Source: Candidatus Electronema halotolerans (lineage in GTDB: Bacteria; Desulfobacterota; Desulfobulbia; Desulfobulbales; Desulfobulbaceae). Taken from it: a stretch of 32,000 nucleotides of DNA. The position numbers were made by a program, and so were the translations under genes. Positions 1-32,000 of the stretch are shown here, piece after piece. Position 1 is the first letter of the stretch, and each line of letters begins with the position of its first letter. The notes under the pieces were generated by a model. It worked only from the letters and a program-made list of their open reading frames with translations. It searched no databases and was not told the origin of the DNA. The stretch spans positions 510,001 through 542,000 of the forward strand of contig OW818675.1 of the NCBI GenBank assembly GCA_942493095.1, written 5' to 3'.

Positions 1-776
1 CTTTCATCCGAAAGCTTATCCTGCCAGAGCGATTTGGGATCGTGATTGACAATCAAGGCAAGCGAAGCAAGCGCGCTGCCGCCGGTTGCCAAAAGACAGG
101 TGGCAGTGAAGTGAAACTCGCCAGCTTGGCGCGGGGTGCCGCTGAGGCATTGGGCTTCTTTGTCATAAGCAAGGCCAAGCTCGGCAAGCTGCTTTGTCTC
201 TTCAATCCGGGTGATTTTGCATGAGGGCGCACCCTCCGCAGCAATCTTTTCCGAATAAAAGGCATTGACCATTGCATTAGGAACTCTGAGGACAATTGTC
301 TGATCATGAGGAGGCTTCATAGGTGTTTTCTGCAAGTTTATATGGCTTTTAGCTGCCGGACTTGGTTCTTCGTCAGAGGGGGCTGTCACAATATTTTTTT
401 CAGCATCGTTCTCGGCAAGGTGTTCAACAGGAGCTTCTTCGCAAGGCATCGCCGCCGCAATCTTGCTCTCTGTCTCAGAAACAGCATTTTCAGCAGGAGG
501 CAATGGTTTTTCCTTGCTCAGATTGATACGTGCTGGCGCAGGGCTGGCATCTTCCTGTTGATCTGCCGACTCGGCATCGACAGACTCTGCATCCTTTTCT
601 CTCCAAACAGACCATTTTTGCCGCAGTTCTTCTGAAAAAGATTGGAGACGGGCAAGCACATCCGTCTCAAGAAGAAACTGTTGCAGTTCATTTTTTGAGG
701 GCTGCTCGTCGTGAAGAGAGAACAGCAGTCGGCAGACCACCTGAAGTGTCGCCTTTTCTTCAGTCATATCTTTCAT
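1..776 (-). CDS. hypothetical protein, first 258 codons only (ORF continues past the window start)
   Basis: Absent from the ORF track because it has no in-window stop. I checked every minus-strand codon in the frame of the ATG at 776-774 down to position 3 and found no stop. The sequence is MKDMTEEKATLQVV..., then an acidic/Pro-rich linker, then an Ig-like 'LSGTPRQAGEFHFT' segment. The family call is by eye only. Confidence 0.6.
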   Translation of the reverse strand, partial: MKDMTEEKATLQVVCRLLFSLHDEQPSKNELQQFLLETDVLARLQSFSEELRQKWSVWREKDAESVDAESADQQEDASPAPARINLSKEKPLPPAENAVSETESKIAAAMPCEEAPVEHLAENDAEKNIVTAPSDEEPSPAAKSHINLQKTPMKPPHDQTIVLRVPNAMVNAFYSEKIAAEGAPSCKITRIEETKQLAELGLAYDKEAQCLSGTPRQAGEFHFTATCLLATGGSALASLALIVNHDPKSLWQDKLSDE

Positions 777-840
777 GCAACCCGCCTCATTTTTTAAAAA
801 ATGTCATAGCTGTCATTCCCAAAAAAACATCTGGCTGCTC

Positions 841-870
841 TTGCCATTTTCTTTGCTTCTCCTGTATAAT
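841..870 (+). promoter_or_regulatory. sigma-70-type promoter candidate for the lipoprotein gene
   Basis: TTGCCA (841-846), 18 nt spacer, TATAAT (865-870), ending 28 nt upstream of the ATG at 899. Confidence 0.35.
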
Positions 871-898
871 ACAAGTAAACCAACAAGGGAGAATAACA

Positions 899-1180
899 AT
901 GAAGATAGCATATTTTTTCGCCTCCGTCTCGATTGCGGCCATTCTTTCCGCCTGTGTCGGACCAGGCACAGGGCCTTATGGCACCTATACAGCGGCTGAC
1001 CGGTATCGGGATCAGACCAACACTGCCATTGCCATTGGCGCGACAGCCATCGGTGCAACCGTGATTGGCGCGTCTCTCTACAATGCCGGACGACATGATG
1101 GCAGAAGGGAAGTCTATCGACCGCCAGCACCACCTCCTCCAGCAGCATACAGACCGCCGTTGCAGCCGAGGTTCAGATAA
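899..1180 (+). CDS. small lipoprotein with glycine-zipper repeat and Pro-rich tail
   Basis: Internal ATG of track ORF 530..1180, preceded by AAGGGAG. MKIAYFFASVSIAAILSAC has a lipobox (LSAC). AIAIGATAIGATVIGAS is a glycine zipper and PPAPPPPAAYRPP is the Pro-rich tail. Confidence 0.7.
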   Translation: MKIAYFFASVSIAAILSACVGPGTGPYGTYTAADRYRDQTNTAIAIGATAIGATVIGASLYNAGRHDGRREVYRPPAPPPPAAYRPPLQPRFR

Positions 1181-1184
1181 GCAC

Positions 1185-1225
1185 AACAGGAAGCAGGCAT
1201 GCGGCAGGGTGTCCTGCTTCCTGTT
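1185..1225. terminator. perfect 13-bp hairpin between convergent genes (possible bidirectional terminator)
   Basis: AACAGGAAGCAGG (1185-1197) pairs with CCTGCTTCCTGTT (1213-1225) around a 15-nt loop. There is no clear U-tract. Confidence 0.45.
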
Positions 1226-1277
1226 GCGTCAGTGCCCTCAAGCCCGCTCTCTCTGGCAAAAGGCTGATCTTTTTCGA

Positions 1278-1913
1278 TCAGTTCCGCAGCGCGGAATGCG
1301 TTGCAATCAGCCCATCTGCGCCGCAGTCCTCCTCTCCCCGCAACACAACAATCTCCTTGCAGAACTTGGCCACCTCCAGCAGATTGTGCGAAATGCAGAT
1401 GAACAGCTTGTCCGGGAACAGCCGCTTGAGTTGCAGGATGATGCTTTCGCGCAGCTTCTCATAGACATTGGCAAGGCTCTCATCCATGATCAGCAGGTCA
1501 AAGTCCTGCAACAGATAGCGCAGCAGGTTGATGCGGTTGCGCTGGCCCAAGGAAAGCTGGGAGAACGTGGCCCGCATCAGTCCGCTGAGGCCGAACAGCT
1601 CTGTCAGTTCACGGCGCAGCCCGCCCTTGCCCGGCGGTGAGACCGCGTCCAGATGCTCTGCCAGCCGTGTCCAGCCCGGCAGCCGCTCCAAGTTGTGCGT
1701 GTAGAGAATTGTGCTGATGCCTTCTGGCCGCAATTCTCCGGCAGCAGGGGCAAGGCTGCCTGCCAGGATGCGGGCCAGCGAGCTTTTCCCAACCCCGGAC
1801 GGGCCGAAGACCGCGTTGAAGCCCGGCCCGACCAGCCTGAAGCTCAGTTTATCCAAGACCTTGGCTTGGCTGTTTGGATACATGAAACAGAGATTACTGC
1901 ATTGCAGAAACAT
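1278..1913 (-). CDS. ABC-type ATP-binding protein with no permease or binding-protein gene nearby
   Basis: Walker A GPSGVGKSS, signature-like LSLGQRNR, Walker B LLIMDE, H-loop ISHN. GAGGAG RBS lies 7 nt before the ATG. Confidence 0.85.
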   Translation of the reverse strand: MFLQCSNLCFMYPNSQAKVLDKLSFRLVGPGFNAVFGPSGVGKSSLARILAGSLAPAAGELRPEGISTILYTHNLERLPGWTRLAEHLDAVSPPGKGGLRRELTELFGLSGLMRATFSQLSLGQRNRINLLRYLLQDFDLLIMDESLANVYEKLRESIILQLKRLFPDKLFICISHNLLEVAKFCKEIVVLRGEEDCGADGLIATHSALRN

Positions 1914-1968
1914 GATCGCTCCTCAGCAAAGAACAGAACTGGAGGCAGATGAATAGAGCCAGCGGAAC

Positions 1969-3315
1969 TCAGCTCAATGACAGGCTGTTGAGCAGCCCAA
2001 GCAGGCCGTTCTGCTGGAAGAGAAGAACAGCCCTGTCTGCCGGAGAGCGGCGGTCGGCAAGCCGTTCCCGTAAAGGGTTCAGAAAGGTTTCCTCGCCCAC
2101 GGCGCGTTGACGCAGACCGTTTGCCGCAATTTCCAGCAGTTCCGCCAGCAGGGGCAGGACTGACTCGCCCTGCATCCGAGCGGAAAAACCTTGGTTCAGA
2201 GCATCAGTGCGGAGCAGCCGCCAGTCCTGCCAAGAAAAACGATTGAGCAGCCGTTCCGCCGCCGTGAGATTTTCGATCAATCCCAGCACCAAAGCCTGCG
2301 AGCAGAGGCTTTCTCCGGGCGGCTGCTGGCAGCAGACGCGGGCCTCGACCGTTCCGAATTTAGGAGCCAGCCGTCCGTTGAACCATGCATACCCGGCCTG
2401 ATTGACAATGTCCTCCAAAGCAGGAACAAGAGTGCGGGACTCGCCGCTGACACTTCTGCCGTCAACAGATTCAGCGGCAAAAAAATCGAAAAAACTGCCT
2501 GTAACAGGCAAAGCAAACGATTGGCCATTACGTTCAACAGTCTGCATTTTGAAAGCGCAGAGCTGCCGAACATAGTCTTTTATGTCGGTAAATTGCGCCG
2601 CCATGCCGATCTGCTCCTCACGATTTGGAAAGCACTGGCCCCAGAGCAGCTCCCGCATCGCTCCTGACCTGCCGTCAACATTGCCCTGCCAGATCGGCGA
2701 ATTGGCATGAAGAATGATGAACAGCCCGGCCAAGCCGTTGAGCACATTGACCACCCTGACCGCCTCAGCACGGCTGACATCAACATGGGTCTGGCTGGAG
2801 GCGGTGATGCCGAGGAAATCGCTGTCATACCCGTGCTCAGGGCTGACAAAGCGGTTGGCGGACCAATCTTTGAAGAACAGATAGCGGCTCTTGGGCGTGA
2901 TCAGCCGTCTGTGCGGCGGAGAAAGCGGCTGGATGCCGTAACCCAAGATCAGCGCGTCCTGTTCGGCAAAATATTGCGAAAGCGGCCGCAGCAGGCTGGT
3001 CAGGGAGCGGTTCAGGGCAAAGAGGTCTTTTGCTGGAGCCGGAGCTATTTCAATGGTGCTGTAACCAAGGTCTGTGCAGATGATGTCGCCAGCCCGTTCC
3101 GCATAGACAATTTTGCCGCTGTCCGCATCCTTTTTCAAAGCAAAGCCTTGCTGCTCCAAAAGCGCATACATCTGGCTGATGACCGGATAGGCGACCGCTT
3201 CGCCGTTGCTGCTGACCACGGGAAATTCACCTTCCATGCCCACCCAACGCGGCTTGTCCGGGCTGTGGGTGAAATTCCGCGCAAAGATGCTGACAAGGGC
3301 GGCCAGACGGCTCAT
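1969..3315 (-). CDS. glutamate--cysteine ligase family (GCS2 / carboxylate-amine ligase) protein
   Basis: 448 aa. The motifs GMEGEF, TIEIAP, QTHVDV, ANSP and EARVCCQQP fit my memory of the GCS2/YbdK/EgtA-type fold. A GGAGAG RBS precedes the start. Confidence 0.7.
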   Translation of the reverse strand: MSRLAALVSIFARNFTHSPDKPRWVGMEGEFPVVSSNGEAVAYPVISQMYALLEQQGFALKKDADSGKIVYAERAGDIICTDLGYSTIEIAPAPAKDLFALNRSLTSLLRPLSQYFAEQDALILGYGIQPLSPPHRRLITPKSRYLFFKDWSANRFVSPEHGYDSDFLGITASSQTHVDVSRAEAVRVVNVLNGLAGLFIILHANSPIWQGNVDGRSGAMRELLWGQCFPNREEQIGMAAQFTDIKDYVRQLCAFKMQTVERNGQSFALPVTGSFFDFFAAESVDGRSVSGESRTLVPALEDIVNQAGYAWFNGRLAPKFGTVEARVCCQQPPGESLCSQALVLGLIENLTAAERLLNRFSWQDWRLLRTDALNQGFSARMQGESVLPLLAELLEIAANGLRQRAVGEETFLNPLRERLADRRSPADRAVLLFQQNGLLGLLNSLSLS

Positions 3316-3363
3316 GATTTCGGCTCTCCGATAATTTCCGGGGTTGTAATTCCAGTGCTTTTG

Positions 3364-3549
3364 GTGAATTCAAGTTCCAAGTGCAACTTTTTTTGGTTGC
3401 AAGAAAAGGCAGTTACGGGAGTGTCACAACTTTGCTTTTGTCGCTAACTAAGAGAAAATAATTGAAAATTTACATGAAGTATTCAAAGTGCCAGCCAACC
3501 TATGCTTTTTGGATAACCAAAAAAAGTTGCACTTGCGAGTTGAATCCAC
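3364..3549. repeat. MITE-like element with 35-nt terminal inverted repeats around a 116-nt AT-rich core
   Basis: Arm 3364-3398 is GTGAATTCAAGTTCCAAGTGCAACTTTTTTTGGTT. The reverse complement of 3515-3549 is GTGGATTCAACTCGCAAGTGCAACTTTTTTTGGTT, matching 31 of 35. It sits in a low-GC 373-nt gap inside an otherwise compact gene string. Confidence 0.55.
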
Positions 3550-3688
3550 AACTCACTTTACGGAGTAGTTATCTCAGTAATGCTAACCAATCGGTATCAC
3601 ATAATTTTCGAGACAGCAACACTCAACAGGGGCACCACCCGATTTTGTCAACCACAGAAAAACTCGGAGAGCCATGATTTCTCCTTAC

Positions 3689-4978
3689 TTAGTCAGGGGG
3701 CAGAAGAAGAACCGGAGAAAAACCATATCCCGGCTTGTTGTTGTCACCGAAATGGATGCGCGCTTCTGGCTGGCCGCCAGTTGTCCGGCGGAAATGACCG
3801 ATGCGGGCCATTGGCACGGCGATCAGTTCCTGCTCAGACTGGCTGAACATCAGGCGCAGCTCAATGATTTTTTCCTGTCCGTCATCAGTGCGGAAGGTTG
3901 CAAACCGCACTTTGCGCTGGGCAATGTATTGATCCAAGAGCTGGTCGGCTTGCAGCGCGGTCAATATTTTTTGTGACGGCGAGAGAATCAATTCCCGGCC
4001 TGCTGCGCCCAGTTTGTGCTTCCAGACATAATCAGCAAAGGCCAGCCTGCCCTTGGCGAAATCTTCTGCGGCTTCGGCCAGTTCCACACTCTCCGGGTTG
4101 AGCGGATGCTGGACATGGACAAGCTGCTGCTTGGCGCAGGTCAGCGATCTGGCCGGATGATTGCAATAGCGCAGTCCTTCATAATATTGGTCATAGCGAA
4201 AACGCCATTTTTCTACATTGTGTGGATAGTTATCATCAAAAATGGCTTCCAAGGCCAGCACCCGGTTGTAGAGCTGCTGCACTTTTTTTGTTCTGCCAGT
4301 TGCTGTTTTGTACAGCAGCTCACCGTTGCAGGCGAACAGGTCAGCAGCATCTATAATTTCAATGCCAAGATTGATATCCTGCCGGGTGGCATGAAACTCA
4401 AAATTGGTTTTCTGCTCGCGCACCTGCCGATCAATGAGGATGTTGCCGTCCGGGCTGTCGCCGACCAGAATTTCCCGCATCAGCCTGATGAAGTCAGCAC
4501 GCTCCGGCTGCTCTGTGCCGGTGCCAAGAAAGATGCTGCTTTCCGGCAGACAGGCTTCCCGCAGCAGGCCGCTTAGATGCGCTGCTGTGACCGGATAGGT
4601 CGGCACAGCCTGACATTCGATCAGCCGCAGCCCTTCTGTAGTGACTGCCGCGTCGAGGTGAAAAAAGGCCGCTCCACCCTTCTGCTCCAGCGGCGAGAGA
4701 TTGGCCTGCGGCGGGAGAAAGCCGTCCGGCACAGGCAGGAATGCGCTCTGTTCCGTCATCTGCGCCAAAAGCTGCCTGCCGAGCAGAAACAACTCTTGGG
4801 CAAGATCGTGCCGCAGAACGACAAAATACTCAGCCAGCCGCATCTTTCCGCCGTTTTCCGCGCCGTTGCGGAACTGACAGCAGTCTTGCAGCCAGCGTTC
4901 CATTTCCTTGTACAGGCTGGACGGAATTTTTTCAAGGGCGGCACCGGATGCGCTCTCAATGTGGGCTGTGCAACACAT
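3689..4978 (-). CDS. glutathionylspermidine-synthase-like (pre-ATP-grasp) amide ligase
   Basis: 429 aa. 'FFHLDAAVTTEGLRLIECQAVPTYPV' resembles the RFDF...KLLEYNADTPT core of GspS-type ligases. The start codon is uncertain because there is no clear SD at 4978. Confidence 0.55.
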   Translation of the reverse strand: MCCTAHIESASGAALEKIPSSLYKEMERWLQDCCQFRNGAENGGKMRLAEYFVVLRHDLAQELFLLGRQLLAQMTEQSAFLPVPDGFLPPQANLSPLEQKGGAAFFHLDAAVTTEGLRLIECQAVPTYPVTAAHLSGLLREACLPESSIFLGTGTEQPERADFIRLMREILVGDSPDGNILIDRQVREQKTNFEFHATRQDINLGIEIIDAADLFACNGELLYKTATGRTKKVQQLYNRVLALEAIFDDNYPHNVEKWRFRYDQYYEGLRYCNHPARSLTCAKQQLVHVQHPLNPESVELAEAAEDFAKGRLAFADYVWKHKLGAAGRELILSPSQKILTALQADQLLDQYIAQRKVRFATFRTDDGQEKIIELRLMFSQSEQELIAVPMARIGHFRRTTGGQPEARIHFGDNNKPGYGFSPVLLLPPD

Positions 4979-5055
4979 TTTCTGTAATTTTAAAAAGTTG
5001 TCTATTCTTCTTCAGCATGGTGGAGAGGCATTCATACCTGTCGGCATGATTCACC

Positions 5056-5131
5056 TCGGATAGATGAACAGCAGATTTCCGCACTCCAAAAATATGATCG
5101 CTCCTCAGCAAAGAACAGGGCTGGAGACGCT
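5056..5131 (-). pseudogene. degenerate copy of the RBS plus first ~15 codons of the ABC ATPase gene
   Basis: Aligns with 1874-1949, including a 26-nt identical core ATGATCGCTCCTCAGCAAAGAACAG. On the minus strand it reads GAGGAGCGATCATA TTT TTG GAG TGC GGA AAT CTG CTG TTC ATC TAT CCG AGG TGA, i.e. (I)FLECGNLLFIYPR*, against MFLQCSNLCFMYPNS in the real gene. The ATG has become ATA and there is an early stop. Confidence 0.5.
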
Positions 5132-5254
5132 TTTTCTTGCGGGCATTGATGCGGGATTGTATCTTCTTGGACGGGCAATGAACTTTGCTCAGTCCGTCTG
5201 TTACGGGCCGCAACCTGAACCTACCTGAAGACTGCTGCGGAGTCGAGAGAAAAA

Positions 5255-6256
5255 ATGCTCATCCTCGCCCTTGAAAGTTCCTGCGATGACACGGCGGCGG
5301 CAGTGCTGGCAGACGACCGGCAGGTGCTGGCCAACGTGATCAGCAGTCAGTTTGCCGTGCATGAAAAATACGGCGGCGTGGTTCCTGAACTGGCCTCGCG
5401 CTGCCATATTGAAGCGGTCTGGCCAGTGGCGCAGGAGGCCTTGGACAAGGCCGGAGTCAGCTTGACCGAGATCGGCCTGATTGCCGCCACCCAAGGGCCG
5501 GGACTGGTCGGCTGCCTGCTGGTCGGCTTCACCTTTGCCAAGTCCTTAGCCTTGGTGCGGCAGATACCCTGCGTGGGCGTGGATCATTTAGCCGGACACC
5601 TGTTAGCCATTCTTTTGGAAGATAAGAAACCAGAATTTCCCTACACCGCCTTGGTGGCATCCGGCGGCACCACCTCGCTCTTTGCGGTCAGCAGCCCGAC
5701 TGAATTCCGCCTGCTGGGCCGCACCCGCGACGATGCGGCAGGCGAGGCCTTTGACAAGACTGCCAAACTGCTCGGCTTGGGCTGTCCGGGCGGCCCGGCA
5801 GTGAGCAGGCTGGCTGAACAGGGCCGAGCTGATGCCTTTGCCTTTCCCCGCGCCCTGTCTGACGGCAGCGTGGATTTCAGCTTCAGCGGCCTGAAAACAG
5901 CAGTGGTCAATCAAGTCAACCAGTTCCGCCAAGCACATCAGCCTGTGCCGGTTGCAGACATCTGCGCTTCGTTTGAGCAGGCGGTTGCCGATGTTTTAGT
6001 GGATAAAACCATGCTTGCGGCAAGACGCTGCGGCTGCAGCCGGATTGCCCTTGGCGGCGGCGTGGCAGCCAACCGCAGGCTGAGAAAACTCATGGCCGCC
6101 CGCTGTGCCGAGGCAGGCTTGGCCTGCTTCCTGCCCTCGCCAATTTTTTGCACCGACAACGCAGCCATGATCGGCCTGGCCGGCTTTCATCAGTTTGCCG
6201 CTGGCAGGACGGTCGGCCCGGATGCGGACGCATTTTCCCGTTCGCCGCTCAATTGA
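5255..6256 (+). CDS. tsaD: tRNA N6-adenosine threonylcarbamoyltransferase
   Basis: MLILALESSCDDTAAAV N-terminus, GPGLVGCLLVG, VDHLAGH metal-binding motif, GGVAAN. Length of 333 aa is typical. Confidence 0.95.
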   Translation: MLILALESSCDDTAAAVLADDRQVLANVISSQFAVHEKYGGVVPELASRCHIEAVWPVAQEALDKAGVSLTEIGLIAATQGPGLVGCLLVGFTFAKSLALVRQIPCVGVDHLAGHLLAILLEDKKPEFPYTALVASGGTTSLFAVSSPTEFRLLGRTRDDAAGEAFDKTAKLLGLGCPGGPAVSRLAEQGRADAFAFPRALSDGSVDFSFSGLKTAVVNQVNQFRQAHQPVPVADICASFEQAVADVLVDKTMLAARRCGCSRIALGGGVAANRRLRKLMAARCAEAGLACFLPSPIFCTDNAAMIGLAGFHQFAAGRTVGPDADAFSRSPLN

Positions 6257-6258
6257 CC

Positions 6259-6813
6259 ATGTTCCGCAAGCTGTCCCGTCTGCCACGATACTATCTGCTC
6301 CGCGTCAAGCGGCTGAAGGGCGATCCTGAATATTTAGCCCGTGGCTTTGCCTTTGGCGTGTTCATGGGAGTCCTGCCCTTGGTGCCGGTGCAGACCATCA
6401 TCCTCGTGCCGCTGACCATCCTTTTCCGGGTCAGCACCATTGCCGCCCTGATTGCCGGGACCTTGGTCAGCAATCCCCTGACCTTCATGCCCCAGTATTA
6501 TCTGACCTGGAAGATCGGCAACGCGATCGTGCCGGGCGAAGTCTCGTGGGAGCAGCTCAATGCGGTGCTGCACGAGGTGGCCCGCTTCATGGCTGAGGAA
6601 AGCCTGCTGCGCGGCATTGCTGACAGCCTGACTGCAATCAGCCGACTCGGTCTCAACACAGTTGCTGTTCTGCTCACTGGCGGGGCCATCATCGGCATTC
6701 CTGCCGGTCTGATCAGCTACTGCTTTGCCCGCAAATTCTTTTATGCTGTCCGCGAGCGGCGGCTGAAACGCCAGCGTCTGCTCATAGACAGACCCAGAAA
6801 GCAAGACAACTGA
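6259..6813 (+). CDS. DUF2062 family membrane protein (copy 1)
   Basis: In-frame ATG 3 nt after the tsaD stop. YYLLRVKRLKGDPEYLARGFAFGVFMGVLPLVPVQT followed by TM segments. 184 aa. Confidence 0.8.
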   Translation: MFRKLSRLPRYYLLRVKRLKGDPEYLARGFAFGVFMGVLPLVPVQTIILVPLTILFRVSTIAALIAGTLVSNPLTFMPQYYLTWKIGNAIVPGEVSWEQLNAVLHEVARFMAEESLLRGIADSLTAISRLGLNTVAVLLTGGAIIGIPAGLISYCFARKFFYAVRERRLKRQRLLIDRPRKQDN

Positions 6814-6817
6814 CTGT

Positions 6818-7372
6818 ATGGAAACTGTGCTCCGAACTGCCCTGCGCCTGCCGCGTCTGCCACGGTATTATTTTCTCCGGGTCAAGCGGATGAAAGGCGA
6901 CCCGGAATATTTAGCCCGCAGCTTCGCCTTTGGCGTGTTCATGGGAGTGCTGCCGCTGATGCCGGTGCAGACCATCATTCTGGTTCCGCTGACCATCCTC
7001 CTCCGGGTCAGCACCATCACCGCCATGCTGGCCGGATATGTGGTCAGCAATCCGTTGACCTTTGTCCCCCAGTATTATAGCTGCTGGAAATTAGGCAATG
7101 CCATCCTGCCAAGCTGGGTGAGCTGGGAGCAGATTCACGCCGCCTTGCAGATCATCATCAATCCAGCGCCACAGTCAGACCTGTTCCAGAGCACCATGCA
7201 CGGTTTGACCGCTCTGAGCAAGCTCGGCTTCAAGGCCATAGCCGTGATGGAAACCGGCGGCACGATCATCGGCCTGCCCATCGCCATTGTCAGCTATTTT
7301 CTTGCCCTCAGATTCTTTTTGACCGTCCGGCAGAAGCGGGCGGTCAAGCATCGTTTGGATAATCGCCGCTGA
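6818..7372 (+). CDS. DUF2062 family membrane protein (copy 2, tandem paralogue)
   Basis: YYFLRVKRMKGDPEYLARSFAFGVFMGVLPLMPVQT. Also 184 aa and collinear with copy 1. Confidence 0.8.
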   Translation: METVLRTALRLPRLPRYYFLRVKRMKGDPEYLARSFAFGVFMGVLPLMPVQTIILVPLTILLRVSTITAMLAGYVVSNPLTFVPQYYSCWKLGNAILPSWVSWEQIHAALQIIINPAPQSDLFQSTMHGLTALSKLGFKAIAVMETGGTIIGLPIAIVSYFLALRFFLTVRQKRAVKHRLDNRR

Positions 7373-8256
7373 TGTTTTACCAGAAAAGCAGGGCCGTGCT
7401 GCGGCAGCAAGGCTTGGCCGCCTCGAAAAAGCTGGGCCAGAACTTCTTGGTTCATCAGCAGACAGCGGAACAGATTGCTGATCTGGCGGGCCTGAGCAAA
7501 GAAGACACGGTTGTTGAGGTGGGAGTCGGTCTTGGCGCTCTGACTGCGCCTTTGGCAGAGGCTGCCGGGCAGGTGATCGGCCTGGAAGCTGATTCCGGCA
7601 TTGTCCGCCTGCATGAGGAGCAGCAGGATTTGCCTGCCAATGTCCGCCTCCTGCATCAGGACGTGCTCAAAGCGGATTTCCGCGCTTTGGCGGCAGAGTT
7701 TGGCCGCCTGAAAATTGTCGCCAATCTGCCCTATTCCATTTCCTCGCCCTTTCTCTTCAAGCTGATTGACGCTCCAGAGGCGATAGACTTTGCCGTGGTC
7801 ATGCTGCAAAAAGAGCTGGCCCAACGGCTGCTGGCCCAGCCCAACAGCAAGAAATACGGCGTGCCCACAGTGCTGCTGACTGCCTGCGCTGATGTTGAGC
7901 TGCTGCTGGAGCTTGGGCCAGAAGAATTCCATCCCCGGCCCAAGGTGGATTCGCTGCTTCTGCGCCTCATCTTCCAGCCGGTGCCGGAGCGGGTGCGCCA
8001 GCTTGGTGGTTTTGACCGGTCTTTGCTCAAGGGCCTTGTCAGCGCGGCCTTTGGCCAGCGGCGCAAGACCCTGAGCAACAGTTTGACTGCTGCCGGGCTG
8101 CTGCCAAAAAAGGTCTTGCTTGACTGCCTTGCCGCTGCGGCACTTTCTCCCTCAGCACGGGCCGAGCAGCTCAGTCTGGAGGATTTTGTCCGGCTGGCCC
8201 GGCAAATTCAAGAAATTTCAGGAGATGACAACGGCCTGAGCAACGCCGCTGGCTGA
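7372..8256 (+). CDS. rsmA: 16S rRNA (adenine1518/1519-N6)-dimethyltransferase
   Basis: LGQNFLV, VVEVGVGLGALT SAM motif, VANLPY motif. Its start overlaps the upstream stop (TGATG). Confidence 0.95.
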   Translation: MFYQKSRAVLRQQGLAASKKLGQNFLVHQQTAEQIADLAGLSKEDTVVEVGVGLGALTAPLAEAAGQVIGLEADSGIVRLHEEQQDLPANVRLLHQDVLKADFRALAAEFGRLKIVANLPYSISSPFLFKLIDAPEAIDFAVVMLQKELAQRLLAQPNSKKYGVPTVLLTACADVELLLELGPEEFHPRPKVDSLLLRLIFQPVPERVRQLGGFDRSLLKGLVSAAFGQRRKTLSNSLTAAGLLPKKVLLDCLAAAALSPSARAEQLSLEDFVRLARQIQEISGDDNGLSNAAG

Positions 8257-8278
8257 TGTCGGGCCGGTTTAATGGCAC

Positions 8279-8312
8279 GTGGATTCAAGTTCCATTTGCA
8301 ACTTGAATCCAC
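8279..8312. repeat. palindromic element related to the termini of the 3364-3549 element; possible rsmA terminator
   Basis: GTGGATTCAAGTT (8279-8291), loop CCATTTGC, AACTTGAATCCAC (8300-8312). The first 25 nt match 3364-3388 at 22 of 25. Confidence 0.6.
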
Positions 8313-8376
8313 GGCAGCGCGATATTGTGCATGGCATCGTGAACGAGTTATAAAGCCAACTGCGTAACTCCTATTT

Positions 8377-10530
8377 ATGTCTGACAAAAAACAGCTGTGG
8401 CAGATAATTTTTCTGTCAGCAGGCGCAACCATTCTGCTGGCATTGCTCTTCATTGATTACCGCAACTTCATCCAACCCAGCATCAGCTATCTCGGCAACC
8501 TTCAGAACATAGAAACGACAAATTCCGTCAGCAGATATGATTTCACACCGGAACAATTGTCTTTGACGTTCAATGCAACAAATGATGCTTTTTTCTCCTT
8601 TCCCTTCGCAGTCAAACTTTCCAGCTGGAAGCGGCTCCGTGTGAATTTCTCAAAATTGCGGGGAGTTAAATACATATCTGTCTTCTACCGTCTTGAAGGA
8701 AACCCAGGCTTTCCAAAAGACCAAACAATAACGCAGCCAATATCAAAAAAGAATACATACAGTTACGATTTTTTGCTTCCTCCCGGCAGCTACACGCATC
8801 TGCGCCTCGATTTCGACGGCTACCGTCCTGATGCTGAAGCCACCATCACAGATATTCAGCTGTTTGAAGTCAGCTTTTTTTTCTACACAGGTTCCTATTT
8901 TCATATTCTCACCGCTGTCATCCTCTGTCTGCTGATTTTGCCTGGCATGATGCTGCATGCGCTGTTCGCCGACCGAGACCAAGCAGATTCAGCAACAAGC
9001 CTGCTGCTTTTCTTCTCTTTGTCAATTGCGTTCTATCTGCTGCTGTACGGCATTCTGGAAGCCTCTCATTGGTTGGCCATTGATCCGCGCATCCCTGTCA
9101 GTCTTGCCCTGCTGGCACTGCTTGCTTTCCTTGCCCTGCTGCTGTTCCGCAGCAACCGGCTGGCCCTTCTCCGCCGTCTGCTCATCAGCGAGCGTCAGTC
9201 GTTTGCTGCTGCCTTCCTTCTGTCAGTGCTCTGCGGCATCCTGCTGACTGGGTTTGTCCGGGATCCCTTCTCCTTTGCTTCGATCAACTGGGACACTGTT
9301 GACGGAAAAGTGATTTTTTGCGATTTCACCGGTCATGACAACATGTTTCAATACGTGAACGGAATGGCCATCGCCAACAATGAGCCATTTGCAAAATATT
9401 ACGCTGGTGGCAAACTGATGGCCGGAGTGCAGGACCGGGAAATGCTGGCCGGGGTCATCTATGGAGTTTTCCGCGTCCTGATCTCGGCAGTCAGCGAGGA
9501 CATGGGCCAATCCTACTTGACCTACTCCTTGGTCGGCCTCTGCATGAATATCATGGCCATTTTTCCGCTCATTGTTCTTTTTCGGCGATATTTTGGCCGC
9601 GAGCGGCAGCAGTTCCTCATCGTGATGCTGTCGCTGAACACGTTTGTGCTGTCCAACTTTTATTTCACGTGGTTCAAGTTTGCCGGTGCCGCCTTGTTCG
9701 TCAGCGGCATTGCCGCACTTCTGCGCGAAAGAAAGCGGCTCTGGGCTTGGCTGTTTGCCGGAGCGGCCTTTGGGCTGGGGTGCAACATGCACGCTGGCAA
9801 TGCCCTCGGCATTCCGCTCTTCTTTCTGCTGATCGTTTTCATGAACATCCGGGAAGAAGGGCTGCTGAACAGAAGCGTGACCATCTTTCCGCTGCTGCTG
9901 TGCATAGTTTTCGTGCTGGTCAACGTGCCTTGGGCGGTTGTCAAAGCCCTGTATTATCCAGACCACCATACGCTGCTCAAATTTCACTATCTGCCCGGCG
10001 CAACCCTTGACCAAGATTTGTTTTCAGCCGCTGTCTCCTTCTTTCAGAGTCATCCTTTGCCGGAGCAGCTGCGCTACCGGCTGCTCAACCTCTGGGACAG
10101 CCTGCGTTTTCTTGATATTTACAATATCTTCTGTTATTATTTTGACCCAGCAAAAATCAGCAAGATACTGTACCGCTGGACAGATGCTGAGTTCTACTTT
10201 TTCAGCCCCGCCATCTATCCCATGCTGACCATCGCCCTGATCAGCCGCTGGGTCCAACGGCGGCGCGTTTCGCCCATTAAAGATATGCTCCGGCAGGAAT
10301 TCTCCGCTGTGCTGACTGTGTCCTTCCTCACTGTCGGCAGCCTGATACTCCTGTCCTATCATGACTATCCTGACGCAGCCTATCACCTGCCGATGGGCAT
10401 CATTCTGATGATTTTAACCCTGCTGACCGGCTACAGCATCAGCAGCGGCACATTCAGCCGTTATCTGCTGCTGGCCTATGGCAGTTTAGCAGCTTGGCGC
10501 ACCGCGACATTGTTCATTCATTTTCTCTGA
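8377..10530 (+). CDS. large polytopic membrane protein, putative GT-C-type glycosyltransferase with an N-terminal extracytoplasmic beta-rich domain
   Basis: 717 aa. One TM segment, a ~150-aa soluble domain, then more than 10 hydrophobic segments. It sits immediately upstream of a polyprenol-phosphate GT2. The function is an inference from architecture and context. Confidence 0.5.
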   Translation: MSDKKQLWQIIFLSAGATILLALLFIDYRNFIQPSISYLGNLQNIETTNSVSRYDFTPEQLSLTFNATNDAFFSFPFAVKLSSWKRLRVNFSKLRGVKYISVFYRLEGNPGFPKDQTITQPISKKNTYSYDFLLPPGSYTHLRLDFDGYRPDAEATITDIQLFEVSFFFYTGSYFHILTAVILCLLILPGMMLHALFADRDQADSATSLLLFFSLSIAFYLLLYGILEASHWLAIDPRIPVSLALLALLAFLALLLFRSNRLALLRRLLISERQSFAAAFLLSVLCGILLTGFVRDPFSFASINWDTVDGKVIFCDFTGHDNMFQYVNGMAIANNEPFAKYYAGGKLMAGVQDREMLAGVIYGVFRVLISAVSEDMGQSYLTYSLVGLCMNIMAIFPLIVLFRRYFGRERQQFLIVMLSLNTFVLSNFYFTWFKFAGAALFVSGIAALLRERKRLWAWLFAGAAFGLGCNMHAGNALGIPLFFLLIVFMNIREEGLLNRSVTIFPLLLCIVFVLVNVPWAVVKALYYPDHHTLLKFHYLPGATLDQDLFSAAVSFFQSHPLPEQLRYRLLNLWDSLRFLDIYNIFCYYFDPAKISKILYRWTDAEFYFFSPAIYPMLTIALISRWVQRRRVSPIKDMLRQEFSAVLTVSFLTVGSLILLSYHDYPDAAYHLPMGIILMILTLLTGYSISSGTFSRYLLLAYGSLAAWRTATLFIHFL

Positions 10531-10535
10531 AACAG

Positions 10536-11270
10536 ATGTTCACAAGAAAATTTGCCGTGGTCGTGCCCATGGCCAATGAAGAGCAGGAATTTGAGCTGTT
10601 TGTCAAAGAAATGACAATGGTTCTCGACCGGCTTCCATGCGGCATGGTCTATCTCGTGGTGGACACAGTTTCAAAGGATAAGACCTTGGAATTGTGTCAA
10701 GAGCTGTCTCGGTTTGACAGCAGATTCATCACTGTCTGGGCACCGGAAAACAGAAATGTCGTTGATGCCTATCTTCGCGGGTATCGGGAAGCCCTGCGCG
10801 GCGGATGTGAAATCATCATTGAGATGGATGCCGGACTGTCGCATGACCCACGGGCTTTGCCGATGTTTCTGCGGGTTCTGAATGAAGGCAACGAGTGCGC
10901 CTTTGGCAGCCGCTTCATCAACGGCGGCTCGATTTTCGCTTCCAACTGGCGGCGCACTTTTCTTTCACAGGCCGGAACCCTGCTGGCCAATGTCCTGCTC
11001 GGCACCACGATGCGCGACATGACCTCCGGCTATCAAGGGTTTCATGCCGAAATTGTGAAAAAATTCGTTGATTATCCCTTGCTTTCAACGGCCCATTTTT
11101 ATCAGACTGAACTGCGCTATCTTCTCCGGCACACCCGCTTCGCGGAAATCCCGATCCATTATCGTGCGCCTTCGCCCAGCGTGTCGCAAAAAGCTGTCAG
11201 CAACGCCTTGGCCGTGCTGTGGCATTATTTTCTTAAACGCCTGCGCTTGCAGGCCGTCAGCATTCAGTGA
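10536..11270 (+). CDS. GT2 family polyprenol-phosphate glycosyltransferase (DPM1/ArnC-like)
   Basis: FAVVVPMANEE, VVDTVSKDKT, EMDAGLSHDP (DAD-type motif). I chose the internal ATG 10536 of track ORF 10494..11270 because it starts right after the upstream stop. Confidence 0.8.
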   Translation: MFTRKFAVVVPMANEEQEFELFVKEMTMVLDRLPCGMVYLVVDTVSKDKTLELCQELSRFDSRFITVWAPENRNVVDAYLRGYREALRGGCEIIIEMDAGLSHDPRALPMFLRVLNEGNECAFGSRFINGGSIFASNWRRTFLSQAGTLLANVLLGTTMRDMTSGYQGFHAEIVKKFVDYPLLSTAHFYQTELRYLLRHTRFAEIPIHYRAPSPSVSQKAVSNALAVLWHYFLKRLRLQAVSIQ

Positions 11271-11273
11271 TCA

Positions 11274-12296
11274 GTGATCAATTCCGACCGTCCTGCGCCG
11301 CTCATGCCTCCAACATTTTTAGTGATCACCTCCATCGCCGCCAGCAGCCATCCGGTTCTTCAATGCTATGCCAAAGAAGCTGCGGCACATGCCATGCCAA
11401 TGATCGTGGTTGGCGATTTGAAAAGTCCGGCCCAGTTTGACCTGCTTGGCTGCGATTTTTATTCAGTCGCCCGGCAGCAAGCCATGTCCTCGGAGCTGGC
11501 CAAGCTGCTGCCGTGCAATCATTATGCGCGGAAAAATATAGGCTACCTTGCCGCCATGCGGCAGGGTGCGGAAATCATCGTCGAAACCGACGACGACAAC
11601 CTGCCCGGCAGCGACTTCTGGCAGGAACGGCGGCGGCGGACAACAGCGCATCTGCTGACCGGCAAAGGCTGGGTGAACATCTGCCGGTACTTCACGGACC
11701 GCCACATCTGGCCGCGCGGTTTCGCCCTCGATCATATCCGTGACGACGTGCCCAAGCTTCCTGACGAAGTTGCTGTTGACTGTCCGATTCAGCAAGGTCT
11801 GGCTGATCAGAACCCTGATGTTGATGCCATCTACCGCCTGACCATGCCGCTGCCGGTTGATTTTGCTCCCGGCCCGAATGTGGCGTTGGGCCAAGACAGC
11901 ATCTGTCCGTTCAACAGCCAGAACACCACGTGGTTCAAGGATGCCTTTCCTCTGCTGTATCTGCCCTCGTTTTGCAGCTTCCGAATGACCGACATCTGGC
12001 GTTCGTTCGTGGCCCAGCGGATCGCTTGGGAATGCGGCTGGCATGTCCTTTTCCATCGCAGCACGGTCTGGCAGGAACGCAACGATCACAACCTGCTGCA
12101 TGATTTCAGGGATGAGGTGCCAGGATATCTGAACAACGGCAGGATTGTCGATGAATTGCGGCAACTGCGCTTGCAAGCTGGCGCGGAGGGCATCGCCGAC
12201 AATATGCTCATGTGTTATCGGAAACTTATCGACATGGCCCTCATTGATCACCAAGAATTGCCGCTGGTCGCCGCTTGGCTGAAGGATGTCCTCTGA
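11274..12296 (+). CDS. STELLO/DUF288-like glycosyltransferase
   Basis: VVGDLKSP...NHYARKNIGYLAAMRQGAEIIVETDDDNLP matches my recollection of the DUF288 signature. The start could be GTG 11274 or ATG 11304. Confidence 0.55.
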   Translation: MINSDRPAPLMPPTFLVITSIAASSHPVLQCYAKEAAAHAMPMIVVGDLKSPAQFDLLGCDFYSVARQQAMSSELAKLLPCNHYARKNIGYLAAMRQGAEIIVETDDDNLPGSDFWQERRRRTTAHLLTGKGWVNICRYFTDRHIWPRGFALDHIRDDVPKLPDEVAVDCPIQQGLADQNPDVDAIYRLTMPLPVDFAPGPNVALGQDSICPFNSQNTTWFKDAFPLLYLPSFCSFRMTDIWRSFVAQRIAWECGWHVLFHRSTVWQERNDHNLLHDFRDEVPGYLNNGRIVDELRQLRLQAGAEGIADNMLMCYRKLIDMALIDHQELPLVAAWLKDVL

Positions 12297-12300
12297 CACT

Positions 12301-12513
12301 ATGCGCATCAAGCCCTCGCATCTGCTGTTTCTTCTGACCGCCTTGAACATCACGGGCTGCGCCCCGACGTTGTACGAGATGATGGAGAATGGCCGCACTC
12401 TTGCCTGCGACTCGCTGCACGGACAGGAGCGCGAGGAATGCTTGGCGCAGGCAAGGAAAAGTTACGATGAGTACGAACGGGAACGTGAAGAGGCGATCAG
12501 CAAGGATAAATAA
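12301..12513 (+). CDS. small lipoprotein
   Basis: MRIKPSHLLFLLTALNITGC has a lipobox (ITGC). The tail is charged and helical. This is the internal ATG of track ORF 12286..12513. Confidence 0.6.
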   Translation: MRIKPSHLLFLLTALNITGCAPTLYEMMENGRTLACDSLHGQEREECLAQARKSYDEYEREREEAISKDK

Positions 12514-12546
12514 GAGCTGTGATAACAGGGCGGAATCGCCGCCAGC

Positions 12547-12789
12547 TTACTGCCCGGCCAGCGTTTCATCGCCAAAGATATCGTGCGTGATCTCCTGATA
12601 GGCGGTCAGCAGGCCGGGCTGCTGCTCGGCGGGAATCGGATGCGCAGAGCCGGGCAGAGTGCCCGTCCTACGTGTCAAGACCCGAATGATACCTACACCT
12701 TGAGCGGCAGCACAGCTACGGCCCGCCAGACCCTCTATGACAGCTGCTTGGATTACTGGCAGGAATGGCAGGCTGGGGCAAAGAAATTC
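12547..12789 (-). pseudogene. start-less C-terminal remnant of an alpha/beta-hydrolase-like gene
   Basis: An 80-codon open frame bounded by TGA (12790-12792) and TAA (12547-12549), with no ATG/GTG/TTG giving a plausible start. The tail ...IIRVLTRRTGTLPGSAHPIPAEQQPGLLTAYQEITHDIF... resembles the 'G-x-GH ... E-x-P' C-terminus of alpha/beta hydrolases. Confidence 0.3.
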
Positions 12790-12886
12790 TCAGCCCTGCC
12801 TGCGGTGCTCCATCTGCTTGGTCCAAGCCACCGGCAGCCTTGACTGGCCCGGAGCAAGGAAATCAGCCACCTTTCCCCTCAAGGAC

Positions 12887-13171
12887 TTACTTGTCCATTT
12901 CTATCCATCTGCTCAATATTTCAATGATCTTCTCAGCCTGCCTTGCGCTGGAAATATTGAATTTGGATTTGGGGACATATTGATCATTGCGTTTCTGATA
13001 GCGGCGGATGCTGTATTTCAAGGGGCCATAGTCCTGCTTCTTGCGGTCATACTCTTGATATCGGAACAACAGCGTTGTCCACAGTCCCTTGGTCAGCACC
13101 TCCTTGTCCAGCTCTTTGACCAACAGCAGGCCGTCTTCCTCGTAGTTTATGGTTATCTCATCAATATCCAT
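12887..13171 (-). CDS. hypothetical protein (94 aa) in a lower-GC patch
   Basis: AGGGAG RBS. The sequence is charged with a coherent composition (MDIDEITINYEEDGLLLVKELDKEVL...). I did not recognise a family. Confidence 0.55.
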   Translation of the reverse strand: MDIDEITINYEEDGLLLVKELDKEVLTKGLWTTLLFRYQEYDRKKQDYGPLKYSIRRYQKRNDQYVPKSKFNISSARQAEKIIEILSRWIEMDK

Positions 13172-13315
13172 CCCTGCTCCCTTTCATGACGCTGTTTTCC
13201 ACACGTCTTTTTCATATTCTCAAGAAGGCTGCTGAAGCAGCGGGTCATCAGGCGCATGAATTCTCTCCTGCCTGCAAGCAAGGCCAGCAGCCCCATGAAG
13301 CTGCTGACTGATCAT

Positions 13316-16300
13316 TCATGCCGGAACCTGCTGCTGGAGCAGCCCGTCAATCTCGGCAAATATCTGCCGGTCCGTGAAATGCCTGATCTTGGCCGCGCCG
13401 CTGGGACAATGGCCTGCGCAGCTGCCGCAGCCCTTGCAGACAGCCTCGTTGACCTCGCTGACTCCTTTATAAGCATTAAAGGTGATGGCCCCGTAGGCGC
13501 AGAGTCCGATGCAGGCTTGGCAGCCAATGCAGATATCCGGATCAATTGCGGAAATCATCGGAGAAATCTCAACCGTGCCAGAAGAGCTTAACGACAGGCA
13601 TTCCGCCGCCGCGCCTTTGGCCTGGGCCACGGTGTCGGAAATATCCTTTGGCCCCTGACAGGTTCCAGCTAAGAACACGCCGCTGGAAGGGGTGGAGACC
13701 GGCTCCAGTTTGGGATGCTCCTCTTGGAAAAAGCCGTCTGCTCCAGTGGTGATGCCAAAGGTGCGGGCCACATCGAGAGCATCCTTGCGCGGCTCTATGG
13801 CCATGCAGAGGATGGCCATTTCCACATTGATTTCCACCATCCTGCCGGACAGGGTGTCCTCGGCCCGGACCACCAAGGTCTTGTCAGCCAGCTCGGTGAT
13901 CTGCCCGGCCTTGCCCCGGATCATGCGCACGCCCTCTTCCTGCACCTTTTTGTAGAACTCCTCATACCCCTTGCCAAAACAGCGCATGTCAATATAGAAG
14001 TTATAGACCTGCGTGTCATGGCCGCATTTGTCCTTGAGCAGGTGAGCGAACTTGAGGGCGTACATGCAGCAGACCCGCGAACAGTACTCGTGATGATTCT
14101 TGTCGCGACTGCCGATGCAGTGGAGAATGGCCACGCTCTTCGGAACCTTGGTGAACTTGCCTTCGTCATCCCGAATGAGCAGTTTGCCAGAAGTCGGGCC
14201 GGTGGCATTGCTCAGGCGCTCAAACTCAAAGCTGGTATAGACATTGCGGTGTCTGCCATAGCCGTACTGGGTCATCGGGGTCGGGTCCATCAGATCAAAA
14301 CCAGTGGCTACGATAATTGAGCCAACCTCCAGCTCCAGCGTTTCCGGCTGCATGTCATGATCAATGGCCTTGGGCATGCAGGCATCCACGCACTGATAGC
14401 ATTCGGAACAAACCCCGCATTCAAGGCAGCGTCTGACTTCGCGCTGCACCTGCTCCTCGGTGAGACTGCCGATGATTTCCCGGAAATTGCCGGTCCGCTC
14501 TCGCACCGGCAGCCGGGGCGCACGTTCCCGTTTCACCGGCTTTTTGTCGCCGATATCAGGTTTTGTATAATCCCAAGACCTTGCCCGGCCCTCTTCCAGC
14601 TGCCTGCCGTTGAGGAAGCGGTCAATGCTCTCTGCCGCCTCTTTGCCAGAGGCAACCGCTTCAACCACGGAGCGCGGCCCATGCACAGCATCGCCGCCCG
14701 CAAAAATCCAGCTAATCGGCGACTGAAGGGTCAGTGGATCAACATCCAGACCACCTCGCTTGGTGACGGCAATATTCTCACTGTCGGCAAAATCCAGCTC
14801 CGCGCTCTGGCCAATGGCGACAATGACCGTGTCCGCTTCCAAAGAGATCAGCTCGTTTTCATCGTACTGAGGCCGGAACGCACCGCTGGCATCAAAGACC
14901 GCTGTGCAGCGTTTGAACTCCACCCCGGTGCAGACGTGATCTGCGCCAAGGAACCGCTTTGGTCCCAGCGAGTTGATGATATCGATCTGTTCCTCCAACG
15001 CCTCTTCGACCTCATAGTCCCAAGCAGGCATCTCCTCCCGCTTTTCCAAGCAGATCATAGTGACTTTTGCCCCGCCCAGCCGTTTGGCAGTCAGGGCCAC
15101 ATCAACCGCCACATTGCCGCCGCCAATGACAATGACTTTCCTGCCCACGGTCACGTCTTTGCCCAAGGCCACATTGCGGAGGAAGGCCACGCCCGGCAGA
15201 ATGCCCTGCATCTCCTCGCCCGGCACGCCCAAGGCGCGGCTGCCGTGCAGGCCGGTGCCGATGAACAGGGCCTTGTAGCCGTCCTTGCGCAGACTCGCCG
15301 CAGTCACATCCCTGCCAAAGGCGGTGTTGGTTTTGATGACCACGCCCAGCTTTTCGATCAGGCCGATTTCTTTGGCCAGAGTCTCTCGCGGCAGGCGGTA
15401 TTCCGGGATGCCGACCGCCATCATGCCGCCCTTGATTGGCAGCTTTTCAAAAATCGTGACCTGATAGCCTTTCTGAGCCAGATAATAGGCAGCGGTCAGA
15501 CCGGCTGGGCCTGAGCCGACCACGGCCACTTTTTCCGAGCGTTTCTGCTCAATCTCCGGCATGTACGGATCGGCTGAATCCAGATCAAGGTCAGCAATGT
15601 AGCGGTGCAGATGCTGAATGGCCATAGGCTGCTCGACATCGCCGCGTGTGCAGGCCCCCTCGCAGGGATGGTGGCAGACCCGACCGCAGGTGGCTGGGAA
15701 AGGATGATCTTTCTTAAAAACCCGCACAGCCTCTTTGTACTTGCCCAGCTCCATCAGGGCGATGAAGCCCTGAATGCTGACATGGGCCGGACAGGTCGCC
15801 TTGCAGGGCGCAGGTCCTTTTTTGTCAATGATGTAGGTGATCGGCACTGCTTGGGGAAAGGAGCGGTAGATGGCCTTGCGGTCAGCAATGCCCACATCCC
15901 ACTCATTGGGCCGGGTGATTGGACAGACCTTGGCGCAGTCGCCGCAGCCGGTGCAGATGCCCTCTTTGACGTAGCGGGGCTTTTTATGCACTTTGACCTT
16001 GAAGTTGCCGATAAAGCCCTGCACTTCCTCCACTTCCGCATGGGTGATCAGCTCAATGTTCGGGTGCTGGCCCACGGCAACCATTTTCGGAGTGCCGATG
16101 CAGGCGGCGCAGTCCAAGGTAGGAAAGGTCTTGTCATACTGGAGCATGTGGTTGCCGACTGTGGAGCCTTTTTCGACCAGATAGACCTTGTAGCCCGCCT
16201 TGGCAATGTCCAGCGAAGCCTGCATTCCAGCAATGCCGCCGCCCACCACTAACGTATTTGTGTTGACGGAAAATTTGCTTGGCGTGAGCGGGCTTTGCTT

Positions 16301-16687
16301 GGTTACTCTGGTGATGCCGGCCCTGACCACGGTTTTGGCCTTTTCCGTGGCCTCATCCTCATTTTCCGTGACCCAGGAGACATGCTCGCGGACGCAGACC
16401 ATGTGGAATGCCTTGTACGGATTCAGCCCGGCCCGCTGACAGGCGGCCCGGAAGGTTTTTTCGTGCATTCTCGGCGAACAGGAGGCCACGACCACGCAGT
16501 CAAGGTCATGCTCCTTGATGTCCGTCTCCACCAGCTCTTGGCCGGGATCGGAACACATGAAGAGGTAATCGCGGGCCACGACCACGCCGGGCAAGGTGGC
16601 CGCATATTCAGCCACTTCCTGCACCCGAACTCTGTAGGCAATGTTGATGCCGCAGTGACAAATGTAAAATCCAATCCGTTTTGACAT
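13316..16687 (-). CDS. HdrA-like flavoprotein with an inserted GltD/NfnB-like NAD(P)H-binding module and a C-terminal 2x[4Fe-4S] ferredoxin domain
   Basis: HdrA N-terminal domain IGFYICHCGINIA...CSPRMHE and FAD fold VVGGGIAGMQASL. The insert has CGRVCHHPCEGAC, VAVVGSGPAGLTAAYYLA...GGMMAVGIPEYRLP and VIVIGGGNVAVD. The HdrA fold then resumes (CLECGVCSECYQCVDAC, CSRVCCMY, FLAGTCQGPKDI). The C-terminus has CIGCQACIGLC and CKGCGSCAGHCP. The start is set at ATG 16687, which has an AGGAG RBS. Confidence 0.85.
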   Translation of the reverse strand: MSKRIGFYICHCGINIAYRVRVQEVAEYAATLPGVVVARDYLFMCSDPGQELVETDIKEHDLDCVVVASCSPRMHEKTFRAACQRAGLNPYKAFHMVCVREHVSWVTENEDEATEKAKTVVRAGITRVTKQSPLTPSKFSVNTNTLVVGGGIAGMQASLDIAKAGYKVYLVEKGSTVGNHMLQYDKTFPTLDCAACIGTPKMVAVGQHPNIELITHAEVEEVQGFIGNFKVKVHKKPRYVKEGICTGCGDCAKVCPITRPNEWDVGIADRKAIYRSFPQAVPITYIIDKKGPAPCKATCPAHVSIQGFIALMELGKYKEAVRVFKKDHPFPATCGRVCHHPCEGACTRGDVEQPMAIQHLHRYIADLDLDSADPYMPEIEQKRSEKVAVVGSGPAGLTAAYYLAQKGYQVTIFEKLPIKGGMMAVGIPEYRLPRETLAKEIGLIEKLGVVIKTNTAFGRDVTAASLRKDGYKALFIGTGLHGSRALGVPGEEMQGILPGVAFLRNVALGKDVTVGRKVIVIGGGNVAVDVALTAKRLGGAKVTMICLEKREEMPAWDYEVEEALEEQIDIINSLGPKRFLGADHVCTGVEFKRCTAVFDASGAFRPQYDENELISLEADTVIVAIGQSAELDFADSENIAVTKRGGLDVDPLTLQSPISWIFAGGDAVHGPRSVVEAVASGKEAAESIDRFLNGRQLEEGRARSWDYTKPDIGDKKPVKRERAPRLPVRERTGNFREIIGSLTEEQVQREVRRCLECGVCSECYQCVDACMPKAIDHDMQPETLELEVGSIIVATGFDLMDPTPMTQYGYGRHRNVYTSFEFERLSNATGPTSGKLLIRDDEGKFTKVPKSVAILHCIGSRDKNHHEYCSRVCCMYALKFAHLLKDKCGHDTQVYNFYIDMRCFGKGYEEFYKKVQEEGVRMIRGKAGQITELADKTLVVRAEDTLSGRMVEINVEMAILCMAIEPRKDALDVARTFGITTGADGFFQEEHPKLEPVSTPSSGVFLAGTCQGPKDISDTVAQAKGAAAECLSLSSSGTVEISPMISAIDPDICIGCQACIGLCAYGAITFNAYKGVSEVNEAVCKGCGSCAGHCPSGAAKIRHFTDRQIFAEIDGLLQQQVPA

Positions 16688-16701
16688 GTCGTTTCTCCTG
16701 A

Positions 16702-18981
16702 TCACAGCTCGTTGTTCCGACCGGAATTCTTTTCGTCAGATGCCGCCAAGGACTGCAAGACCAGCTCCGCGACATCATGGACCGCAATTTTTTGCTCAAG
16801 CCCGCGCTGCCGGACAGCATTATCGAGCATTTTCAGACAATAGGGGCAGGCGACCGCAATAATGTCCGCGCCCGTATCCAGAGCCTCCTGCACCCGCATT
16901 GCGCCGAGATTCTCGGCAGGCTGCTCCTTGAAGATGCCGCCACCACCACCGCCGCAGCAGAGGCTCTGCCGCCGGTTGTGGGCCATCTCAACCAAGGTGA
17001 AGCCGGGAATGCTGCTGAGTATCTGGCGCGGAGCATCATAGACACCATTATAGCGTCCCAAATAGCAGGGGTCATGATAGGTGACAGTCCGGCGCAGCTC
17101 CTTGACCGGACGGACAGTGCCTTCCTGGATCAGCCGCCAGAGCAGCTCAGTGTAATGCTCCGCAGGCAGGTTCAGCCCCTCATAGTATTGGCTGAACGCG
17201 GTCAGGCAGTGCGGCGAGGCAGTCACCATCTTCTGCACACCAGCCTCAGCAAGGGCTGCCCTGTTTTTTGCCGCCAATTTGTTGAAAGTGGCAGTGTCGC
17301 CGCTCCGATGGGCCAAGTCGCCGCAACAGCTTTCCTTGTCACCCAAAGTGCGCACAGAAAGCCCAGCGGTTTGCAGCAGCCGCAGCAAAGCTCGACCCGC
17401 CATTTTGTTCCGCTGCGCCGGAGTCTCGTCATAGGCCGTGGTGCAGCAGGTGAAGAGACAGTATTCCGTTTCCGGTGTGACAGCGGGAAGGGCGGCATCT
17501 CCTGCCCAAGCAGCCCGCTGCGCCGGAGCACCCTGCCACGGATTGTTCTGTTCTTTGAGACTGTTCAGCGGTGCTTGCAAATATTCTGGAATCTTACCAG
17601 ACTGGATGTTCCGCTGCCGGATGGTTCTGGTCACATCAATAATTTCAATGCCGCGTGGACAGTTCTCCACACAGGCGTTGCAGGTCAGGCAGTTCCAGAC
17701 GTTTTTGTCAACGTCCTCGACCGTGGCCGAGTCTGTGGAAATCGCCCGCAGAATCCGCCGGGCACTGTACGTGCTGACATTGTTGACCGGACAGACCGTG
17801 GTGCAGGTGCCGCACTGCATGCAGGCCATAAAGGTTTCATCAAGGTCTTTTTTCAAGGACTCGGCGTTGACCGTGGAAGGCTGGACCGCCTTTTTCTTGA
17901 CTGTGGTCAGAAAGATGGCAAAGGGCCGGTAGAAGAGATGCGACCACTTGCCAAAAGGCACTTCAATGATCAGCATGGGCACGGCAATCGCCAGATGCAC
18001 CACATACATGATGTAGGTCGGCAGCGGCCAGTTGCCAATGCGGAACAGGTGCATGACCATGCCGGACAAGGCGGTGAGGAAAAGCAGAATCAGGAAGAGC
18101 CAGTCTGTGGCATGGGAATAGCGATGGAGTGCCTCCTCCTTGGTCTTGTAGCGGCTCCAGAGCTTTTCCCCGGAAAAATACAGGATGGTGCCAGCGGCGT
18201 AATACCCGAAGATGCTGGTGAAATGCCATTCTGCCGTGTCCCGCTGAAACCAGCGGATAAAGACCACGATCAGGAGCATCTTGGTCATGTAGCCGGTCAT
18301 GAGGAGGAAATGCTTGAGCCAGCGCGAAATTTTCTTGGTATCGCTCGTGCAGCCCCGCCAGCGTTTCTGGGTGGCGAAATGGATGAGGAACTGCTTGGCC
18401 TCACTGAGCAGAAGGCTGGGCGGCACTGAGCTGTCGCCCATGATGTGGCGGTACATGCGGAACAGATTCGTGCCCAGAAACAGGGTCAGAATGCCGGTCA
18501 TGAGCAGGTCGCCCATTTCAATCCAAGCGACCGGAGCAAAGGTGTTCAGTGCCACCCGGTCTGTGATCACCGGGCCATGAAAGAGCACGAACATCAGAAT
18601 GATGCCAAGGGAGAGCGTGGCCAAGGAGCCGATTTCCCACGCCTTGGAAAGATACAATTTTTTCGCCAGTCCAGTCCAATCCAGCTCCGTGGTCAGCCAG
18701 CGGCGGACCGCCATCATGGTTTCCGCCGGTTCTGCGCCGCGTGGACAACGGATGTTGCAGTCGCCGCAATAGTAGCAGAGCCACGGCTCTGGCGCGGCCA
18801 GCAGCTTGTCCTTCAGACCGAGCTGGATATAGCGGTATATTTTCCGGGGAAAGGCATGGCTGCTCTCAGACAGGGAGCAGGAGGCGGAACAAAGACCGCA
18901 CTGCATGCACAGCTCCATGTCTTTGGCACCCAGCTCCTCAAGTTCCTTGTGCAATTCTTGCTGAACACTGTACTGTTTCAA
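16702..18981 (-). CDS. fusion protein: HdrC/QmoC-like 2x[4Fe-4S] + NarI/HdrE-like heme-b membrane domain + HdrD/DsrK-like ferredoxin and 2xCCG domains
   Basis: CMQCGLCSASC and CYYCGDCNIRCP, then ~6 TM segments with conserved His residues (HFLLMTGY, HLFRIG, HLAIAV, WSHLFYRP), then CMQCGTCTTVCP and CLTCNACVENCP. CCG motifs are CCTTAY...CCGD and DPCYLGRY...CCGGGGG. Confidence 0.85.
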   Translation of the reverse strand: MKQYSVQQELHKELEELGAKDMELCMQCGLCSASCSLSESSHAFPRKIYRYIQLGLKDKLLAAPEPWLCYYCGDCNIRCPRGAEPAETMMAVRRWLTTELDWTGLAKKLYLSKAWEIGSLATLSLGIILMFVLFHGPVITDRVALNTFAPVAWIEMGDLLMTGILTLFLGTNLFRMYRHIMGDSSVPPSLLLSEAKQFLIHFATQKRWRGCTSDTKKISRWLKHFLLMTGYMTKMLLIVVFIRWFQRDTAEWHFTSIFGYYAAGTILYFSGEKLWSRYKTKEEALHRYSHATDWLFLILLFLTALSGMVMHLFRIGNWPLPTYIMYVVHLAIAVPMLIIEVPFGKWSHLFYRPFAIFLTTVKKKAVQPSTVNAESLKKDLDETFMACMQCGTCTTVCPVNNVSTYSARRILRAISTDSATVEDVDKNVWNCLTCNACVENCPRGIEIIDVTRTIRQRNIQSGKIPEYLQAPLNSLKEQNNPWQGAPAQRAAWAGDAALPAVTPETEYCLFTCCTTAYDETPAQRNKMAGRALLRLLQTAGLSVRTLGDKESCCGDLAHRSGDTATFNKLAAKNRAALAEAGVQKMVTASPHCLTAFSQYYEGLNLPAEHYTELLWRLIQEGTVRPVKELRRTVTYHDPCYLGRYNGVYDAPRQILSSIPGFTLVEMAHNRRQSLCCGGGGGGIFKEQPAENLGAMRVQEALDTGADIIAVACPYCLKMLDNAVRQRGLEQKIAVHDVAELVLQSLAASDEKNSGRNNEL

Positions 18982-19069
18982 GGTATGACTCCTCGCTTGC
19001 GTTGTATTTCAGTCTCTCAATATCCTTTGTTTTCTTTTTTTGTCACCGCCCCGCCGCACTGTGGGCAAC

Positions 19070-19083
19070 GCATGCAGCCTGCC
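19070..19083 (-). promoter_or_regulatory. weak sigma-54 promoter candidate for the hdr-like operon
   Basis: The minus strand reads GGCAG-GCTGC-ATGC (GG-N10-GC spacing), ~90 nt upstream of the ATG at 18981. It deviates from TGGCAC-N5-TTGC at several positions. Confidence 0.25.
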
Positions 19084-19341
19084 CATGATGCAGGTTGTTT
19101 TCCAACATCCTGATTTAGTTTAAATAATTTCAAACCTTGCCGTTAAGGCAACCTGTTGCAATAACTGTAATTTTTATTTTCACATCTCGCGGATTCTCAC
19201 TATAATCGGATAAAGACAAAAATGAAACACCATTAAGAGATGTCTGCGCGTAATTTTTACCCTGAAACCACAGAGTGGCATATTGAAAGCCGCCGTTTCC
19301 TGACAGGCTCAGGCTGCTGCCAAGCAACCTGAGCCACGCGC

Positions 19342-19683
19342 TCAATGCGTCTGCTCTTCTGCTGTCCCCAGCACCTTGGCGGCAATCACCTGTTTTGCCG
19401 TTGCATCTGGCTCCGGCTTTTTCCAGCTGATGAACTGCTCCAGCACCCGCATGTAGCTGCCATTGTCCTCTTGGCACTGAGGGCAGATTGACTCCGCCTT
19501 GTCACGGTACATGATGATTTTGCTGGCTGGCTCACCTGCCGCGCTCACTGCCGCCATTTTCCGGCAGCCGCAGTCCAGCCGCACCACAGCCACGCCGACC
19601 GCATCCGGGCTGCCCTCAAGAATGCCTGCAATCATCGCCTGTTCGCCCTGCTCTGGTGTTCTCGATGTTTTTTTGGATTTCAT
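19342..19683 (-). CDS. small Cys-containing hypothetical protein (113 aa)
   Basis: MKSKKTSRTPEQ... with CGC and CPQC pairs, suggesting a possible Zn ribbon. The track ORF starts at GTG 19707; I prefer ATG 19683. Confidence 0.5.
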   Translation of the reverse strand: MKSKKTSRTPEQGEQAMIAGILEGSPDAVGVAVVRLDCGCRKMAAVSAAGEPASKIIMYRDKAESICPQCQEDNGSYMRVLEQFISWKKPEPDATAKQVIAAKVLGTAEEQTH

Positions 19684-19956
19684 CTCTCTGTTCTGTTTTT
19701 GTTGCACAACATCAACTGCGCTTGCCCCGCTCGCTTACCACAGAATGCCTTATAACCCTGTTTGCCGACAGAGACAAGCATTATCCAACTTGCAGCTTGC
19801 ATCCAGCCCATAAAGAACAGCTCAAGACAAAAATGCCATTTCTGCATCATAATTGTCATGACATCCTGAAAGCAGAATCATCCAGCTCGCCGTCCCGCGC
19901 TTGACGGTCACAGGCAATGTCTTGTTATTGAAAGATATTCATCGCAAGAAAACTTC

Positions 19957-19972
19957 TGGCATAAACCTTGCT
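19957..19972 (+). promoter_or_regulatory. sigma-54 (-24/-12) promoter
   Basis: TGGCAT (19957-19962), AAACC, TTGCT (19968-19972). This is a near-consensus TGGCAC-N5-TTGCW with correct GG-N10-GC spacing, 52 nt upstream of the NifB-like ATG. Confidence 0.55.
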
Positions 19973-20023
19973 GTTCTTATTCAAAAAAGCTCTGAAGTTT
20001 GAACTCCGCATCGAAAACAGACC

Positions 20024-21160
20024 ATGAATATTCCGTGTGAAAAACAAGCCTGCGCCCGCTCCATGCAGATCGACAGCCTTGTTCTGCCTATTGCGCCGCA
20101 GGCTGTCTGCGGCAAACGTTTCTGCGGCGGCAAGGCGGCAGCAGCCATGTCCCCTGCCGAAGCGGTCGCATGGATCAGCGAGCTGATCAAAGGCGGCAAG
20201 ACTATCCACGGAGTGAACCTCTGCGGCCCGGGCGATGCCTTGGCTGCGCCGAACATCCTCTCCGCTGCTCTGGACTTGCTGCGGCAGCAGCATCCTGCAT
20301 TCAGCCTGCAATTGACGACTGCCGGACTGGGCGGGGCAGCCCTTGCCCCTGCTCTGGCGGAACAAGACCTTGCCCAAATCAACCTGCAAGTTGAGGCGGT
20401 TGATGCTGCAATTATCGAAAAAATTTATGCGTGGATTCGTCCGGGCAAGAAGACGCTGCCCTTGAGCCAGGCCGCAGAAATGCTCTGTGATGCTCAGGCG
20501 GAAGCGGTCATGGCTCTCAGCCAAGCTGGACTGACTGTCAATATCCAGACCACTGTTTATCCGGGCCTCAACGACCAGCACGCAGCAGCGATTGCCGAAA
20601 AGATGGCCGGATTGGGCGCGGCTTCCATGACCTTGCTGCCCTTTGAGCCTGCTGCTGAGGAAGAGGGGCCGTCCGCCTGTTCCGCCGCCTTGCTGGAGCA
20701 GACGAAAGAGGCTGCGGCAGTTCATCTGCGCCTGATCGACTATGGCTGCGTCTGCCTGACCCCGCCCAACAGCGGCAGCAGCTTTGCCGGAACCGTGCTG
20801 CCCAAGCCAAGCAAGGAGCGGCCCAATGTGGCTGTGGTCAGCAGCAGCGGCATGGAGGTCGATCTGCATCTTGGCCAGGCTGTCAAAGTGCTGATCTACG
20901 GGCCGCGCAGCGGTGACGAGCTGCCCTCTCTGCTGATGGTGCGCGATGCGCCGGAAGCTGGGGCAGGCGATTCCCGCTGGGAGGCATTGGCCCGTGAATG
21001 CCTGTTTGACTGCTTCGCCTTAGTGGCGGCCAAGGCTGGGGAAAATCCACAAAAGGTGCTGGCTGAACAAGGCATCAAGGTCCTGCTGGCTGAGGACAGC
21101 ATTGAAGGGCTGGTGGATGTGCTCTACGGCGGCGGCAAGAAACAAAAATGTAAAAAATAA
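20024..21160 (+). CDS. NifB-like protein (radical-SAM-like barrel + NifX/NifB C-terminal domain) with a non-canonical Cys motif
   Basis: LPIAPQAVCGKRFCGGK sits where NifB has VAPACNIQCNYCNRK. GPGDALAAP corresponds to GPGDPLAN. The C-terminal NVAVVSSSGMEVDLHLGQA...IKVLLAE is NifX-like. Confidence 0.7.
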   Translation: MNIPCEKQACARSMQIDSLVLPIAPQAVCGKRFCGGKAAAAMSPAEAVAWISELIKGGKTIHGVNLCGPGDALAAPNILSAALDLLRQQHPAFSLQLTTAGLGGAALAPALAEQDLAQINLQVEAVDAAIIEKIYAWIRPGKKTLPLSQAAEMLCDAQAEAVMALSQAGLTVNIQTTVYPGLNDQHAAAIAEKMAGLGAASMTLLPFEPAAEEEGPSACSAALLEQTKEAAAVHLRLIDYGCVCLTPPNSGSSFAGTVLPKPSKERPNVAVVSSSGMEVDLHLGQAVKVLIYGPRSGDELPSLLMVRDAPEAGAGDSRWEALARECLFDCFALVAAKAGENPQKVLAEQGIKVLLAEDSIEGLVDVLYGGGKKQKCKK

Positions 21161-21184
21161 TTCCCGTTCCAAGGAGAAAACAAA

Positions 21185-21490
21185 ATGGCAATTCCCAAGC
21201 GGCAGATTCTGCTCTGCCAAAGTTTCCGGGCCGCAGGCGACAAAAAAGGCATCTGCCACAAGCAGAGTGATGGTTTCCTGCAATACATTGAGGAAGAAGT
21301 GATTGATCGTGGCTTGGACTGTCTCGTCAGTGCCACCACCTGCCTCAAACAGTGCGAAAAAGGGCCGATCATGGTGATTCAGCCGGAAAACTGGTGGTTT
21401 GGCGGGGTGAACAGCGAGGAGGTCGTTGATGCCATTCTTGACGGTCTTGAAGAGGGCGAACCAGCAGCAGACTACCTGATTTCCGACTGA
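21185..21490 (+). CDS. thioredoxin-like [2Fe-2S] ferredoxin
   Basis: ILLCQSFR...GICHK...CLKQCEKGPIMVIQPENWWFGGV is the typical Cys pattern and fold signature. Confidence 0.85.
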   Translation: MAIPKRQILLCQSFRAAGDKKGICHKQSDGFLQYIEEEVIDRGLDCLVSATTCLKQCEKGPIMVIQPENWWFGGVNSEEVVDAILDGLEEGEPAADYLISD

Positions 21491-21942
21491 TGAGCGCATC
21501 TGCCCGCATCCGCCGGGCCGAGCAGGCCGACATTCCTGCGTTGCTCGACCTGCTGCAACTGCTCTTCAGCATTGAGAAAGATTTTGTTTTCAATGCGGCC
21601 AAACAGGAGCGCGGACTGCGCCTGCTCTTGGCCGAGAGCAGGGCAGCAGTCATGGTTGCCGCGCAGGACCGGCAGGTGATCGGTCTATGCAGCGGGCAGC
21701 TCCTGATTTCCACAGCCCAAGGCGGGCTGTCAGCGCTGGTGGAAGATGTCGTTGTCGCGCCCGCTTGGCAGGGCAAAGGAATCGGCAGGCAGCTTTTGGC
21801 AGCAATCAGTGCATGGGCGGTCAGTCATGGCGCGAGCCGGGTGCAGCTCCTTGCCGACCAGAATAACACCCCGGCCTCAGCCTTTTACCAAAAAACAGGC
21901 TTTCAAACGACAGCAATGATCTGTCTGCGGAAAATAATATGA
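21490..21942 (+). CDS. GNAT family N-acetyltransferase
   Basis: VEDVVVAPAWQGKGIGRQLL is the acetyl-CoA motif A (Q/RxxGxG/A). The start overlaps the ferredoxin stop (TGATG). Confidence 0.85.
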   Translation: MSASARIRRAEQADIPALLDLLQLLFSIEKDFVFNAAKQERGLRLLLAESRAAVMVAAQDRQVIGLCSGQLLISTAQGGLSALVEDVVVAPAWQGKGIGRQLLAAISAWAVSHGASRVQLLADQNNTPASAFYQKTGFQTTAMICLRKII

Positions 21943-22370
21943 AGATTCAGCCTTTGCAGAGCTTGCAGCCAATCAGTGGCTGGGAGGATTTTTTCCGGCA
22001 CGGCCAGGGCTATCTGAACGCCGCTGTCGGAGCGCACCGCAAGCAGGTGCAGGCCTTCACACCGGAGATTCTCTATAACTTGGCGGCAATGGCGATTGAG
22101 AAATTTGTCATGGCCGCCCTGATGCGGCACGGGGCCATGCCCTACAACCATACTATGGTGGATTTGGTTGAAGCGATGGAGAAAACCTTTCCGGGCAGAC
22201 TGGGGCAAATTCAAGACGACCTGCTCCGTTTAGATAAATACCAGGAAATCTGCGATCTGGACGGCTTCAAGATCAGTCCGCCAAAGCCGGAGGAAATCCC
22301 GGCCATGCTGGAAGTGGCAGAGAAGCTGCGGGAGCTGGTTCTTGGAGAGCTGCTTGCCTGCAACGTATAA
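21939..22370 (+). CDS. HEPN-like helical protein
   Basis: AAMAIEKFVMAALMRHGAMPYNHTMVDLVEAMEK resembles the HEPN 'A.EKalKA.l...G......H.l..L' helix pair. The start has a 4-nt overlap (ATGA) with the GNAT gene. Confidence 0.45.
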   Translation: MKIQPLQSLQPISGWEDFFRHGQGYLNAAVGAHRKQVQAFTPEILYNLAAMAIEKFVMAALMRHGAMPYNHTMVDLVEAMEKTFPGRLGQIQDDLLRLDKYQEICDLDGFKISPPKPEEIPAMLEVAEKLRELVLGELLACNV

Positions 22371-22399
22371 AAAACAAACAGATAAATCTGGTTGCGCAG

Positions 22400-22699
22400 A
22401 TGACAGAACGAAAGCTCGGTGTGGTCAAAGAAATCGTCGAAGAGGTGGGCATGGGCATTTCCCATGTCTATGAAGATTTGGTCTTTCTCGACCATAACGC
22501 CATCTTGCTCCAGTTCACCGATGACAGCAGCAAACTCCTGCTGCGCATCAACCGCGAGGCGGATCAAGAGACGGCTGCCAGTGGTGCGGCTCTGCTCAAG
22601 CAGGCGGGGTTGGCGCGGGAAATGCAGTTTGTGGAAAGCGGCAGCTATGCGCTGGCCCAGGACGGGCCGGAACAGGTGCGGATTGAGTTTTTCTCCTGA
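22400..22699 (+). CDS. hypothetical protein (99 aa)
   Basis: Co-oriented and tightly spaced within the operon. No family recognised and the start is uncertain. Confidence 0.5.
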   Translation: MTERKLGVVKEIVEEVGMGISHVYEDLVFLDHNAILLQFTDDSSKLLLRINREADQETAASGAALLKQAGLAREMQFVESGSYALAQDGPEQVRIEFFS

Positions 22700-22739
22700 G
22701 TTGTTTTAACGAAAATAATGCCTGAACGGAGGTCGGATC

Positions 22740-22961
22740 ATGGCAAAAGCAGATGTGGAAAAATTGCTGGAAGCAGGCGGCAAGGATAAGAAGATCAAGG
22801 CAAAATATGATGTTCCGGCCACCAAGGAAGAGTTTGTCGCCTTGGCAGCGCAGGACGGCTACAACTTCACCGTGGAGGAGCTGGAAGCTGTGCTCAAAGA
22901 ATCCGGCGATGTCTTTGAAAAATACGGCAATCCGCCTAAACGGTCAATTTGGTGGACATAG
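22740..22961 (+). CDS. Nif11-domain small protein / possible Nif11-type leader peptide
   Basis: GGAGG RBS. ADVEKLLEAGGKDKKIKAKY...KEEFVALAAQDGYNFTVEELEAVLKE matches the Nif11 N-terminal domain pattern, followed by the 19-aa tail SGDVFEKYGNPPKRSIWWT. Confidence 0.7.
   Translation: MAKADVEKLLEAGGKDKKIKAKYDVPATKEEFVALAAQDGYNFTVEELEAVLKESGDVFEKYGNPPKRSIWWT
22855..22961 (+). repeat. direct repeat copy A (functional 3' end of the Nif11-like gene)
   Basis: Aligns without gaps to 23891-23997, differing at 10 of 107 nt. Confidence 0.85.
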
Positions 22962-22968
22962 AAAGACA

Positions 22969-23005
22969 AAAGAAGGATGCAAGTAATGCATCCTTCTTTT
23001 TGTTT
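22969..23005. terminator. Rho-independent (bidirectional) terminator
   Basis: AAAGAAGGATGCA (22969-22981), loop AGTAA, TGCATCCTTCTTT (22987-22999), then TTTGTTT. This is a 13-bp stem. An A/T-rich run on the other side also gives a U-tract for the minus strand. Confidence 0.7.
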
Positions 23006-23056
23006 GACAGGATAGGCAATCTAAATCATTAGATTGATTTTAGCTGATTGCCTTTT

Positions 23057-23599
23057 TTACATTGGAATGCAGAACAACCTCTGGTCGAACGATTCCTTGC
23101 CGAATATGTACCAAACACTTCCTGCTGCACTCAAGCAGATTTTATGCACATCGAATGACAATGTCAAAGAAAGATCAGCACCCGCCAATCCTACATTTGG
23201 GTGAAAACCAACAGTTACGTTATGACTGTCAAAATTGTATGATGTGCACCATACTTTGGCACCTGCAACAATAAGACACACTTTAAGCTCTGCTTGCCAG
23301 TCTGATGGCGTTCCGCATACCTTTAATTCTCCCCCTATTCCTACGATTTTATACAGAGAAACTTCAAATGGTTGGGTTTTGCAGTTGTCAACAGTTTTCA
23401 GTGCGCCAAGAACAGGCATACGAGCTGCTGCTGCACGAACCATAGGAGCTGCTGTGGCAGGCTCTGCCGCATCTCTGCTAATAGCAGAGAGAATCTGCTC
23501 TTTAAGCTTGTCAACTGGCATGTCAGCATGCGCTGCCATCATCTGCCAATCTTTCTCGCTAACATGAGAAGATACAGCTTGTAATGTATCCTTTTCCAT
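23057..23599 (-). CDS. orphan hypothetical protein (180 aa from the second ATG)
   Basis: GGAGGA lies 7 nt before ATG 23599; the track ORF starts at 23614. Ala-rich helical N-terminal third, beta-rich C-terminal part with 6 Cys. No family recognised. Confidence 0.6.
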   Translation of the reverse strand: MEKDTLQAVSSHVSEKDWQMMAAHADMPVDKLKEQILSAISRDAAEPATAAPMVRAAAARMPVLGALKTVDNCKTQPFEVSLYKIVGIGGELKVCGTPSDWQAELKVCLIVAGAKVWCTSYNFDSHNVTVGFHPNVGLAGADLSLTLSFDVHKICLSAAGSVWYIFGKESFDQRLFCIPM

Positions 23600-23659
23600 T
23601 TTTACATCCTCCATGTAATTTGTTAACTTCCATCCAAGATAGATGGAATAATTTTGTCC

Positions 23660-23686
23660 ATTATAATTTGGCTAAAAAAAAATCAA
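23660..23686 (-). promoter_or_regulatory. sigma-70-type promoter candidate for the cassette-1 gene
   Basis: On the minus strand: TTGATT (23686-23681), 15 nt spacer, TATAAT (23665-23660). The spacer is shorter than optimal. Confidence 0.3.
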
Positions 23687-23890
23687 TAAAAAAGTATTGT
23701 TAGGAATAATTATTATTCTTGAAAGTAGGCAAAAATATAGTGTTGCAGGTTTCCGAAGCAGAGTGTTTTAAGGAGTGGTTCGCATTCAATTTGCTAATTT
23801 TACTTGCTTAATATTGGCACAGGCTAACGTAACAGAAAGTTGCAACACTATAGGTTCAGTTTATTAAAAAAAATGAAGAATGGAATAGGC

Positions 23891-23997
23891 ACGGCTACAA
23901 CTTCACCGTAGAGGAGCTGGAAGCGGTGCTCAAAGAATCCGGCGATGTCTTTGAAAAATACGGCAATCCGCCCAAGCGTTCCATCTGGTGGACCTGA
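23891..23997 (+). pseudogene. start-less second copy of the last 34 codons plus stop of a Nif11-like gene (repeat copy B)
   Basis: Encodes GYNFTVEELEAVLKESGDVFEKYGNPPKRSIWWT*, identical to copy A. The in-frame upstream sequence runs back to TAG at 23851-23853 with no ATG or GTG. Confidence 0.7.
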
Positions 23998-24026
23998 GCG
24001 GAACCAGAGGCAGCAGGGCGGCTCAA

Positions 24027-25133
24027 TCATCTTGCCGGGATGCTCCGGGATGCCTTGACCGCCGCTGCTGCCGCATCATGAAACCAAGGCCGGAACTGGC
24101 GGATTCTGCTGTTCTCCCGGCTCGGATGAACCCGGTTGCTGAGGAGAATGACAATCAGCTCCTGCTCCGGGTCGATCCAGAATGAAGTGCCGGTGAAGCC
24201 CAGATGACCGACACTTTGGGCGGAGAAATGCCTGCCGCTGCTGGATGAGCCGGGCGTGGGTCTGTCAAAGCCGAGACACCAGGTCTGGCCGGAGAGCTGC
24301 GGCTGCAAGCCTTGGGACAGAAAAGCCGCCCAAGAGCTGGCCACGGCTTCCCCTCTCTCACCCTGCCAATTATCCAAAATCACCCCGCAGAGCTGCAACA
24401 CCCCGCTGACTGTGCCGAACAATCCCGCATGACCGGCAAGGCCGTTTACGAGCCAGCAATGCTCATCATGCACCTCACCCCGCATCATCCTGCCCCGCCA
24501 TGAGCACTGCTCTGTGGCGGCGCAGTTCTGCCTCTGCTCCACGCTGACCTGACAGAGCAGCTCTTTTCCCAGCCCCAGCGGCCCCGCAATCCGCTCCTGA
24601 AAATTGGCGGCCAAATCCTTGTCAGTCAACTCCTCCGCTATCCACCCCAGCAGAATGAAGCCAAGATCGCTGTACAAACAGCGGCTCTCCGGCGCATAGG
24701 CCATTGGCTCGTTGAGAATGAGACGAAGCAACCGCGCCTTGTGGTCCGTTTTTTGCACCGGCGCAAAGGTCTTGAACCACGGCTGATAAGCGGCCAGCCC
24801 GGATGAATGCGAGAGCAGCCTGCGCAGCGTGATCTGCTGTTTGTCCGGCGGCACATCAGGCAGCAGATCAGCCAGCCTGTCTTCCAGCCGGAGCCGCCCT
24901 TCCGCAAAAAAATCGTAGAAAAGCAAGGTGGTCGAAAGGGCCTTGCTCAACGAGGCCAGATCAAACAGGGTGGCCGCCGTCACCAGGGACTGGTCGCGGC
25001 TGTCCATGACTCCGGCCCACGCTGTCCACGTCTGCCGGGCCGGGCCAGTGCCGCAGGCGACTGCCGCTGCCGCGCCGGGAAAAACCTGTTCGGCAAGCCC
25101 CTGCCGCAGGAGCCGCTGTAGTGTCTGGATCAT
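24027..25133 (-). CDS. beta-lactamase-family serine hydrolase (class C / esterase / PBP-like)
   Basis: SLSKAL (SxxK), YSDLGF (YxN-like) and GHLGFTGTSFW (K/H-T/S-G box). Confidence 0.85.
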   Translation of the reverse strand: MIQTLQRLLRQGLAEQVFPGAAAAVACGTGPARQTWTAWAGVMDSRDQSLVTAATLFDLASLSKALSTTLLFYDFFAEGRLRLEDRLADLLPDVPPDKQQITLRRLLSHSSGLAAYQPWFKTFAPVQKTDHKARLLRLILNEPMAYAPESRCLYSDLGFILLGWIAEELTDKDLAANFQERIAGPLGLGKELLCQVSVEQRQNCAATEQCSWRGRMMRGEVHDEHCWLVNGLAGHAGLFGTVSGVLQLCGVILDNWQGERGEAVASSWAAFLSQGLQPQLSGQTWCLGFDRPTPGSSSSGRHFSAQSVGHLGFTGTSFWIDPEQELIVILLSNRVHPSRENSRIRQFRPWFHDAAAAAVKASRSIPAR

Positions 25134-25153
25134 GTTTGAGGGTCATATTTGGG

Positions 25154-25298
25154 TGTTGAAAACTTGTTGAAAACCTGTTGATAACTTGTTGATAACTTCC
25201 TGCCGCCGCTGCCGCCCGCCGAGTTATCAACAAGTTATTAACAAAGTTATCAACACCTCTTTTACTGAAAAACAAGCAGGTTGCGTTAGTTTTCAACA
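25154..25298. repeat. array of eight 11-bp iteron-like units, 4 forward and 4 inverted, around a GC-rich spacer
   Basis: Forward units: TGTTGAAAACT (25154), TGTTGAAAACC (25165), TGTTGATAACT (25176), TGTTGATAACT (25187). The spacer is tcctgccgccgctgccgcccgccg. Inverted units: AGTTATCAACA (25222), AGTTATTAACA (25233), AGTTATCAACA (25245), AGTTTTCAACA (25288). TTATCAACA matches the DnaA-box consensus TTATCCACA at 8 of 9. A tract that is 27/30 A+T follows at 25321-25350. Confidence 0.8.
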
Positions 25299-25363
25299 GG
25301 TGCGGCCCGTCCCAACAACAATAGGTTATATATATACAATATATTTATTAAGGCCGCTCCGAC

Positions 25364-25453
25364 CTGTGGAAAACTGCGTCATAAAAAAAGCCCGTGACCA
25401 AAAAGATCACGGGCTGCGAACATCTTTGAACGAAAAACGGTCAGCGGCTCACC
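25364..25453. repeat. direct repeat R1 (distal copy of the dsrH-like 3' end and terminator region)
   Basis: Aligns to 26458-26549 with a few substitutions and 1-3-nt indels, roughly nine-tenths identical by eye. Confidence 0.75.
25383..25415 (-). terminator. Rho-independent terminator (within R1)
   Basis: On the minus strand: AGCCCGTGA, loop, TCACGGGCT, followed by TTTTTTT. Confidence 0.7.
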
Positions 25454-26457
25454 GTAGCTGAAAAAAAGAGGCGGAAAACTGGAAACTGCGTTGGAGATTC
25501 AAATTATCGTTATATATCAAACAGATTCAGTTGAACAAAACCGGGTTCTTTCAAATTGATTTTTTGCTGGGCAGACTCACCTTCTTTCAAACCGCCTAAT
25601 CTGTTGATATTTTTTACTATTGTCGGGACACAATATTCGGATGCGCTTTCTTTTACTTGGAGGGTATTAAAACGAAGCACTCTCCAGCCTTCTGTTTTCA
25701 AATTATTGTCACGAACATTATCTTTTGCGGCTTGTTGACGATTTGCGTGCCAAAAGTCTCCGTCTGTTTCAACGTCAATCTTTCCTGATTGACAATATAT
25801 TGCAAAATCCAAAGCATAGTGTCTGTTATTAACATTTACAAACTCCTGACGTTCCGCATTTATCTGCAACCGTTTAAATTCTGACCATAAACGGTCTTCA
25901 AGGGGACTTGCATCGAAAAGATCATTTATTTCAACTGCTGTGACAAACTTTTCCCATGTTGTCGAAATGAACACTAATCGTCTGTAACGCCTGCTGAGAA
26001 TAGGTTTTGGTAAACGTTTAAGGGGCGGATCGATAAAAATTTGGTAATACCTTTTCCTGCTTTTTACATTAGCAGGTTCATCAGGAAAAAGCTGCCATCT
26101 GTAAGCCTTTTTGATATCTAATATTTTCGCGTAATAGTTTATCGCATAAGCATCTTTGCCAAAGACTTTCGTCATGTAAAACGCTATAAAGCAAGGAGGC
26201 CAACGCTTTTTCAGCCATTTCTCAACGCTGCTGACAGGAATCCGATACCAATGCTTTTCATTCACAATGGAAAAATCATGCAAATTGTTAATTATTGCCA
26301 CAAGCACTTCGTTATGCAAATCGTTATCCATTACAACAGCTTCAAATGAAGGCCTTCAACAGCAGCCAAGTTAATCCGCGCATCTGCCCCCTCCACGCGA
26401 GAACTTCAGCACTTTCCGAAAAATCATCCAAGGCATGGAATTTCAGACAGTACCAAT
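25454..26457. mobile_element. low-GC single-gene insertion ('cassette 2') between R1 and R2
   Basis: Markedly AT-rich compared with the flanks and carries only the DUF559-type nuclease gene. No recombinase gene is present. Confidence 0.45.
25510..26331 (-). CDS. DUF559 / Vsr-like restriction-endonuclease-fold protein with an uncharacterised N-terminal domain
   Basis: The C-terminus YALDFAIYCQSGKIDVETDGDFWHANRQQAAKDNVRDNNLKTEGWRVLRF is the classic DUF559 pattern (D...E.DG..H....D..R...L...GW.VLRF). The N-terminal ~150 aa (HWYRIPV..., FIAFYMTK..., RRLVFISTTW) is not assigned. Confidence 0.75.
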   Translation of the reverse strand: MDNDLHNEVLVAIINNLHDFSIVNEKHWYRIPVSSVEKWLKKRWPPCFIAFYMTKVFGKDAYAINYYAKILDIKKAYRWQLFPDEPANVKSRKRYYQIFIDPPLKRLPKPILSRRYRRLVFISTTWEKFVTAVEINDLFDASPLEDRLWSEFKRLQINAERQEFVNVNNRHYALDFAIYCQSGKIDVETDGDFWHANRQQAAKDNVRDNNLKTEGWRVLRFNTLQVKESASEYCVPTIVKNINRLGGLKEGESAQQKINLKEPGFVQLNLFDI

Positions 26458-26549
26458 CTGTGAAAAACTGCGCCATGAAAAAAGCCCGTGACCAGAAGAT
26501 CACGGGCTGCGAAACATCTCTGAACGAAAAAGCTCGTCAGCGGCTCACC
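26458..26549. repeat. direct repeat R2 (proximal copy, containing the dsrH-like stop codon and operon terminator)
   Basis: See R1. The repeat ends at GGTGAGCCG, which contains the TGA stop at 26545-26547. Confidence 0.75.
26478..26508 (-). terminator. Rho-independent terminator of the tusA-dsrEFH operon (within R2)
   Basis: On the minus strand: AGCCCGTGA, loop, TCACGGGCT, followed by TTTTTT. Confidence 0.7.
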
Positions 26550-26718
26550 ACCAGCAGACAGTCTTGTCAGCGGCGAAAATCTTGCTCACCAGCTCATCGT
26601 AGTTGGGATTTTCCTCATAGAGACGGAATTCATCCGCCTCCCGGTCACGGTTGAGAATCTCAACCAAGGTCGTGACCACCTCGTTCGGCTCGGAACGATA
26701 CACTTGCAGCATTTTCAT
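26545..26718 (-). CDS. 57-aa DsrH/TusB-like mini-protein
   Basis: Below the ORF-track cut-off. GGAGGAG RBS lies 10 nt upstream. MKMLQVYRSEPNEVVTTLVEIL... and ...NYDELVSKIFAADKTVCWW resemble the N- and C-terminal ends of DsrH/TusB with the middle missing. Alignment is by eye. Confidence 0.45.
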   Translation of the reverse strand: MKMLQVYRSEPNEVVTTLVEILNRDREADEFRLYEENPNYDELVSKIFAADKTVCWW

Positions 26719-26733
26719 GATGATCTTCTCCTC

Positions 26734-27081
26734 CTATTCCGCGCAGGCTGGCGGCGGCTCATTGGTCTGCTTGGACAGGCCGTAGGGAATGATGATATCA
26801 GCCTCGCGCATTCTCTCGCCCAGGGCCTGAAGATCGATTTCAGTCAGAGACACGTCCTCCGGCAGATCATCCGGCGCAGGCGCGCCGCAGGTGAAGACCT
26901 CGCCCTCCATGTCGGCAATCCAAGCGATGTTCTCAGCCATGTAGCTGGAGAACTTCGGAAATTCTCCGTTCAAGATCACCGGGTAGCCGTAGTGGTTCTC
27001 TACGGCCAGCCCCAGTGCCGAACGGATGCCGTCGTTGTACATCCGGTTGGCGATCAGCACATATACTTTCAGCGATTCCAT
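26734..27081 (-). CDS. DsrF/DsrE-like family protein
   Basis: 115 aa. KVYVLIANRMYNDGIRSALGLA fits a DsrE/F fold N-terminus, and its operon position lies between the dsrE-like and dsrH-like genes. Confidence 0.55.
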   Translation of the reverse strand: MESLKVYVLIANRMYNDGIRSALGLAVENHYGYPVILNGEFPKFSSYMAENIAWIADMEGEVFTCGAPAPDDLPEDVSLTEIDLQALGERMREADIIIPYGLSKQTNEPPPACAE

Positions 27082-27094
27082 AGCAGGGGCCTCC

Positions 27095-27427
27095 TTATAA
27101 GACGATGTACTTGCCGCATTCGTCCAGCAGCGCGCCGTGGAATGCCTGAGTTCGCATCTGCTTGGCGGTCAGTCCGGCAGGAATGTCCTTAGCCGAGTCA
27201 TAGCCCTCGCAGGTGTAGCTGTCCGCGCAGATGGCCAAGTTGTCCTCGCCGCACAGCTCGGCCAGCGGCTGAAAGCGGGGGTCCTTGGTCAGATGAACGG
27301 ATTTGTAGGTAAAGAAAATCATCGGCTTTTTGCCAGCTCTTGCCGCAGCTTGGGCAATTCCCACCACATGCGTCATCTGCTGGGGCGAGGTGACAAAAAT
27401 CGCCAGTTTGTCTGGATCAGCAGCCAT
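27095..27427 (-). CDS. DsrE family sulfur-relay protein
   Basis: 110 aa. KLAIFVTSPQQMTHVVGIAQAAARAG, with an ICADSYTCEGY Cys region where DsrE has its active-site Cys. Confidence 0.65.
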   Translation of the reverse strand: MAADPDKLAIFVTSPQQMTHVVGIAQAAARAGKKPMIFFTYKSVHLTKDPRFQPLAELCGEDNLAICADSYTCEGYDSAKDIPAGLTAKQMRTQAFHGALLDECGKYIVL

Positions 27428-27476
27428 TTGGCTTATCCTCCTTGGTTATGGCTTTGCAAAGCGGTTGCGGAAAGAA

Positions 27477-27734
27477 TCAGCCCTTCTGAACAAAAAAGCT
27501 CATGTAGCCGGTCTCTTCCTTCTCGCCCAGATACTCATGACCGGCCCGGGCGCACCAGCCAGGAATGTCGTTGCGGGAACCAGGATCAGTGCCGTCAACC
27601 TGGAGGATTTCTCCAGTATTGATCTTGTTGATTTCCTTTTTGGTTTTCAACAGCGGCATTGGGCAGCTCAAACCTTTCGCATCCAGAACCGCAGCCGGGG
27701 TCAGGCCCTCAGGGGCTTTTTTCACATCGCTCAT
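27477..27734 (-). CDS. tusA: TusA-family sulfurtransferase
   Basis: LDAKGLSCPMPLLKTKK contains the CPxP active-site motif. 85 aa. Confidence 0.9.
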   Translation of the reverse strand: MSDVKKAPEGLTPAAVLDAKGLSCPMPLLKTKKEINKINTGEILQVDGTDPGSRNDIPGWCARAGHEYLGEKEETGYMSFFVQKG

Positions 27735-28189
27735 TGTGCATTCTCCTTATCGTGAATGAAAAAAAAAGAGTGGTTATTCCTTGTGCTGAACTGCCTTTGA
27801 TCAGGCCTTTTTTTCAGCTCATCAGCTAACTGAGATTTGTTCTCTATAACGAATGCAAACCTGTCTGTCAAGCTATTTCCTGCCGGAACGCCTTTGGCAG
27901 CCGGAAGGTCATCTTGTTTGAATAGCAGGGAAAAATAAACAACCCGTTGTCTATCCGCTTGATCTGGCGGCTGATTCCCTGAAAAAAATCTTGCAGGAAT
28001 GTCAGACTTTCGCAAACCCTGTCCGCCTAAAATCCTCAAGAAAAAAACTGTACAAACAGGACGGAAAATTATAAAATATTTTTCCGACAATTCAGCGCCA
28101 ACAGACTGCCTCTGCTTTTTTGGCGGAGACAGTTTATGAACAGACTGTATAACTGTCGGAACCTCAAGAGAAAAGAGGATGGAGAGACT

Positions 28190-29515
28190 ATGAGTGAATC
28201 AAGTTTTGTCGGCAAGACAAGAAACCTGTACAAGCAGGTCTGCGAGACTGAGTGGGAGGCCAACATCACCGGCGTGATTGTCGCCCTGCTCAGTATCCTG
28301 CTGATGGTCTGGTGGCGGCCTTGGGGCGCAGTGGGGGCGATCCGCAACTGGGGCGACTGGCTGCTCTCCTTTGTCGGCGGCGCAACTCCCAAGTCAATTT
28401 TCATTGACTCCGGCTCCGTGATCGGCATCGGCTTTCTCGGCGGAGCCTTTCTCTCCGCCTTTTTGGCCGGACAGTTCGCCTTCCGTTTTCCACCCTACCG
28501 CGAGGCGGTCAAAGGCGCAATCGCCGGAGTGCTGATGGGAGTCGGCTCGGCCTTGGCTGGCGGCTGCAATGTCGGCGGCATGTACAACGCCCTTGGCAAT
28601 CTGGCCGCCAACGGCTTCAGCATGTGGCTGGGAATCGTCGCCGGAGTCCTCCTCGGTCTCTGGCTGATCTACAAGGAAATGGAGCATATTTCCTGGGGCG
28701 ACAACGGCGCGTGGACTGTTGACCTGCCCCGCGAGCTGCAAACCCTGCTCGGCCTGCTGACCTTTTTCGCCCTGCTTGCCGGAGCGCGCTGGTACAGCAG
28801 CTACAGCGGCGAGGACAACGCTGACATCATCACCTCGCTGTCCGGGGTGCTGCTGCTGGCCGCAGGCATCGGCTATGCCATGCACCGGGGCCGCTGGTGC
28901 ATGATTCAGGGCTTCCGCGAGCCGCACATGACGGGCGACTGCACCTTGGCCAAATCTGTGGCGCTGTCCATTTTCGTCCTTGCCATTGGCGGGGCAGTGG
29001 TCAAATATGCCGTACCGGTCAAAGGCGCGGCAGTGCTCAATCCTGCCTATTATGTGCGCGGCACCTTTGGCTGGGGCGGCGTGCTGGGCGGCTTCCTCTT
29101 TGGAATAGGCGGCATGTTCGCAGGCGGCTGCGGCTCCGGCACCCTCTGGCGGGTCGGCGAAGGTCAGCTCAAGCTCTGGATTGTCGTGCCCTTCTTCGGC
29201 ATAGCCAATTCCCTGATGACCAAATGGTTCAGCATGGATGTCGAGGTCAGCGGCAATGGCCTCAAGAGCCTGATGGCTCAGGCAAAACTTGGTCTGATCG
29301 GCTATGATGTTGACGAGGTCAAGGAAGCGATTGCAACAGGCGGCAGTCTGACAGTCTCCGGCATTGAGAAGGCCGGGTATCTGGGCCGATACATCTACAT
29401 GCCCGATGCCATCGGCTTTGGCTGGACCTTAACCATCATCACCTTTATGATGGCCCTCTGGTATGTGGTTGTGACCTGGAACGAGGAGAGCAACAAGCTG
29501 ATCGTGCCCATGTGA
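28190..29515 (+). CDS. YeeE/YedE family sulfur-compound (thiosulfate) transporter, long form
   Basis: Multiple TM segments with AGGCNVGG and AGGCGSGTLWR motifs. I chose ATG 28190 (GGAGAG RBS) within track ORF 28136..29515. A C-terminal extension of ~90 aa carries one further TM segment. Confidence 0.8.
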   Translation: MSESSFVGKTRNLYKQVCETEWEANITGVIVALLSILLMVWWRPWGAVGAIRNWGDWLLSFVGGATPKSIFIDSGSVIGIGFLGGAFLSAFLAGQFAFRFPPYREAVKGAIAGVLMGVGSALAGGCNVGGMYNALGNLAANGFSMWLGIVAGVLLGLWLIYKEMEHISWGDNGAWTVDLPRELQTLLGLLTFFALLAGARWYSSYSGEDNADIITSLSGVLLLAAGIGYAMHRGRWCMIQGFREPHMTGDCTLAKSVALSIFVLAIGGAVVKYAVPVKGAAVLNPAYYVRGTFGWGGVLGGFLFGIGGMFAGGCGSGTLWRVGEGQLKLWIVVPFFGIANSLMTKWFSMDVEVSGNGLKSLMAQAKLGLIGYDVDEVKEAIATGGSLTVSGIEKAGYLGRYIYMPDAIGFGWTLTIITFMMALWYVVVTWNEESNKLIVPM

Positions 29516-29541
29516 TCAGCCTGCGGTCATGGATGGAAAAA

Positions 29542-29577
29542 AACGCTGCGTCCGGCAATGGCGCAGCGTTTTTTTTG
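29542..29577 (+). terminator. Rho-independent terminator of yeeE
   Basis: AACGCTGCG (29542-29550), 11-nt loop, CGCAGCGTT (29562-29570), running into T8. Confidence 0.75.
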
Positions 29578-29669
29578 CTGAAAACGCAAAAAGAGCCTTG
29601 ACTTTTCCTCCTTGCAGTGTTTGTGTTAGCGCAGGAGCTTGTTTTTTCATCAAGAAAAGGAGGGGCAAA

Positions 29670-29918
29670 ATGAAAGCGTTCTTTGGAATGACTGCTGCCG
29701 TGCTGCTGGTTGTGACGATGCTCTTTGTGGCATTGCCCGGAACTGCGATAGTTTTTTATGATACAAACTGCGAAAACAACAACGTAGTTTATACTGCAAT
29801 CAGCAAAATTAAGGAAAAGTGCAGCGTAAAGAAATGTGTCTCCAATTATTTCATCAAGTCTGCAAACGCAAAAGTATCGGCCAGCGGAATGCCCCTCCCT
29901 GCTGCCCGGCCAAAATAA
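29670..29918 (+). CDS. small signal-anchored hypothetical protein (82 aa)
   Basis: AAGGAGG RBS. MKAFFGMTAAVLLVVTMLFVALPG is a hydrophobic N-terminus. Local GC is lower. This is the internal ATG of track ORF 29529..29918. Confidence 0.5.
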   Translation: MKAFFGMTAAVLLVVTMLFVALPGTAIVFYDTNCENNNVVYTAISKIKEKCSVKKCVSNYFIKSANAKVSASGMPLPAARPK

Positions 29919-29938
29919 GGGGCAAAAGGAAAACAGAA

Positions 29939-30307
29939 ATGAATTGGTATTTGGAAGTGGTGAAAAAGTATGCTGAATTCTCTGGAAGGGCACGGCGGAT
30001 GGAATACTGGATGTTTGCTCTTTTCAACGTCATCATCGCCTTTGCATTGGGTATTTTTGAAGGAATATTCGGGGCAATCATAGGAGTTGACCTGAATATT
30101 CTGTCATTTCTTTACGCAGCTGCCATCTTGCTGCCGAGCATCGCTGTTACAGTGCGGCGACTGCATGATACAGGCCGGAGCGGCTTGTGGATTCTCATTG
30201 GTCTTGTCCCAGTTATCGGCTGGTTCGCATTGCTTGTATTTTGTGTGCAGGACAGCCAGCCGGGCCAAAATCAATATGGCTCCAATCCAAAGGAGATCAC
30301 CTCCTGA
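29939..30307 (+). CDS. DUF805 family inner-membrane protein (YhaH/YhaI-like)
   Basis: GRARRMEYWMF, VTVRRLHDTGRSGLW and a GQNQYGSNP tail. This is the internal ATG of track ORF 29819..30307. Confidence 0.8.
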   Translation: MNWYLEVVKKYAEFSGRARRMEYWMFALFNVIIAFALGIFEGIFGAIIGVDLNILSFLYAAAILLPSIAVTVRRLHDTGRSGLWILIGLVPVIGWFALLVFCVQDSQPGQNQYGSNPKEITS

Positions 30308-30429
30308 AAGGATGCATCAGGGTTCTTGCTCGTTCCACGCTCCAGCACTGGAACACACAGCCCGCAACATGCTGCTTGCTTTACCGGGCAAATCTGGTTA
30401 GTTTGGTGCGTTGCAGCCATTGCCTTGAT

Positions 30430-30458
30430 GAGGCGGGCGGCAACGCCCTCTTTTTTTT
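30430..30458 (+). terminator. Rho-independent terminator
   Basis: GAGGCGGGCG, loop GCAA, CGCCCTC, followed by T8. Confidence 0.6.
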
Positions 30459-30519
30459 CAAGGCAGCAGACGTTGCGCCTGCAACGGGTAAATCATCAAT
30501 AAAAAAGCGAGCATAGCCA

Positions 30520-31614
30520 ATGTCCAGCACCTGTCAGTCCTGCAAAACAGACCACGTCAATTTTCTTGAAGCGGCCTTCCGGCGCATCTTTCCCCAAGAC
30601 AGCGAGTTCCGTGACAAGGCCAAGGCGCGGCTGGAGCAGCTCACCATGCCGCACTGGGCCTTGGGCAGGCTGATGGACTTGGCCGTTGATCTGGCTGGCA
30701 TGACCCGCTCCCTGCATCCGCCGGTGGCGCGGAAACGGGTGGTAATCATGGTCGGCGACCACGGCGTGACTGCTGAGGGCGTGTCCAAGTTTCCCTCGGA
30801 AGTCACAGCCCAGATGGTCTATAATTTTGTCAATGGCGGGGCAGGCATCAATGCCTTGGCCCGGCAGGCGCGGGCCGAGGTCACTGTGGTTGACATGGGC
30901 TGCGCCGCTGATCTCACAGCCTTGGCTGAGGCGGGCAAGATTATCTCGAAGAAGATCGGCCCCGGCACAGCCAATATGGCCCTTGGCCCGGCCATGAGCC
31001 GCACCAACGCGGTCTTTGCGGTCGAGGCAGGCATCCAAGTGGCGGAGCAGCTTGCCCCGGAAACCGATATTTTTGCCACTGGCGAGATGGGCATTGGCAA
31101 CACCACGGCCAGCACCGCCATTGTCGCTGCTCTGAGCGGCAGAAGCATTGACGAGCTGACCGGGCGCGGCACTGGCTTGGATGATGCCCAGCTTGCCCAT
31201 AAGCAAAAGGTGCTGGAGCGCATTCTCCAAATCAACAAGCCGGATGCCAAGGACGGCTTGGACGTGCTGGCCAAGGTCGGCGGTTATGAGATCGGCGGCA
31301 TTGCCGGGCTGATCATCGGCGCGGCAGCCAACCGCAAGCCAGTGCTGGTCGATGGCTTCATCTCCACTGCCGGGGCCATGATCGCCTGCAAGCTGGAGCC
31401 GTTTGTCCGCGACTACATCATCTGCGCCCACCGCTCCGTGGAGCGGGGCCACGCCATCATGCAGGAGCAGCTCGGCTGCCAGCCGCTGCTGGATTTGCAG
31501 CTCCGGCTCGGCGAAGGCACAGGCGCGGCCTTGGCCATGAATATTGTCGAAGCCGCTGTGGCGGTGCTGACCGAAGTGGCCACCTTTGCCGAGGCAGGAG
31601 TGAGCGGCGCATGA
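30520..31614 (+). CDS. cobT: nicotinate-nucleotide--dimethylbenzimidazole phosphoribosyltransferase
   Basis: GDHGV, GEMGIGNTTASTAI and LRLGEGTGAALA motifs. 364 aa. Confidence 0.95.
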   Translation: MSSTCQSCKTDHVNFLEAAFRRIFPQDSEFRDKAKARLEQLTMPHWALGRLMDLAVDLAGMTRSLHPPVARKRVVIMVGDHGVTAEGVSKFPSEVTAQMVYNFVNGGAGINALARQARAEVTVVDMGCAADLTALAEAGKIISKKIGPGTANMALGPAMSRTNAVFAVEAGIQVAEQLAPETDIFATGEMGIGNTTASTAIVAALSGRSIDELTGRGTGLDDAQLAHKQKVLERILQINKPDAKDGLDVLAKVGGYEIGGIAGLIIGAAANRKPVLVDGFISTAGAMIACKLEPFVRDYIICAHRSVERGHAIMQEQLGCQPLLDLQLRLGEGTGAALAMNIVEAAVAVLTEVATFAEAGVSGA

Positions 31615-32000
31615 ACCGCTGGCGCAACAAGGACAGACCGAAACGGCCTGTGCCGACAAGGCAGCCGCAACTCCACATCGAGAAGGAGCAGCACCGCCAT
31701 TCATTCTCGGCTGGCAGCCTGCTGCGTCCTGTGGCCGCCTTTGCCGCAGCCCTGCGCTTTCTCACCATTCTGCCGCTGCCGGGCCGTTTTGGCACAGCGG
31801 AAAAGGACTTGGCTCATGCTGCGCCCTTTTTTCCCCTGATCGGCCTGCTCCTCGGCTGCGCCGCTGCTCCGGCGGCCAAACTGCTCTTCATCCTCCTGCC
31901 GCCTCTGCCTGCGGCAGTGCTGACCACCCTGCTCCTGCTCGCCTTTTCCGGCGGCCTCCATCTTGACGGACTGGCTGACACGGCAGACGGCTTCTTCTCC
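31611..32000 (+). CDS. cobS: adenosylcobinamide-GDP ribazoletransferase (5' part; runs off the window end)
   Basis: ATGA overlap with the cobT stop. I translated 130 codons without a stop. ALRFLTILPLPG and GGLHLDGLADTADGFFS are CobS signatures. The true start may be further downstream. Confidence 0.85.
   Translation, partial: MNRWRNKDRPKRPVPTRQPQLHIEKEQHRHSFSAGSLLRPVAAFAAALRFLTILPLPGRFGTAEKDLAHAAPFFPLIGLLLGCAAAPAAKLLFILLPPLPAAVLTTLLLLAFSGGLHLDGLADTADGFFS

Follow-up and report, generated by a model that had tools for sequence, protein, structure and literature searches.

The C-terminal displacement of rhs genes (Jackson et al. 2009) is among the closest described counterparts of the locus reported here, and a two-step circle model has been proposed for the displacement of rhs tips (PMC2935791). 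At rhs loci, and likewise where CdiA or other polymorphic toxins have orphan tips, a silent 3’ fragment lies behind the intact gene and still includes a piece of the conserved upstream sequence, so that a direct repeat results; the end now attached to the gene was acquired laterally, as was the gene in between, whereas the dissociated fragment is the former native end. The exchange was proposed to proceed by recombinase-free homologous recombination with a small circle in which a core fragment is combined with a tip and the genes in between, and the core fragments vary in length (PMC2935791). Our locus shares this architecture and yet departs from it in four respects. In place of a toxin, what is targeted is a Nif11-domain protein of 73 aa from a nif-associated cluster; the new tip encodes an identical peptide and brings no diversification, whereas rhs swaps different toxin tips; the passenger is a convergent orphan gene with no PADLOC or Pfam match instead of an immunity gene; and the homologous fragment measures only 82-107 nt.

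A second counterpart is the displacement of T6SS effector and immunity genes by homology-facilitated illegitimate recombination (HFIR) in Vibrio cholerae, where a conserved region serves as a one-sided anchor, the other end is joined illegitimately and the old 3’ end is shifted back together with the downstream gene, all with no integrase (PMC5361080). In the present uncultured cable bacterium, by contrast, recipient sequence ends up in two copies instead of being lost, and the anchoring stretch is very short. Elements such as e14 and phage 21 in icd, or ICESt1 in fda and the CIMEs, provide the gene that they enter with a mostly synonymous 3’ end, and in icd the original C-terminal fragment becomes a pseudogene, icdC, on the far side, excision recombining the two ends into a chimera (PMC13626634). 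However, the e14 prophage, 15 kb in length, encodes its own integrase and has a fixed att core, while the present insert is 1 kb long, holds one gene and encodes no recombinase; furthermore, one of its junctions is non-homologous and a second occurrence in another lineage (L007) has other repeat boundaries. The topology is identical to that of Campbell-type insertion-duplication, as in suicide-plasmid integration or the translocatable units of IS26, in which one crossover takes in a whole circle and leaves a direct repeat, but the event here is a natural one and its circle would lack a replicon, an IS or a selectable marker. Integron gene cassettes are also circular, of ~1 kb, with a single gene added at a fixed place; unlike them, the present insert has a cargo with its own promoter region, its repeat is the end of a host gene, and no IntI was seen in the window, by which we mean the whole 32,000-nucleotide stretch of Candidatus Electronema halotolerans DNA that was analysed.

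The target is a Nif11-like gene (22740..22961, forward strand; 73 aa, PF07862, E 5e-14), which at 80 Desulfobulbales loci closes the conserved cluster nifB-like / fdx / GNAT / HEPN / p99 / Nif11. On the far side of the insert the host flank resumes with a beta-lactamase-family serine hydrolase gene (24027..25133, reverse strand; PF00144, E 1e-53). A preliminary description of this DNA spoke of a low-GC insertion of 0.93 kb, and the computed values agree with it: the 929 bp of 22962-23890 have a GC content of 0.390 as compared to 0.547 for the window, and the GC3 of the inserted gene is 0.376, compared to 0.58-0.76 in the neighbouring genes.

The insert is flanked by a 107-nt direct repeat, whose copy A (22855..22961, forward strand; attL-like) is the end of the Nif11-like gene and whose copy B (23891..23997, forward strand; attR-like) is contiguous with the native downstream flank. 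The repeat search returned the pair as 22855-22957 / 23891-23993, with 93% identity and a spacing of 1036, as one of just five families of repeats with a length of 30 nt or more across the 32-kb window. Elsewhere in the window, a DUF559 gene after p57 is bracketed by duplicated gene ends, and so is a two-gene block before an ABC ATPase gene. Homology between A and B begins at 22855/23891, the preceding codon being GAC in A and CAC in B, and stops at the stop codon. Read codon by codon in the frame of the gene at 22740-22961, the copies are just as first described: the differences GTG/GTA, GCT/GCG, CCT/CCC, AAA/AAG, CGG/CGT, TCA/TCC, ATT/ATC and ACA/ACC are all eight at the third position and synonymous, the stop codon is TAG in A and TGA in B, and both copies translate into the same 34-aa peptide, GYNFTVEELEAVLKESGDVFEKYGNPPKRSIWWT. 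It also proved correct that copy B has no start codon and that a TAG lies in frame at 23851. As the synonymous share of single-base changes in these 34 codons is 21.6%, the probability of eight out of eight by chance is ~5e-6, and simulation yielded this outcome in 0 of 200,000 trials.

On the basis of this pattern the preliminary description held that the two copies evolved apart as coding sequence, which stands for the last eight codons but not for the first 82 nt, as these are host-like in both copies. The differences are clustered, affecting six of the six degenerate codons among the last eight codons versus two of 26 earlier (Fisher p = 3e-5), and the two groups are set apart by 47 nt of perfect identity (22890..22936, forward strand, equal to 23926-23972). 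One of the earlier differences, GCT/GCG, is a strain polymorphism, the GCG of copy B occurring also in the related contig L091. Since only the last eight codons have diverged and the preceding 82 nt are host-like in both, each copy is a recombinant, neither purely ‘element’ nor purely ‘host’; copy A consists of a host-type left part, the identical core and a foreign right part.

An empty site, with the Nif11-like gene followed directly by the serine hydrolase gene, had been suggested as something to look for in relatives, and six related contigs (85-99.8% identical) contain it: L003 and L091 (97.7-99.8%), L004, and L106-L108 (85-92%). All have one Nif11 3’ end, with the hydrolase gene 26 bp after the stop, and this single copy corresponds to the left part of copy A plus the right part of copy B. 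The right part of B and its downstream flank are identical in L003, L091 and L004, while L106-L108 carry one synonymous change (ACT for ACC); copy B as a whole differs from L003 or L091 at two positions only, which is within strain-level divergence. As the single copy of the empty sites matches copy B on the right, copy B is the displaced original Nif11 end, and as the sister-species contigs L106-L108, at 88-90% identity, already have the B-type end, the empty state is ancestral. The other end is of a different kind: 22937..22961 (forward strand; CCT AAA CGG TCA ATT TGG TGG ACA TAG) encodes the native peptide with six of six degenerate codons changed and is unlike every native version compared (L001-L005, L091, L106-L108, and the Electronema species L011-L016 and L074). 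The foreign part of copy A is confined to the last 25 nt, and the Nif11-like gene, host up to 22936 and then foreign for its last eight codons and TAG, is predicted to be an intact and functional chimera. That DNA was inserted here, and which of the two ends is foreign and which native, can be read directly from these comparisons.

The foreign block continues with a hairpin (22968..23000), found by the inverted-repeat search and the terminator scan, whose perfect 14-bp stem has A/T runs on both sides and lies between convergent genes; it is a predicted bidirectional terminator. The insert has one real ORF, the cargo gene GCAAIG_02485 (23057..23599, reverse strand), annotated as a hypothetical protein of Ca. 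Electronema halotolerans, and its length of 180 aa follows from the ATG at 23599, which a GGAGGA Shine-Dalgarno sequence and the homologues favour although the ORF reaches 23614. The protein is predicted to fold into an N-terminal three-helix bundle followed by a Cys-rich all-beta domain (AF2 pLDDT 83, pTM 0.78); the sequence had no match in Pfam, PADLOC or NCBIfam, nor did the AF2 model in PDB or BFVD by Foldseek. A search of 5.8 billion clusters yielded no more than three others (the 90%-identity clusters P0002, P0003 and P0065) with at least 45% identity to the cargo; a word-indexed protein search gave three clusters with the single cargo protein and seven with a profile, and the family profile search gave 62 representatives. 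Some members of the family are fused to a lipoxygenase domain and others to a ricin-B-like domain (the latter below the Pfam cut-off), fusions that are the sole hints of what the cargo may do. Distant members (L099 and L100) reside in ordinary chromosomal contexts with no Nif11 nearby, and a scan of JGI metagenome contigs for further cargo loci returned only L007, already known. Carriage on a phage or plasmid was rejected, since the cargo had no tblastn match in 50,697 records of phages and 72,556 of plasmids, nor any in IMG/VR.

Upstream of the cargo gene lies its AT-rich 5’ and promoter region (23600..23741, reverse strand; GC 0.29-0.34), and beyond it a 117-nt segment (23736..23852) with an 18-nt inverted repeat at its ends (TATAGTGTTGCAGGTTTC / GAAAGTTGCAACACTATA), which was detected by the repeat search and has a DNA fold z of -2.5. 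The inverted repeat occurs at these two sites only in the window, 0.06 being expected, and it is internal rather than terminal to the insert; a MITE was considered and rejected, as neither the window nor 105 loci hold further copies. No Nif11-end remnant of significance was found within the AT-rich spacer 23600-23890 (score 28, null 24). The insert had been described as one gene long with no integrase, and indeed Pfam, PADLOC and NCBIfam revealed no integrase, transposase or other recombinase domain in it, nor was a recombinase domain present in the proteins scanned (the ORFs adjoining the insert and the larger ORFs elsewhere in the 32-kb window). As the insert ends carry no terminal inverted repeats and the window holds no tRNA gene, tmRNA gene or Rfam family, a dedicated mobile element was rejected. 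The same holds for a transposon, IS or MITE, given that the duplication is 107 nt long and diverged, not of the short target-site type. There is no evidence that the insert is an autonomous element.

It had also been suggested to look for the cassette in other contexts, and a homologous block was found in the corresponding position behind Nif11 in a further Electronema-like lineage (L006/L007). Positions 22932-23006 are 81% identical to the Nif11 end and hairpin of L006/L007/L008, the cargo gene is 76% identical in DNA and 74% in amino acids to its homologue in that lineage, and 23600-23741 aligns with the region upstream of the L007 homologue (local alignment score 94, null 46 +/- 8); the 150 nt of 23742-23890, which hold the inverted-repeat segment, have no counterpart in L007. 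The change of all six degenerate codons, the GC and GC3 values and this homology together indicate that 22937-23890 is foreign. Most simply, the replacement 3’ end is the natural neighbour of the cargo in the donor genome and not a dedicated attachment site. The first reading of this locus, in which incoming AT-rich DNA brought a replacement 3’ end and displaced the original, is thus supported by the empty sites, the foreign last 25 nt and the L006/L007 block.

The only close homologue of the cargo, in this different species, adjoins amtB. The L007 spacer that separates the cargo from amtB contains a Nif11 end that has decayed (AAC TCA CTC AAG TGT TCA ATT TTA TGG AAC TCA) and that continues colinearly (alignment score 55, null 23.7 +/- 3.9) into the native sequence that follows the Nif11 stop in the sister species L074, L011 and L014 (85-90% identical). 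As the end is decayed but colinear and these sister species are without the cargo, the same kind of displacement evidently occurred in the L007 lineage, next to another downstream host gene and with a repeat of at least 31 nt. The crossover took other positions in the two cases: at the last codon in L007, with a recognisable repeat of about 31 nt, and 25-72 nt before the stop in the window, with a repeat of 107 nt.

One junction of the insert is homologous and the other is not. The left one falls within the 47-nt identity and, judging from the alignment, the homologous crossover must be located in 22890-22936. At the right junction (23888..23893), between 23890 and 23891, foreign sequence ending in ...AATAGGC is joined to host ACGGCTAC at Nif11 codon 39, with only a 3-nt microhomology, AGG (compare ...GCAGG/ACGGC in copy A). 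A Logan short-read unitig (L098, from ERR9670067), built by a different assembler from a sediment sample that is probably the same as the genome's, equals window 22907-23955 at 100% and thereby confirms the inserted gene, the foreign end before it and the 23890/23891 joint after it; it is bounded by the 47-nt core at both ends, which is compatible with a circle or with the integrated form. The read sets ERR9670067 and ERR9669565 both equal the window at 100% and probably belong to the project on the BRK sediment sample (PMC10030654).

Based on these data, we favour, at about even confidence, a recent and strain-specific gain of ~0.95 kb of foreign DNA by 3’-end displacement, through a 1,036-bp circle and one crossover. 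The donor would be another cable-bacterium lineage, in which the orphan gene lies convergently just downstream of the Nif11-like gene, so that a single block would have brought the orphan gene together with its promoter region, the shared hairpin terminator and that lineage's own Nif11 end. This DNA would have entered as, or turned into, a 1,036-bp circle containing a fragment of the Nif11 3’ end, and a single homologous crossover in the 47-nt identical stretch, mediated by host machinery of the RecA type, would have inserted the whole circle in a Campbell-type insertion-duplication. The order expected of the product is an intact Nif11 gene whose last eight codons and stop are foreign yet synonymous, the terminator, the cargo, and the native end from codon 39 onwards, shunted downstream and silent beside its original flank. 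A single crossover with a circle yields exactly such a product, an insert between direct duplicates of which one junction lies in identity while the other is non-homologous. That a circle was the intermediate, that host recombination was needed and by which route the DNA was transferred are inferences. In principle, the 107-nt repeats, 47 nt of them perfect, could recombine again, excising the circle and restoring the empty site; neither a circular form nor an excision junction was observed.

Several features speak against the circle. The ‘element-left’ part (23891-23972) is nearly identical to the host (2 of 82 nt differ), while divergence in the ‘element-right’ part is ~30%. Had the circle come directly from a distant donor, divergence would be expected along its whole length, and the model therefore needs either an earlier passage through an E. 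halotolerans-like host, as in the two-step model of rhs, or a later homogenisation by gene conversion or recombination. In addition, the model does not account for how the 23890/23891 joint was first formed. Homology of 47-82 nt is near the lower limit for efficient RecA-dependent recombination.

The main rival is HFIR with a linear donor fragment, which we regard as possible though rather unlikely. The Nif11 3’ region would act as the one-sided homologous anchor, and the opposite end, which lies beyond the cargo promoter on its upstream side, would be joined by microhomology at codon 39 of the recipient Nif11, leaving the recipient end truncated. One homologous junction and one non-homologous junction with the AGG microhomology are what it predicts, and duplications as different as 107 nt in the window and at least 31 nt in L007 are what random illegitimate joints would give; moreover, the left flank is nearly identical to L003 and the GCG of copy B matches L091, compatible with a left side that came from the donor strain. 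T6SS effector displacement that leaves orphan genes and shifted 3’ ends was proposed to arise in this way (PMC5361080). The difficulty lies in the 82 nt of host-like sequence that are present twice, as one linear fragment and one recipient can yield them only with a mosaic donor or a later homogenisation. If the crossover took place upstream of codon 39, copy A is all donor and the donor is then a mosaic, host-like for 82 nt and 30% divergent thereafter; if it took place in the 47-nt core, the recipient 82-nt segment is needed twice, which a simple one-molecule event does not supply. HFIR events reported from the laboratory typically delete recipient DNA and do not duplicate it. The mismatches to L003 and L091 (0.2-1.7%) are spread over both flanks and do not tell the circle and HFIR apart.

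We consider it improbable that the insert is a non-autonomous integrative cassette, CIME-like or comparable to e14 and phage 21 at icd, mobilised by a recombinase encoded elsewhere in the genome, with the repeats as attL and attR and the 47-nt identity as the att core. An identical core between diverged arms would suit such a cassette, and so would the architecture of a 3’-end island, in which the gene is restored by a mostly synonymous end with a C-terminal pseudogene beyond, as in icd/icdC (PMC13626634). Yet neither the insert nor the scanned ORFs of the window encode a recombinase, and none of 80 related genomes has an integration at a duplicated Nif11 end. In L007 the repeat differs in extent and in crossover, the latter being at the last codon and not 25 nt before the stop. 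On the right the repeat simply ends at the stop codon, where the homology of the two genes ends, and on the left there is neither symmetry nor binding-site-like repeats.

An origin in situ, either from tandem Nif11 paralogues of which the second was truncated or from a local tandem duplication around a native cargo, the empty sites being secondary deletions, is very improbable and largely refuted. A deletion between the repeats would, it is true, yield exactly the single copy of L003, with A on the left and B on the right. However, tandem Nif11 paralogues or a second 3’ copy occur at 0 of 80 genome loci and in no metagenome contig other than the window and the decayed L007 remnant, and a search for remnants downstream of Nif11 in the 79 other genomes, among them the Electronema species L012, L015 and L017 with a different convergent low-GC gene at this place, was negative (z <=3.6, within null maxima). 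The contigs of the sister species (85-92%) are empty and have the B-type end, and copy B, although untranslatable, shows no decay beyond strain-level polymorphism, indicating that the structure is young. The cargo, too, is neither vertically conserved nor host-like in GC and GC3, and its only close homologue is found in a different species beside amtB. Least credible of all is an assembly artefact due to a strain mixture, for even though the genome is a metagenome-assembled one, built with Flye from a complex sediment sample (PMC10030654), and the short-read graph loops at the 47-nt core, a misjoin through a shared repeat would give one copy and not two, the 23890/23891 joint recurs at 100% identity in an independent short-read unitig that occurs in two read sets, and the long reads of the assembly are many times longer than the 1-kb unit.

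Returning to the favoured reading, a gain by circle and single crossover, we tentatively extend it, with less confidence, to the block ‘Nif11 end, terminator, orphan gene’ as a recombinase-free hitch-hiking cassette, and to similar insertion-duplication as perhaps a general and hitherto undescribed route by which cable bacteria gain single genes. Within this joint reading the extremely conserved 3’ end of the Nif11-like gene may serve as a portable homology arm, and the block may leave as a 1-kb circle through its flanking repeats and re-enter other strains or species by a single crossover. The extension is suggested by the finding that in two lineages, which differ in their host flanks, one cargo family has displaced the end of one and the same gene, and by the two further blocks of the window that are bracketed by duplicated gene ends.

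The events that place single orphan genes in bacterial genomes are rarely legible, whereas at this locus the two junctions can be read directly, as can the empty site, the exchange's polarity and the donor-type arrangement, and we rate the locus as a clean natural example of 3’-end displacement. The insertion was seen in one strain of a cable bacterium, and its target is a small gene of a nitrogen-fixation cluster. The evidence points to the host recombination system acting on under 110 nt at a conserved gene end, mobile-element machinery playing no part, and it extends ‘C-terminal displacement’, so far described from polymorphic toxin loci, to an ordinary gene of the housekeeping type, with no change to its protein. 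Should both the circle model and its recurrence prove true, conserved gene ends would be natural landing pads in uncultured filamentous cable bacteria, and the 107-nt repeats would make the gain of a gene reversible.

The 3' end of the Nif11-like gene (22740-22961, 73 aa, Pfam Nif11, E 5e-14) occurs twice in the window, as a direct repeat at 22855-22957 and 23891-23993 that is 93% identical and has its copies 1,036 bp apart; only four other families of repeats in the 32 kb reach 30 nt. The position and existence of this repeat had been reported in the preliminary description, together with the claim that its copies diverge by synonymous changes only, and this holds, as eight codons differ in the frame of 22740-22961 and 8/8 differences are third-position and synonymous. 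The stop codons are TAG in copy A, the end of the intact gene, and TGA in copy B, and both copies encode the peptide GYNFTVEELEAVLKESGDVFEKYGNPPKRSIWWT. As described before, copy B lacks a start codon and is preceded by an in-frame TAG at 23851; it is silent. Since synonymous changes make up 21.6% of the possible single-base changes in the repeat codons, 8/8 would be expected by chance with a probability of ~5e-6. The 929 bp between the copies have a GC content of 0.39 compared to 0.547 for the window, in agreement with the low-GC insertion noted earlier, and the GC3 of the gene inside it (the cargo) is 0.376 compared to 0.58-0.76 in the neighbouring genes. Beyond what had been noticed, the differences are clustered, with 6/6 degenerate codons among the last eight differing compared to 2/26 before them (Fisher p = 3e-5), and 47 nt of perfect identity (22890-22936) lie between the two groups of differing codons.

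Contigs of relatives were reached via the identical Nif11 protein or a neighbouring 57-aa protein, and six of them carry the empty site that the preliminary description had suggested looking for, i.e., the Nif11-like gene followed directly by the hydrolase gene. In each there is one repeat copy, and Nif11 is followed by 26 bp and then by the convergent beta-lactamase-family gene. The left flank of L003 is nearly identical to the window and its right flank is 97-98% identical, L091 shows 99.0% on the right and 97.7% on the left, L004 shows 92% and 85.5%, and the contigs of the sister species (L106-L108) show 88-90%. As the native gene end in 6/6 contigs reads CCC AAG CGT TCC ATC TGG TGG ACC (or ACT) TGA and is followed by the sequence found downstream of copy B, copy B is the original end of Nif11, with the empty state ancestral in this clade. 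Set against the single copy in L003 or L091, copy B has just two differences, which does not exceed the strain-level divergence of the flanks (0.2-1.7%). That copy B is untranslatable and yet undecayed implies that the insertion is recent.

The last 25 nt of copy A (CCT AAA CGG TCA ATT TGG TGG ACA TAG) are unlike every native version found. Directly after them lies a hairpin with a perfect 14-bp stem (22968-23000), followed by the convergent cargo gene (23057-23599), which encodes a hypothetical protein of 180 aa (GCAAIG_02485, Candidatus Electronema halotolerans) and has an AT-rich upstream region behind it. The whole block of gene end, hairpin, cargo and upstream region is homologous to a block in L006/L007/L008, loci of another Electronema-like species whose host genes have ~73% DNA identity to the window; there the cargo homologue (74% aa identity) lies convergent right after Nif11, past a TAG stop and the same hairpin. 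Most simply, the replacement gene end would be the natural neighbour of the cargo in its donor, which would account for its evolution as working coding sequence. The earlier proposal of incoming AT-rich DNA with a replacement 3' end is borne out by the foreign 25 nt and by the B-type end of the six empty contigs. L007 has no equivalent of the final 150 nt of the insert (23742-23890). The segment of 117 nt that these contain at the distal end of the insert (23736-23852) is bounded by an 18-nt inverted repeat (16/18 complementary), has a DNA fold z-score of -2.5 and has no further copies in the window or in 105 fetched loci; a regulatory site, a recombination structure or a relic are candidates for it.

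As the left junction lies inside the 47 nt of identity, it is a homologous exchange somewhere within them. At the right junction, between 23890 and 23891, AT-rich foreign sequence passes directly into the host Nif11 gene at its codon 39, and the joint has AGG alone in common with the equivalent position of copy A. In the coordinates of the gene this junction precedes the left one by 82 nt, so that this length of host-like sequence is present twice; within it the GCT/GCG difference is a polymorphism also seen in L091, and the GTG/GTA difference is private to copy B.

A second, older case is found in the L007 lineage, in which the cargo-amtB spacer holds AAC TCA CTC AAG TGT TCA ATT TTA TGG AAC TCA, the decayed last ten codons and stop of Nif11, located 176-250 nt upstream of the cargo start (L007 in reverse complement) and present also in L006. 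The remnant is colinear into the native post-Nif11-stop sequence of the sister species L074, L011 and L014, and then into amtB, with a local alignment score for remnant and continuation of 55 compared to a null of 23.7 +/- 3.9. As these sister species, 85-90% identical to L006, do not carry the cargo, the Nif11 gene end appears to have been displaced by the same cargo family in a further lineage. This event differs from that of the window in its downstream host gene, its shorter recognisable duplicate and its left junction at the last codon. Some 30% of the bases in the remnant have mutated, for the most part by C-to-T and G-to-A changes, and the adjacent downstream 11 nt are intact; the remnant could stem either from the host, as its displaced gene end, or from a copy brought in by the element.

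The cluster that ends with Nif11 (nifB-like radical-SAM protein, 2Fe-2S-type protein, GNAT, HEPN-like, 99-aa protein, Nif11) is kept in 80 Desulfobulbales genomes, the gene 3' of Nif11 varies between lineages, and the Nif11 3' end is a synteny breakpoint. Among close relatives whose Nif11 protein is identical (L001/L002/L005 compared with L003/L091 and L013/L074), the next gene is obg in one lineage, where homology to the window stops ~10 nt past the Nif11 stop codon; E. halotolerans and its sister species have the serine hydrolase in this place, and freshwater Electronema has amtB-glnB. In three other Electronema species (L012, L015 and L017, ~6300-7200 in each locus) a different convergent gene of lower GC, ~280 aa, lies between Nif11 and amtB, the spot occupied by the cargo in L007; no Nif11-end remnant is detectable in that region of the three loci, and insertions seem to have recurred in the Nif11-amtB spacer.

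To explain the insertion we give about an even chance to a circle and host recombination. A 1,036-bp circle bearing a Nif11 3' fragment would meet the chromosome, and a single crossover between the two, a Campbell-type insertion-duplication, would be expected to leave the insert flanked by a direct target duplication with one homologous and one non-homologous junction, as observed. In the model of Jackson et al. for rhs "C-terminal displacement", homologous recombination of a core fragment with the main gene excises a circle of core fragment, tip and intervening genes; one crossover then takes this circle up in another isolate, where the old tip is moved downstream (PMC2935791). The "left" homology of the circle is host-like and its "right" end is ~30% diverged, as would result from this two-step route if an E. 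halotolerans-like strain had earlier hosted the circle. Its strongest competitor, which we consider rather unlikely, is homology-facilitated illegitimate recombination with a linear fragment as the incoming DNA, a mechanism put forward for the displacement of T6SS effectors (PMC5361080). It explains the junction types and why the duplicate varies in length, yet the 82 host-like nt present twice would require a donor that is itself a mosaic, or homogenisation at a later stage. That a recombinase acted in trans, in a CIME-like or e14/icd-like manner, is improbable; no evidence supports it, no recombinase domain having been found among the window ORFs scanned, and the different boundaries of the window and L007 events argue against a site-specific recombinase. 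Duplication in situ, of a paralogue or in tandem, is highly improbable; the tandem Nif11 paralogues that had been considered beforehand are not seen, a second Nif11 end being present in 0/79 other genome loci. The genome of this cable bacterium is circular and comes from a brackish-sediment metagenome by Nanopore assembly and Illumina polishing (PMC10030654), and an assembly artefact is the least probable explanation of all, one of long-read assembly being ruled out since L098, a short-read unitig from an independent assembler, equals 22907-23955 exactly, non-homologous right junction included.

The cargo has no match in Pfam, NCBIfam or PADLOC, gave no match in searches of plasmids, phages and viral contigs, and is very rare, with only three other 90%-identity clusters (P0002, P0003, P0065) of at least 45% identity among 5.8 billion clusters; a profile search of 1.8 billion representatives gave 62 members, which are 160-185 aa long and have conserved cysteines. 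Its AlphaFold (AF2) model is confident (pLDDT 83, pTM 0.78) and predicts an N-terminal three-helix bundle and an antiparallel beta domain of eight to nine strands. As no structure in PDB or BFVD resembles this model, the Cys-rich domain of the cargo may represent an undescribed domain family. In P0021 and P0028, relatives of the cargo, this domain is joined N-terminally to a further one, in one protein a lipoxygenase domain (803 aa, Pfam E 8e-10) and in the other a ricin-B-like lectin region (312 aa, E 1e-4, slightly short of the Pfam cut-off); these fusions hint, as a speculation, at a binding or targeting module and not an enzyme.

The window has a single further strong low-GC island, with a DUF559/Vsr-like endonuclease gene (25510-26331, minus strand, 273 aa, GC3 0.354), which has a weak homing-endonuclease match. 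It is bracketed by a 93-nt direct repeat (25364-25453 and 26458-26549, 88% identical) that begins 2 nt before the stop of the upstream 57-aa gene (26545-26718, minus strand) and takes in its terminator hairpin, and the unit of 1,094 bp is near the 1,036 bp of the Nif11 case. Relatives without the DUF559 gene (L103-L105) have a single terminator, but a different gene downstream. As island and both repeats are common to L101, L091 and L106-L108 (sister species), the island is older than the Nif11 insertion. A third pair, a 69-nt direct repeat (1876-1944 and 5058-5126, 81% identical), brackets a 3.2-kb block of two genes, for a 429-aa protein and a GCS2-like 448-aa protein. Its upstream copy (minus strand) duplicates, in decayed form, the ribosome-binding site and the initial 13 codons of the ABC ATPase gene 1278-1913, with the translations IFLECGNLLFIYPR* and MFLQCSNLCFMYPN, and here the duplicated gene end is the 5' end. 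Three blocks with duplicated gene ends in 32 kb are suggestive. A further direct repeat of 300 nt (6271-6570 and 6848-7147, 78% identical) belongs to two adjacent same-strand ORFs, 6148-6813 and 6818-7372, which resemble ordinary tandem paralogues. Between the hydrolase gene and the DUF559 island, 25154-25298 holds eight DnaA-box-like 9-mers (TTATCAACA, at most 1 mismatch) in both orientations, the window having 15 such sites compared to 3.7 expected; this cluster is conserved in the relative L101 and may serve to bind or titrate DnaA or belong to an origin; no dnaA gene was recognised in those ORFs of the window that were scanned.

The Nif11 case works like the 3'-end displacement of rhs, CdiA and T6SS genes and resembles e14/icd-type integration in look, yet it is a member of neither group. 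Since the Nif11 tip is unchanged and an immunity gene is absent, it differs from polymorphic-toxin systems, and unlike integrative islands, which are defined by an integrase and a fixed att core, the insert has neither. We regard it as a recombinase-free 3'-end displacement that affects an ordinary gene and brings an unrelated passenger with it. Its worth lies in its clarity, as the empty site, the polarity, both junctions, the donor-type arrangement and a second event are directly legible, and it suggests that the displacement process recurs in this lineage.

Follow-up and report, generated by a model that had tools for sequence, protein, structure and literature searches.

Direct repeats of gene ends around added genes in Candidatus Electronema halotolerans: candidate scars of homology-anchored recombination

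Integron cassettes are about 1 kb long, carry a single gene, encode no recombinase of their own and are bounded by repeats of ~60–140 nt. Their attC sites form a single structural family of imperfect inverted repeats, with an intI/attI platform nearby. In homology-facilitated illegitimate recombination (HFIR), which has been described in transformable Acinetobacter, Pseudomonas stutzeri and Streptococcus pneumoniae and in E. coli conjugation, foreign DNA joins at one homologous and one illegitimate end (PMC3240628). A donor fragment that bridges sister chromatids can generate duplications, as in S. pneumoniae merodiploids, where 100–900 kb is duplicated between long IS repeats (PMC3784515). 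Prophage e14 and phage 21 enter the icd gene without abolishing its function, supplying a substitute 3′ end with mostly synonymous differences and leaving the original 3′ end as a pseudogene fragment (icdC) on the far side (PMC13626634, citing Hill et al. 1989). Finally, orphan 3′ ends in Rhs/CDI loci and T6SS effector–immunity arrays have been put down to HFIR-like events (PMC5361080).

We analyzed a window of 32,000 nt from the cable bacterium Ca. Electronema halotolerans (GCA_942493095.1, contig OW818675.1, positions 510,001–542,000, forward strand), in which three structures bear partial resemblance to each of these systems. As in HFIR, one foreign end appears to join in homologous register through a short anchor and the other at a microhomology of a few bases, bringing in genes without a homolog in the recipient and requiring no dedicated recombinase or att site. 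Reported HFIR products typically delete the recipient DNA between the junctions, whereas here 69–107 nt are duplicated and the gene consequently stays whole; the anchor is also very short (a conserved block of ~17–26 nt within homeologous sequence), and our evidence for such a process consists of scars. Direct repeats of a homologous segment flank the added DNA, in an arrangement reversible by inter-repeat recombination, as in Campbell insertion-duplication and merodiploidy, and one donor fragment bridging two chromosome copies would duplicate likewise, although on the scale of ~100 nt. The substitute and displaced gene ends recall icd, but e14, at 15 kb, is a prophage that encodes an integrase and has a defined att core, while our cassette 1 measures 0.9 kb, has no recombinase and is simply what lies beside the same gene on the chromosome of a related lineage. 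As in Rhs/CDI loci and T6SS arrays, incoming DNA that is anchored in a gene's conserved part pushes the old end downstream, and fragments and extra genes build up; there, however, the new end encodes a different toxin and this diversity is under selection, whereas here the two ends specify one and the same peptide and the added genes bear no relation to the anchor gene. Integron cassettes are similar in size, gene content and repeat length, but in place of a single attC family we find copies of three unrelated gene ends, of which only one (R2) contains a hairpin, an intrinsic terminator.

Three pairs of gene-end repeats

All three flanking repeat pairs proposed from a sequence-only reading of this DNA are confirmed at the positions given there. 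R1 (22852–22957 and 23887–23993; 106 nt, 7 mismatches) corresponds to codons 39–73 of a 73-aa Nif11-domain gene. R2 (25348/25364–25453/25462 and 26442/26458–26549; ~81–88% identity, with indels) comprises the final few codons and the stop of a minus-strand 57-aa gene together with its 3′ UTR and intrinsic terminator, with hairpins detected in both copies. R3 (1876–1944 and 5058–5126; 81–84% identity) spans 31 nt of leader and ribosome-binding site plus the first 13 codons of a minus-strand ABC ATPase gene. The features of the three structures are as follows; the serine hydrolase gene served as the anchor for synteny comparisons.

22740–22961, plus strand: intact Nif11-domain gene, 73 aa (Pfam Nif11, E = 5e-14), mosaic by codon table, Fisher test and alignments
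22852–22957, plus strand: R1 proximal copy (copy A)
22968–23000: bidirectional terminator hairpin with a 14-bp stem, between Nif11 and C1, homologous to the one in L150/L151
23057–23614, minus strand: C1, the cassette 1 gene, 185 aa, no known family
23615–23886: AT-rich region (29% GC) upstream of C1, ending at the putative illegitimate junction 23886/23887
23887–23997, plus strand: R1 distal copy (copy B), displaced Nif11 3′ fragment, codons 39–73 plus TGA
24027–25133, minus strand: beta-lactamase-family serine hydrolase, backbone gene between the two cassettes
25348–25462, minus strand: R2 distal copy, hairpin at 25415–25389
25510–26331, minus strand: C2, the cassette 2 gene, 273 aa
26442–26549, minus strand: R2 proximal copy, hairpin at 26508–26483
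26545–26718, minus strand: 57-aa gene, last in a TusA/DsrE-like cluster, its end duplicated in R2
1278–1913, minus strand: ABC ATPase gene
1876–1944, minus strand: R3 proximal copy, leader/RBS and first 13 ABC ATPase codons
1969–4978, minus strand: R3 insert, two genes codirectional with the ABC gene
1969–3315, minus strand: GCS2-family carboxylate-amine ligase, in the R3 insert
3689–4978, minus strand: 429-aa protein without a family match, in the R3 insert
5058–5126, minus strand: R3 distal copy, displaced ABC 5′ end

Direct repeats of 55–400 nt spaced 0.3–6 kb apart occur in the window at 12.5 per 100 kb, compared with 0.54 and 0.16 per 100 kb in other Desulfobulbaceae loci (553 and 620 kb, respectively), making the window ~20–80 times denser than ~1.3 Mb of related loci. 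Repeats at this density are not due to chance, nor are the structures an assembly artifact. An independent short-read unitig (L157, from ERR9670067) matches 22907–23955 at 100% and spans the novel junction, L001 and L002 extend from 26064/25388 to 23943, and R2 is found in three independent assemblies.

Cassettes 1 and 2 are AT-rich (29–44% and 38% GC, respectively, against 55–62% in the flanks) and contain one minus-strand gene each, as had been claimed. The ligase segment between the R3 copies is not atypical in composition, with a GC content of 50–59%. Gene order near these loci differs in nearly every relative we examined. The window also contains one true transposition scar, recognizable by a 9-bp duplication and terminal inverted repeats; the cassettes have neither.

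A mosaic gene end at cassette 1

A close relative (L062/L063) contains a precise empty site for cassette 1. It is colinear with the window at 29737–23891 and 22957–20665 (88–89% nucleotide identity), and the one Nif11 end present there, 103 nt long, can be aligned with either R1 copy. Copy B lies 30 nt from the hydrolase stop codon, the position occupied in L062/L063 by the 3′ end of the whole gene. In a more distant relative (L150/L151), genes for a GNAT protein, a 143-aa and a 99-aa protein and Nif11 are contiguous with a terminator and a convergent C1, colinear with window positions 21545–23715; the homology thus continues upstream of C1 as far as 23715. The Nif11–C1 terminator, which serves both genes, is homologous to its L150/L151 counterpart, with compensatory changes in the stem. 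The encoded C1 proteins share 74% amino acid identity and the products of flanking, vertically inherited genes 67–72%. C1 is a native chromosomal neighbor of Nif11 in this relative. The window's C1 matches Ca. Electronema halotolerans GCAAIG_02485 at 100% identity and has just three homolog clusters among 5.8 billion proteins, the sole one with readable flanks (L150/L151) being this same locus, adjoining Nif11.

The two R1 copies have a composite history. They differ at 2 of 26 codons across codons 40–65 and at 7 of the 7 degenerate codons within 66–74 (Fisher p = 8e-6), and since all differences in codons 40–74 are synonymous, both gene ends derive from functional alleles. Codons 1–65 of the intact gene belong to the backbone lineage, and codons 66–74 (22935–22961), ending in TAG, to a foreign "type I" allele. 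At the third positions of these last codons copy B, whose tip matches the L062 allele, differs from L062 at one of nine and copy A at seven of nine; copy A has TAG and CCT in common with L150. The switch at codon 65/66 of copy A sits at the end of a block, TTTGAAAAATACGGCAA, conserved in all lineages. Six of the 27 tip nucleotides differ from L150/L151, which is thus a relative of the donor and not the donor itself. At codons 49, 53, 54 and 55, copies A and B have the same derived states, which set them apart from both L062 and L150, and the 80 duplicated nucleotides accordingly arose in the window lineage. At the second junction, only AGG is common with the gene (a 3-nt microhomology), plus one extra C. 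Cassette 1 thus appears to have a homeologous junction in register on one side, a junction at 3 nt of microhomology on the other and a duplication of 80 nt, a structure compatible with HFIR or with a Campbell-like additive event.

The near-identity of the left 80 nt points to a single origin, as it would if the repeats were target-site duplications from a staggered-cut insertion that later diverged in place. For R1 this is contradicted by the last 27 nt of the proximal copy, which come from a different functional allele (7/7 synonymous differences and a different stop codon) and are followed by the donor's own terminator, and the cassettes lack both hallmarks of the window's true transposition scar. 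We find this explanation scarcely credible.

Textbook Campbell integration, in which a small circle carrying ~100 nt of gene-end homology enters by one crossover and both copies become reciprocal donor–recipient hybrids, was proposed in the sequence-only reading and would account for the direct repeats flanking every insert. At the two differing sites in the left part of R1, copy A matches L062 and copy B does not, with the reverse on the right, the predicted reciprocal pattern; at one of the left-hand sites copy B has GCG, as in L150, and the unitig graph also accommodates a circle together with an empty site. The donor segment would, however, have to be a mosaic itself, close to the recipient at codons 39–65 (including the four recipient-specific states) and saturated at 66–74. 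Copy B's left part, which in a simple Campbell product should be donor-like, has 2 differing codons out of 12, whereas in the tip 7 of 7 differ (Fisher p = 7e-4), and an unexplained circularization joint exactly at codon 39 is required. Homology-dependent addition thus survives from that proposal, whereas this form of it is unlikely, if the least so among the alternatives: the near-identical 80 nt together with a 27-nt tip saturated with synonymous differences favor an HFIR or template-switch type of event over a donor-borne repeat. Gene conversion following a true Campbell event is another possible source of the near-identity across the left 80 nt.

Polarity could also be reversed, with the window-like structure ancestral, the L062/L063 site a secondary inter-repeat deletion, and the repeats derived from older tandem paralogs or a merger and homogenized by gene conversion. 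C1 divergence (74%) is close to that of the flanking vertical genes, as expected under vertical inheritance, an inter-repeat deletion would give exactly the L062 sequence pattern, and R2 attests that such structures can persist across speciation. Against this, the four derived states in A and B that are absent from L062 would require later gene conversion, and only two differences separate the copies over 80 nt, whereas copy B, as a pseudogene, would have been drifting since before the window and L062 lineages diverged. Two functional alleles, long separated, would still have to have merged with duplication at an earlier time, which moves the event back but keeps the mechanism. We regard this scenario as improbable.

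Cassette 2 and the ligase segment

Cassette 2 is old: both R2 copies are inherited in three lineages, and orthologous copies group together, both equidistant from the outgroup. Seven loci from other Electronema species lack it; with the L062/L063 empty site for cassette 1, the predicted presence/absence polymorphism among relatives is borne out. The distal R2 copy, made up of decayed last codons of the 57-aa gene, its 3′ UTR and terminator, runs colinearly into the ancestral intergenic region, and the proximal copy lies directly after the stop codon of that gene. C2 combines an N-terminal domain of unknown function with a C-terminal DUF559/Vsr-like endonuclease domain, and its family occurs across phyla at 60–85% identity.

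The ligase segment appears to follow the same logic. The R3 distal copy has ATA in place of ATG and retains ancestral-like states (E, I, CCG) common to orthologs; no empty site was found among the relatives examined. The host gene is left intact at cassettes 1 and 2, as originally suggested, but not at R3: an unrelated breakpoint at 1333 cuts off the 3′ end of the ABC gene, which also carries a D-to-Y change in the SLANVD motif relative to a 97%-identical homolog.

Site-specific integrative elements, whether mobilized in trans (CIMEs, Xer-dependent modules) or decayed from integrase-bearing islands such as e14 in icd, would fit the icd/icdC-like architecture, in which the element supplies a gene end with synonymous differences and displaces the original fragment (PMC13626634), as well as the AT-richness of cassettes 1 and 2 and the breadth of the C2 family. 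Yet R1, R2 and R3 have no sequence in common, and we found no integrase, transposase or other recombinase domain within the window. C1 is confined to its locus, cassette 2 has kept its position across three lineages, and C2 homologs in other genomes (L065, L069) lack flanking repeats. Island decay is unlikely for cassette 1 because it is colinear with ordinary L150/L151 chromosome beside Nif11, without island remnants. We judge such elements very unlikely. The suggestion of a distinct cassette class fares poorly too, as C1 is known from this locus only.

Homology-anchored addition of neighboring genes

With moderate confidence, we interpret the three structures as scars left where DNA from related lineages was added by homology-anchored recombination, rather than as a mobile element, in keeping with the earlier idea of homology-dependent addition without a dedicated recombinase. 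A fragment of a relative's DNA would carry the end of a shared gene together with that relative's neighboring gene or genes, and would pair with the recipient via a short conserved block within the shared gene, forming the homeologous junction in register. The far end of the fragment, which lacks homology, would join through microhomology at a point a few dozen nucleotides upstream of the pairing site, in a step that probably involves a sister copy of the chromosome or template switching. The outcome would be an intact gene with a donor tip, the donor's neighbor gene and a displaced copy of the recipient's gene end: a duplicative form of HFIR, formally near Campbell integration of a circularized fragment.

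Because classical HFIR usually deletes recipient DNA, a duplication would require either a second chromosome copy or a template switch; neither was observed here. The similar sizes of the three repeats (69–107 nt) are not obviously predicted by a random second junction. We infer, rather than observe, the route of DNA entry, the linear or circular nature of the intermediate and the extension of the mechanism to the older R2 and R3. In this reading, related lineages carry different genes beside the same conserved gene, and selection probably explains why the only events seen are those that keep a complete copy of that gene.

Three repeat pairs and the DNA they enclose

The sequence-only reading had placed three direct-repeat pairs in this stretch of the Candidatus Electronema halotolerans genome, whose metagenome-assembled sequence is circular and combines Nanopore with Illumina reads (PMC10030654). 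We recovered all three: R1 around cassette 1, R2 around cassette 2 and R3 around the ligase segment.

Direct repeats and associated genes in the window
R1: 22852-22957 and 23887-23993, plus strand; 106 nt, 7 mismatches; last 35 codons of the 73-aa Nif11-domain gene
Nif11-domain gene: 22740-22961, plus strand; 73 aa, Pfam E = 5e-14
C1: 23057-23614, minus strand; sole gene between the R1 copies; 185 aa, no family match
R2: 25348/25364-25453 and 26442/26458-26549, minus strand; 81-88% identity, small indels; stop codon, 3′ UTR and intrinsic terminator of the 57-aa gene
57-aa gene: 26545-26718, minus strand; its end is duplicated in R2
C2: 25510-26331, minus strand; sole gene between the R2 copies; 273 aa, C-terminal DUF559/Vsr-like endonuclease domain
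R3: 1876-1944 and 5058-5126, minus strand; 81-84% identity; leader/RBS and first 13 codons of the ABC ATPase gene
ABC ATPase gene: 1278-1913, minus strand; its 5′ end is duplicated in R3
R3 insert: GCS2-family ligase and 429-aa protein between the R3 copies

The R2 hairpin, an 11-bp stem followed by a T run, is retained in both copies, and the distal R3 copy has ATA where ATG is expected. The AT-richness noted earlier for the two cassettes holds (29-44% GC in cassette 1 and 38% in cassette 2, against 55-62% in the flanks); the R3 insert is not AT-rich.

Counting direct repeats 55-400 nt long at spacings of 0.3-6 kb, we obtained 12.5 per 100 kb in the window, compared with 0.54 (553 kb) and 0.16 (620 kb) in other Desulfobulbaceae loci. 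This local density, some 20-80x that of related loci, indicates that the recurrence is not due to chance. Only one other short diverged direct repeat was present in 140 kb of Electronema-type loci: a 107-nt pair in locus L008 (16668-16774/19644-19749; 87% identical, 3 kb apart), each copy just downstream of a minus-strand gene, with truA, a 194-aa ORF and two further genes in between. We take the 194-aa ORF to be L,D-transpeptidase-like and the gene pair, judged by eye, to be a probable toxin-antitoxin system. The L008 repeat may be the same kind of scar as R1-R3.

Independent data reproduce the structure and exclude an assembly chimera or artefact. Short-read unitig L157 matches window 22907-23955 at 100% and spans the novel junction 23886|23887, unitigs L001 and L002 correspond to 26064-23943 and 25388-23943, and R2 was seen in three separate assemblies. 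Tandem duplication was ruled out because the sequence following each copy differs. Scans of the window for tRNA, tmRNA and Rfam families gave no matches, so the repeats are not RNA-gene ends, and a search of all sequence compared for further copies of the cassette flanks, such as a dispersed repeat family would supply, gave none.

Known element classes fit these pairs poorly. Integron cassettes carry attC-type imperfect inverted repeats of one family, with intI and attI nearby; R1, R2 and R3 are unrelated to one another in sequence, the window has no IntI, and Rfam gave no matches. An integrase-mediated island of the e14/icd or CIME type would leave a substitute gene end and a displaced original, as R1 does, but this feature is common to a homology-anchored model, and neither the cassettes nor the other main ORFs of the window contain an integrase, transposase or recombinase domain. 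That result, together with the lack of any sequence common to R1-R3, also speaks against the site-specific system with a recombinase encoded elsewhere that had been entertained earlier. Gene ends displaced in a comparable way have been described for e14 in icd (PMC13626634) and for Rhs/CDI and T6SS arrays (PMC5361080). Finally, IS or MITE transposition was rejected since the cassettes have neither terminal inverted repeats nor a short identical target-site duplication. A true transposition scar in the same window looks different: a 351-nt, 40% GC MITE-like insertion (3322-3672), absent from the 98%-identical locus L155, is bounded by terminal inverted repeats of 9 bp (GGCTCTCCG/CGGAGAGCC) and by a target duplication of 9 bp (CATGATTTC; 3313-3321 and 3673-3681), within which the GCS2 ligase start codon lies. 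It has no second copy in all sequence compared.

Cassette 1: empty site, donor-type arrangement and junctions

Loci L062 and L063, from JGI metagenomes of a close relative and reached through a C2 homologue, are 88-89% identical to the window in nucleotide sequence and colinear with it over 29737-23891 and 22957-20665. They have a single 103-nt Nif11 3′ end, which aligns to both R1 copies. In these loci 26 nt separate the Nif11 end from the stop codon of the hydrolase gene (a beta-lactamase-family serine hydrolase, 24027-25133 in the window), and exactly that position is occupied in the window by copy B, the distal R1 copy and a displaced Nif11 3′ fragment; copy A, the proximal one, lies inside the intact gene. 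L062 and L063 are a precise empty site for cassette 1.

The complementary arrangement occurs in a more distant relative (L150/L151). There a C1 homologue, 74% identical, is convergent with Nif11 and preceded by the same 99-aa, 143-aa and GNAT genes, and Nif11, terminator and C1 form one unbroken stretch colinear with window 21545-23715. The terminators that separate Nif11 from C1 in the window and in L150/L151 are homologues with compensatory stem changes. On the far side of C1 in L151 lies an ammonium transporter gene, not the hydrolase. These arrangements establish two Nif11 3′ flanks in related lineages, type I (Nif11-terminator-C1) and type II (Nif11-hydrolase). The window consists of a type II backbone on both sides with a type I-derived segment, 22935-23886, between. 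The inserted DNA is therefore contiguous with the anchor gene in a donor-type genome, as in homology-facilitated illegitimate recombination (HFIR; defined in PMC3240628).

C1 itself matches the hypothetical protein GCAAIG_02485 (Candidatus Electronema halotolerans) at 100% identity, and a search of 5.8 billion proteins gave only three clusters of homologues. AlphaFold models it confidently (pLDDT 83) as a three-helix N-terminal domain joined by a disordered linker to a Cys-rich beta-meander domain; the model had no significant match in the PDB, nor did the sequence match a family. The C1 gene is low in GC in both lineages that carry it. Being confined to this locus as far as flanks could be read, and lying in an ordinary chromosomal neighbourhood in L150/L151, it gives no support to the new cassette-acquisition mechanism put forward earlier.

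Comparison of the R1 copies resolved the mosaic. Between copies A and B, 2 of 26 codons are different over codons 40-65, as are all seven degenerate codons of 66-74 (Fisher p = 8e-6). Every difference is synonymous, and the stop codons are TAG and TGA, respectively. At third positions of the tip, copy B agrees with L062 at 8/9, copy A differs from L062 at 7/9, and the copy A tip has CCT and TAG in common with L150. Hence each tip derives from a functional allele, and the two alleles had long been apart; a target-site duplication with later divergence in place is thereby ruled out. Upstream of the tips, copies A and B have derived states in common at codons 49, 53, 54 and 55, relative to L062 and L150, so the duplicated 80 nt are of single origin within the window lineage, a pattern that fits an event after the split from L062. 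It also argues against a donor-borne repeat, unless later gene conversion homogenised the copies.

With all three states (empty site, donor-type locus, recombinant) available from sequenced relatives, the two junctions resolve to single bases. Donor sequence takes over directly after the block TTTGAAAAATACGGCAAT CCG CC, whose core TTTGAAAAATACGGCAA is conserved in the window, L062 and L150; the junction is in register, and frame and protein sequence are unaltered across it at codon 65/66. The second junction, 23886|23887, reads GGAATAGG|CACGGC, compared with GCGCAGG|ACGGC in the gene, with AGG in common and one extra base. Just inside the illegitimate junction, an AT-rich segment that has no counterpart in L150/L151 contains a perfect 12-nt inverted repeat (23736-23747/23841-23852; TATAGTGTTGCA/TGCAACACTATA), its arms 93 nt apart.

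What these data support best is additive recombination, anchored by homology, with DNA of a related lineage whose gene order differs. One junction would have formed in register, inside a brief conserved stretch of the gene that both lineages carry, and the other illegitimately, at microhomology upstream of the first, so that the interval between them would be duplicated. The outcome would be a duplicative variant of HFIR: R1 matches HFIR in its in-register junction, its microhomology junction and its donor-contiguous insert, but HFIR usually deletes the recipient DNA between the junctions, whereas here 80 nt are duplicated. Duplication could come about through a template switch or through bridging of two chromosome copies, the latter as described for transformation-induced merodiploids (PMC3784515). 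Campbell integration of a circularised fragment, a less probable but viable alternative, is formally close to duplicative HFIR and would likewise leave direct repeats of the shared segment around the insert. In the left part of copy B 2/12 codons are changed, against 7/7 in the donor tip (p = 7e-4); that part carries two private changes, one of them matching L150, and recipient-lineage derived states are also present. The earlier idea of homology-based integration was essentially right, with single-crossover insertion modified to probable duplicative, HFIR-type junctions. The anatomy of the junctions, the empty site, the donor-type locus and the mosaic are read directly from sequence; how the DNA came in, what form its intermediate took and a like origin of R2 and R3 are inferred.

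Cassette 2 and the ligase segment

Seven Electronema loci (L003-L005, L008-L011) have no C2; in them the 57-aa gene is followed by ~285-300 nt and then the hydrolase gene. With the empty site of cassette 1, this provides the presence/absence polymorphism among relatives that the sequence-only reading had proposed to look for. In L062/L063 and L064, C2 occupies the same site as in the window (85-86% aa identity), with both repeat copies. Orthologous copies cluster, with identities of 85-89% between proximal copies, 77-85% between distal copies and 69-81% between proximal and distal, so the R2 duplication is older than the split of these lineages and was inherited vertically. This persistence of cassette 2 through speciation is a further point against a new element class. 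Distal copies retain a decayed trace of the 57-aa gene's last codons, and polarisation of R2 against L003 favoured the proximal copy at five sites, the distal at four and neither at three.

The C2 family has >1000 members of 60-85% identity across Desulfobacterota and Chloroflexota, a conservation unusually high for such a spread and one that suggests frequent horizontal transfer. C2 matches only a DUF559/Vsr-like endonuclease domain and, weakly, 'homing endonuclease' and HNH families, the N-terminal domain being unassigned. A homing-endonuclease origin of R2 was nonetheless rejected, as homing is not known to make flanking duplications and C2 copies in Electrothrix (L065) and in a Desulfococcaceae genome (L069) have no flanking repeats; the repeats are therefore not a property of the C2 gene. 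In L069, C2 adjoins toxin-antitoxin genes.

R2 abuts a cluster of TTWTCAACA boxes upstream of the hydrolase gene. The interval 25154-25298, adjoining a TATATATA stretch, holds 7 of the window's 8 boxes (0.6 expected in the whole window), four in an 11-nt register on one strand and three on the other, and every aligned Electronema locus conserves the boxes. As the motif departs from the DnaA-box consensus TTWTNCACA at a single position, it could mark an origin-like DnaA-box cluster or an operator array. The hydrolase and 57-aa genes are co-directional in all Electronema-type loci with both genes and convergent in Desulfobulbus and other Desulfobulbaceae (L012-L024 compared), so the hydrolase gene was inverted at the root of the Electronema group. 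What lies downstream of the hydrolase gene varies among close relatives: Nif11 in L062 and nadA in L064.

At R3, locus L155 (96-98% identical) has the 429-aa, GCS2 and ABC genes in the same order; its contig begins inside the 429-aa gene, with the distal-copy position beyond that start. The distal R3 copy has Glu, Ile and CCG in common with the orthologues in L158 and L156, unlike the proximal copy, and so derives from a different, more ancestral-like allele. The ABC gene changes context from relative to relative: permease and binding-protein genes follow it in Electronema sp. JM and mreB in L155, it lies between ribF and rlmN in L158, and its settings in L156 and L158 are wholly different from the window. 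A metagenome scan with the ABC ATPase for an R3 empty site returned only relatives at <=60% identity, without synteny.

Colinearity between the window and L155 stops at 1333, inside the ABC gene, whose product lacks the normal C-terminus, ends in a novel 17-residue tail and has a D-to-Y change in the SLANVD motif. The claim that the host gene is left intact accordingly does not extend to R3. The ATPase is an orphan, having no permease nearby, and may be decaying; the genome also encodes a 76%-identical paralogue (P0128). In the interval 6148-7372, two tandem DUF2062 genes have in common a direct repeat of 265-300 nt at 78-82% identity. In Electrothrix (L065) a single DUF2062 gene lies between tsaD and the RrnaAD gene (ksgA-type rRNA adenine dimethylase), so the window pair is a lineage-specific tandem gene duplication.

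Implications for gene exchange

The mechanism itself is already known, and these loci add a further instance of a recognised type of event, here from an uncultured lineage and at unusually high local density. Cassette 1 is an unusually clean case of natural gene gain without mobile-element machinery, and it cautions that a repeat-flanked, AT-rich cassette is insufficient for calling a mobile element. Where displaced gene ends differ only synonymously, they can instead mark homeologous recombination between lineages of differing gene order.

If the local scar density holds genome-wide, it would bear on gene exchange in uncultured cable bacteria. We think it improbable, though conceivable, that cable bacteria, or at least Ca. 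E. halotolerans, routinely capture the neighbour genes of related lineages by a recombinase-independent, short-homology-anchored, duplicative process that leaves 70-110-nt gene-end duplications far denser than in other Desulfobulbaceae. Such capture might be aided by the presence of multiple chromosome copies or by a nearby replication origin. Were it so, gene content would vary through these scars across the whole genome, and in part reversibly, and one could read from them which donor lineage gave what.

Follow-up and report, generated by a model that had tools for sequence, protein, structure and literature searches.

The window analysed here, by which we mean the whole 32-kb stretch of DNA, contains at 25154-25373 a compact array of short repeats next to an AT-rich tract, which we will call the module. 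On one side of it lies the gene of a PF00144 beta-lactamase-fold serine hydrolase (blac, 24027..25133, minus strand, by domain annotation). The original prediction had placed the array 20 nt from the start codon of this gene, and this is indeed the distance to the ATG (25133, minus strand), so that the nearest part of the module, the distal array, must overlap the promoter or the 5' end of the hydrolase gene. Scanning 25050-25550 for sigma-70 promoters yielded none. On the other side, the outer boundary of the module is an intrinsic-terminator hairpin followed by a T run (25389..25415, minus strand), a duplicate of the terminator of a gene coding for a 57-aa protein in the tusA operon. Beyond it come a low-GC gene for a DUF559/Vsr-like endonuclease (cassette 2, 25510-26331, minus strand), the operon itself (26545-27734, minus strand; genes for the 57-aa protein, two DsrE-like proteins and TusA), and the gene of a YeeE-type sulfur transporter. 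The endonuclease cassette is bracketed by a diverged direct repeat of ca. 95 nt (roughly 25361-25455 and 26455-26551) that duplicates the last codons of the 57-aa gene, its terminator and a TGTGRAAAAC box. Annotation and domain searches detected no dnaA, dnaN, gyrB, rep or par gene in the 32-kb window, as had been anticipated for dnaA, rep and par. There are no tRNAs in the window either, Rfam at the gathering threshold gave nothing in it, and the array had no match in the plasmid collection. The presence of tsaD and of an rRNA adenine dimethylase gene on the same contig indicates that the locus is chromosomal.

The array starts with four head-to-tail units at 25154, 25165, 25176 and 25187 (TGTTGAAAACT, TGTTGAAAACC, TGTTGATAACT and TGTTGATAACT), which, reading the sequence, follow each other at a step of exactly 11 bp. 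The inverted units are AGTTATCAACA at 25222, AGTTATTAACA at 25233, AGTTATCAACA at 25245 and AGTTTTCAACA at 25288. A repeat search of the window assigned the array units to two repeat families (D2 and D5) and found within the array a 22-nt inverted repeat (I1) with 95% complementarity. All eight TGTTGAWAAC units originally described in 25154-25298 are present in the sequence, but the layout is less regular than the phased 4+4 palindrome that had been proposed: the left block does consist of four units at 11 bp, whereas the right, inverted one is 3+1, with the third unit slipped by 1 nt and the fourth placed after a 32-nt gap. Two other details also had to be amended. The 24-nt spacer, described as GC-only, contains three T and is therefore 21/24 G+C, and the AAAAC variant, which was said to mark the outermost unit on each side, is found in two outer units on the left.

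Considered as 9-mers, the units read as a variant of the DnaA box in which C6 is replaced by A, and the 11-bp phase as one 9-mer plus a 2-bp gap. The distal array (25154..25197, plus strand) can then be described from the sequence and the alignment as four DnaA-box-like 9-mers in 11-bp phase, separated by 2-bp gaps, with TGTTGAAAA at 25154 and 25165 and TGTTGATAA at 25176 and 25187, the complement of TTWTCAACA. The A-free 24-nt spacer TCCTGCCGCCGCTGCCGCCCGCCG (25198..25221) separates it from the proximal array (25222..25255, annotated on the plus strand), where three boxes of opposite orientation follow at steps of 11 and 12 nt: TTATCAACA at 25224-25232, TTATTAACA at 25235-25243 and TTATCAACA at 25247-25255. 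A variable spacer of 32 nt (25256..25287), unconserved among the aligned relatives, leads to another DnaA box, TTTTCAACA (25290..25298, plus strand), followed by a G+C-rich spacer of 13 nt, ggtgcggcccgtc (25299..25311), a trinucleotide repeat (25312..25323), which on the minus strand reads 5'-TATTGTTGTTGG-3' and can also be written CCAACAACAATA, and the AT-rich tract (25321..25351), which we consider a candidate unwinding element. Beyond the tract, TGTGGAAAA at 25365..25373 (plus strand) reads on the other strand as the consensus DnaA box, TTTTCCACA, and falls inside the duplicated flank of cassette 2.

This concentration of repeats is far above expectation. TGTTGAWAAC with at most one mismatch has 16 matches in the 32-kb window (2.8 expected), a number reached by none of 100 shuffled sequences. 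Half of these matches (8/16) are within 25154-25298 and a ninth, TGTGGAAAAC, is at 25365. The units had been equated with the DnaA box at 8 of 9 positions, which holds for some of them, the cores TTWTCAACA and TTATTAACA being one or two mismatches away from TTATCCACA. Five 9-mers with at most one mismatch to TTATCCACA are found in 25176-25373, a further four have two mismatches, and the remaining twelve with at most one mismatch are single and dispersed over the rest of the window. The module therefore has the type of DnaA-box cluster by which an oriC is recognized, with several 9-mers in a few hundred bp at no more than one or two mismatches. It also has the AT-rich element beside the boxes, at 25321-25350, where the 27/30 A+T reported before was found again. 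The broader tract (25317-25352) peaks at this value and equals one site in cassette 1 as the most AT-rich 30-mer of the window. As single-stranded DNA, the 153-nt array stretch folds at -32.9 kcal/mol (z = -6.8).

The window comes from a relative of the cable bacteria (Desulfobulbaceae). Its hydrolase has metagenomic homologs at 86-98% identity, and those in species of Candidatus Electronema, which are cable bacteria, reach 65-67%. The sequencing runs ERR9669565 and ERR9670067 contain this very locus. Besides L121 and L122, which have the same sequence as the window, the hydrolase gene is immediately preceded by the module in L123, L127, L131, L132, L133, L135 and Ca. Electronema aureum (L124-126), at protein identities of 65-88%. 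The three Electronema entries correspond to the closed sequence OW818638.1, in which the module is located at ca. 924.5 kb of 2.94 Mb. Among the other loci, the endonuclease cassette is present in L123 too (hydrolase 88%), the outer flank is another one in L127 (88%), with the apparent start of a broken transposase gene, and further loci of the cable type are L133 (71%), L132 (70%), L131 (69%) and L135 (66%). The position of the module is the same with or without cassette 2, and the array is kept in L124, L131, L133 and L135, which lack it. In the relatives the last box ends just 5-7 nt from the hydrolase ATG.

An alignment of eight sequences indicates which parts of the module have been maintained. 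Invariant are the TGTTGA.AA by the AT tract, the hydrolase-proximal GTT.TCAACA and a T-x-TT-x-TT-x-TT repeat. The boxes of the distal array are invariant columns across the eight aligned relatives, the box at 25290-25298 (whose other strand is TGTTGAAAA) is invariant in 8/8, and the AT-rich tract is found at the same place in all of them. The spacers vary, including the G+C-rich one of 24 nt, which is kept only in the genus-level group of the window (L123, L127) and not in Ca. Electronema. The box at 25365-25373 is found in L121, L123 and L127, is degenerate in Electronema and is absent from L133. Invariant columns on the boxes together with variable spacers are the pattern of protein-binding sites and not that of a conserved hairpin; a hairpin was considered and discarded, as conservation extends to the individual boxes but not to the palindrome that they form. 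No origin marker gene (dnaA, dnaN or other) was found within 10 kb of the module in the cable-bacterium loci fetched, so that, like the window, these loci do not place the module beside the genes that often accompany an oriC. Such adjacency is common but not obligatory, and the oriC of E. coli does without it.

The PF00144 hydrolase is the conserved neighbor of the module also in Desulfobulbales that are not cable bacteria, and there the other neighbor is dnaN. In Desulfobulbus propionicus (CP002364, at ca. 3.782 Mb in a total of 3.85 Mb), and likewise in strain B35, the hydrolase gene diverges from dnaN-gyrB-gyrA. The gene order is gyrA<gyrB<dnaN<[260-300 nt]>hydrolase, and downstream are the 57-aa/DsrE/TusA operon and yeeE. 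Scanning metagenomes with the hydrolase alignment as query, we recovered more than 20 additional loci with the order gyrA<gyrB<dnaN<spacer>hydrolase, with hydrolase identities of 38-57%, and all the loci at 65% or above with a visible upstream neighbor had the cable order, tusA operon > spacer > hydrolase. In protein searches with the DnaN of D. propionicus and that of the closest dnaN-linked relative (L134), each list of 120 matches was made up entirely of non-cable Desulfobulbales, with identities of at least 72%. Many contigs of the same size are common to the DnaN and hydrolase match lists, which agrees with the split of the two arrangements by identity.

The two types of spacer also share a sequence element. 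TTGTT[GA]TT, the background frequency of which is 0.043 per kb, is present in 18 of 30 spacers, of both types, and in all of these it is found on the hydrolase-sense strand. It is located 26-40 nt from the dnaN ATG or ca. 110-150 nt after the 57-aa gene (ca. 1,290 nt in the cassette-bearing L123). From the shared gene order and this common element, it follows that the spacer of the window is a descendant of the dnaN-upstream spacer, the classic position of oriC. To judge from the same comparison, in cable bacteria this spacer was split from dnaN by a rearrangement and gained boxes. Perfect boxes are 0-2 per spacer in the dnaN-linked type versus 4-8 in the cable type, a difference that argues against the decay of a relic.

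The same repeats are associated with origins in organisms very distant from cable bacteria. A scan for two units at the 11-bp phase (TGTTGAWAACNTGTTGAWAAC), taking one genome per species, retrieved at least 120 loci in many phyla, including Clostridia, Bacteroidota and Bdellovibrionota. We clustered the ORFs of the 120 loci listed and annotated the largest clusters, considering as neighbors those within 8 kb. The recurrent ones were DnaA (26), YidC (15), DnaN (14), RecF (13), GyrB (13), RnpA (12), MnmE (10), Jag (9) and GyrA (8), and at least one of these nine families was present in 35 of the 120 loci listed; by our estimate, a random 8-kb piece would have such a neighborhood in well under 1-2% of the cases. 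The arrays near dnaA or dnaN are placed in the dnaA-dnaN or the dnaN-upstream spacers and alternate there with perfect TGTGGATAAC boxes, together with TAGTAGTAG repeats and AT-rich DNA. Next to these origin-linked arrays come a G+C-rich spacer, then CTA/TAG repeats and then AT-rich DNA, e.g., GTTATCCACA-aaaaaccccgagc-CTACTACTACTAT-attatatatat in L107. In two Bdellovibrionota-type loci (L038, L079) the array is upstream of dnaN, with canonical TAG repeats, and a convergent +++--- layout is common among the 120 loci listed. Phased arrays are not exclusive to origins, as illustrated by a repeat of ca. 620 nt with the same boxes that is multicopy in two Kiritimatiellae genomes. Three Desulfobacterales loci retrieved by the motif scan (L039, L065, L058) were set aside when annotation revealed unrelated contexts. 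The individual box TTATCAACA has been taken for a DnaA box before: two such boxes are marked in 2Box3D, an EMSA oligonucleotide for Thermoanaerobacter tengcongensis, and TTATCAACA is one of them, DnaA being reported to need two neighboring boxes for binding at high temperature (PMC1888806), and it is also a predicted box in the oriC on Cyanothece's linear chromosome (PMC4674748).

The trinucleotide repeat deserves separate consideration. On the hydrolase-sense strand the window reads 5'-[AT-rich]-TATTGTTGTTGG-gacgggccgcacc-TGTTGAAAA-3' and Electronema TGTTATTATTAG-gcttgttaatt-TGTTGAAAA, and there are equivalents of this repeat, spacer and box in the other cable-type loci and in four dnaN-type loci. 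When we looked for (TRT)n-TR[GAT] followed after 3-18 nt by a box, the module was the only match in every cable-type locus and in the four dnaN-type loci, and the combination occurs once in the 32-kb window. The spacer between repeat and box is 11-13 nt in all the relatives and 13 nt in the window. This layout matches that of the basal unwinding system of bacterial origins, which is composed of a box, a spacer with a peak at 10-13 bp (maximum 16), three or more NAN trios (consensus 3'-GAT-5') and AT-rich DNA, and which is predicted in 85% of origins (PMC8287927). Taking register and strand from two loci with canonical TAG repeats (L044, L107) and reading 3'->5' as in the survey, the repeat of Electronema and L133, going outward from the box, is GAT TAT TAT TGT, a canonical (.A.)x3 that follows the DnaA-trio rule. 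That of the window is GGT TGT TGT TAT, with a G in the middle of 3/4 units. In other words, the window repeat has the place, the strand and polarity, the 3-nt period and the spacer (13 bp) of DnaA-trios, with a single middle A, which leaves it outside the strict rule. The authors of the survey suspected that deviant trios lacking the middle adenine might exist but had found none (PMC8287927).

The supplementary table of that survey, which lists modules in DoriC-predicted origins, includes two relatives (PMC8287927). For Desulfotalea psychrophila it gives 3'-AATATGTGT-ATACTTGCCGA-TATTATTATTATTAT-5', also presented as TATTATTATTATTAT-AGCCGTTCATA-TGTGTATAA, which is visibly similar to the module described here, including an AGCCGT spacer like that of L131. 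For D. propionicus the listed module is at 3,694,620, with a weak score of 6. This is ca. 87 kb from the spacer between dnaN and the hydrolase (ca. 3.782 Mb): in this species the table misses the orthologous spacer but puts the origin in the same 2-3% of the chromosome.

Putting these results together, we believe, with somewhat more confidence than doubt, that 25154-25373 is the chromosomal oriC of this cable-bacterium relative, uncoupled from dnaN by rearrangement. The presence of the motif beside oriC genes in many phyla, the conservation of position and boxes and the ortholog upstream of dnaN all support it. The original prediction had left the choice between an origin and a DnaA-titrating or regulated site; the comparative evidence supports a DnaA-box locus of this general kind and does not separate an origin from a DnaA site of another nature. 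If it is an origin, DnaA would bind nine 9-mers, eight of them TTWTCAACA or TTATTAACA and the ninth TTTTCCACA. In the two opposed arrays, the 2-bp gaps would set successive DnaA molecules on one face of the helix, leading to oligomers. The array nearer the AT-rich tract terminates in the invariant box at 25290-25298, from which a DnaA filament may cross the 13-bp G+C-rich spacer onto the repeat at 25312-25323 and open the AT-rich tract at 25321-25351 for helicase loading. Moreover, with the distal array 20 nt from the start codon, DnaA occupancy would probably affect transcription of the hydrolase too. GC skew agrees weakly with the presence of an origin. The cumulative minimum of the window is near 28 kb, and in flanks of 3-25 kb around 17 loci the right-minus-left difference was positive in 6/7 of the cable type (three of which are copies of the single Ca. 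Electronema aureum locus) and in 6/10 of the dnaN type, the values being small. Besides this weak skew, several of the findings given above speak against an origin: no marker gene in the window or within 10 kb of the module in the cable-bacterium loci, the distant origin listed for D. propionicus, the G-centred units of the window repeat and the boxes in the Kiritimatiellae repeat.

A more specific version of the origin would combine linkage to neither dnaA nor dnaN, an exclusive use of C6-to-A boxes, a deviant trio centred on G and an edge that acts as the preferred landing site of 1-kb cassettes duplicating the terminator and a DnaA box. We advance this combination very tentatively and think it improbable as a whole. 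If true, the G-centred trio would imply an altered recognition of single-stranded DNA by DnaA. Judging by the loci compared, the features that appear to be specific of this lineage are the C6-to-A boxes (save for the one flanking TTTTCCACA), the G-centred trios and a cassette insertion at the edge.

The explanation that best withstands these data after an origin is that DnaA binds here at a site that is not an active origin. The module would be a remnant of the dnaN-linked origin, now serving as hydrolase operator or as a titrating or reactivating locus similar to datA or DARS, and the real origin would be elsewhere, e.g., by dnaA. In E. coli, datA and DARS are groups of DnaA boxes located apart from dnaA, to which several DnaA molecules bind, and the array of the window is similar to them. 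To our knowledge, datA and DARS are restricted to enterobacteria and lack both a trio-like repeat and an unwinding element, and both elements are conserved in the present module. Boxes with no unwinding module would be typical of a datA/DARS-type site; here the boxes are accompanied by a conserved unit of box, spacer, repeat and AT-rich DNA. Several of the facts given above fit such a non-origin site: the closeness of the distal array to the hydrolase start (20 nt, 5-7 nt in relatives), the loss of the dnaN linkage in cable bacteria, the degenerate trios of the window, a local skew that is not decisive and, for D. propionicus, a listed origin that is 87 kb away from the orthologous spacer (PMC8287927). 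However, titration or operator function needs neither a box-spacer-repeat unit at a fixed 11-13 bp nor an AT tract, and both have been kept from Electronema to the window. Besides, the boxes have increased, not decayed, in cable bacteria, and every chromosome needs an origin, this being the sole origin-like module in the ca. 150 kb of cable-bacterium sequence examined. We therefore regard a DnaA site that is not an origin as rather unlikely, although worth keeping in mind.

Another alternative is that the repeats are the operator or centromere of a protein other than DnaA, either ParR or a ribbon-helix-helix protein on 11-bp iterons, or that they form an array of IHF sites. The R1 parC/ParR centromere and the iteron origins of plasmids are built, like the array of the window, from two blocks of short direct repeats in phase, and the 11-bp phase in two opposed blocks recalls R1 parC in particular. 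There are also exact matches to the IHF consensus (WATCAANNNNTTR) at the inner-unit junctions 25182-25194 and 25225-25237 (three in the window versus 0.7 expected), but these arise automatically from two abutting TTATCAACA boxes. The centromere and ribbon-helix-helix operator suggested originally find no support in the genes, as no par, rep, ribbon-helix-helix or other small DNA-binding gene is found beside the array or in the window, nor does a partition or ribbon-helix-helix gene flank the array in the loci of the relatives. The plasmid-iteron comparison fails likewise, with no rep gene in the window, no plasmid similarity and no plasmid context. Unlike R1 parC with parM/parR or the plasmid iterons with rep, the locus is chromosomal and syntenic, and its repeat is a variant of the DnaA box shared with origins of many phyla. 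Furthermore, arrays of the same 10-mer are found by dnaA/dnaN in Clostridia, Bacteroidota, Bdellovibrionota and others, which fits a universal protein and not a lineage-specific repressor, and we find a role for some protein other than DnaA quite improbable. Least credible of all is a miniature mobile element (with TGT...ACA ends at 25154 and 25298) or a bare cruciform or hairpin palindrome devoid of any protein-binding role, although the single-stranded fold is strong (z = -6.8), the units have TGT at the start and ACA at the end, as is common at the termini of transposons, the multicopy repeat of Kiritimatiellae bears the same boxes and gene cassettes adjoin the array. A MITE or transposon would be multicopy, at variable sites and with target-site duplications; here the window holds just one copy, relatives with up to 35% protein divergence have it at one and the same syntenic site, and there is no target-site duplication and no transposase. 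In Electronema, where the left arm is reduced to one or two boxes and the spacer is not GC, the boxes have been kept and the hairpin has not.

Our full-text searches of a library of papers found none mapping a cable-bacterium origin. These microbes have no pure culture and no genetic tools, and a defined oriC of ca. 220 bp would be a reference for estimating growth rates from metagenome coverage and for the analysis of replichores and rearrangements in their heavily shuffled genomes, as well as a basis for building replicating vectors. If 25154-25373 is an origin, it would also be a natural case of an origin leaving dnaN while gaining boxes, and its trio variant could serve to test the published unwinding model. 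If it turns out to be a DnaA site of another kind, it would represent a datA-like element derived from an old origin, still informative but less useful.

Among the known systems close to the module is the oriC of E. coli, which has two clusters of four low-affinity sites located 2 bp apart (PMC6070618). The title of a 2011 paper by Rozgaja, cited in that work, calls them two oppositely oriented arrays. Like the E. coli origin (R1-R5M-tau2-I1-I2 / C3-C2-I3-C1-R4), the window has clusters of four 9-mers with 2-bp gaps, opposed arrays and an AT-rich element, and in both cases there is no linkage to dnaA (PMC6070618, PMC8287927). There are also clear differences. The sites of the window have one or two mismatches and are of a single type (C6 to A), whereas those of E. 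coli have two or more and are anchored by R boxes. Besides, the window does not have the gidA/mioC context.

The other half of the module can be compared with the oriC of Bacillus subtilis, in which DnaA boxes 6/7, a spacer, the DnaA-trios and an AT tract follow in an order and polarity that match those of the window. As in B. subtilis, the box is followed by 11-13 bp of G+C-rich DNA, then by a repeat with a period of 3 nt on the strand where the box reads TGTNGAWAA, and then by AT-rich DNA, and Electronema has GAT TAT TAT; the module of the window differs in that a single box abuts the repeat and in that the middle A is present in one unit only. As for the genomic context, in Cyanothece 51142 the circular chromosome has its origin by dnaN, with dnaA elsewhere (PMC4674748), and the ancestral module of Desulfobulbales and the Bdellovibrionota-type loci L038 and L079 are alike in this respect. 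The module of cable bacteria differs from all of these in being also separated from dnaN, and sits instead between the tusA/dsrE-like operon and the hydrolase gene.

Two exact matches to the IHF consensus (TATCAACAAGTTA, pattern WATCAANNNNTTR) are found in the DnaA-box arrays of the module, at 25182-25194 on the minus strand and at 25225-25237 on the plus strand. Both arise at junctions of two abutting T-variant boxes and flank the G+C-rich spacer symmetrically, and the outer A-variant units create no such match. Over the whole window the pattern was observed 3 times versus an expectation of 0.7.

Beside the module lies cassette 2, a low-GC segment with a gene coding for a DUF559/Vsr-like endonuclease (25510-26331), bracketed by a diverged direct repeat of ca. 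95 nt and ca. 80% identity (25361-25455 and 26455-26551). This repeat is a copy of the last codons and the terminator of the 57-aa gene (a member of the tusA operon to the right of the module), together with a DnaA-like box, TGTGRAAAAC. Among the hydrolase loci compared, cassette 2 is also present in an 88% relative (L123) and absent from Electronema and from three other cable-type relatives (L131, L133, and L135). Cassette 1 is inserted in the same style. It consists of a 185-aa ORF (23057-23614), for which no Pfam family was found, in DNA of ca. 41% G+C, and the direct repeat that flanks it (22855-22957 and 23891-23993; 103 nt, 93% identity) is a duplication of the 3'-terminal part of the 73-aa gene at 22740-22961.

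Other features were seen around the module in relatives. A short broken ORF that resembles the start of a transposase gene directly adjoins it in the cable-type relative L127 (ca. 1670-1745), a DDE transposase gene is located 3.5 kb away from it in Ca. Electronema aureum (L124, 5804-6397), and a contig end falls inside it in L132 (position 1); we group these three as traces of mobile elements. Along the same neighborhood, the gene that follows the hydrolase in L133 is dnaE (DNA polymerase III alpha, 11193-16052), which is interrupted by an intein containing a LAGLIDADG endonuclease domain.

Elsewhere in the window there are two tandem DUF2062 genes (6148-6813 and 6818-7372) that have in common a 300-nt repeat (6271-6570 and 6848-7147, 78% identity), a 69-nt direct repeat whose two copies (1876-1944 and 5058-5126, 81% identity) each lie at the end of a gene, separated by 3.2 kb, and a 35-nt inverted repeat (3364-3398 and 3515-3549, 89% complementary) within the spacer 3316-3688.

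The same boxes were found in other genomes in a repeat of ca. 620 nt, present in many copies per genome in the Kiritimatiellae RGIG7486 (L024, L027, L030, L033, L042, and L043), and also in Ca. Spyradenecus (L025, L035, and L066) and at the loci L092 and L106. It contains TGTTGAAAAC followed by GTTATCAACAaGTTATCAACA, and another GTTATCAACA followed by AGTAGTAG, and matches no Rfam family, nor does any obvious ORF account for it. It resembles an origin-like set of DnaA boxes carried on a multicopy element. In the Bdellovibrionota-type origins compared (L006, L010, L038, L079, L083, and L104), perfect TGTGGATAAC boxes make up the array that faces the TAG repeats, and the opposed array consists of the C6-to-A variant GTTATCAACA together with CAATTAACAA repeats. 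Each array has its own box composition, and there are therefore two box types within one origin of this kind.

Follow-up and report, generated by a model that had tools for sequence, protein, structure and literature searches.

The locus lies in Candidatus Electronema halotolerans, within a stretch of 32,000 nucleotides that was analysed as a whole and is referred to here as the window. It is found directly behind a tusA-linked four-gene operon on the minus strand, the last gene of which encodes a 57-aa protein (p57). Between the stop codon of this gene and a host intergenic array of DnaA-box-like motifs, beyond which lies a gene for a protein of beta-lactamase fold, an AT-rich segment carrying a single gene (here called the cargo) is bracketed by two copies of a direct repeat, R2 and R1. 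A second arrangement with the same architecture is located 2.4 kb away, at the 3' end of a Nif11 gene. The features concerned are the following.

26545-26718, minus strand: target gene, the last of the tusA-linked four-gene operon, a 57-aa open reading frame
26458-26549, minus strand: R2, the gene-proximal repeat copy
26332-26457, minus strand: leader of the insert, 126 nt, 47.6% GC, from R2 to the cargo start codon
25510-26331, minus strand: cargo gene, 273 aa, the only credible open reading frame in the insert, with a Pfam DUF559 match
25454-25509, minus strand: trailer of the insert, 56 nt, containing GGAAACTGCGT
25364-25453, minus strand: R1, the distal repeat copy
25154-25298, no strand: host intergenic box array, seven TTWTCAACA boxes in inverted groups, DnaA-box-like
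22855-23993, plus strand: sister event, an insert flanked by a repeat of the Nif11 gene 3' end
23057-23614, minus strand: orphan gene of the Nif11 insert, 185 aa, its only gene

In roughly 70 Desulfobulbaceae loci the p57 gene is conserved behind the genes for TusA, p110 (110 aa) and p115 (115 aa). An earlier note on this DNA, made from the sequence alone, had named the operon tusA-dsrEFH; the searches did not confirm the dsrEFH part of this name: the 110-, 115- and 57-aa proteins matched no DsrE, DsrF or DsrH model in Pfam (at E-values of up to 10) and none in NCBIfam. The 57-aa protein had no match of any kind in either library, and a PDB sequence search with the 110- and 115-aa proteins returned nothing relevant.

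As the earlier note had described, the segment is flanked by diverged direct repeats of about 90 nt. The alignment that it proposed was carried out, and gave 88% identity between R1 (90 nt) and R2 (92 nt) over 93 columns, with three small indels and a longest exact match of 18 nt. Read on the minus strand, R2 starts with GGTGA, that is, with the second and third bases of the terminal Trp codon of p57 and its TGA stop codon (26545-26547); the note's statement that the repeat begins at the stop codon of a dsrH-like gene is therefore right about the stop codon, with no model match behind the gene name. R2 thus covers the last 5 nt of the target open reading frame, an intrinsic terminator and a DnaA-box-like TTTTTCACA (26459-26467). 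R1 likewise contains GGTGA, a terminator and a canonical DnaA box, TTTTCCACA (25365-25373), and is followed directly by host intergenic sequence common to the empty sites described below. The terminator stems (26483-26508 in R2, 25389-25415 in R1) each comprise 11 bp, seven of them GC, followed by a minus-strand T-run, and the folding energies predicted for the two repeat-borne terminators are -30.7 and -32.3 kcal/mol; where stems have changed between lineages, pairing is preserved only as G-U wobble on the transcribed strand. Both copies are thus predicted to be strong terminators, the hairpin of R1 being as intact as the note had reported, and since the terminator has been duplicated, two near-identical terminators now lie 1.1 kb apart.

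A profile of the repeat (nhmmer) run across 1.2 Mb of the window and related loci found no copy beyond the insertion site, and the repeat is single-copy in every species with an empty site. The hairpin pattern, too, turned up nowhere else, either in the window or across the 1.2 Mb of related loci, and an Rfam search of 22000-28200 gave nothing above noise. Since the repeat is absent elsewhere in this related sequence, it is not a REP-type element, the dispersed kind of terminator that, the earlier note had cautioned, would make the flanking coincidental. The flanking would be equally coincidental if the two-copy state were ancestral and had been lost from the apparently empty relatives, a loss that R1 x R2 recombination could in principle bring about by deleting the gene, and a 22-nt piece of the repeat, ATGACGCWGTTTTCCACASGTC, does recur once, at 13186-13207. 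With the full repeat confined to one site, the occupied lineages nested among outgroups that all lack the gene there, and a cargo that differs sharply from its host in third-position GC (see below), we give coincidence in either form almost no credence. An integron gene cassette seems improbable as well: the flanking repeats are homologous to a terminator of the host itself, which is single-copy in species with an empty site, whereas a cassette end would carry an attC site unrelated to host sequence. The note had also pointed to a third partial copy of the repeat near 25480. The motif GGAAACTGCGT is indeed present at 25481-25491, inside the trailer, and is only marginally unexpected: with up to one mismatch allowed it has three matches against 0.64 expected, and 3 of 100 shuffles reached at least that count.

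Between the repeats lie 1004 nt of unique sequence (25454-26457) with a GC content of 39.3%, compared with 55.5% for the tusA operon and 61.7% for the beta-lactamase-fold gene. The cargo gene (38% GC overall) has a third-codon-position GC of 35%, against 73-76% in host genes, and is compositionally foreign. The claims of the earlier note about the insert, namely that it is a low-GC insertion, that a DUF559-type nuclease on the operon's strand is its sole gene and that it lacks a recombinase, were all borne out: the open reading frame list and Pfam revealed no second credible gene, no methyltransferase, no transposase and no recombinase. No terminal inverted repeats were found at its ends. A transposon was therefore rejected, and the note's judgement that the repeats are too long and too diverged for a transposase target-site duplication was upheld. 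A true transposable element is available for comparison, as another Electronema lineage (L114) carries an insertion sequence in the same intergenic spacer, just past the terminator. That element encodes a DDE transposase, ends in perfect terminal inverted repeats of 17 bp and has duplicated 5 bp of its target; the DUF559 insert has neither a transposase nor terminal inverted repeats nor a short target duplication. The first ~25 nt of the leader keep weak similarity to host sequence beyond R1, and between lineages the leader aligns at 65-75% identity over only ~60% of its length.

The cargo protein matches Pfam DUF559 (PF04480) with E=1.3e-9 and 38.4 bits (curated cut-off 20.6), and residues D175, E188, G191, H195, D204, R207 and R220 are invariant across 43 homologues. 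The family match and the conserved motif residues identify its C-terminal domain as a Vsr/DUF559-type PD-(D/E)XK nuclease; PDB sequence matches were weak (3hrl and 3r3p). The N-terminal domain (about residues 1-135) found nothing in sequence and profile searches, including Pfam. An AlphaFold2 model gave this domain a pLDDT above 90 (the nuclease domain was poorly modelled), and its top Foldseek matches were all YTH or ASCH domains, with a probability of about 1 and moderate similarity (E 3e-3 to 2e-2, target-normalised TM-score 0.35-0.46), so that a YTH/ASCH-like fold of the PUA superfamily is predicted. On the strength of these models, the most likely identity of the cargo is that of a restriction endonuclease of a Type IV-like, modification-dependent kind that acts alone, in which a PUA-superfamily reader of modified bases is joined to a Vsr/DUF559 nuclease. 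An exact-sequence look-up found the protein not to be on record, defence-system libraries yielded only a weak match to a homing endonuclease model (PADLOC, E=0.0023), and a phage or plasmid vector for the cargo was rejected, no relative having turned up in viral contigs or in a plasmid collection. We know of no enzymatic activity in this DUF559/Vsr-type family. Fusions of PUA-superfamily readers to Vsr nuclease domains already exist as uncharacterised modification-dependent candidates (Lutz et al. 2019, PMC6765204). The cargo resembles the Type IV enzymes treated there in combining an N-terminal domain of predicted EVE/YTH/ASCH-like fold with a C-terminal nuclease, and in having no adjacent methyltransferase, but its nuclease is of the Vsr/DUF559 type rather than an HNH or classical PD-(D/E)XK domain.

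The uninterrupted site, for which the earlier note had suggested searching in relatives, was found in six related Candidatus Electronema contigs (L016, L017, L032, L033, L042 and L108), representing five species genomes and one metagenome contig. At these sites the p57 stop codon is followed by one terminator, an AT-rich stretch, the box array and the beta-lactamase-fold gene, with a gap of about 290-313 nt between p57 and the latter gene, compared with 1412 nt in the window. The box array, which in the window is adjoined by an AT-rich stretch at about 25310-25350, is conserved across the empty sites as well and serves as a marker of the host flank. These six sites confirm that the layout seen by the earlier note (host gene, terminator, cargo gene, terminator copy) arose by insertion.

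The occupied lineages (the window and L001; L007 and L008; L009) form one clade, to which the empty species L016 is sister, and all outgroups (Electronema, Electrothrix and other Desulfobulbaceae) are without the cargo gene at the insertion site. Both R1 and R2 are present in all three occupied lineages, and R1 copies group with R1 copies and R2 copies with R2 copies; the duplication is therefore older than the split between the lineages. Nucleotide identity between lineages is 87-88% for the cargo and 88-91% for the flanks, with similar dS, and the dN/dS of the cargo is 0.17-0.21, values which indicate joint divergence of cargo and flanks, with purifying selection acting on the cargo. The insert is present in all eight occupied-clade contigs that reach past the first repeat copy; a metagenome scan with the beta-lactamase-fold gene found no close relatives of this clade. 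The earlier note had held that a nuclease gene syntenic and vertically inherited across relatives would speak against an insertion. Within the three-lineage subclade the gene is both, and the sister species lacks it, from which it follows that the insertion is real but old and fixed; it appears to be no active mobile element. Nothing in the sequences suggests ongoing excision or circle formation, because all eight contigs are occupied and the longest exact R1/R2 match is so short, and the two copies have probably diverged too far by now to recombine readily.

As the earlier note had suggested, we looked for the nuclease elsewhere with different flanks. Homologues with 74-79% amino-acid identity were found in four unrelated contexts of other genomes (L010, L011, L102 and L104), none of which has a flanking repeat above shuffle level. 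Flanking repeats as a general trait of the nuclease family were thus rejected, and since its homologues occupy unrelated contexts without repeats, the cargo moves between genomes without being a self-contained element. The family comprises more than 1,100 sequence clusters, with members in Chloroflexota and Dehalococcoidia and 58-86% identity among the homologues aligned. These data also bear on whether the nuclease might be a free-standing homing endonuclease that cleaved the empty site, its gene then being copied in during repair. The weak PADLOC match, a weak resemblance in sequence to PDB 3r3p, which is a Vsr-like homing enzyme, and the presence or absence of the gene at a conserved intergenic site would all be in keeping with this. 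However, the homologues of other genomes sit at unrelated sites, the gene has descended vertically and under purifying selection, nothing suggests that it has reached sister species, its N-terminal domain resembles a modified-base reader, and flanking direct repeats are not a product of homing; taken together, these observations make homing very unlikely.

The sister event at Nif11 offers a younger counterpart. Its repeat is 103 nt long (copies at 22855-22957 and 23891-23993, 93% identical) and encloses an insert of 933 nt with 38.9% GC. The copies share an identical block of 47 nt, which would probably still permit recombination between them. A strain 99% identical to the window (L001) is empty at this site, with a single 103-nt copy that equals the distal copy except for two adjacent bases, and the event thus appears to be recent and strain-polymorphic. 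The proximal copy has clustered synonymous changes, mostly towards A or T, together with a TAG stop codon and terminator hairpin that are common to a 73%-identical relative (L096/L097), in which the same orphan gene adjoins Nif11 with no duplication. Donor-type differences start only at 22875-22889, past 267 nt without any difference. Sequence comparison thus shows that the proximal copy is of donor type and arrived with the donor DNA, and that the distal copy is the recipient's, which favours one homologous crossover combined with one illegitimate join; a single site (23910) separates a circular single crossover from this model with one homologous end. As the cargo of this event is not a nuclease, the architecture does not need one. 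A possible third case is a 69-nt repeat at 1876/5058, for which no empty site was found; the one related contig located has the same arrangement.

Restriction(-modification) genes inserted with a long target duplication have been catalogued since 2000, the year of the report by Nobusato et al. The architecture of such insertions was defined by Furuta et al. 2010 (PMC2853133), whose wider survey takes in a solitary mcrA gene (Type IV) as well as repeats overlapping the 3' end of a gene, for example in H. influenzae. The DUF559 locus is a further example of this already described class. It shares direct repeats of more than 30 bp around a short insert (< 20 kb) of foreign composition, related genomes with a single repeat copy at the empty site and both flanks collinear, a repeat unique in the sequence examined (1.2 Mb), an insert with no transposase or integrase, a cargo that appears to be a restriction-type nuclease and, as in the H. 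influenzae cases (PMC2853133), a repeat overlapping the last bases of the upstream gene. It differs from the strict screen of Furuta et al., which called for both R and M genes, in that a DUF559/Vsr-type nuclease with a PUA-like domain stands alone with no methyltransferase, and from their cases in that it belongs to an uncultured cable bacterium and is ancient and clade-fixed rather than a strain polymorphism, in that both repeat copies appear to have been retained as working terminators, and in that a neighbouring event, at Nif11, has a non-nuclease cargo. A related principle is known from Rhs and T6SS orphan arrays (PMC5361080), in which a homologous anchor at a 3' end admits foreign DNA and the old 3' end is displaced downstream as a repeat. 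The Nif11 layout is exactly that of such C-terminal or effector displacement and the DUF559 event plausibly so, although there is no toxin-immunity logic in these events and the piece displaced in the DUF559 event is a terminator, not a coding tip.

Taking these lines of evidence together, we hold with moderate confidence that an old, fixed insertion with long target duplication explains the DUF559 locus, including the mechanism and the cargo reading given here. About 1.0 kb of AT-rich, single-gene foreign DNA would have been joined behind the last gene of the tusA-linked operon in the ancestor shared by the Candidatus Electronema halotolerans-like clade, with no element-encoded recombinase or transposase involved. 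At least about 92 bp of the target, from the stop codon through the intrinsic terminator to a point some 20 nt past it, now flank the insert as direct repeats. The donor DNA most likely already bore a diverged copy of the operon's 3' end, and one homologous crossover in that copy would then have been paired with one illegitimate join further upstream in the recipient, a process named homology-facilitated illegitimate recombination. We know of no demonstration of this process, or of effector displacement, in cable bacteria. Campbell-type integration, in which a circularised fragment enters by a single crossover, would lead to an almost identical product. Under a homologous crossover, R2 would be donor-type or hybrid and R1 the recipient's own. 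Both copies would since have been kept as terminators, with R2 ending the sulfur-relay operon and R1 ending the nuclease gene and shielding the DnaA-box region and beta-lactamase-fold gene downstream. A comparison with the outgroup L016, in which R1 and R2 would be hybrids of reciprocal make-up, offered too few informative sites, and that reading was abandoned. Nor do we claim a duplication extending some 115 nt into the coding part of the target gene: L007 has a match at 15 of 16 positions, but local alignments of the trailer with the target gene are not significant in the window or L009 (p about 0.008 in L007).

For the DUF559 event this mechanism is extrapolated from its Nif11 sister. Within a genome R1 and R2 are 81-88% identical, similar to the roughly 85% between orthologous copies across lineages, and a duplication that was perfect at insertion and diverged afterwards would fit these identities just as well. 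Among the genomes examined no DUF559 homologue was found behind a tusA-linked operon without the duplication, and hence no donor-like arrangement. The duplication might accordingly have been made on the spot, from two breaks ~90-120 bp apart, possibly introduced by the cargo nuclease and filled after ligation, which would have left copies that were identical at first. Double-strand breakage has been suggested as a common property of such insertions by Kobayashi's group (Furuta et al. 2010, PMC2853133), catalytic residues are conserved in the cargo, itself a nuclease, and the divergence of R1 from R2 does not exceed what an insertion dating from shortly before the lineages split would lead one to expect. 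Nevertheless, the architecturally identical Nif11 event carries a non-nuclease orphan gene and has copies already about 7% apart, with a donor-type proximal copy, in host strains that differ by about 1%, and DUF559 homologues occupy four other loci with no flanking duplication. We therefore regard duplication on the spot as unlikely.

Site-specific recombination is the alternative source of repeats given by Furuta et al. (PMC2853133), and R1 and R2 might be the attL and attR of an integrative element whose recombinase has been lost or acts in trans, making it cis-mobilisable. Integrative elements typically hit the 3' ends of genes, restore them and leave imperfect repeats of tens of bp or longer. 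Yet the inserts of the window, L007 and L009 contain no recombinase, nor does that of the Nif11 event; the target sequences of the two events are unrelated; no long identical core is left, though that of an old event could have decayed; and the cargo homologues elsewhere have no comparable repeats. An att origin consequently seems to us quite improbable. We also entertain, as a speculation of low probability, that cable bacteria may harbour ~1 kb one-gene cassettes with no recombinase, which would carry a target-end homology arm of ~100 bp and move between strains as circles or linear fragments, with single-crossover integration and excision left to host recombination. If so, a general, undescribed mobility would have left its footprints in the 103-nt, 92-nt and possible 69-nt cases, all inside 32 kb, and these would not be independent accidents of illegitimate recombination.

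For insertion with long target duplication more widely, the value of the window is that an old, fixed event stands beside a fresh, strain-polymorphic one, a pairing that bears on the mechanism: a proximal copy from the donor and a distal copy from the recipient, as at Nif11, points to one-sided homologous recombination over staggered cleavage, and the locus is a concrete one from which both forms could be amplified from enrichment cultures. The family to which the cargo belongs, with its reader-like domain and Vsr-type nuclease, is widespread and a candidate for an uncharacterised modification-dependent restriction enzyme. For the organisms themselves, these events indicate that uncultured cable bacteria gain genes by recombination without dedicated mobile-element machinery.

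Every gene at the DUF559 locus lies on the minus strand, and its features are accordingly read in the minus direction:

26545-26718 (-): 57-aa target gene, the last gene of the tusA-linked operon, ending TGG TGG TGA
26458-26549 (-): R2, 92 nt, beginning at the GGTGA of the end of the 57-aa gene
25510-26331 (-): cargo gene, 273 aa, matching Pfam DUF559 (E=1.3e-9, above the curated cut-off)
25364-25453 (-): R1, 90 nt, a copy of R2 lying 1094 nt downstream

When aligned, R1 and R2 were found to be 88% identical over 93 columns, with three small indels. Each contains an 11-bp hairpin (7 GC) followed by a T-run, which has the appearance of a textbook intrinsic terminator (predicted folding energies of -30.7 and -32.3 kcal/mol). 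Stem bases that changed between lineages still pair, but only by G-U wobble in the transcribed strand, a pattern consistent with both copies working as terminators. The unique part of the insert (1004 nt) has a GC content of 39.3%, compared with 55.5% in the operon and 61.7% in the downstream beta-lactamase-fold gene, while third-codon-position GC is 35% in the cargo gene versus 73-76% in host genes. The cargo gene is the sole credible gene between R1 and R2; the insert has no second gene and no terminal inverted repeats. These data confirm the observation of the earlier note, that a repeat with a terminator in each copy brackets an AT-rich segment carrying one DUF559-type gene, and support its interpretation as an insertion. 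The third partial repeat copy that it placed near 25480 exists (GGAAACTGCGT at 25481-25491), yet is just marginally unexpected.

The name dsrEFH, which had been given to the small genes after tusA, is unverified, since no DsrE, DsrF or DsrH model matched the 110-, 115- and 57-aa proteins in Pfam (even with E allowed up to 10) or NCBIfam. TusB, TusC and TusD models from Pfam and NCBIfam likewise gave no match to the three proteins, and a PDB sequence search with the 110- and 115-aa proteins returned nothing relevant. The three genes (26545-27427) are conserved across Desulfobulbaceae, where they adjoin a YeeE-like sulfur transporter gene, and their products may represent an undescribed family of TusA partners.

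The genome of Ca. E. halotolerans has been described (PMC10030654), and an orphan protein encoded near the locus is 100% identical to one of its proteins. One genome per species was scanned using the adjacent YeeE-like gene as the query, which returned 80 loci. The uninterrupted site is present in five Electronema species (L016, L017, L032, L033 and L042) and in a metagenome contig (L108), in each of which a single terminator follows the 57-aa gene. Past this terminator, the empty sites possess the same AT-rich stretch and the same TTGATAAC/GTTATCAACA box array, and then the beta-lactamase-fold gene, so that the gap between the 57-aa and beta-lactamase-fold genes is 290-313 nt, versus 1412 nt in the window. 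A repeat profile built from six copies and searched over 1.2 Mb (the window plus 104 loci) matched this position alone, with one copy in each empty-site species and two wherever the site is occupied; within the sequence searched, this restriction to one position rules out a dispersed REP-type element. In another Electronema lineage (L114, 304-1356), an IS was found in the same spacer, just past the terminator, indicating that the spacer tolerates insertions. This genuine IS encodes a DDE transposase whose coding sequence is divided between two ORFs; it is bounded by perfect terminal inverted repeats of 17 bp (TAGGAGTTACGCAGTTG) and flanked by a target duplication of 5 bp (TCCGT). None of these features is seen in the DUF559 insert.

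The insert is present in L001, L002 and L004-L006, contigs that match the window at 99% identity. Two lineages at greater distance, L007/L008 and L009, carry it as well, and their cargo proteins share 85-86% identity with that of the window. All insert-bearing contigs have both repeat copies, and the insert is carried by 8/8 occupied-clade contigs that extend past R2. In a joint alignment, R1 copies cluster with R1 and R2 copies with R2, which implies that the duplication is older than the lineage split and that there was no later gene conversion between the copies. Between lineages, nucleotide identity is 87-88% for the cargo gene and 88-91% for flanking genes, while dS is 0.38-0.46 for the cargo versus 0.28-0.36 for the beta-lactamase-fold and YeeE genes; the cargo dN/dS is 0.17-0.21. 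Since the occupied lineages form one clade in a neighbour-joining operon tree, with the empty species L016 as its sister, the sequences indicate one insertion at the base of this clade, followed by retention under purifying selection. Vertical inheritance of the nuclease across relatives, which the earlier note had named as a finding that would refute an insertion, holds within the occupied clade, as judged by flank-like identity and dS, and stops short of its empty sister. The DUF559 feature is not an active element: the insertion is ancient and has become fixed.

A second event, about 2.4 kb away at the end of a Nif11 gene, is more recent:

22855-22957 and 23891-23993: 103-nt repeat of the Nif11 3' end, 93% identical direct repeats
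23057-23614: orphan gene of the insert, 185 aa, with just three homologues in the protein database

The 933-nt insert (38.9% GC) is absent from the 99%-identical strain L001, whose single repeat equals the window's distal copy save for two adjacent bases. The gene-proximal copy carries clustered changes, all synonymous (PKRSIWWT is unchanged) and mostly towards A or T, and has a TAG stop followed by a terminator hairpin; in insert-free genomes Nif11 stops at TGA and the beta-lactamase-fold gene follows directly. A relative with 73% identity (L096/L097) possesses a homologous TAG and hairpin, together with the orphan gene, which is native there and lies convergent with Nif11 without any duplication. 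These sequences mark the proximal copy as donor-type. Because the window and L001 show zero differences over 267 nt, with the first ones at 22875-22889, the left junction appears to be a homologous crossover in the terminal ~100-350 nt of Nif11. On the right (23890/23891), the junction appears to be an illegitimate join further upstream in the recipient's gene. The 'target duplication' of this event thus consists of the donor's copy plus the recipient's copy and was never a replicative duplication. Homology-facilitated illegitimate recombination would produce just such an outcome. The same product would be expected if a circularised fragment had integrated by one crossover, and the two models differ at just one informative site, 23910.

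Both events share an architecture in which the repeat begins right at a gene's end and the insert is a ~1 kb low-GC segment with one gene and no recombinase. From this match we infer that the DUF559 event arose by the same mechanism, in which case R1 would be the recipient's own copy and R2 a donor-type or hybrid one. The age of this event precludes sorting R1 and R2 into donor and recipient sequence, and no donor-like arrangement was found among the loci scanned. Weak similarity runs on for ~25 nt past the repeat, suggesting that the original homology was longer; what can be recognised today would then be just the terminator core, kept by selection. The longest exact R1/R2 match is now 18 nt, short of the 23-27 bp that RecA requires to recombine DNA efficiently in E. 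coli.

Matches to the cargo protein span more than 1,100 sequence clusters; 42 aligned homologues are 59-86% identical to it, the best 120 matches listed are 58-99% identical, and homologues include members of Chloroflexota, Dehalococcoidia and Desulfobacterota. No relatives were found in viral contigs or plasmids. The nuclease also occurs with different flanks, as homologues with 74-79% identity occupy four unrelated contexts, none with flanking repeats: between moaA and ybjQ in Electrothrix gigas, between genes for a CxxCxxCC protein and a hemerythrin in Electrothrix YB6 (5' end truncated), near toxin-antitoxin genes in a Desulfococcaceae genome, and in unrelated surroundings elsewhere in L104. 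Third-position GC of the gene is 24-35% in every host examined (including L007, L009, L010, L011, L102 and L104), and the DNA around the homologues has 48-57% GC. Within the Electronema clade this AT-richness persists despite vertical inheritance over a dS of ~0.4. Elsewhere in the window (6148-7372), two tandem DUF2062 paralogues have 300 nt in common at 78% identity; this pair and the neighbouring TsaD and KsgA genes have the same order in Electrothrix gigas (L011), where a DUF559 nuclease homologue lies two genes from TsaD.

The C-terminal domain of the cargo protein is of the Vsr/DUF559 type, with motif residues invariant across 43 homologues. Its N-terminal 135 residues gave no sequence-profile match and were modelled with pLDDT >90; the best structural matches of this model are all YTH or ASCH domains (probability ~1, but E 3e-3 to 2e-2), PUA-superfamily members that read modified bases. 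Lutz et al. (2019, PMC6765204) refer to proteins in which such a PUA-superfamily domain is fused to a Vsr nuclease domain, as candidate modification-dependent restriction enzymes yet to be characterised. Taken together with the Vsr-type domain and the YTH/ASCH-like model, this leads us to predict that the cargo gene encodes an endonuclease of a solitary, Type IV-like kind.

Seven TTWTCAACA boxes lie in two inverted groups at 25154-25298, adjoining an AT-rich stretch (25310-25350); the window has 8 such boxes versus 0.6 expected, and the array is conserved where other Electronema species have the empty site. Each repeat copy holds one canonical DnaA box, TTTTCCACA or TTTTTCACA (25365-25373; 26459-26467). 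Cumulative GC skew has its window minimum at ~27.5-28.5 kb, and no dnaA or dnaN was found among the window genes searched. The array may be an origin of replication or else a promoter under DnaA control. At 13186-13207, ATGACGCTGTTTTCCACACGTC matches the 3' end of the repeat at 20/22 positions, and the DnaA-box-like TTTTCCACA is part of the match. The spacer that contains it separates an HdrA-like gene (13316-16705, -) from a 94-aa gene (12887-13171, -), and the copy begins 15 nt upstream of the start codon of the latter on the opposite strand. A 26-35-nt sequence, GTGRATTCAAGTTCCA..TGCAACTT, forms an inverted pair 116 nt apart (3364-3398 and 3515-3549) and recurs at 8279-8312, overlapping its own reverse complement; every copy is intergenic, and it may be a small palindromic repeat element.

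A 69-nt direct repeat (1876-1944 and 5058-5126; 81% identity, 3182 nt spacing) may mark a third insertion of the same kind, at a gene's 5' end. Its first copy covers the start of an ABC ATPase gene (1278-1913, -), from the ribosome-binding site through codon 12, and the second is a diverged fragment in which ATG has become ATA. The two copies enclose a gene for a GCS2-family ligase and another, of 429 aa, without a Pfam match. No empty site was found, the single related contig (L101) having the same arrangement.

Furuta, Abe and Kobayashi (2010, PMC2853133) defined 'insertion with long target duplication' in operational terms, which the DUF559 event fits in its empty site, repeats >30 bp, short insert, absence of a mobility gene and unique repeat; it departs from the definition solely in its cargo, which there is a paired restriction and methyltransferase unit. 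Their survey also includes a solitary Type IV gene and repeats overlapping a gene's last bases. The mechanism considered here for the DUF559 and Nif11 events matches that proposed for the displacement of T6SS effectors and Rhs tips (PMC5361080). What is new is the cable-bacterium host, the cargo family, the occurrence of two neighbouring events (and possibly a third, at 1876/5058), and the clear donor signature in the fresh Nif11 event.
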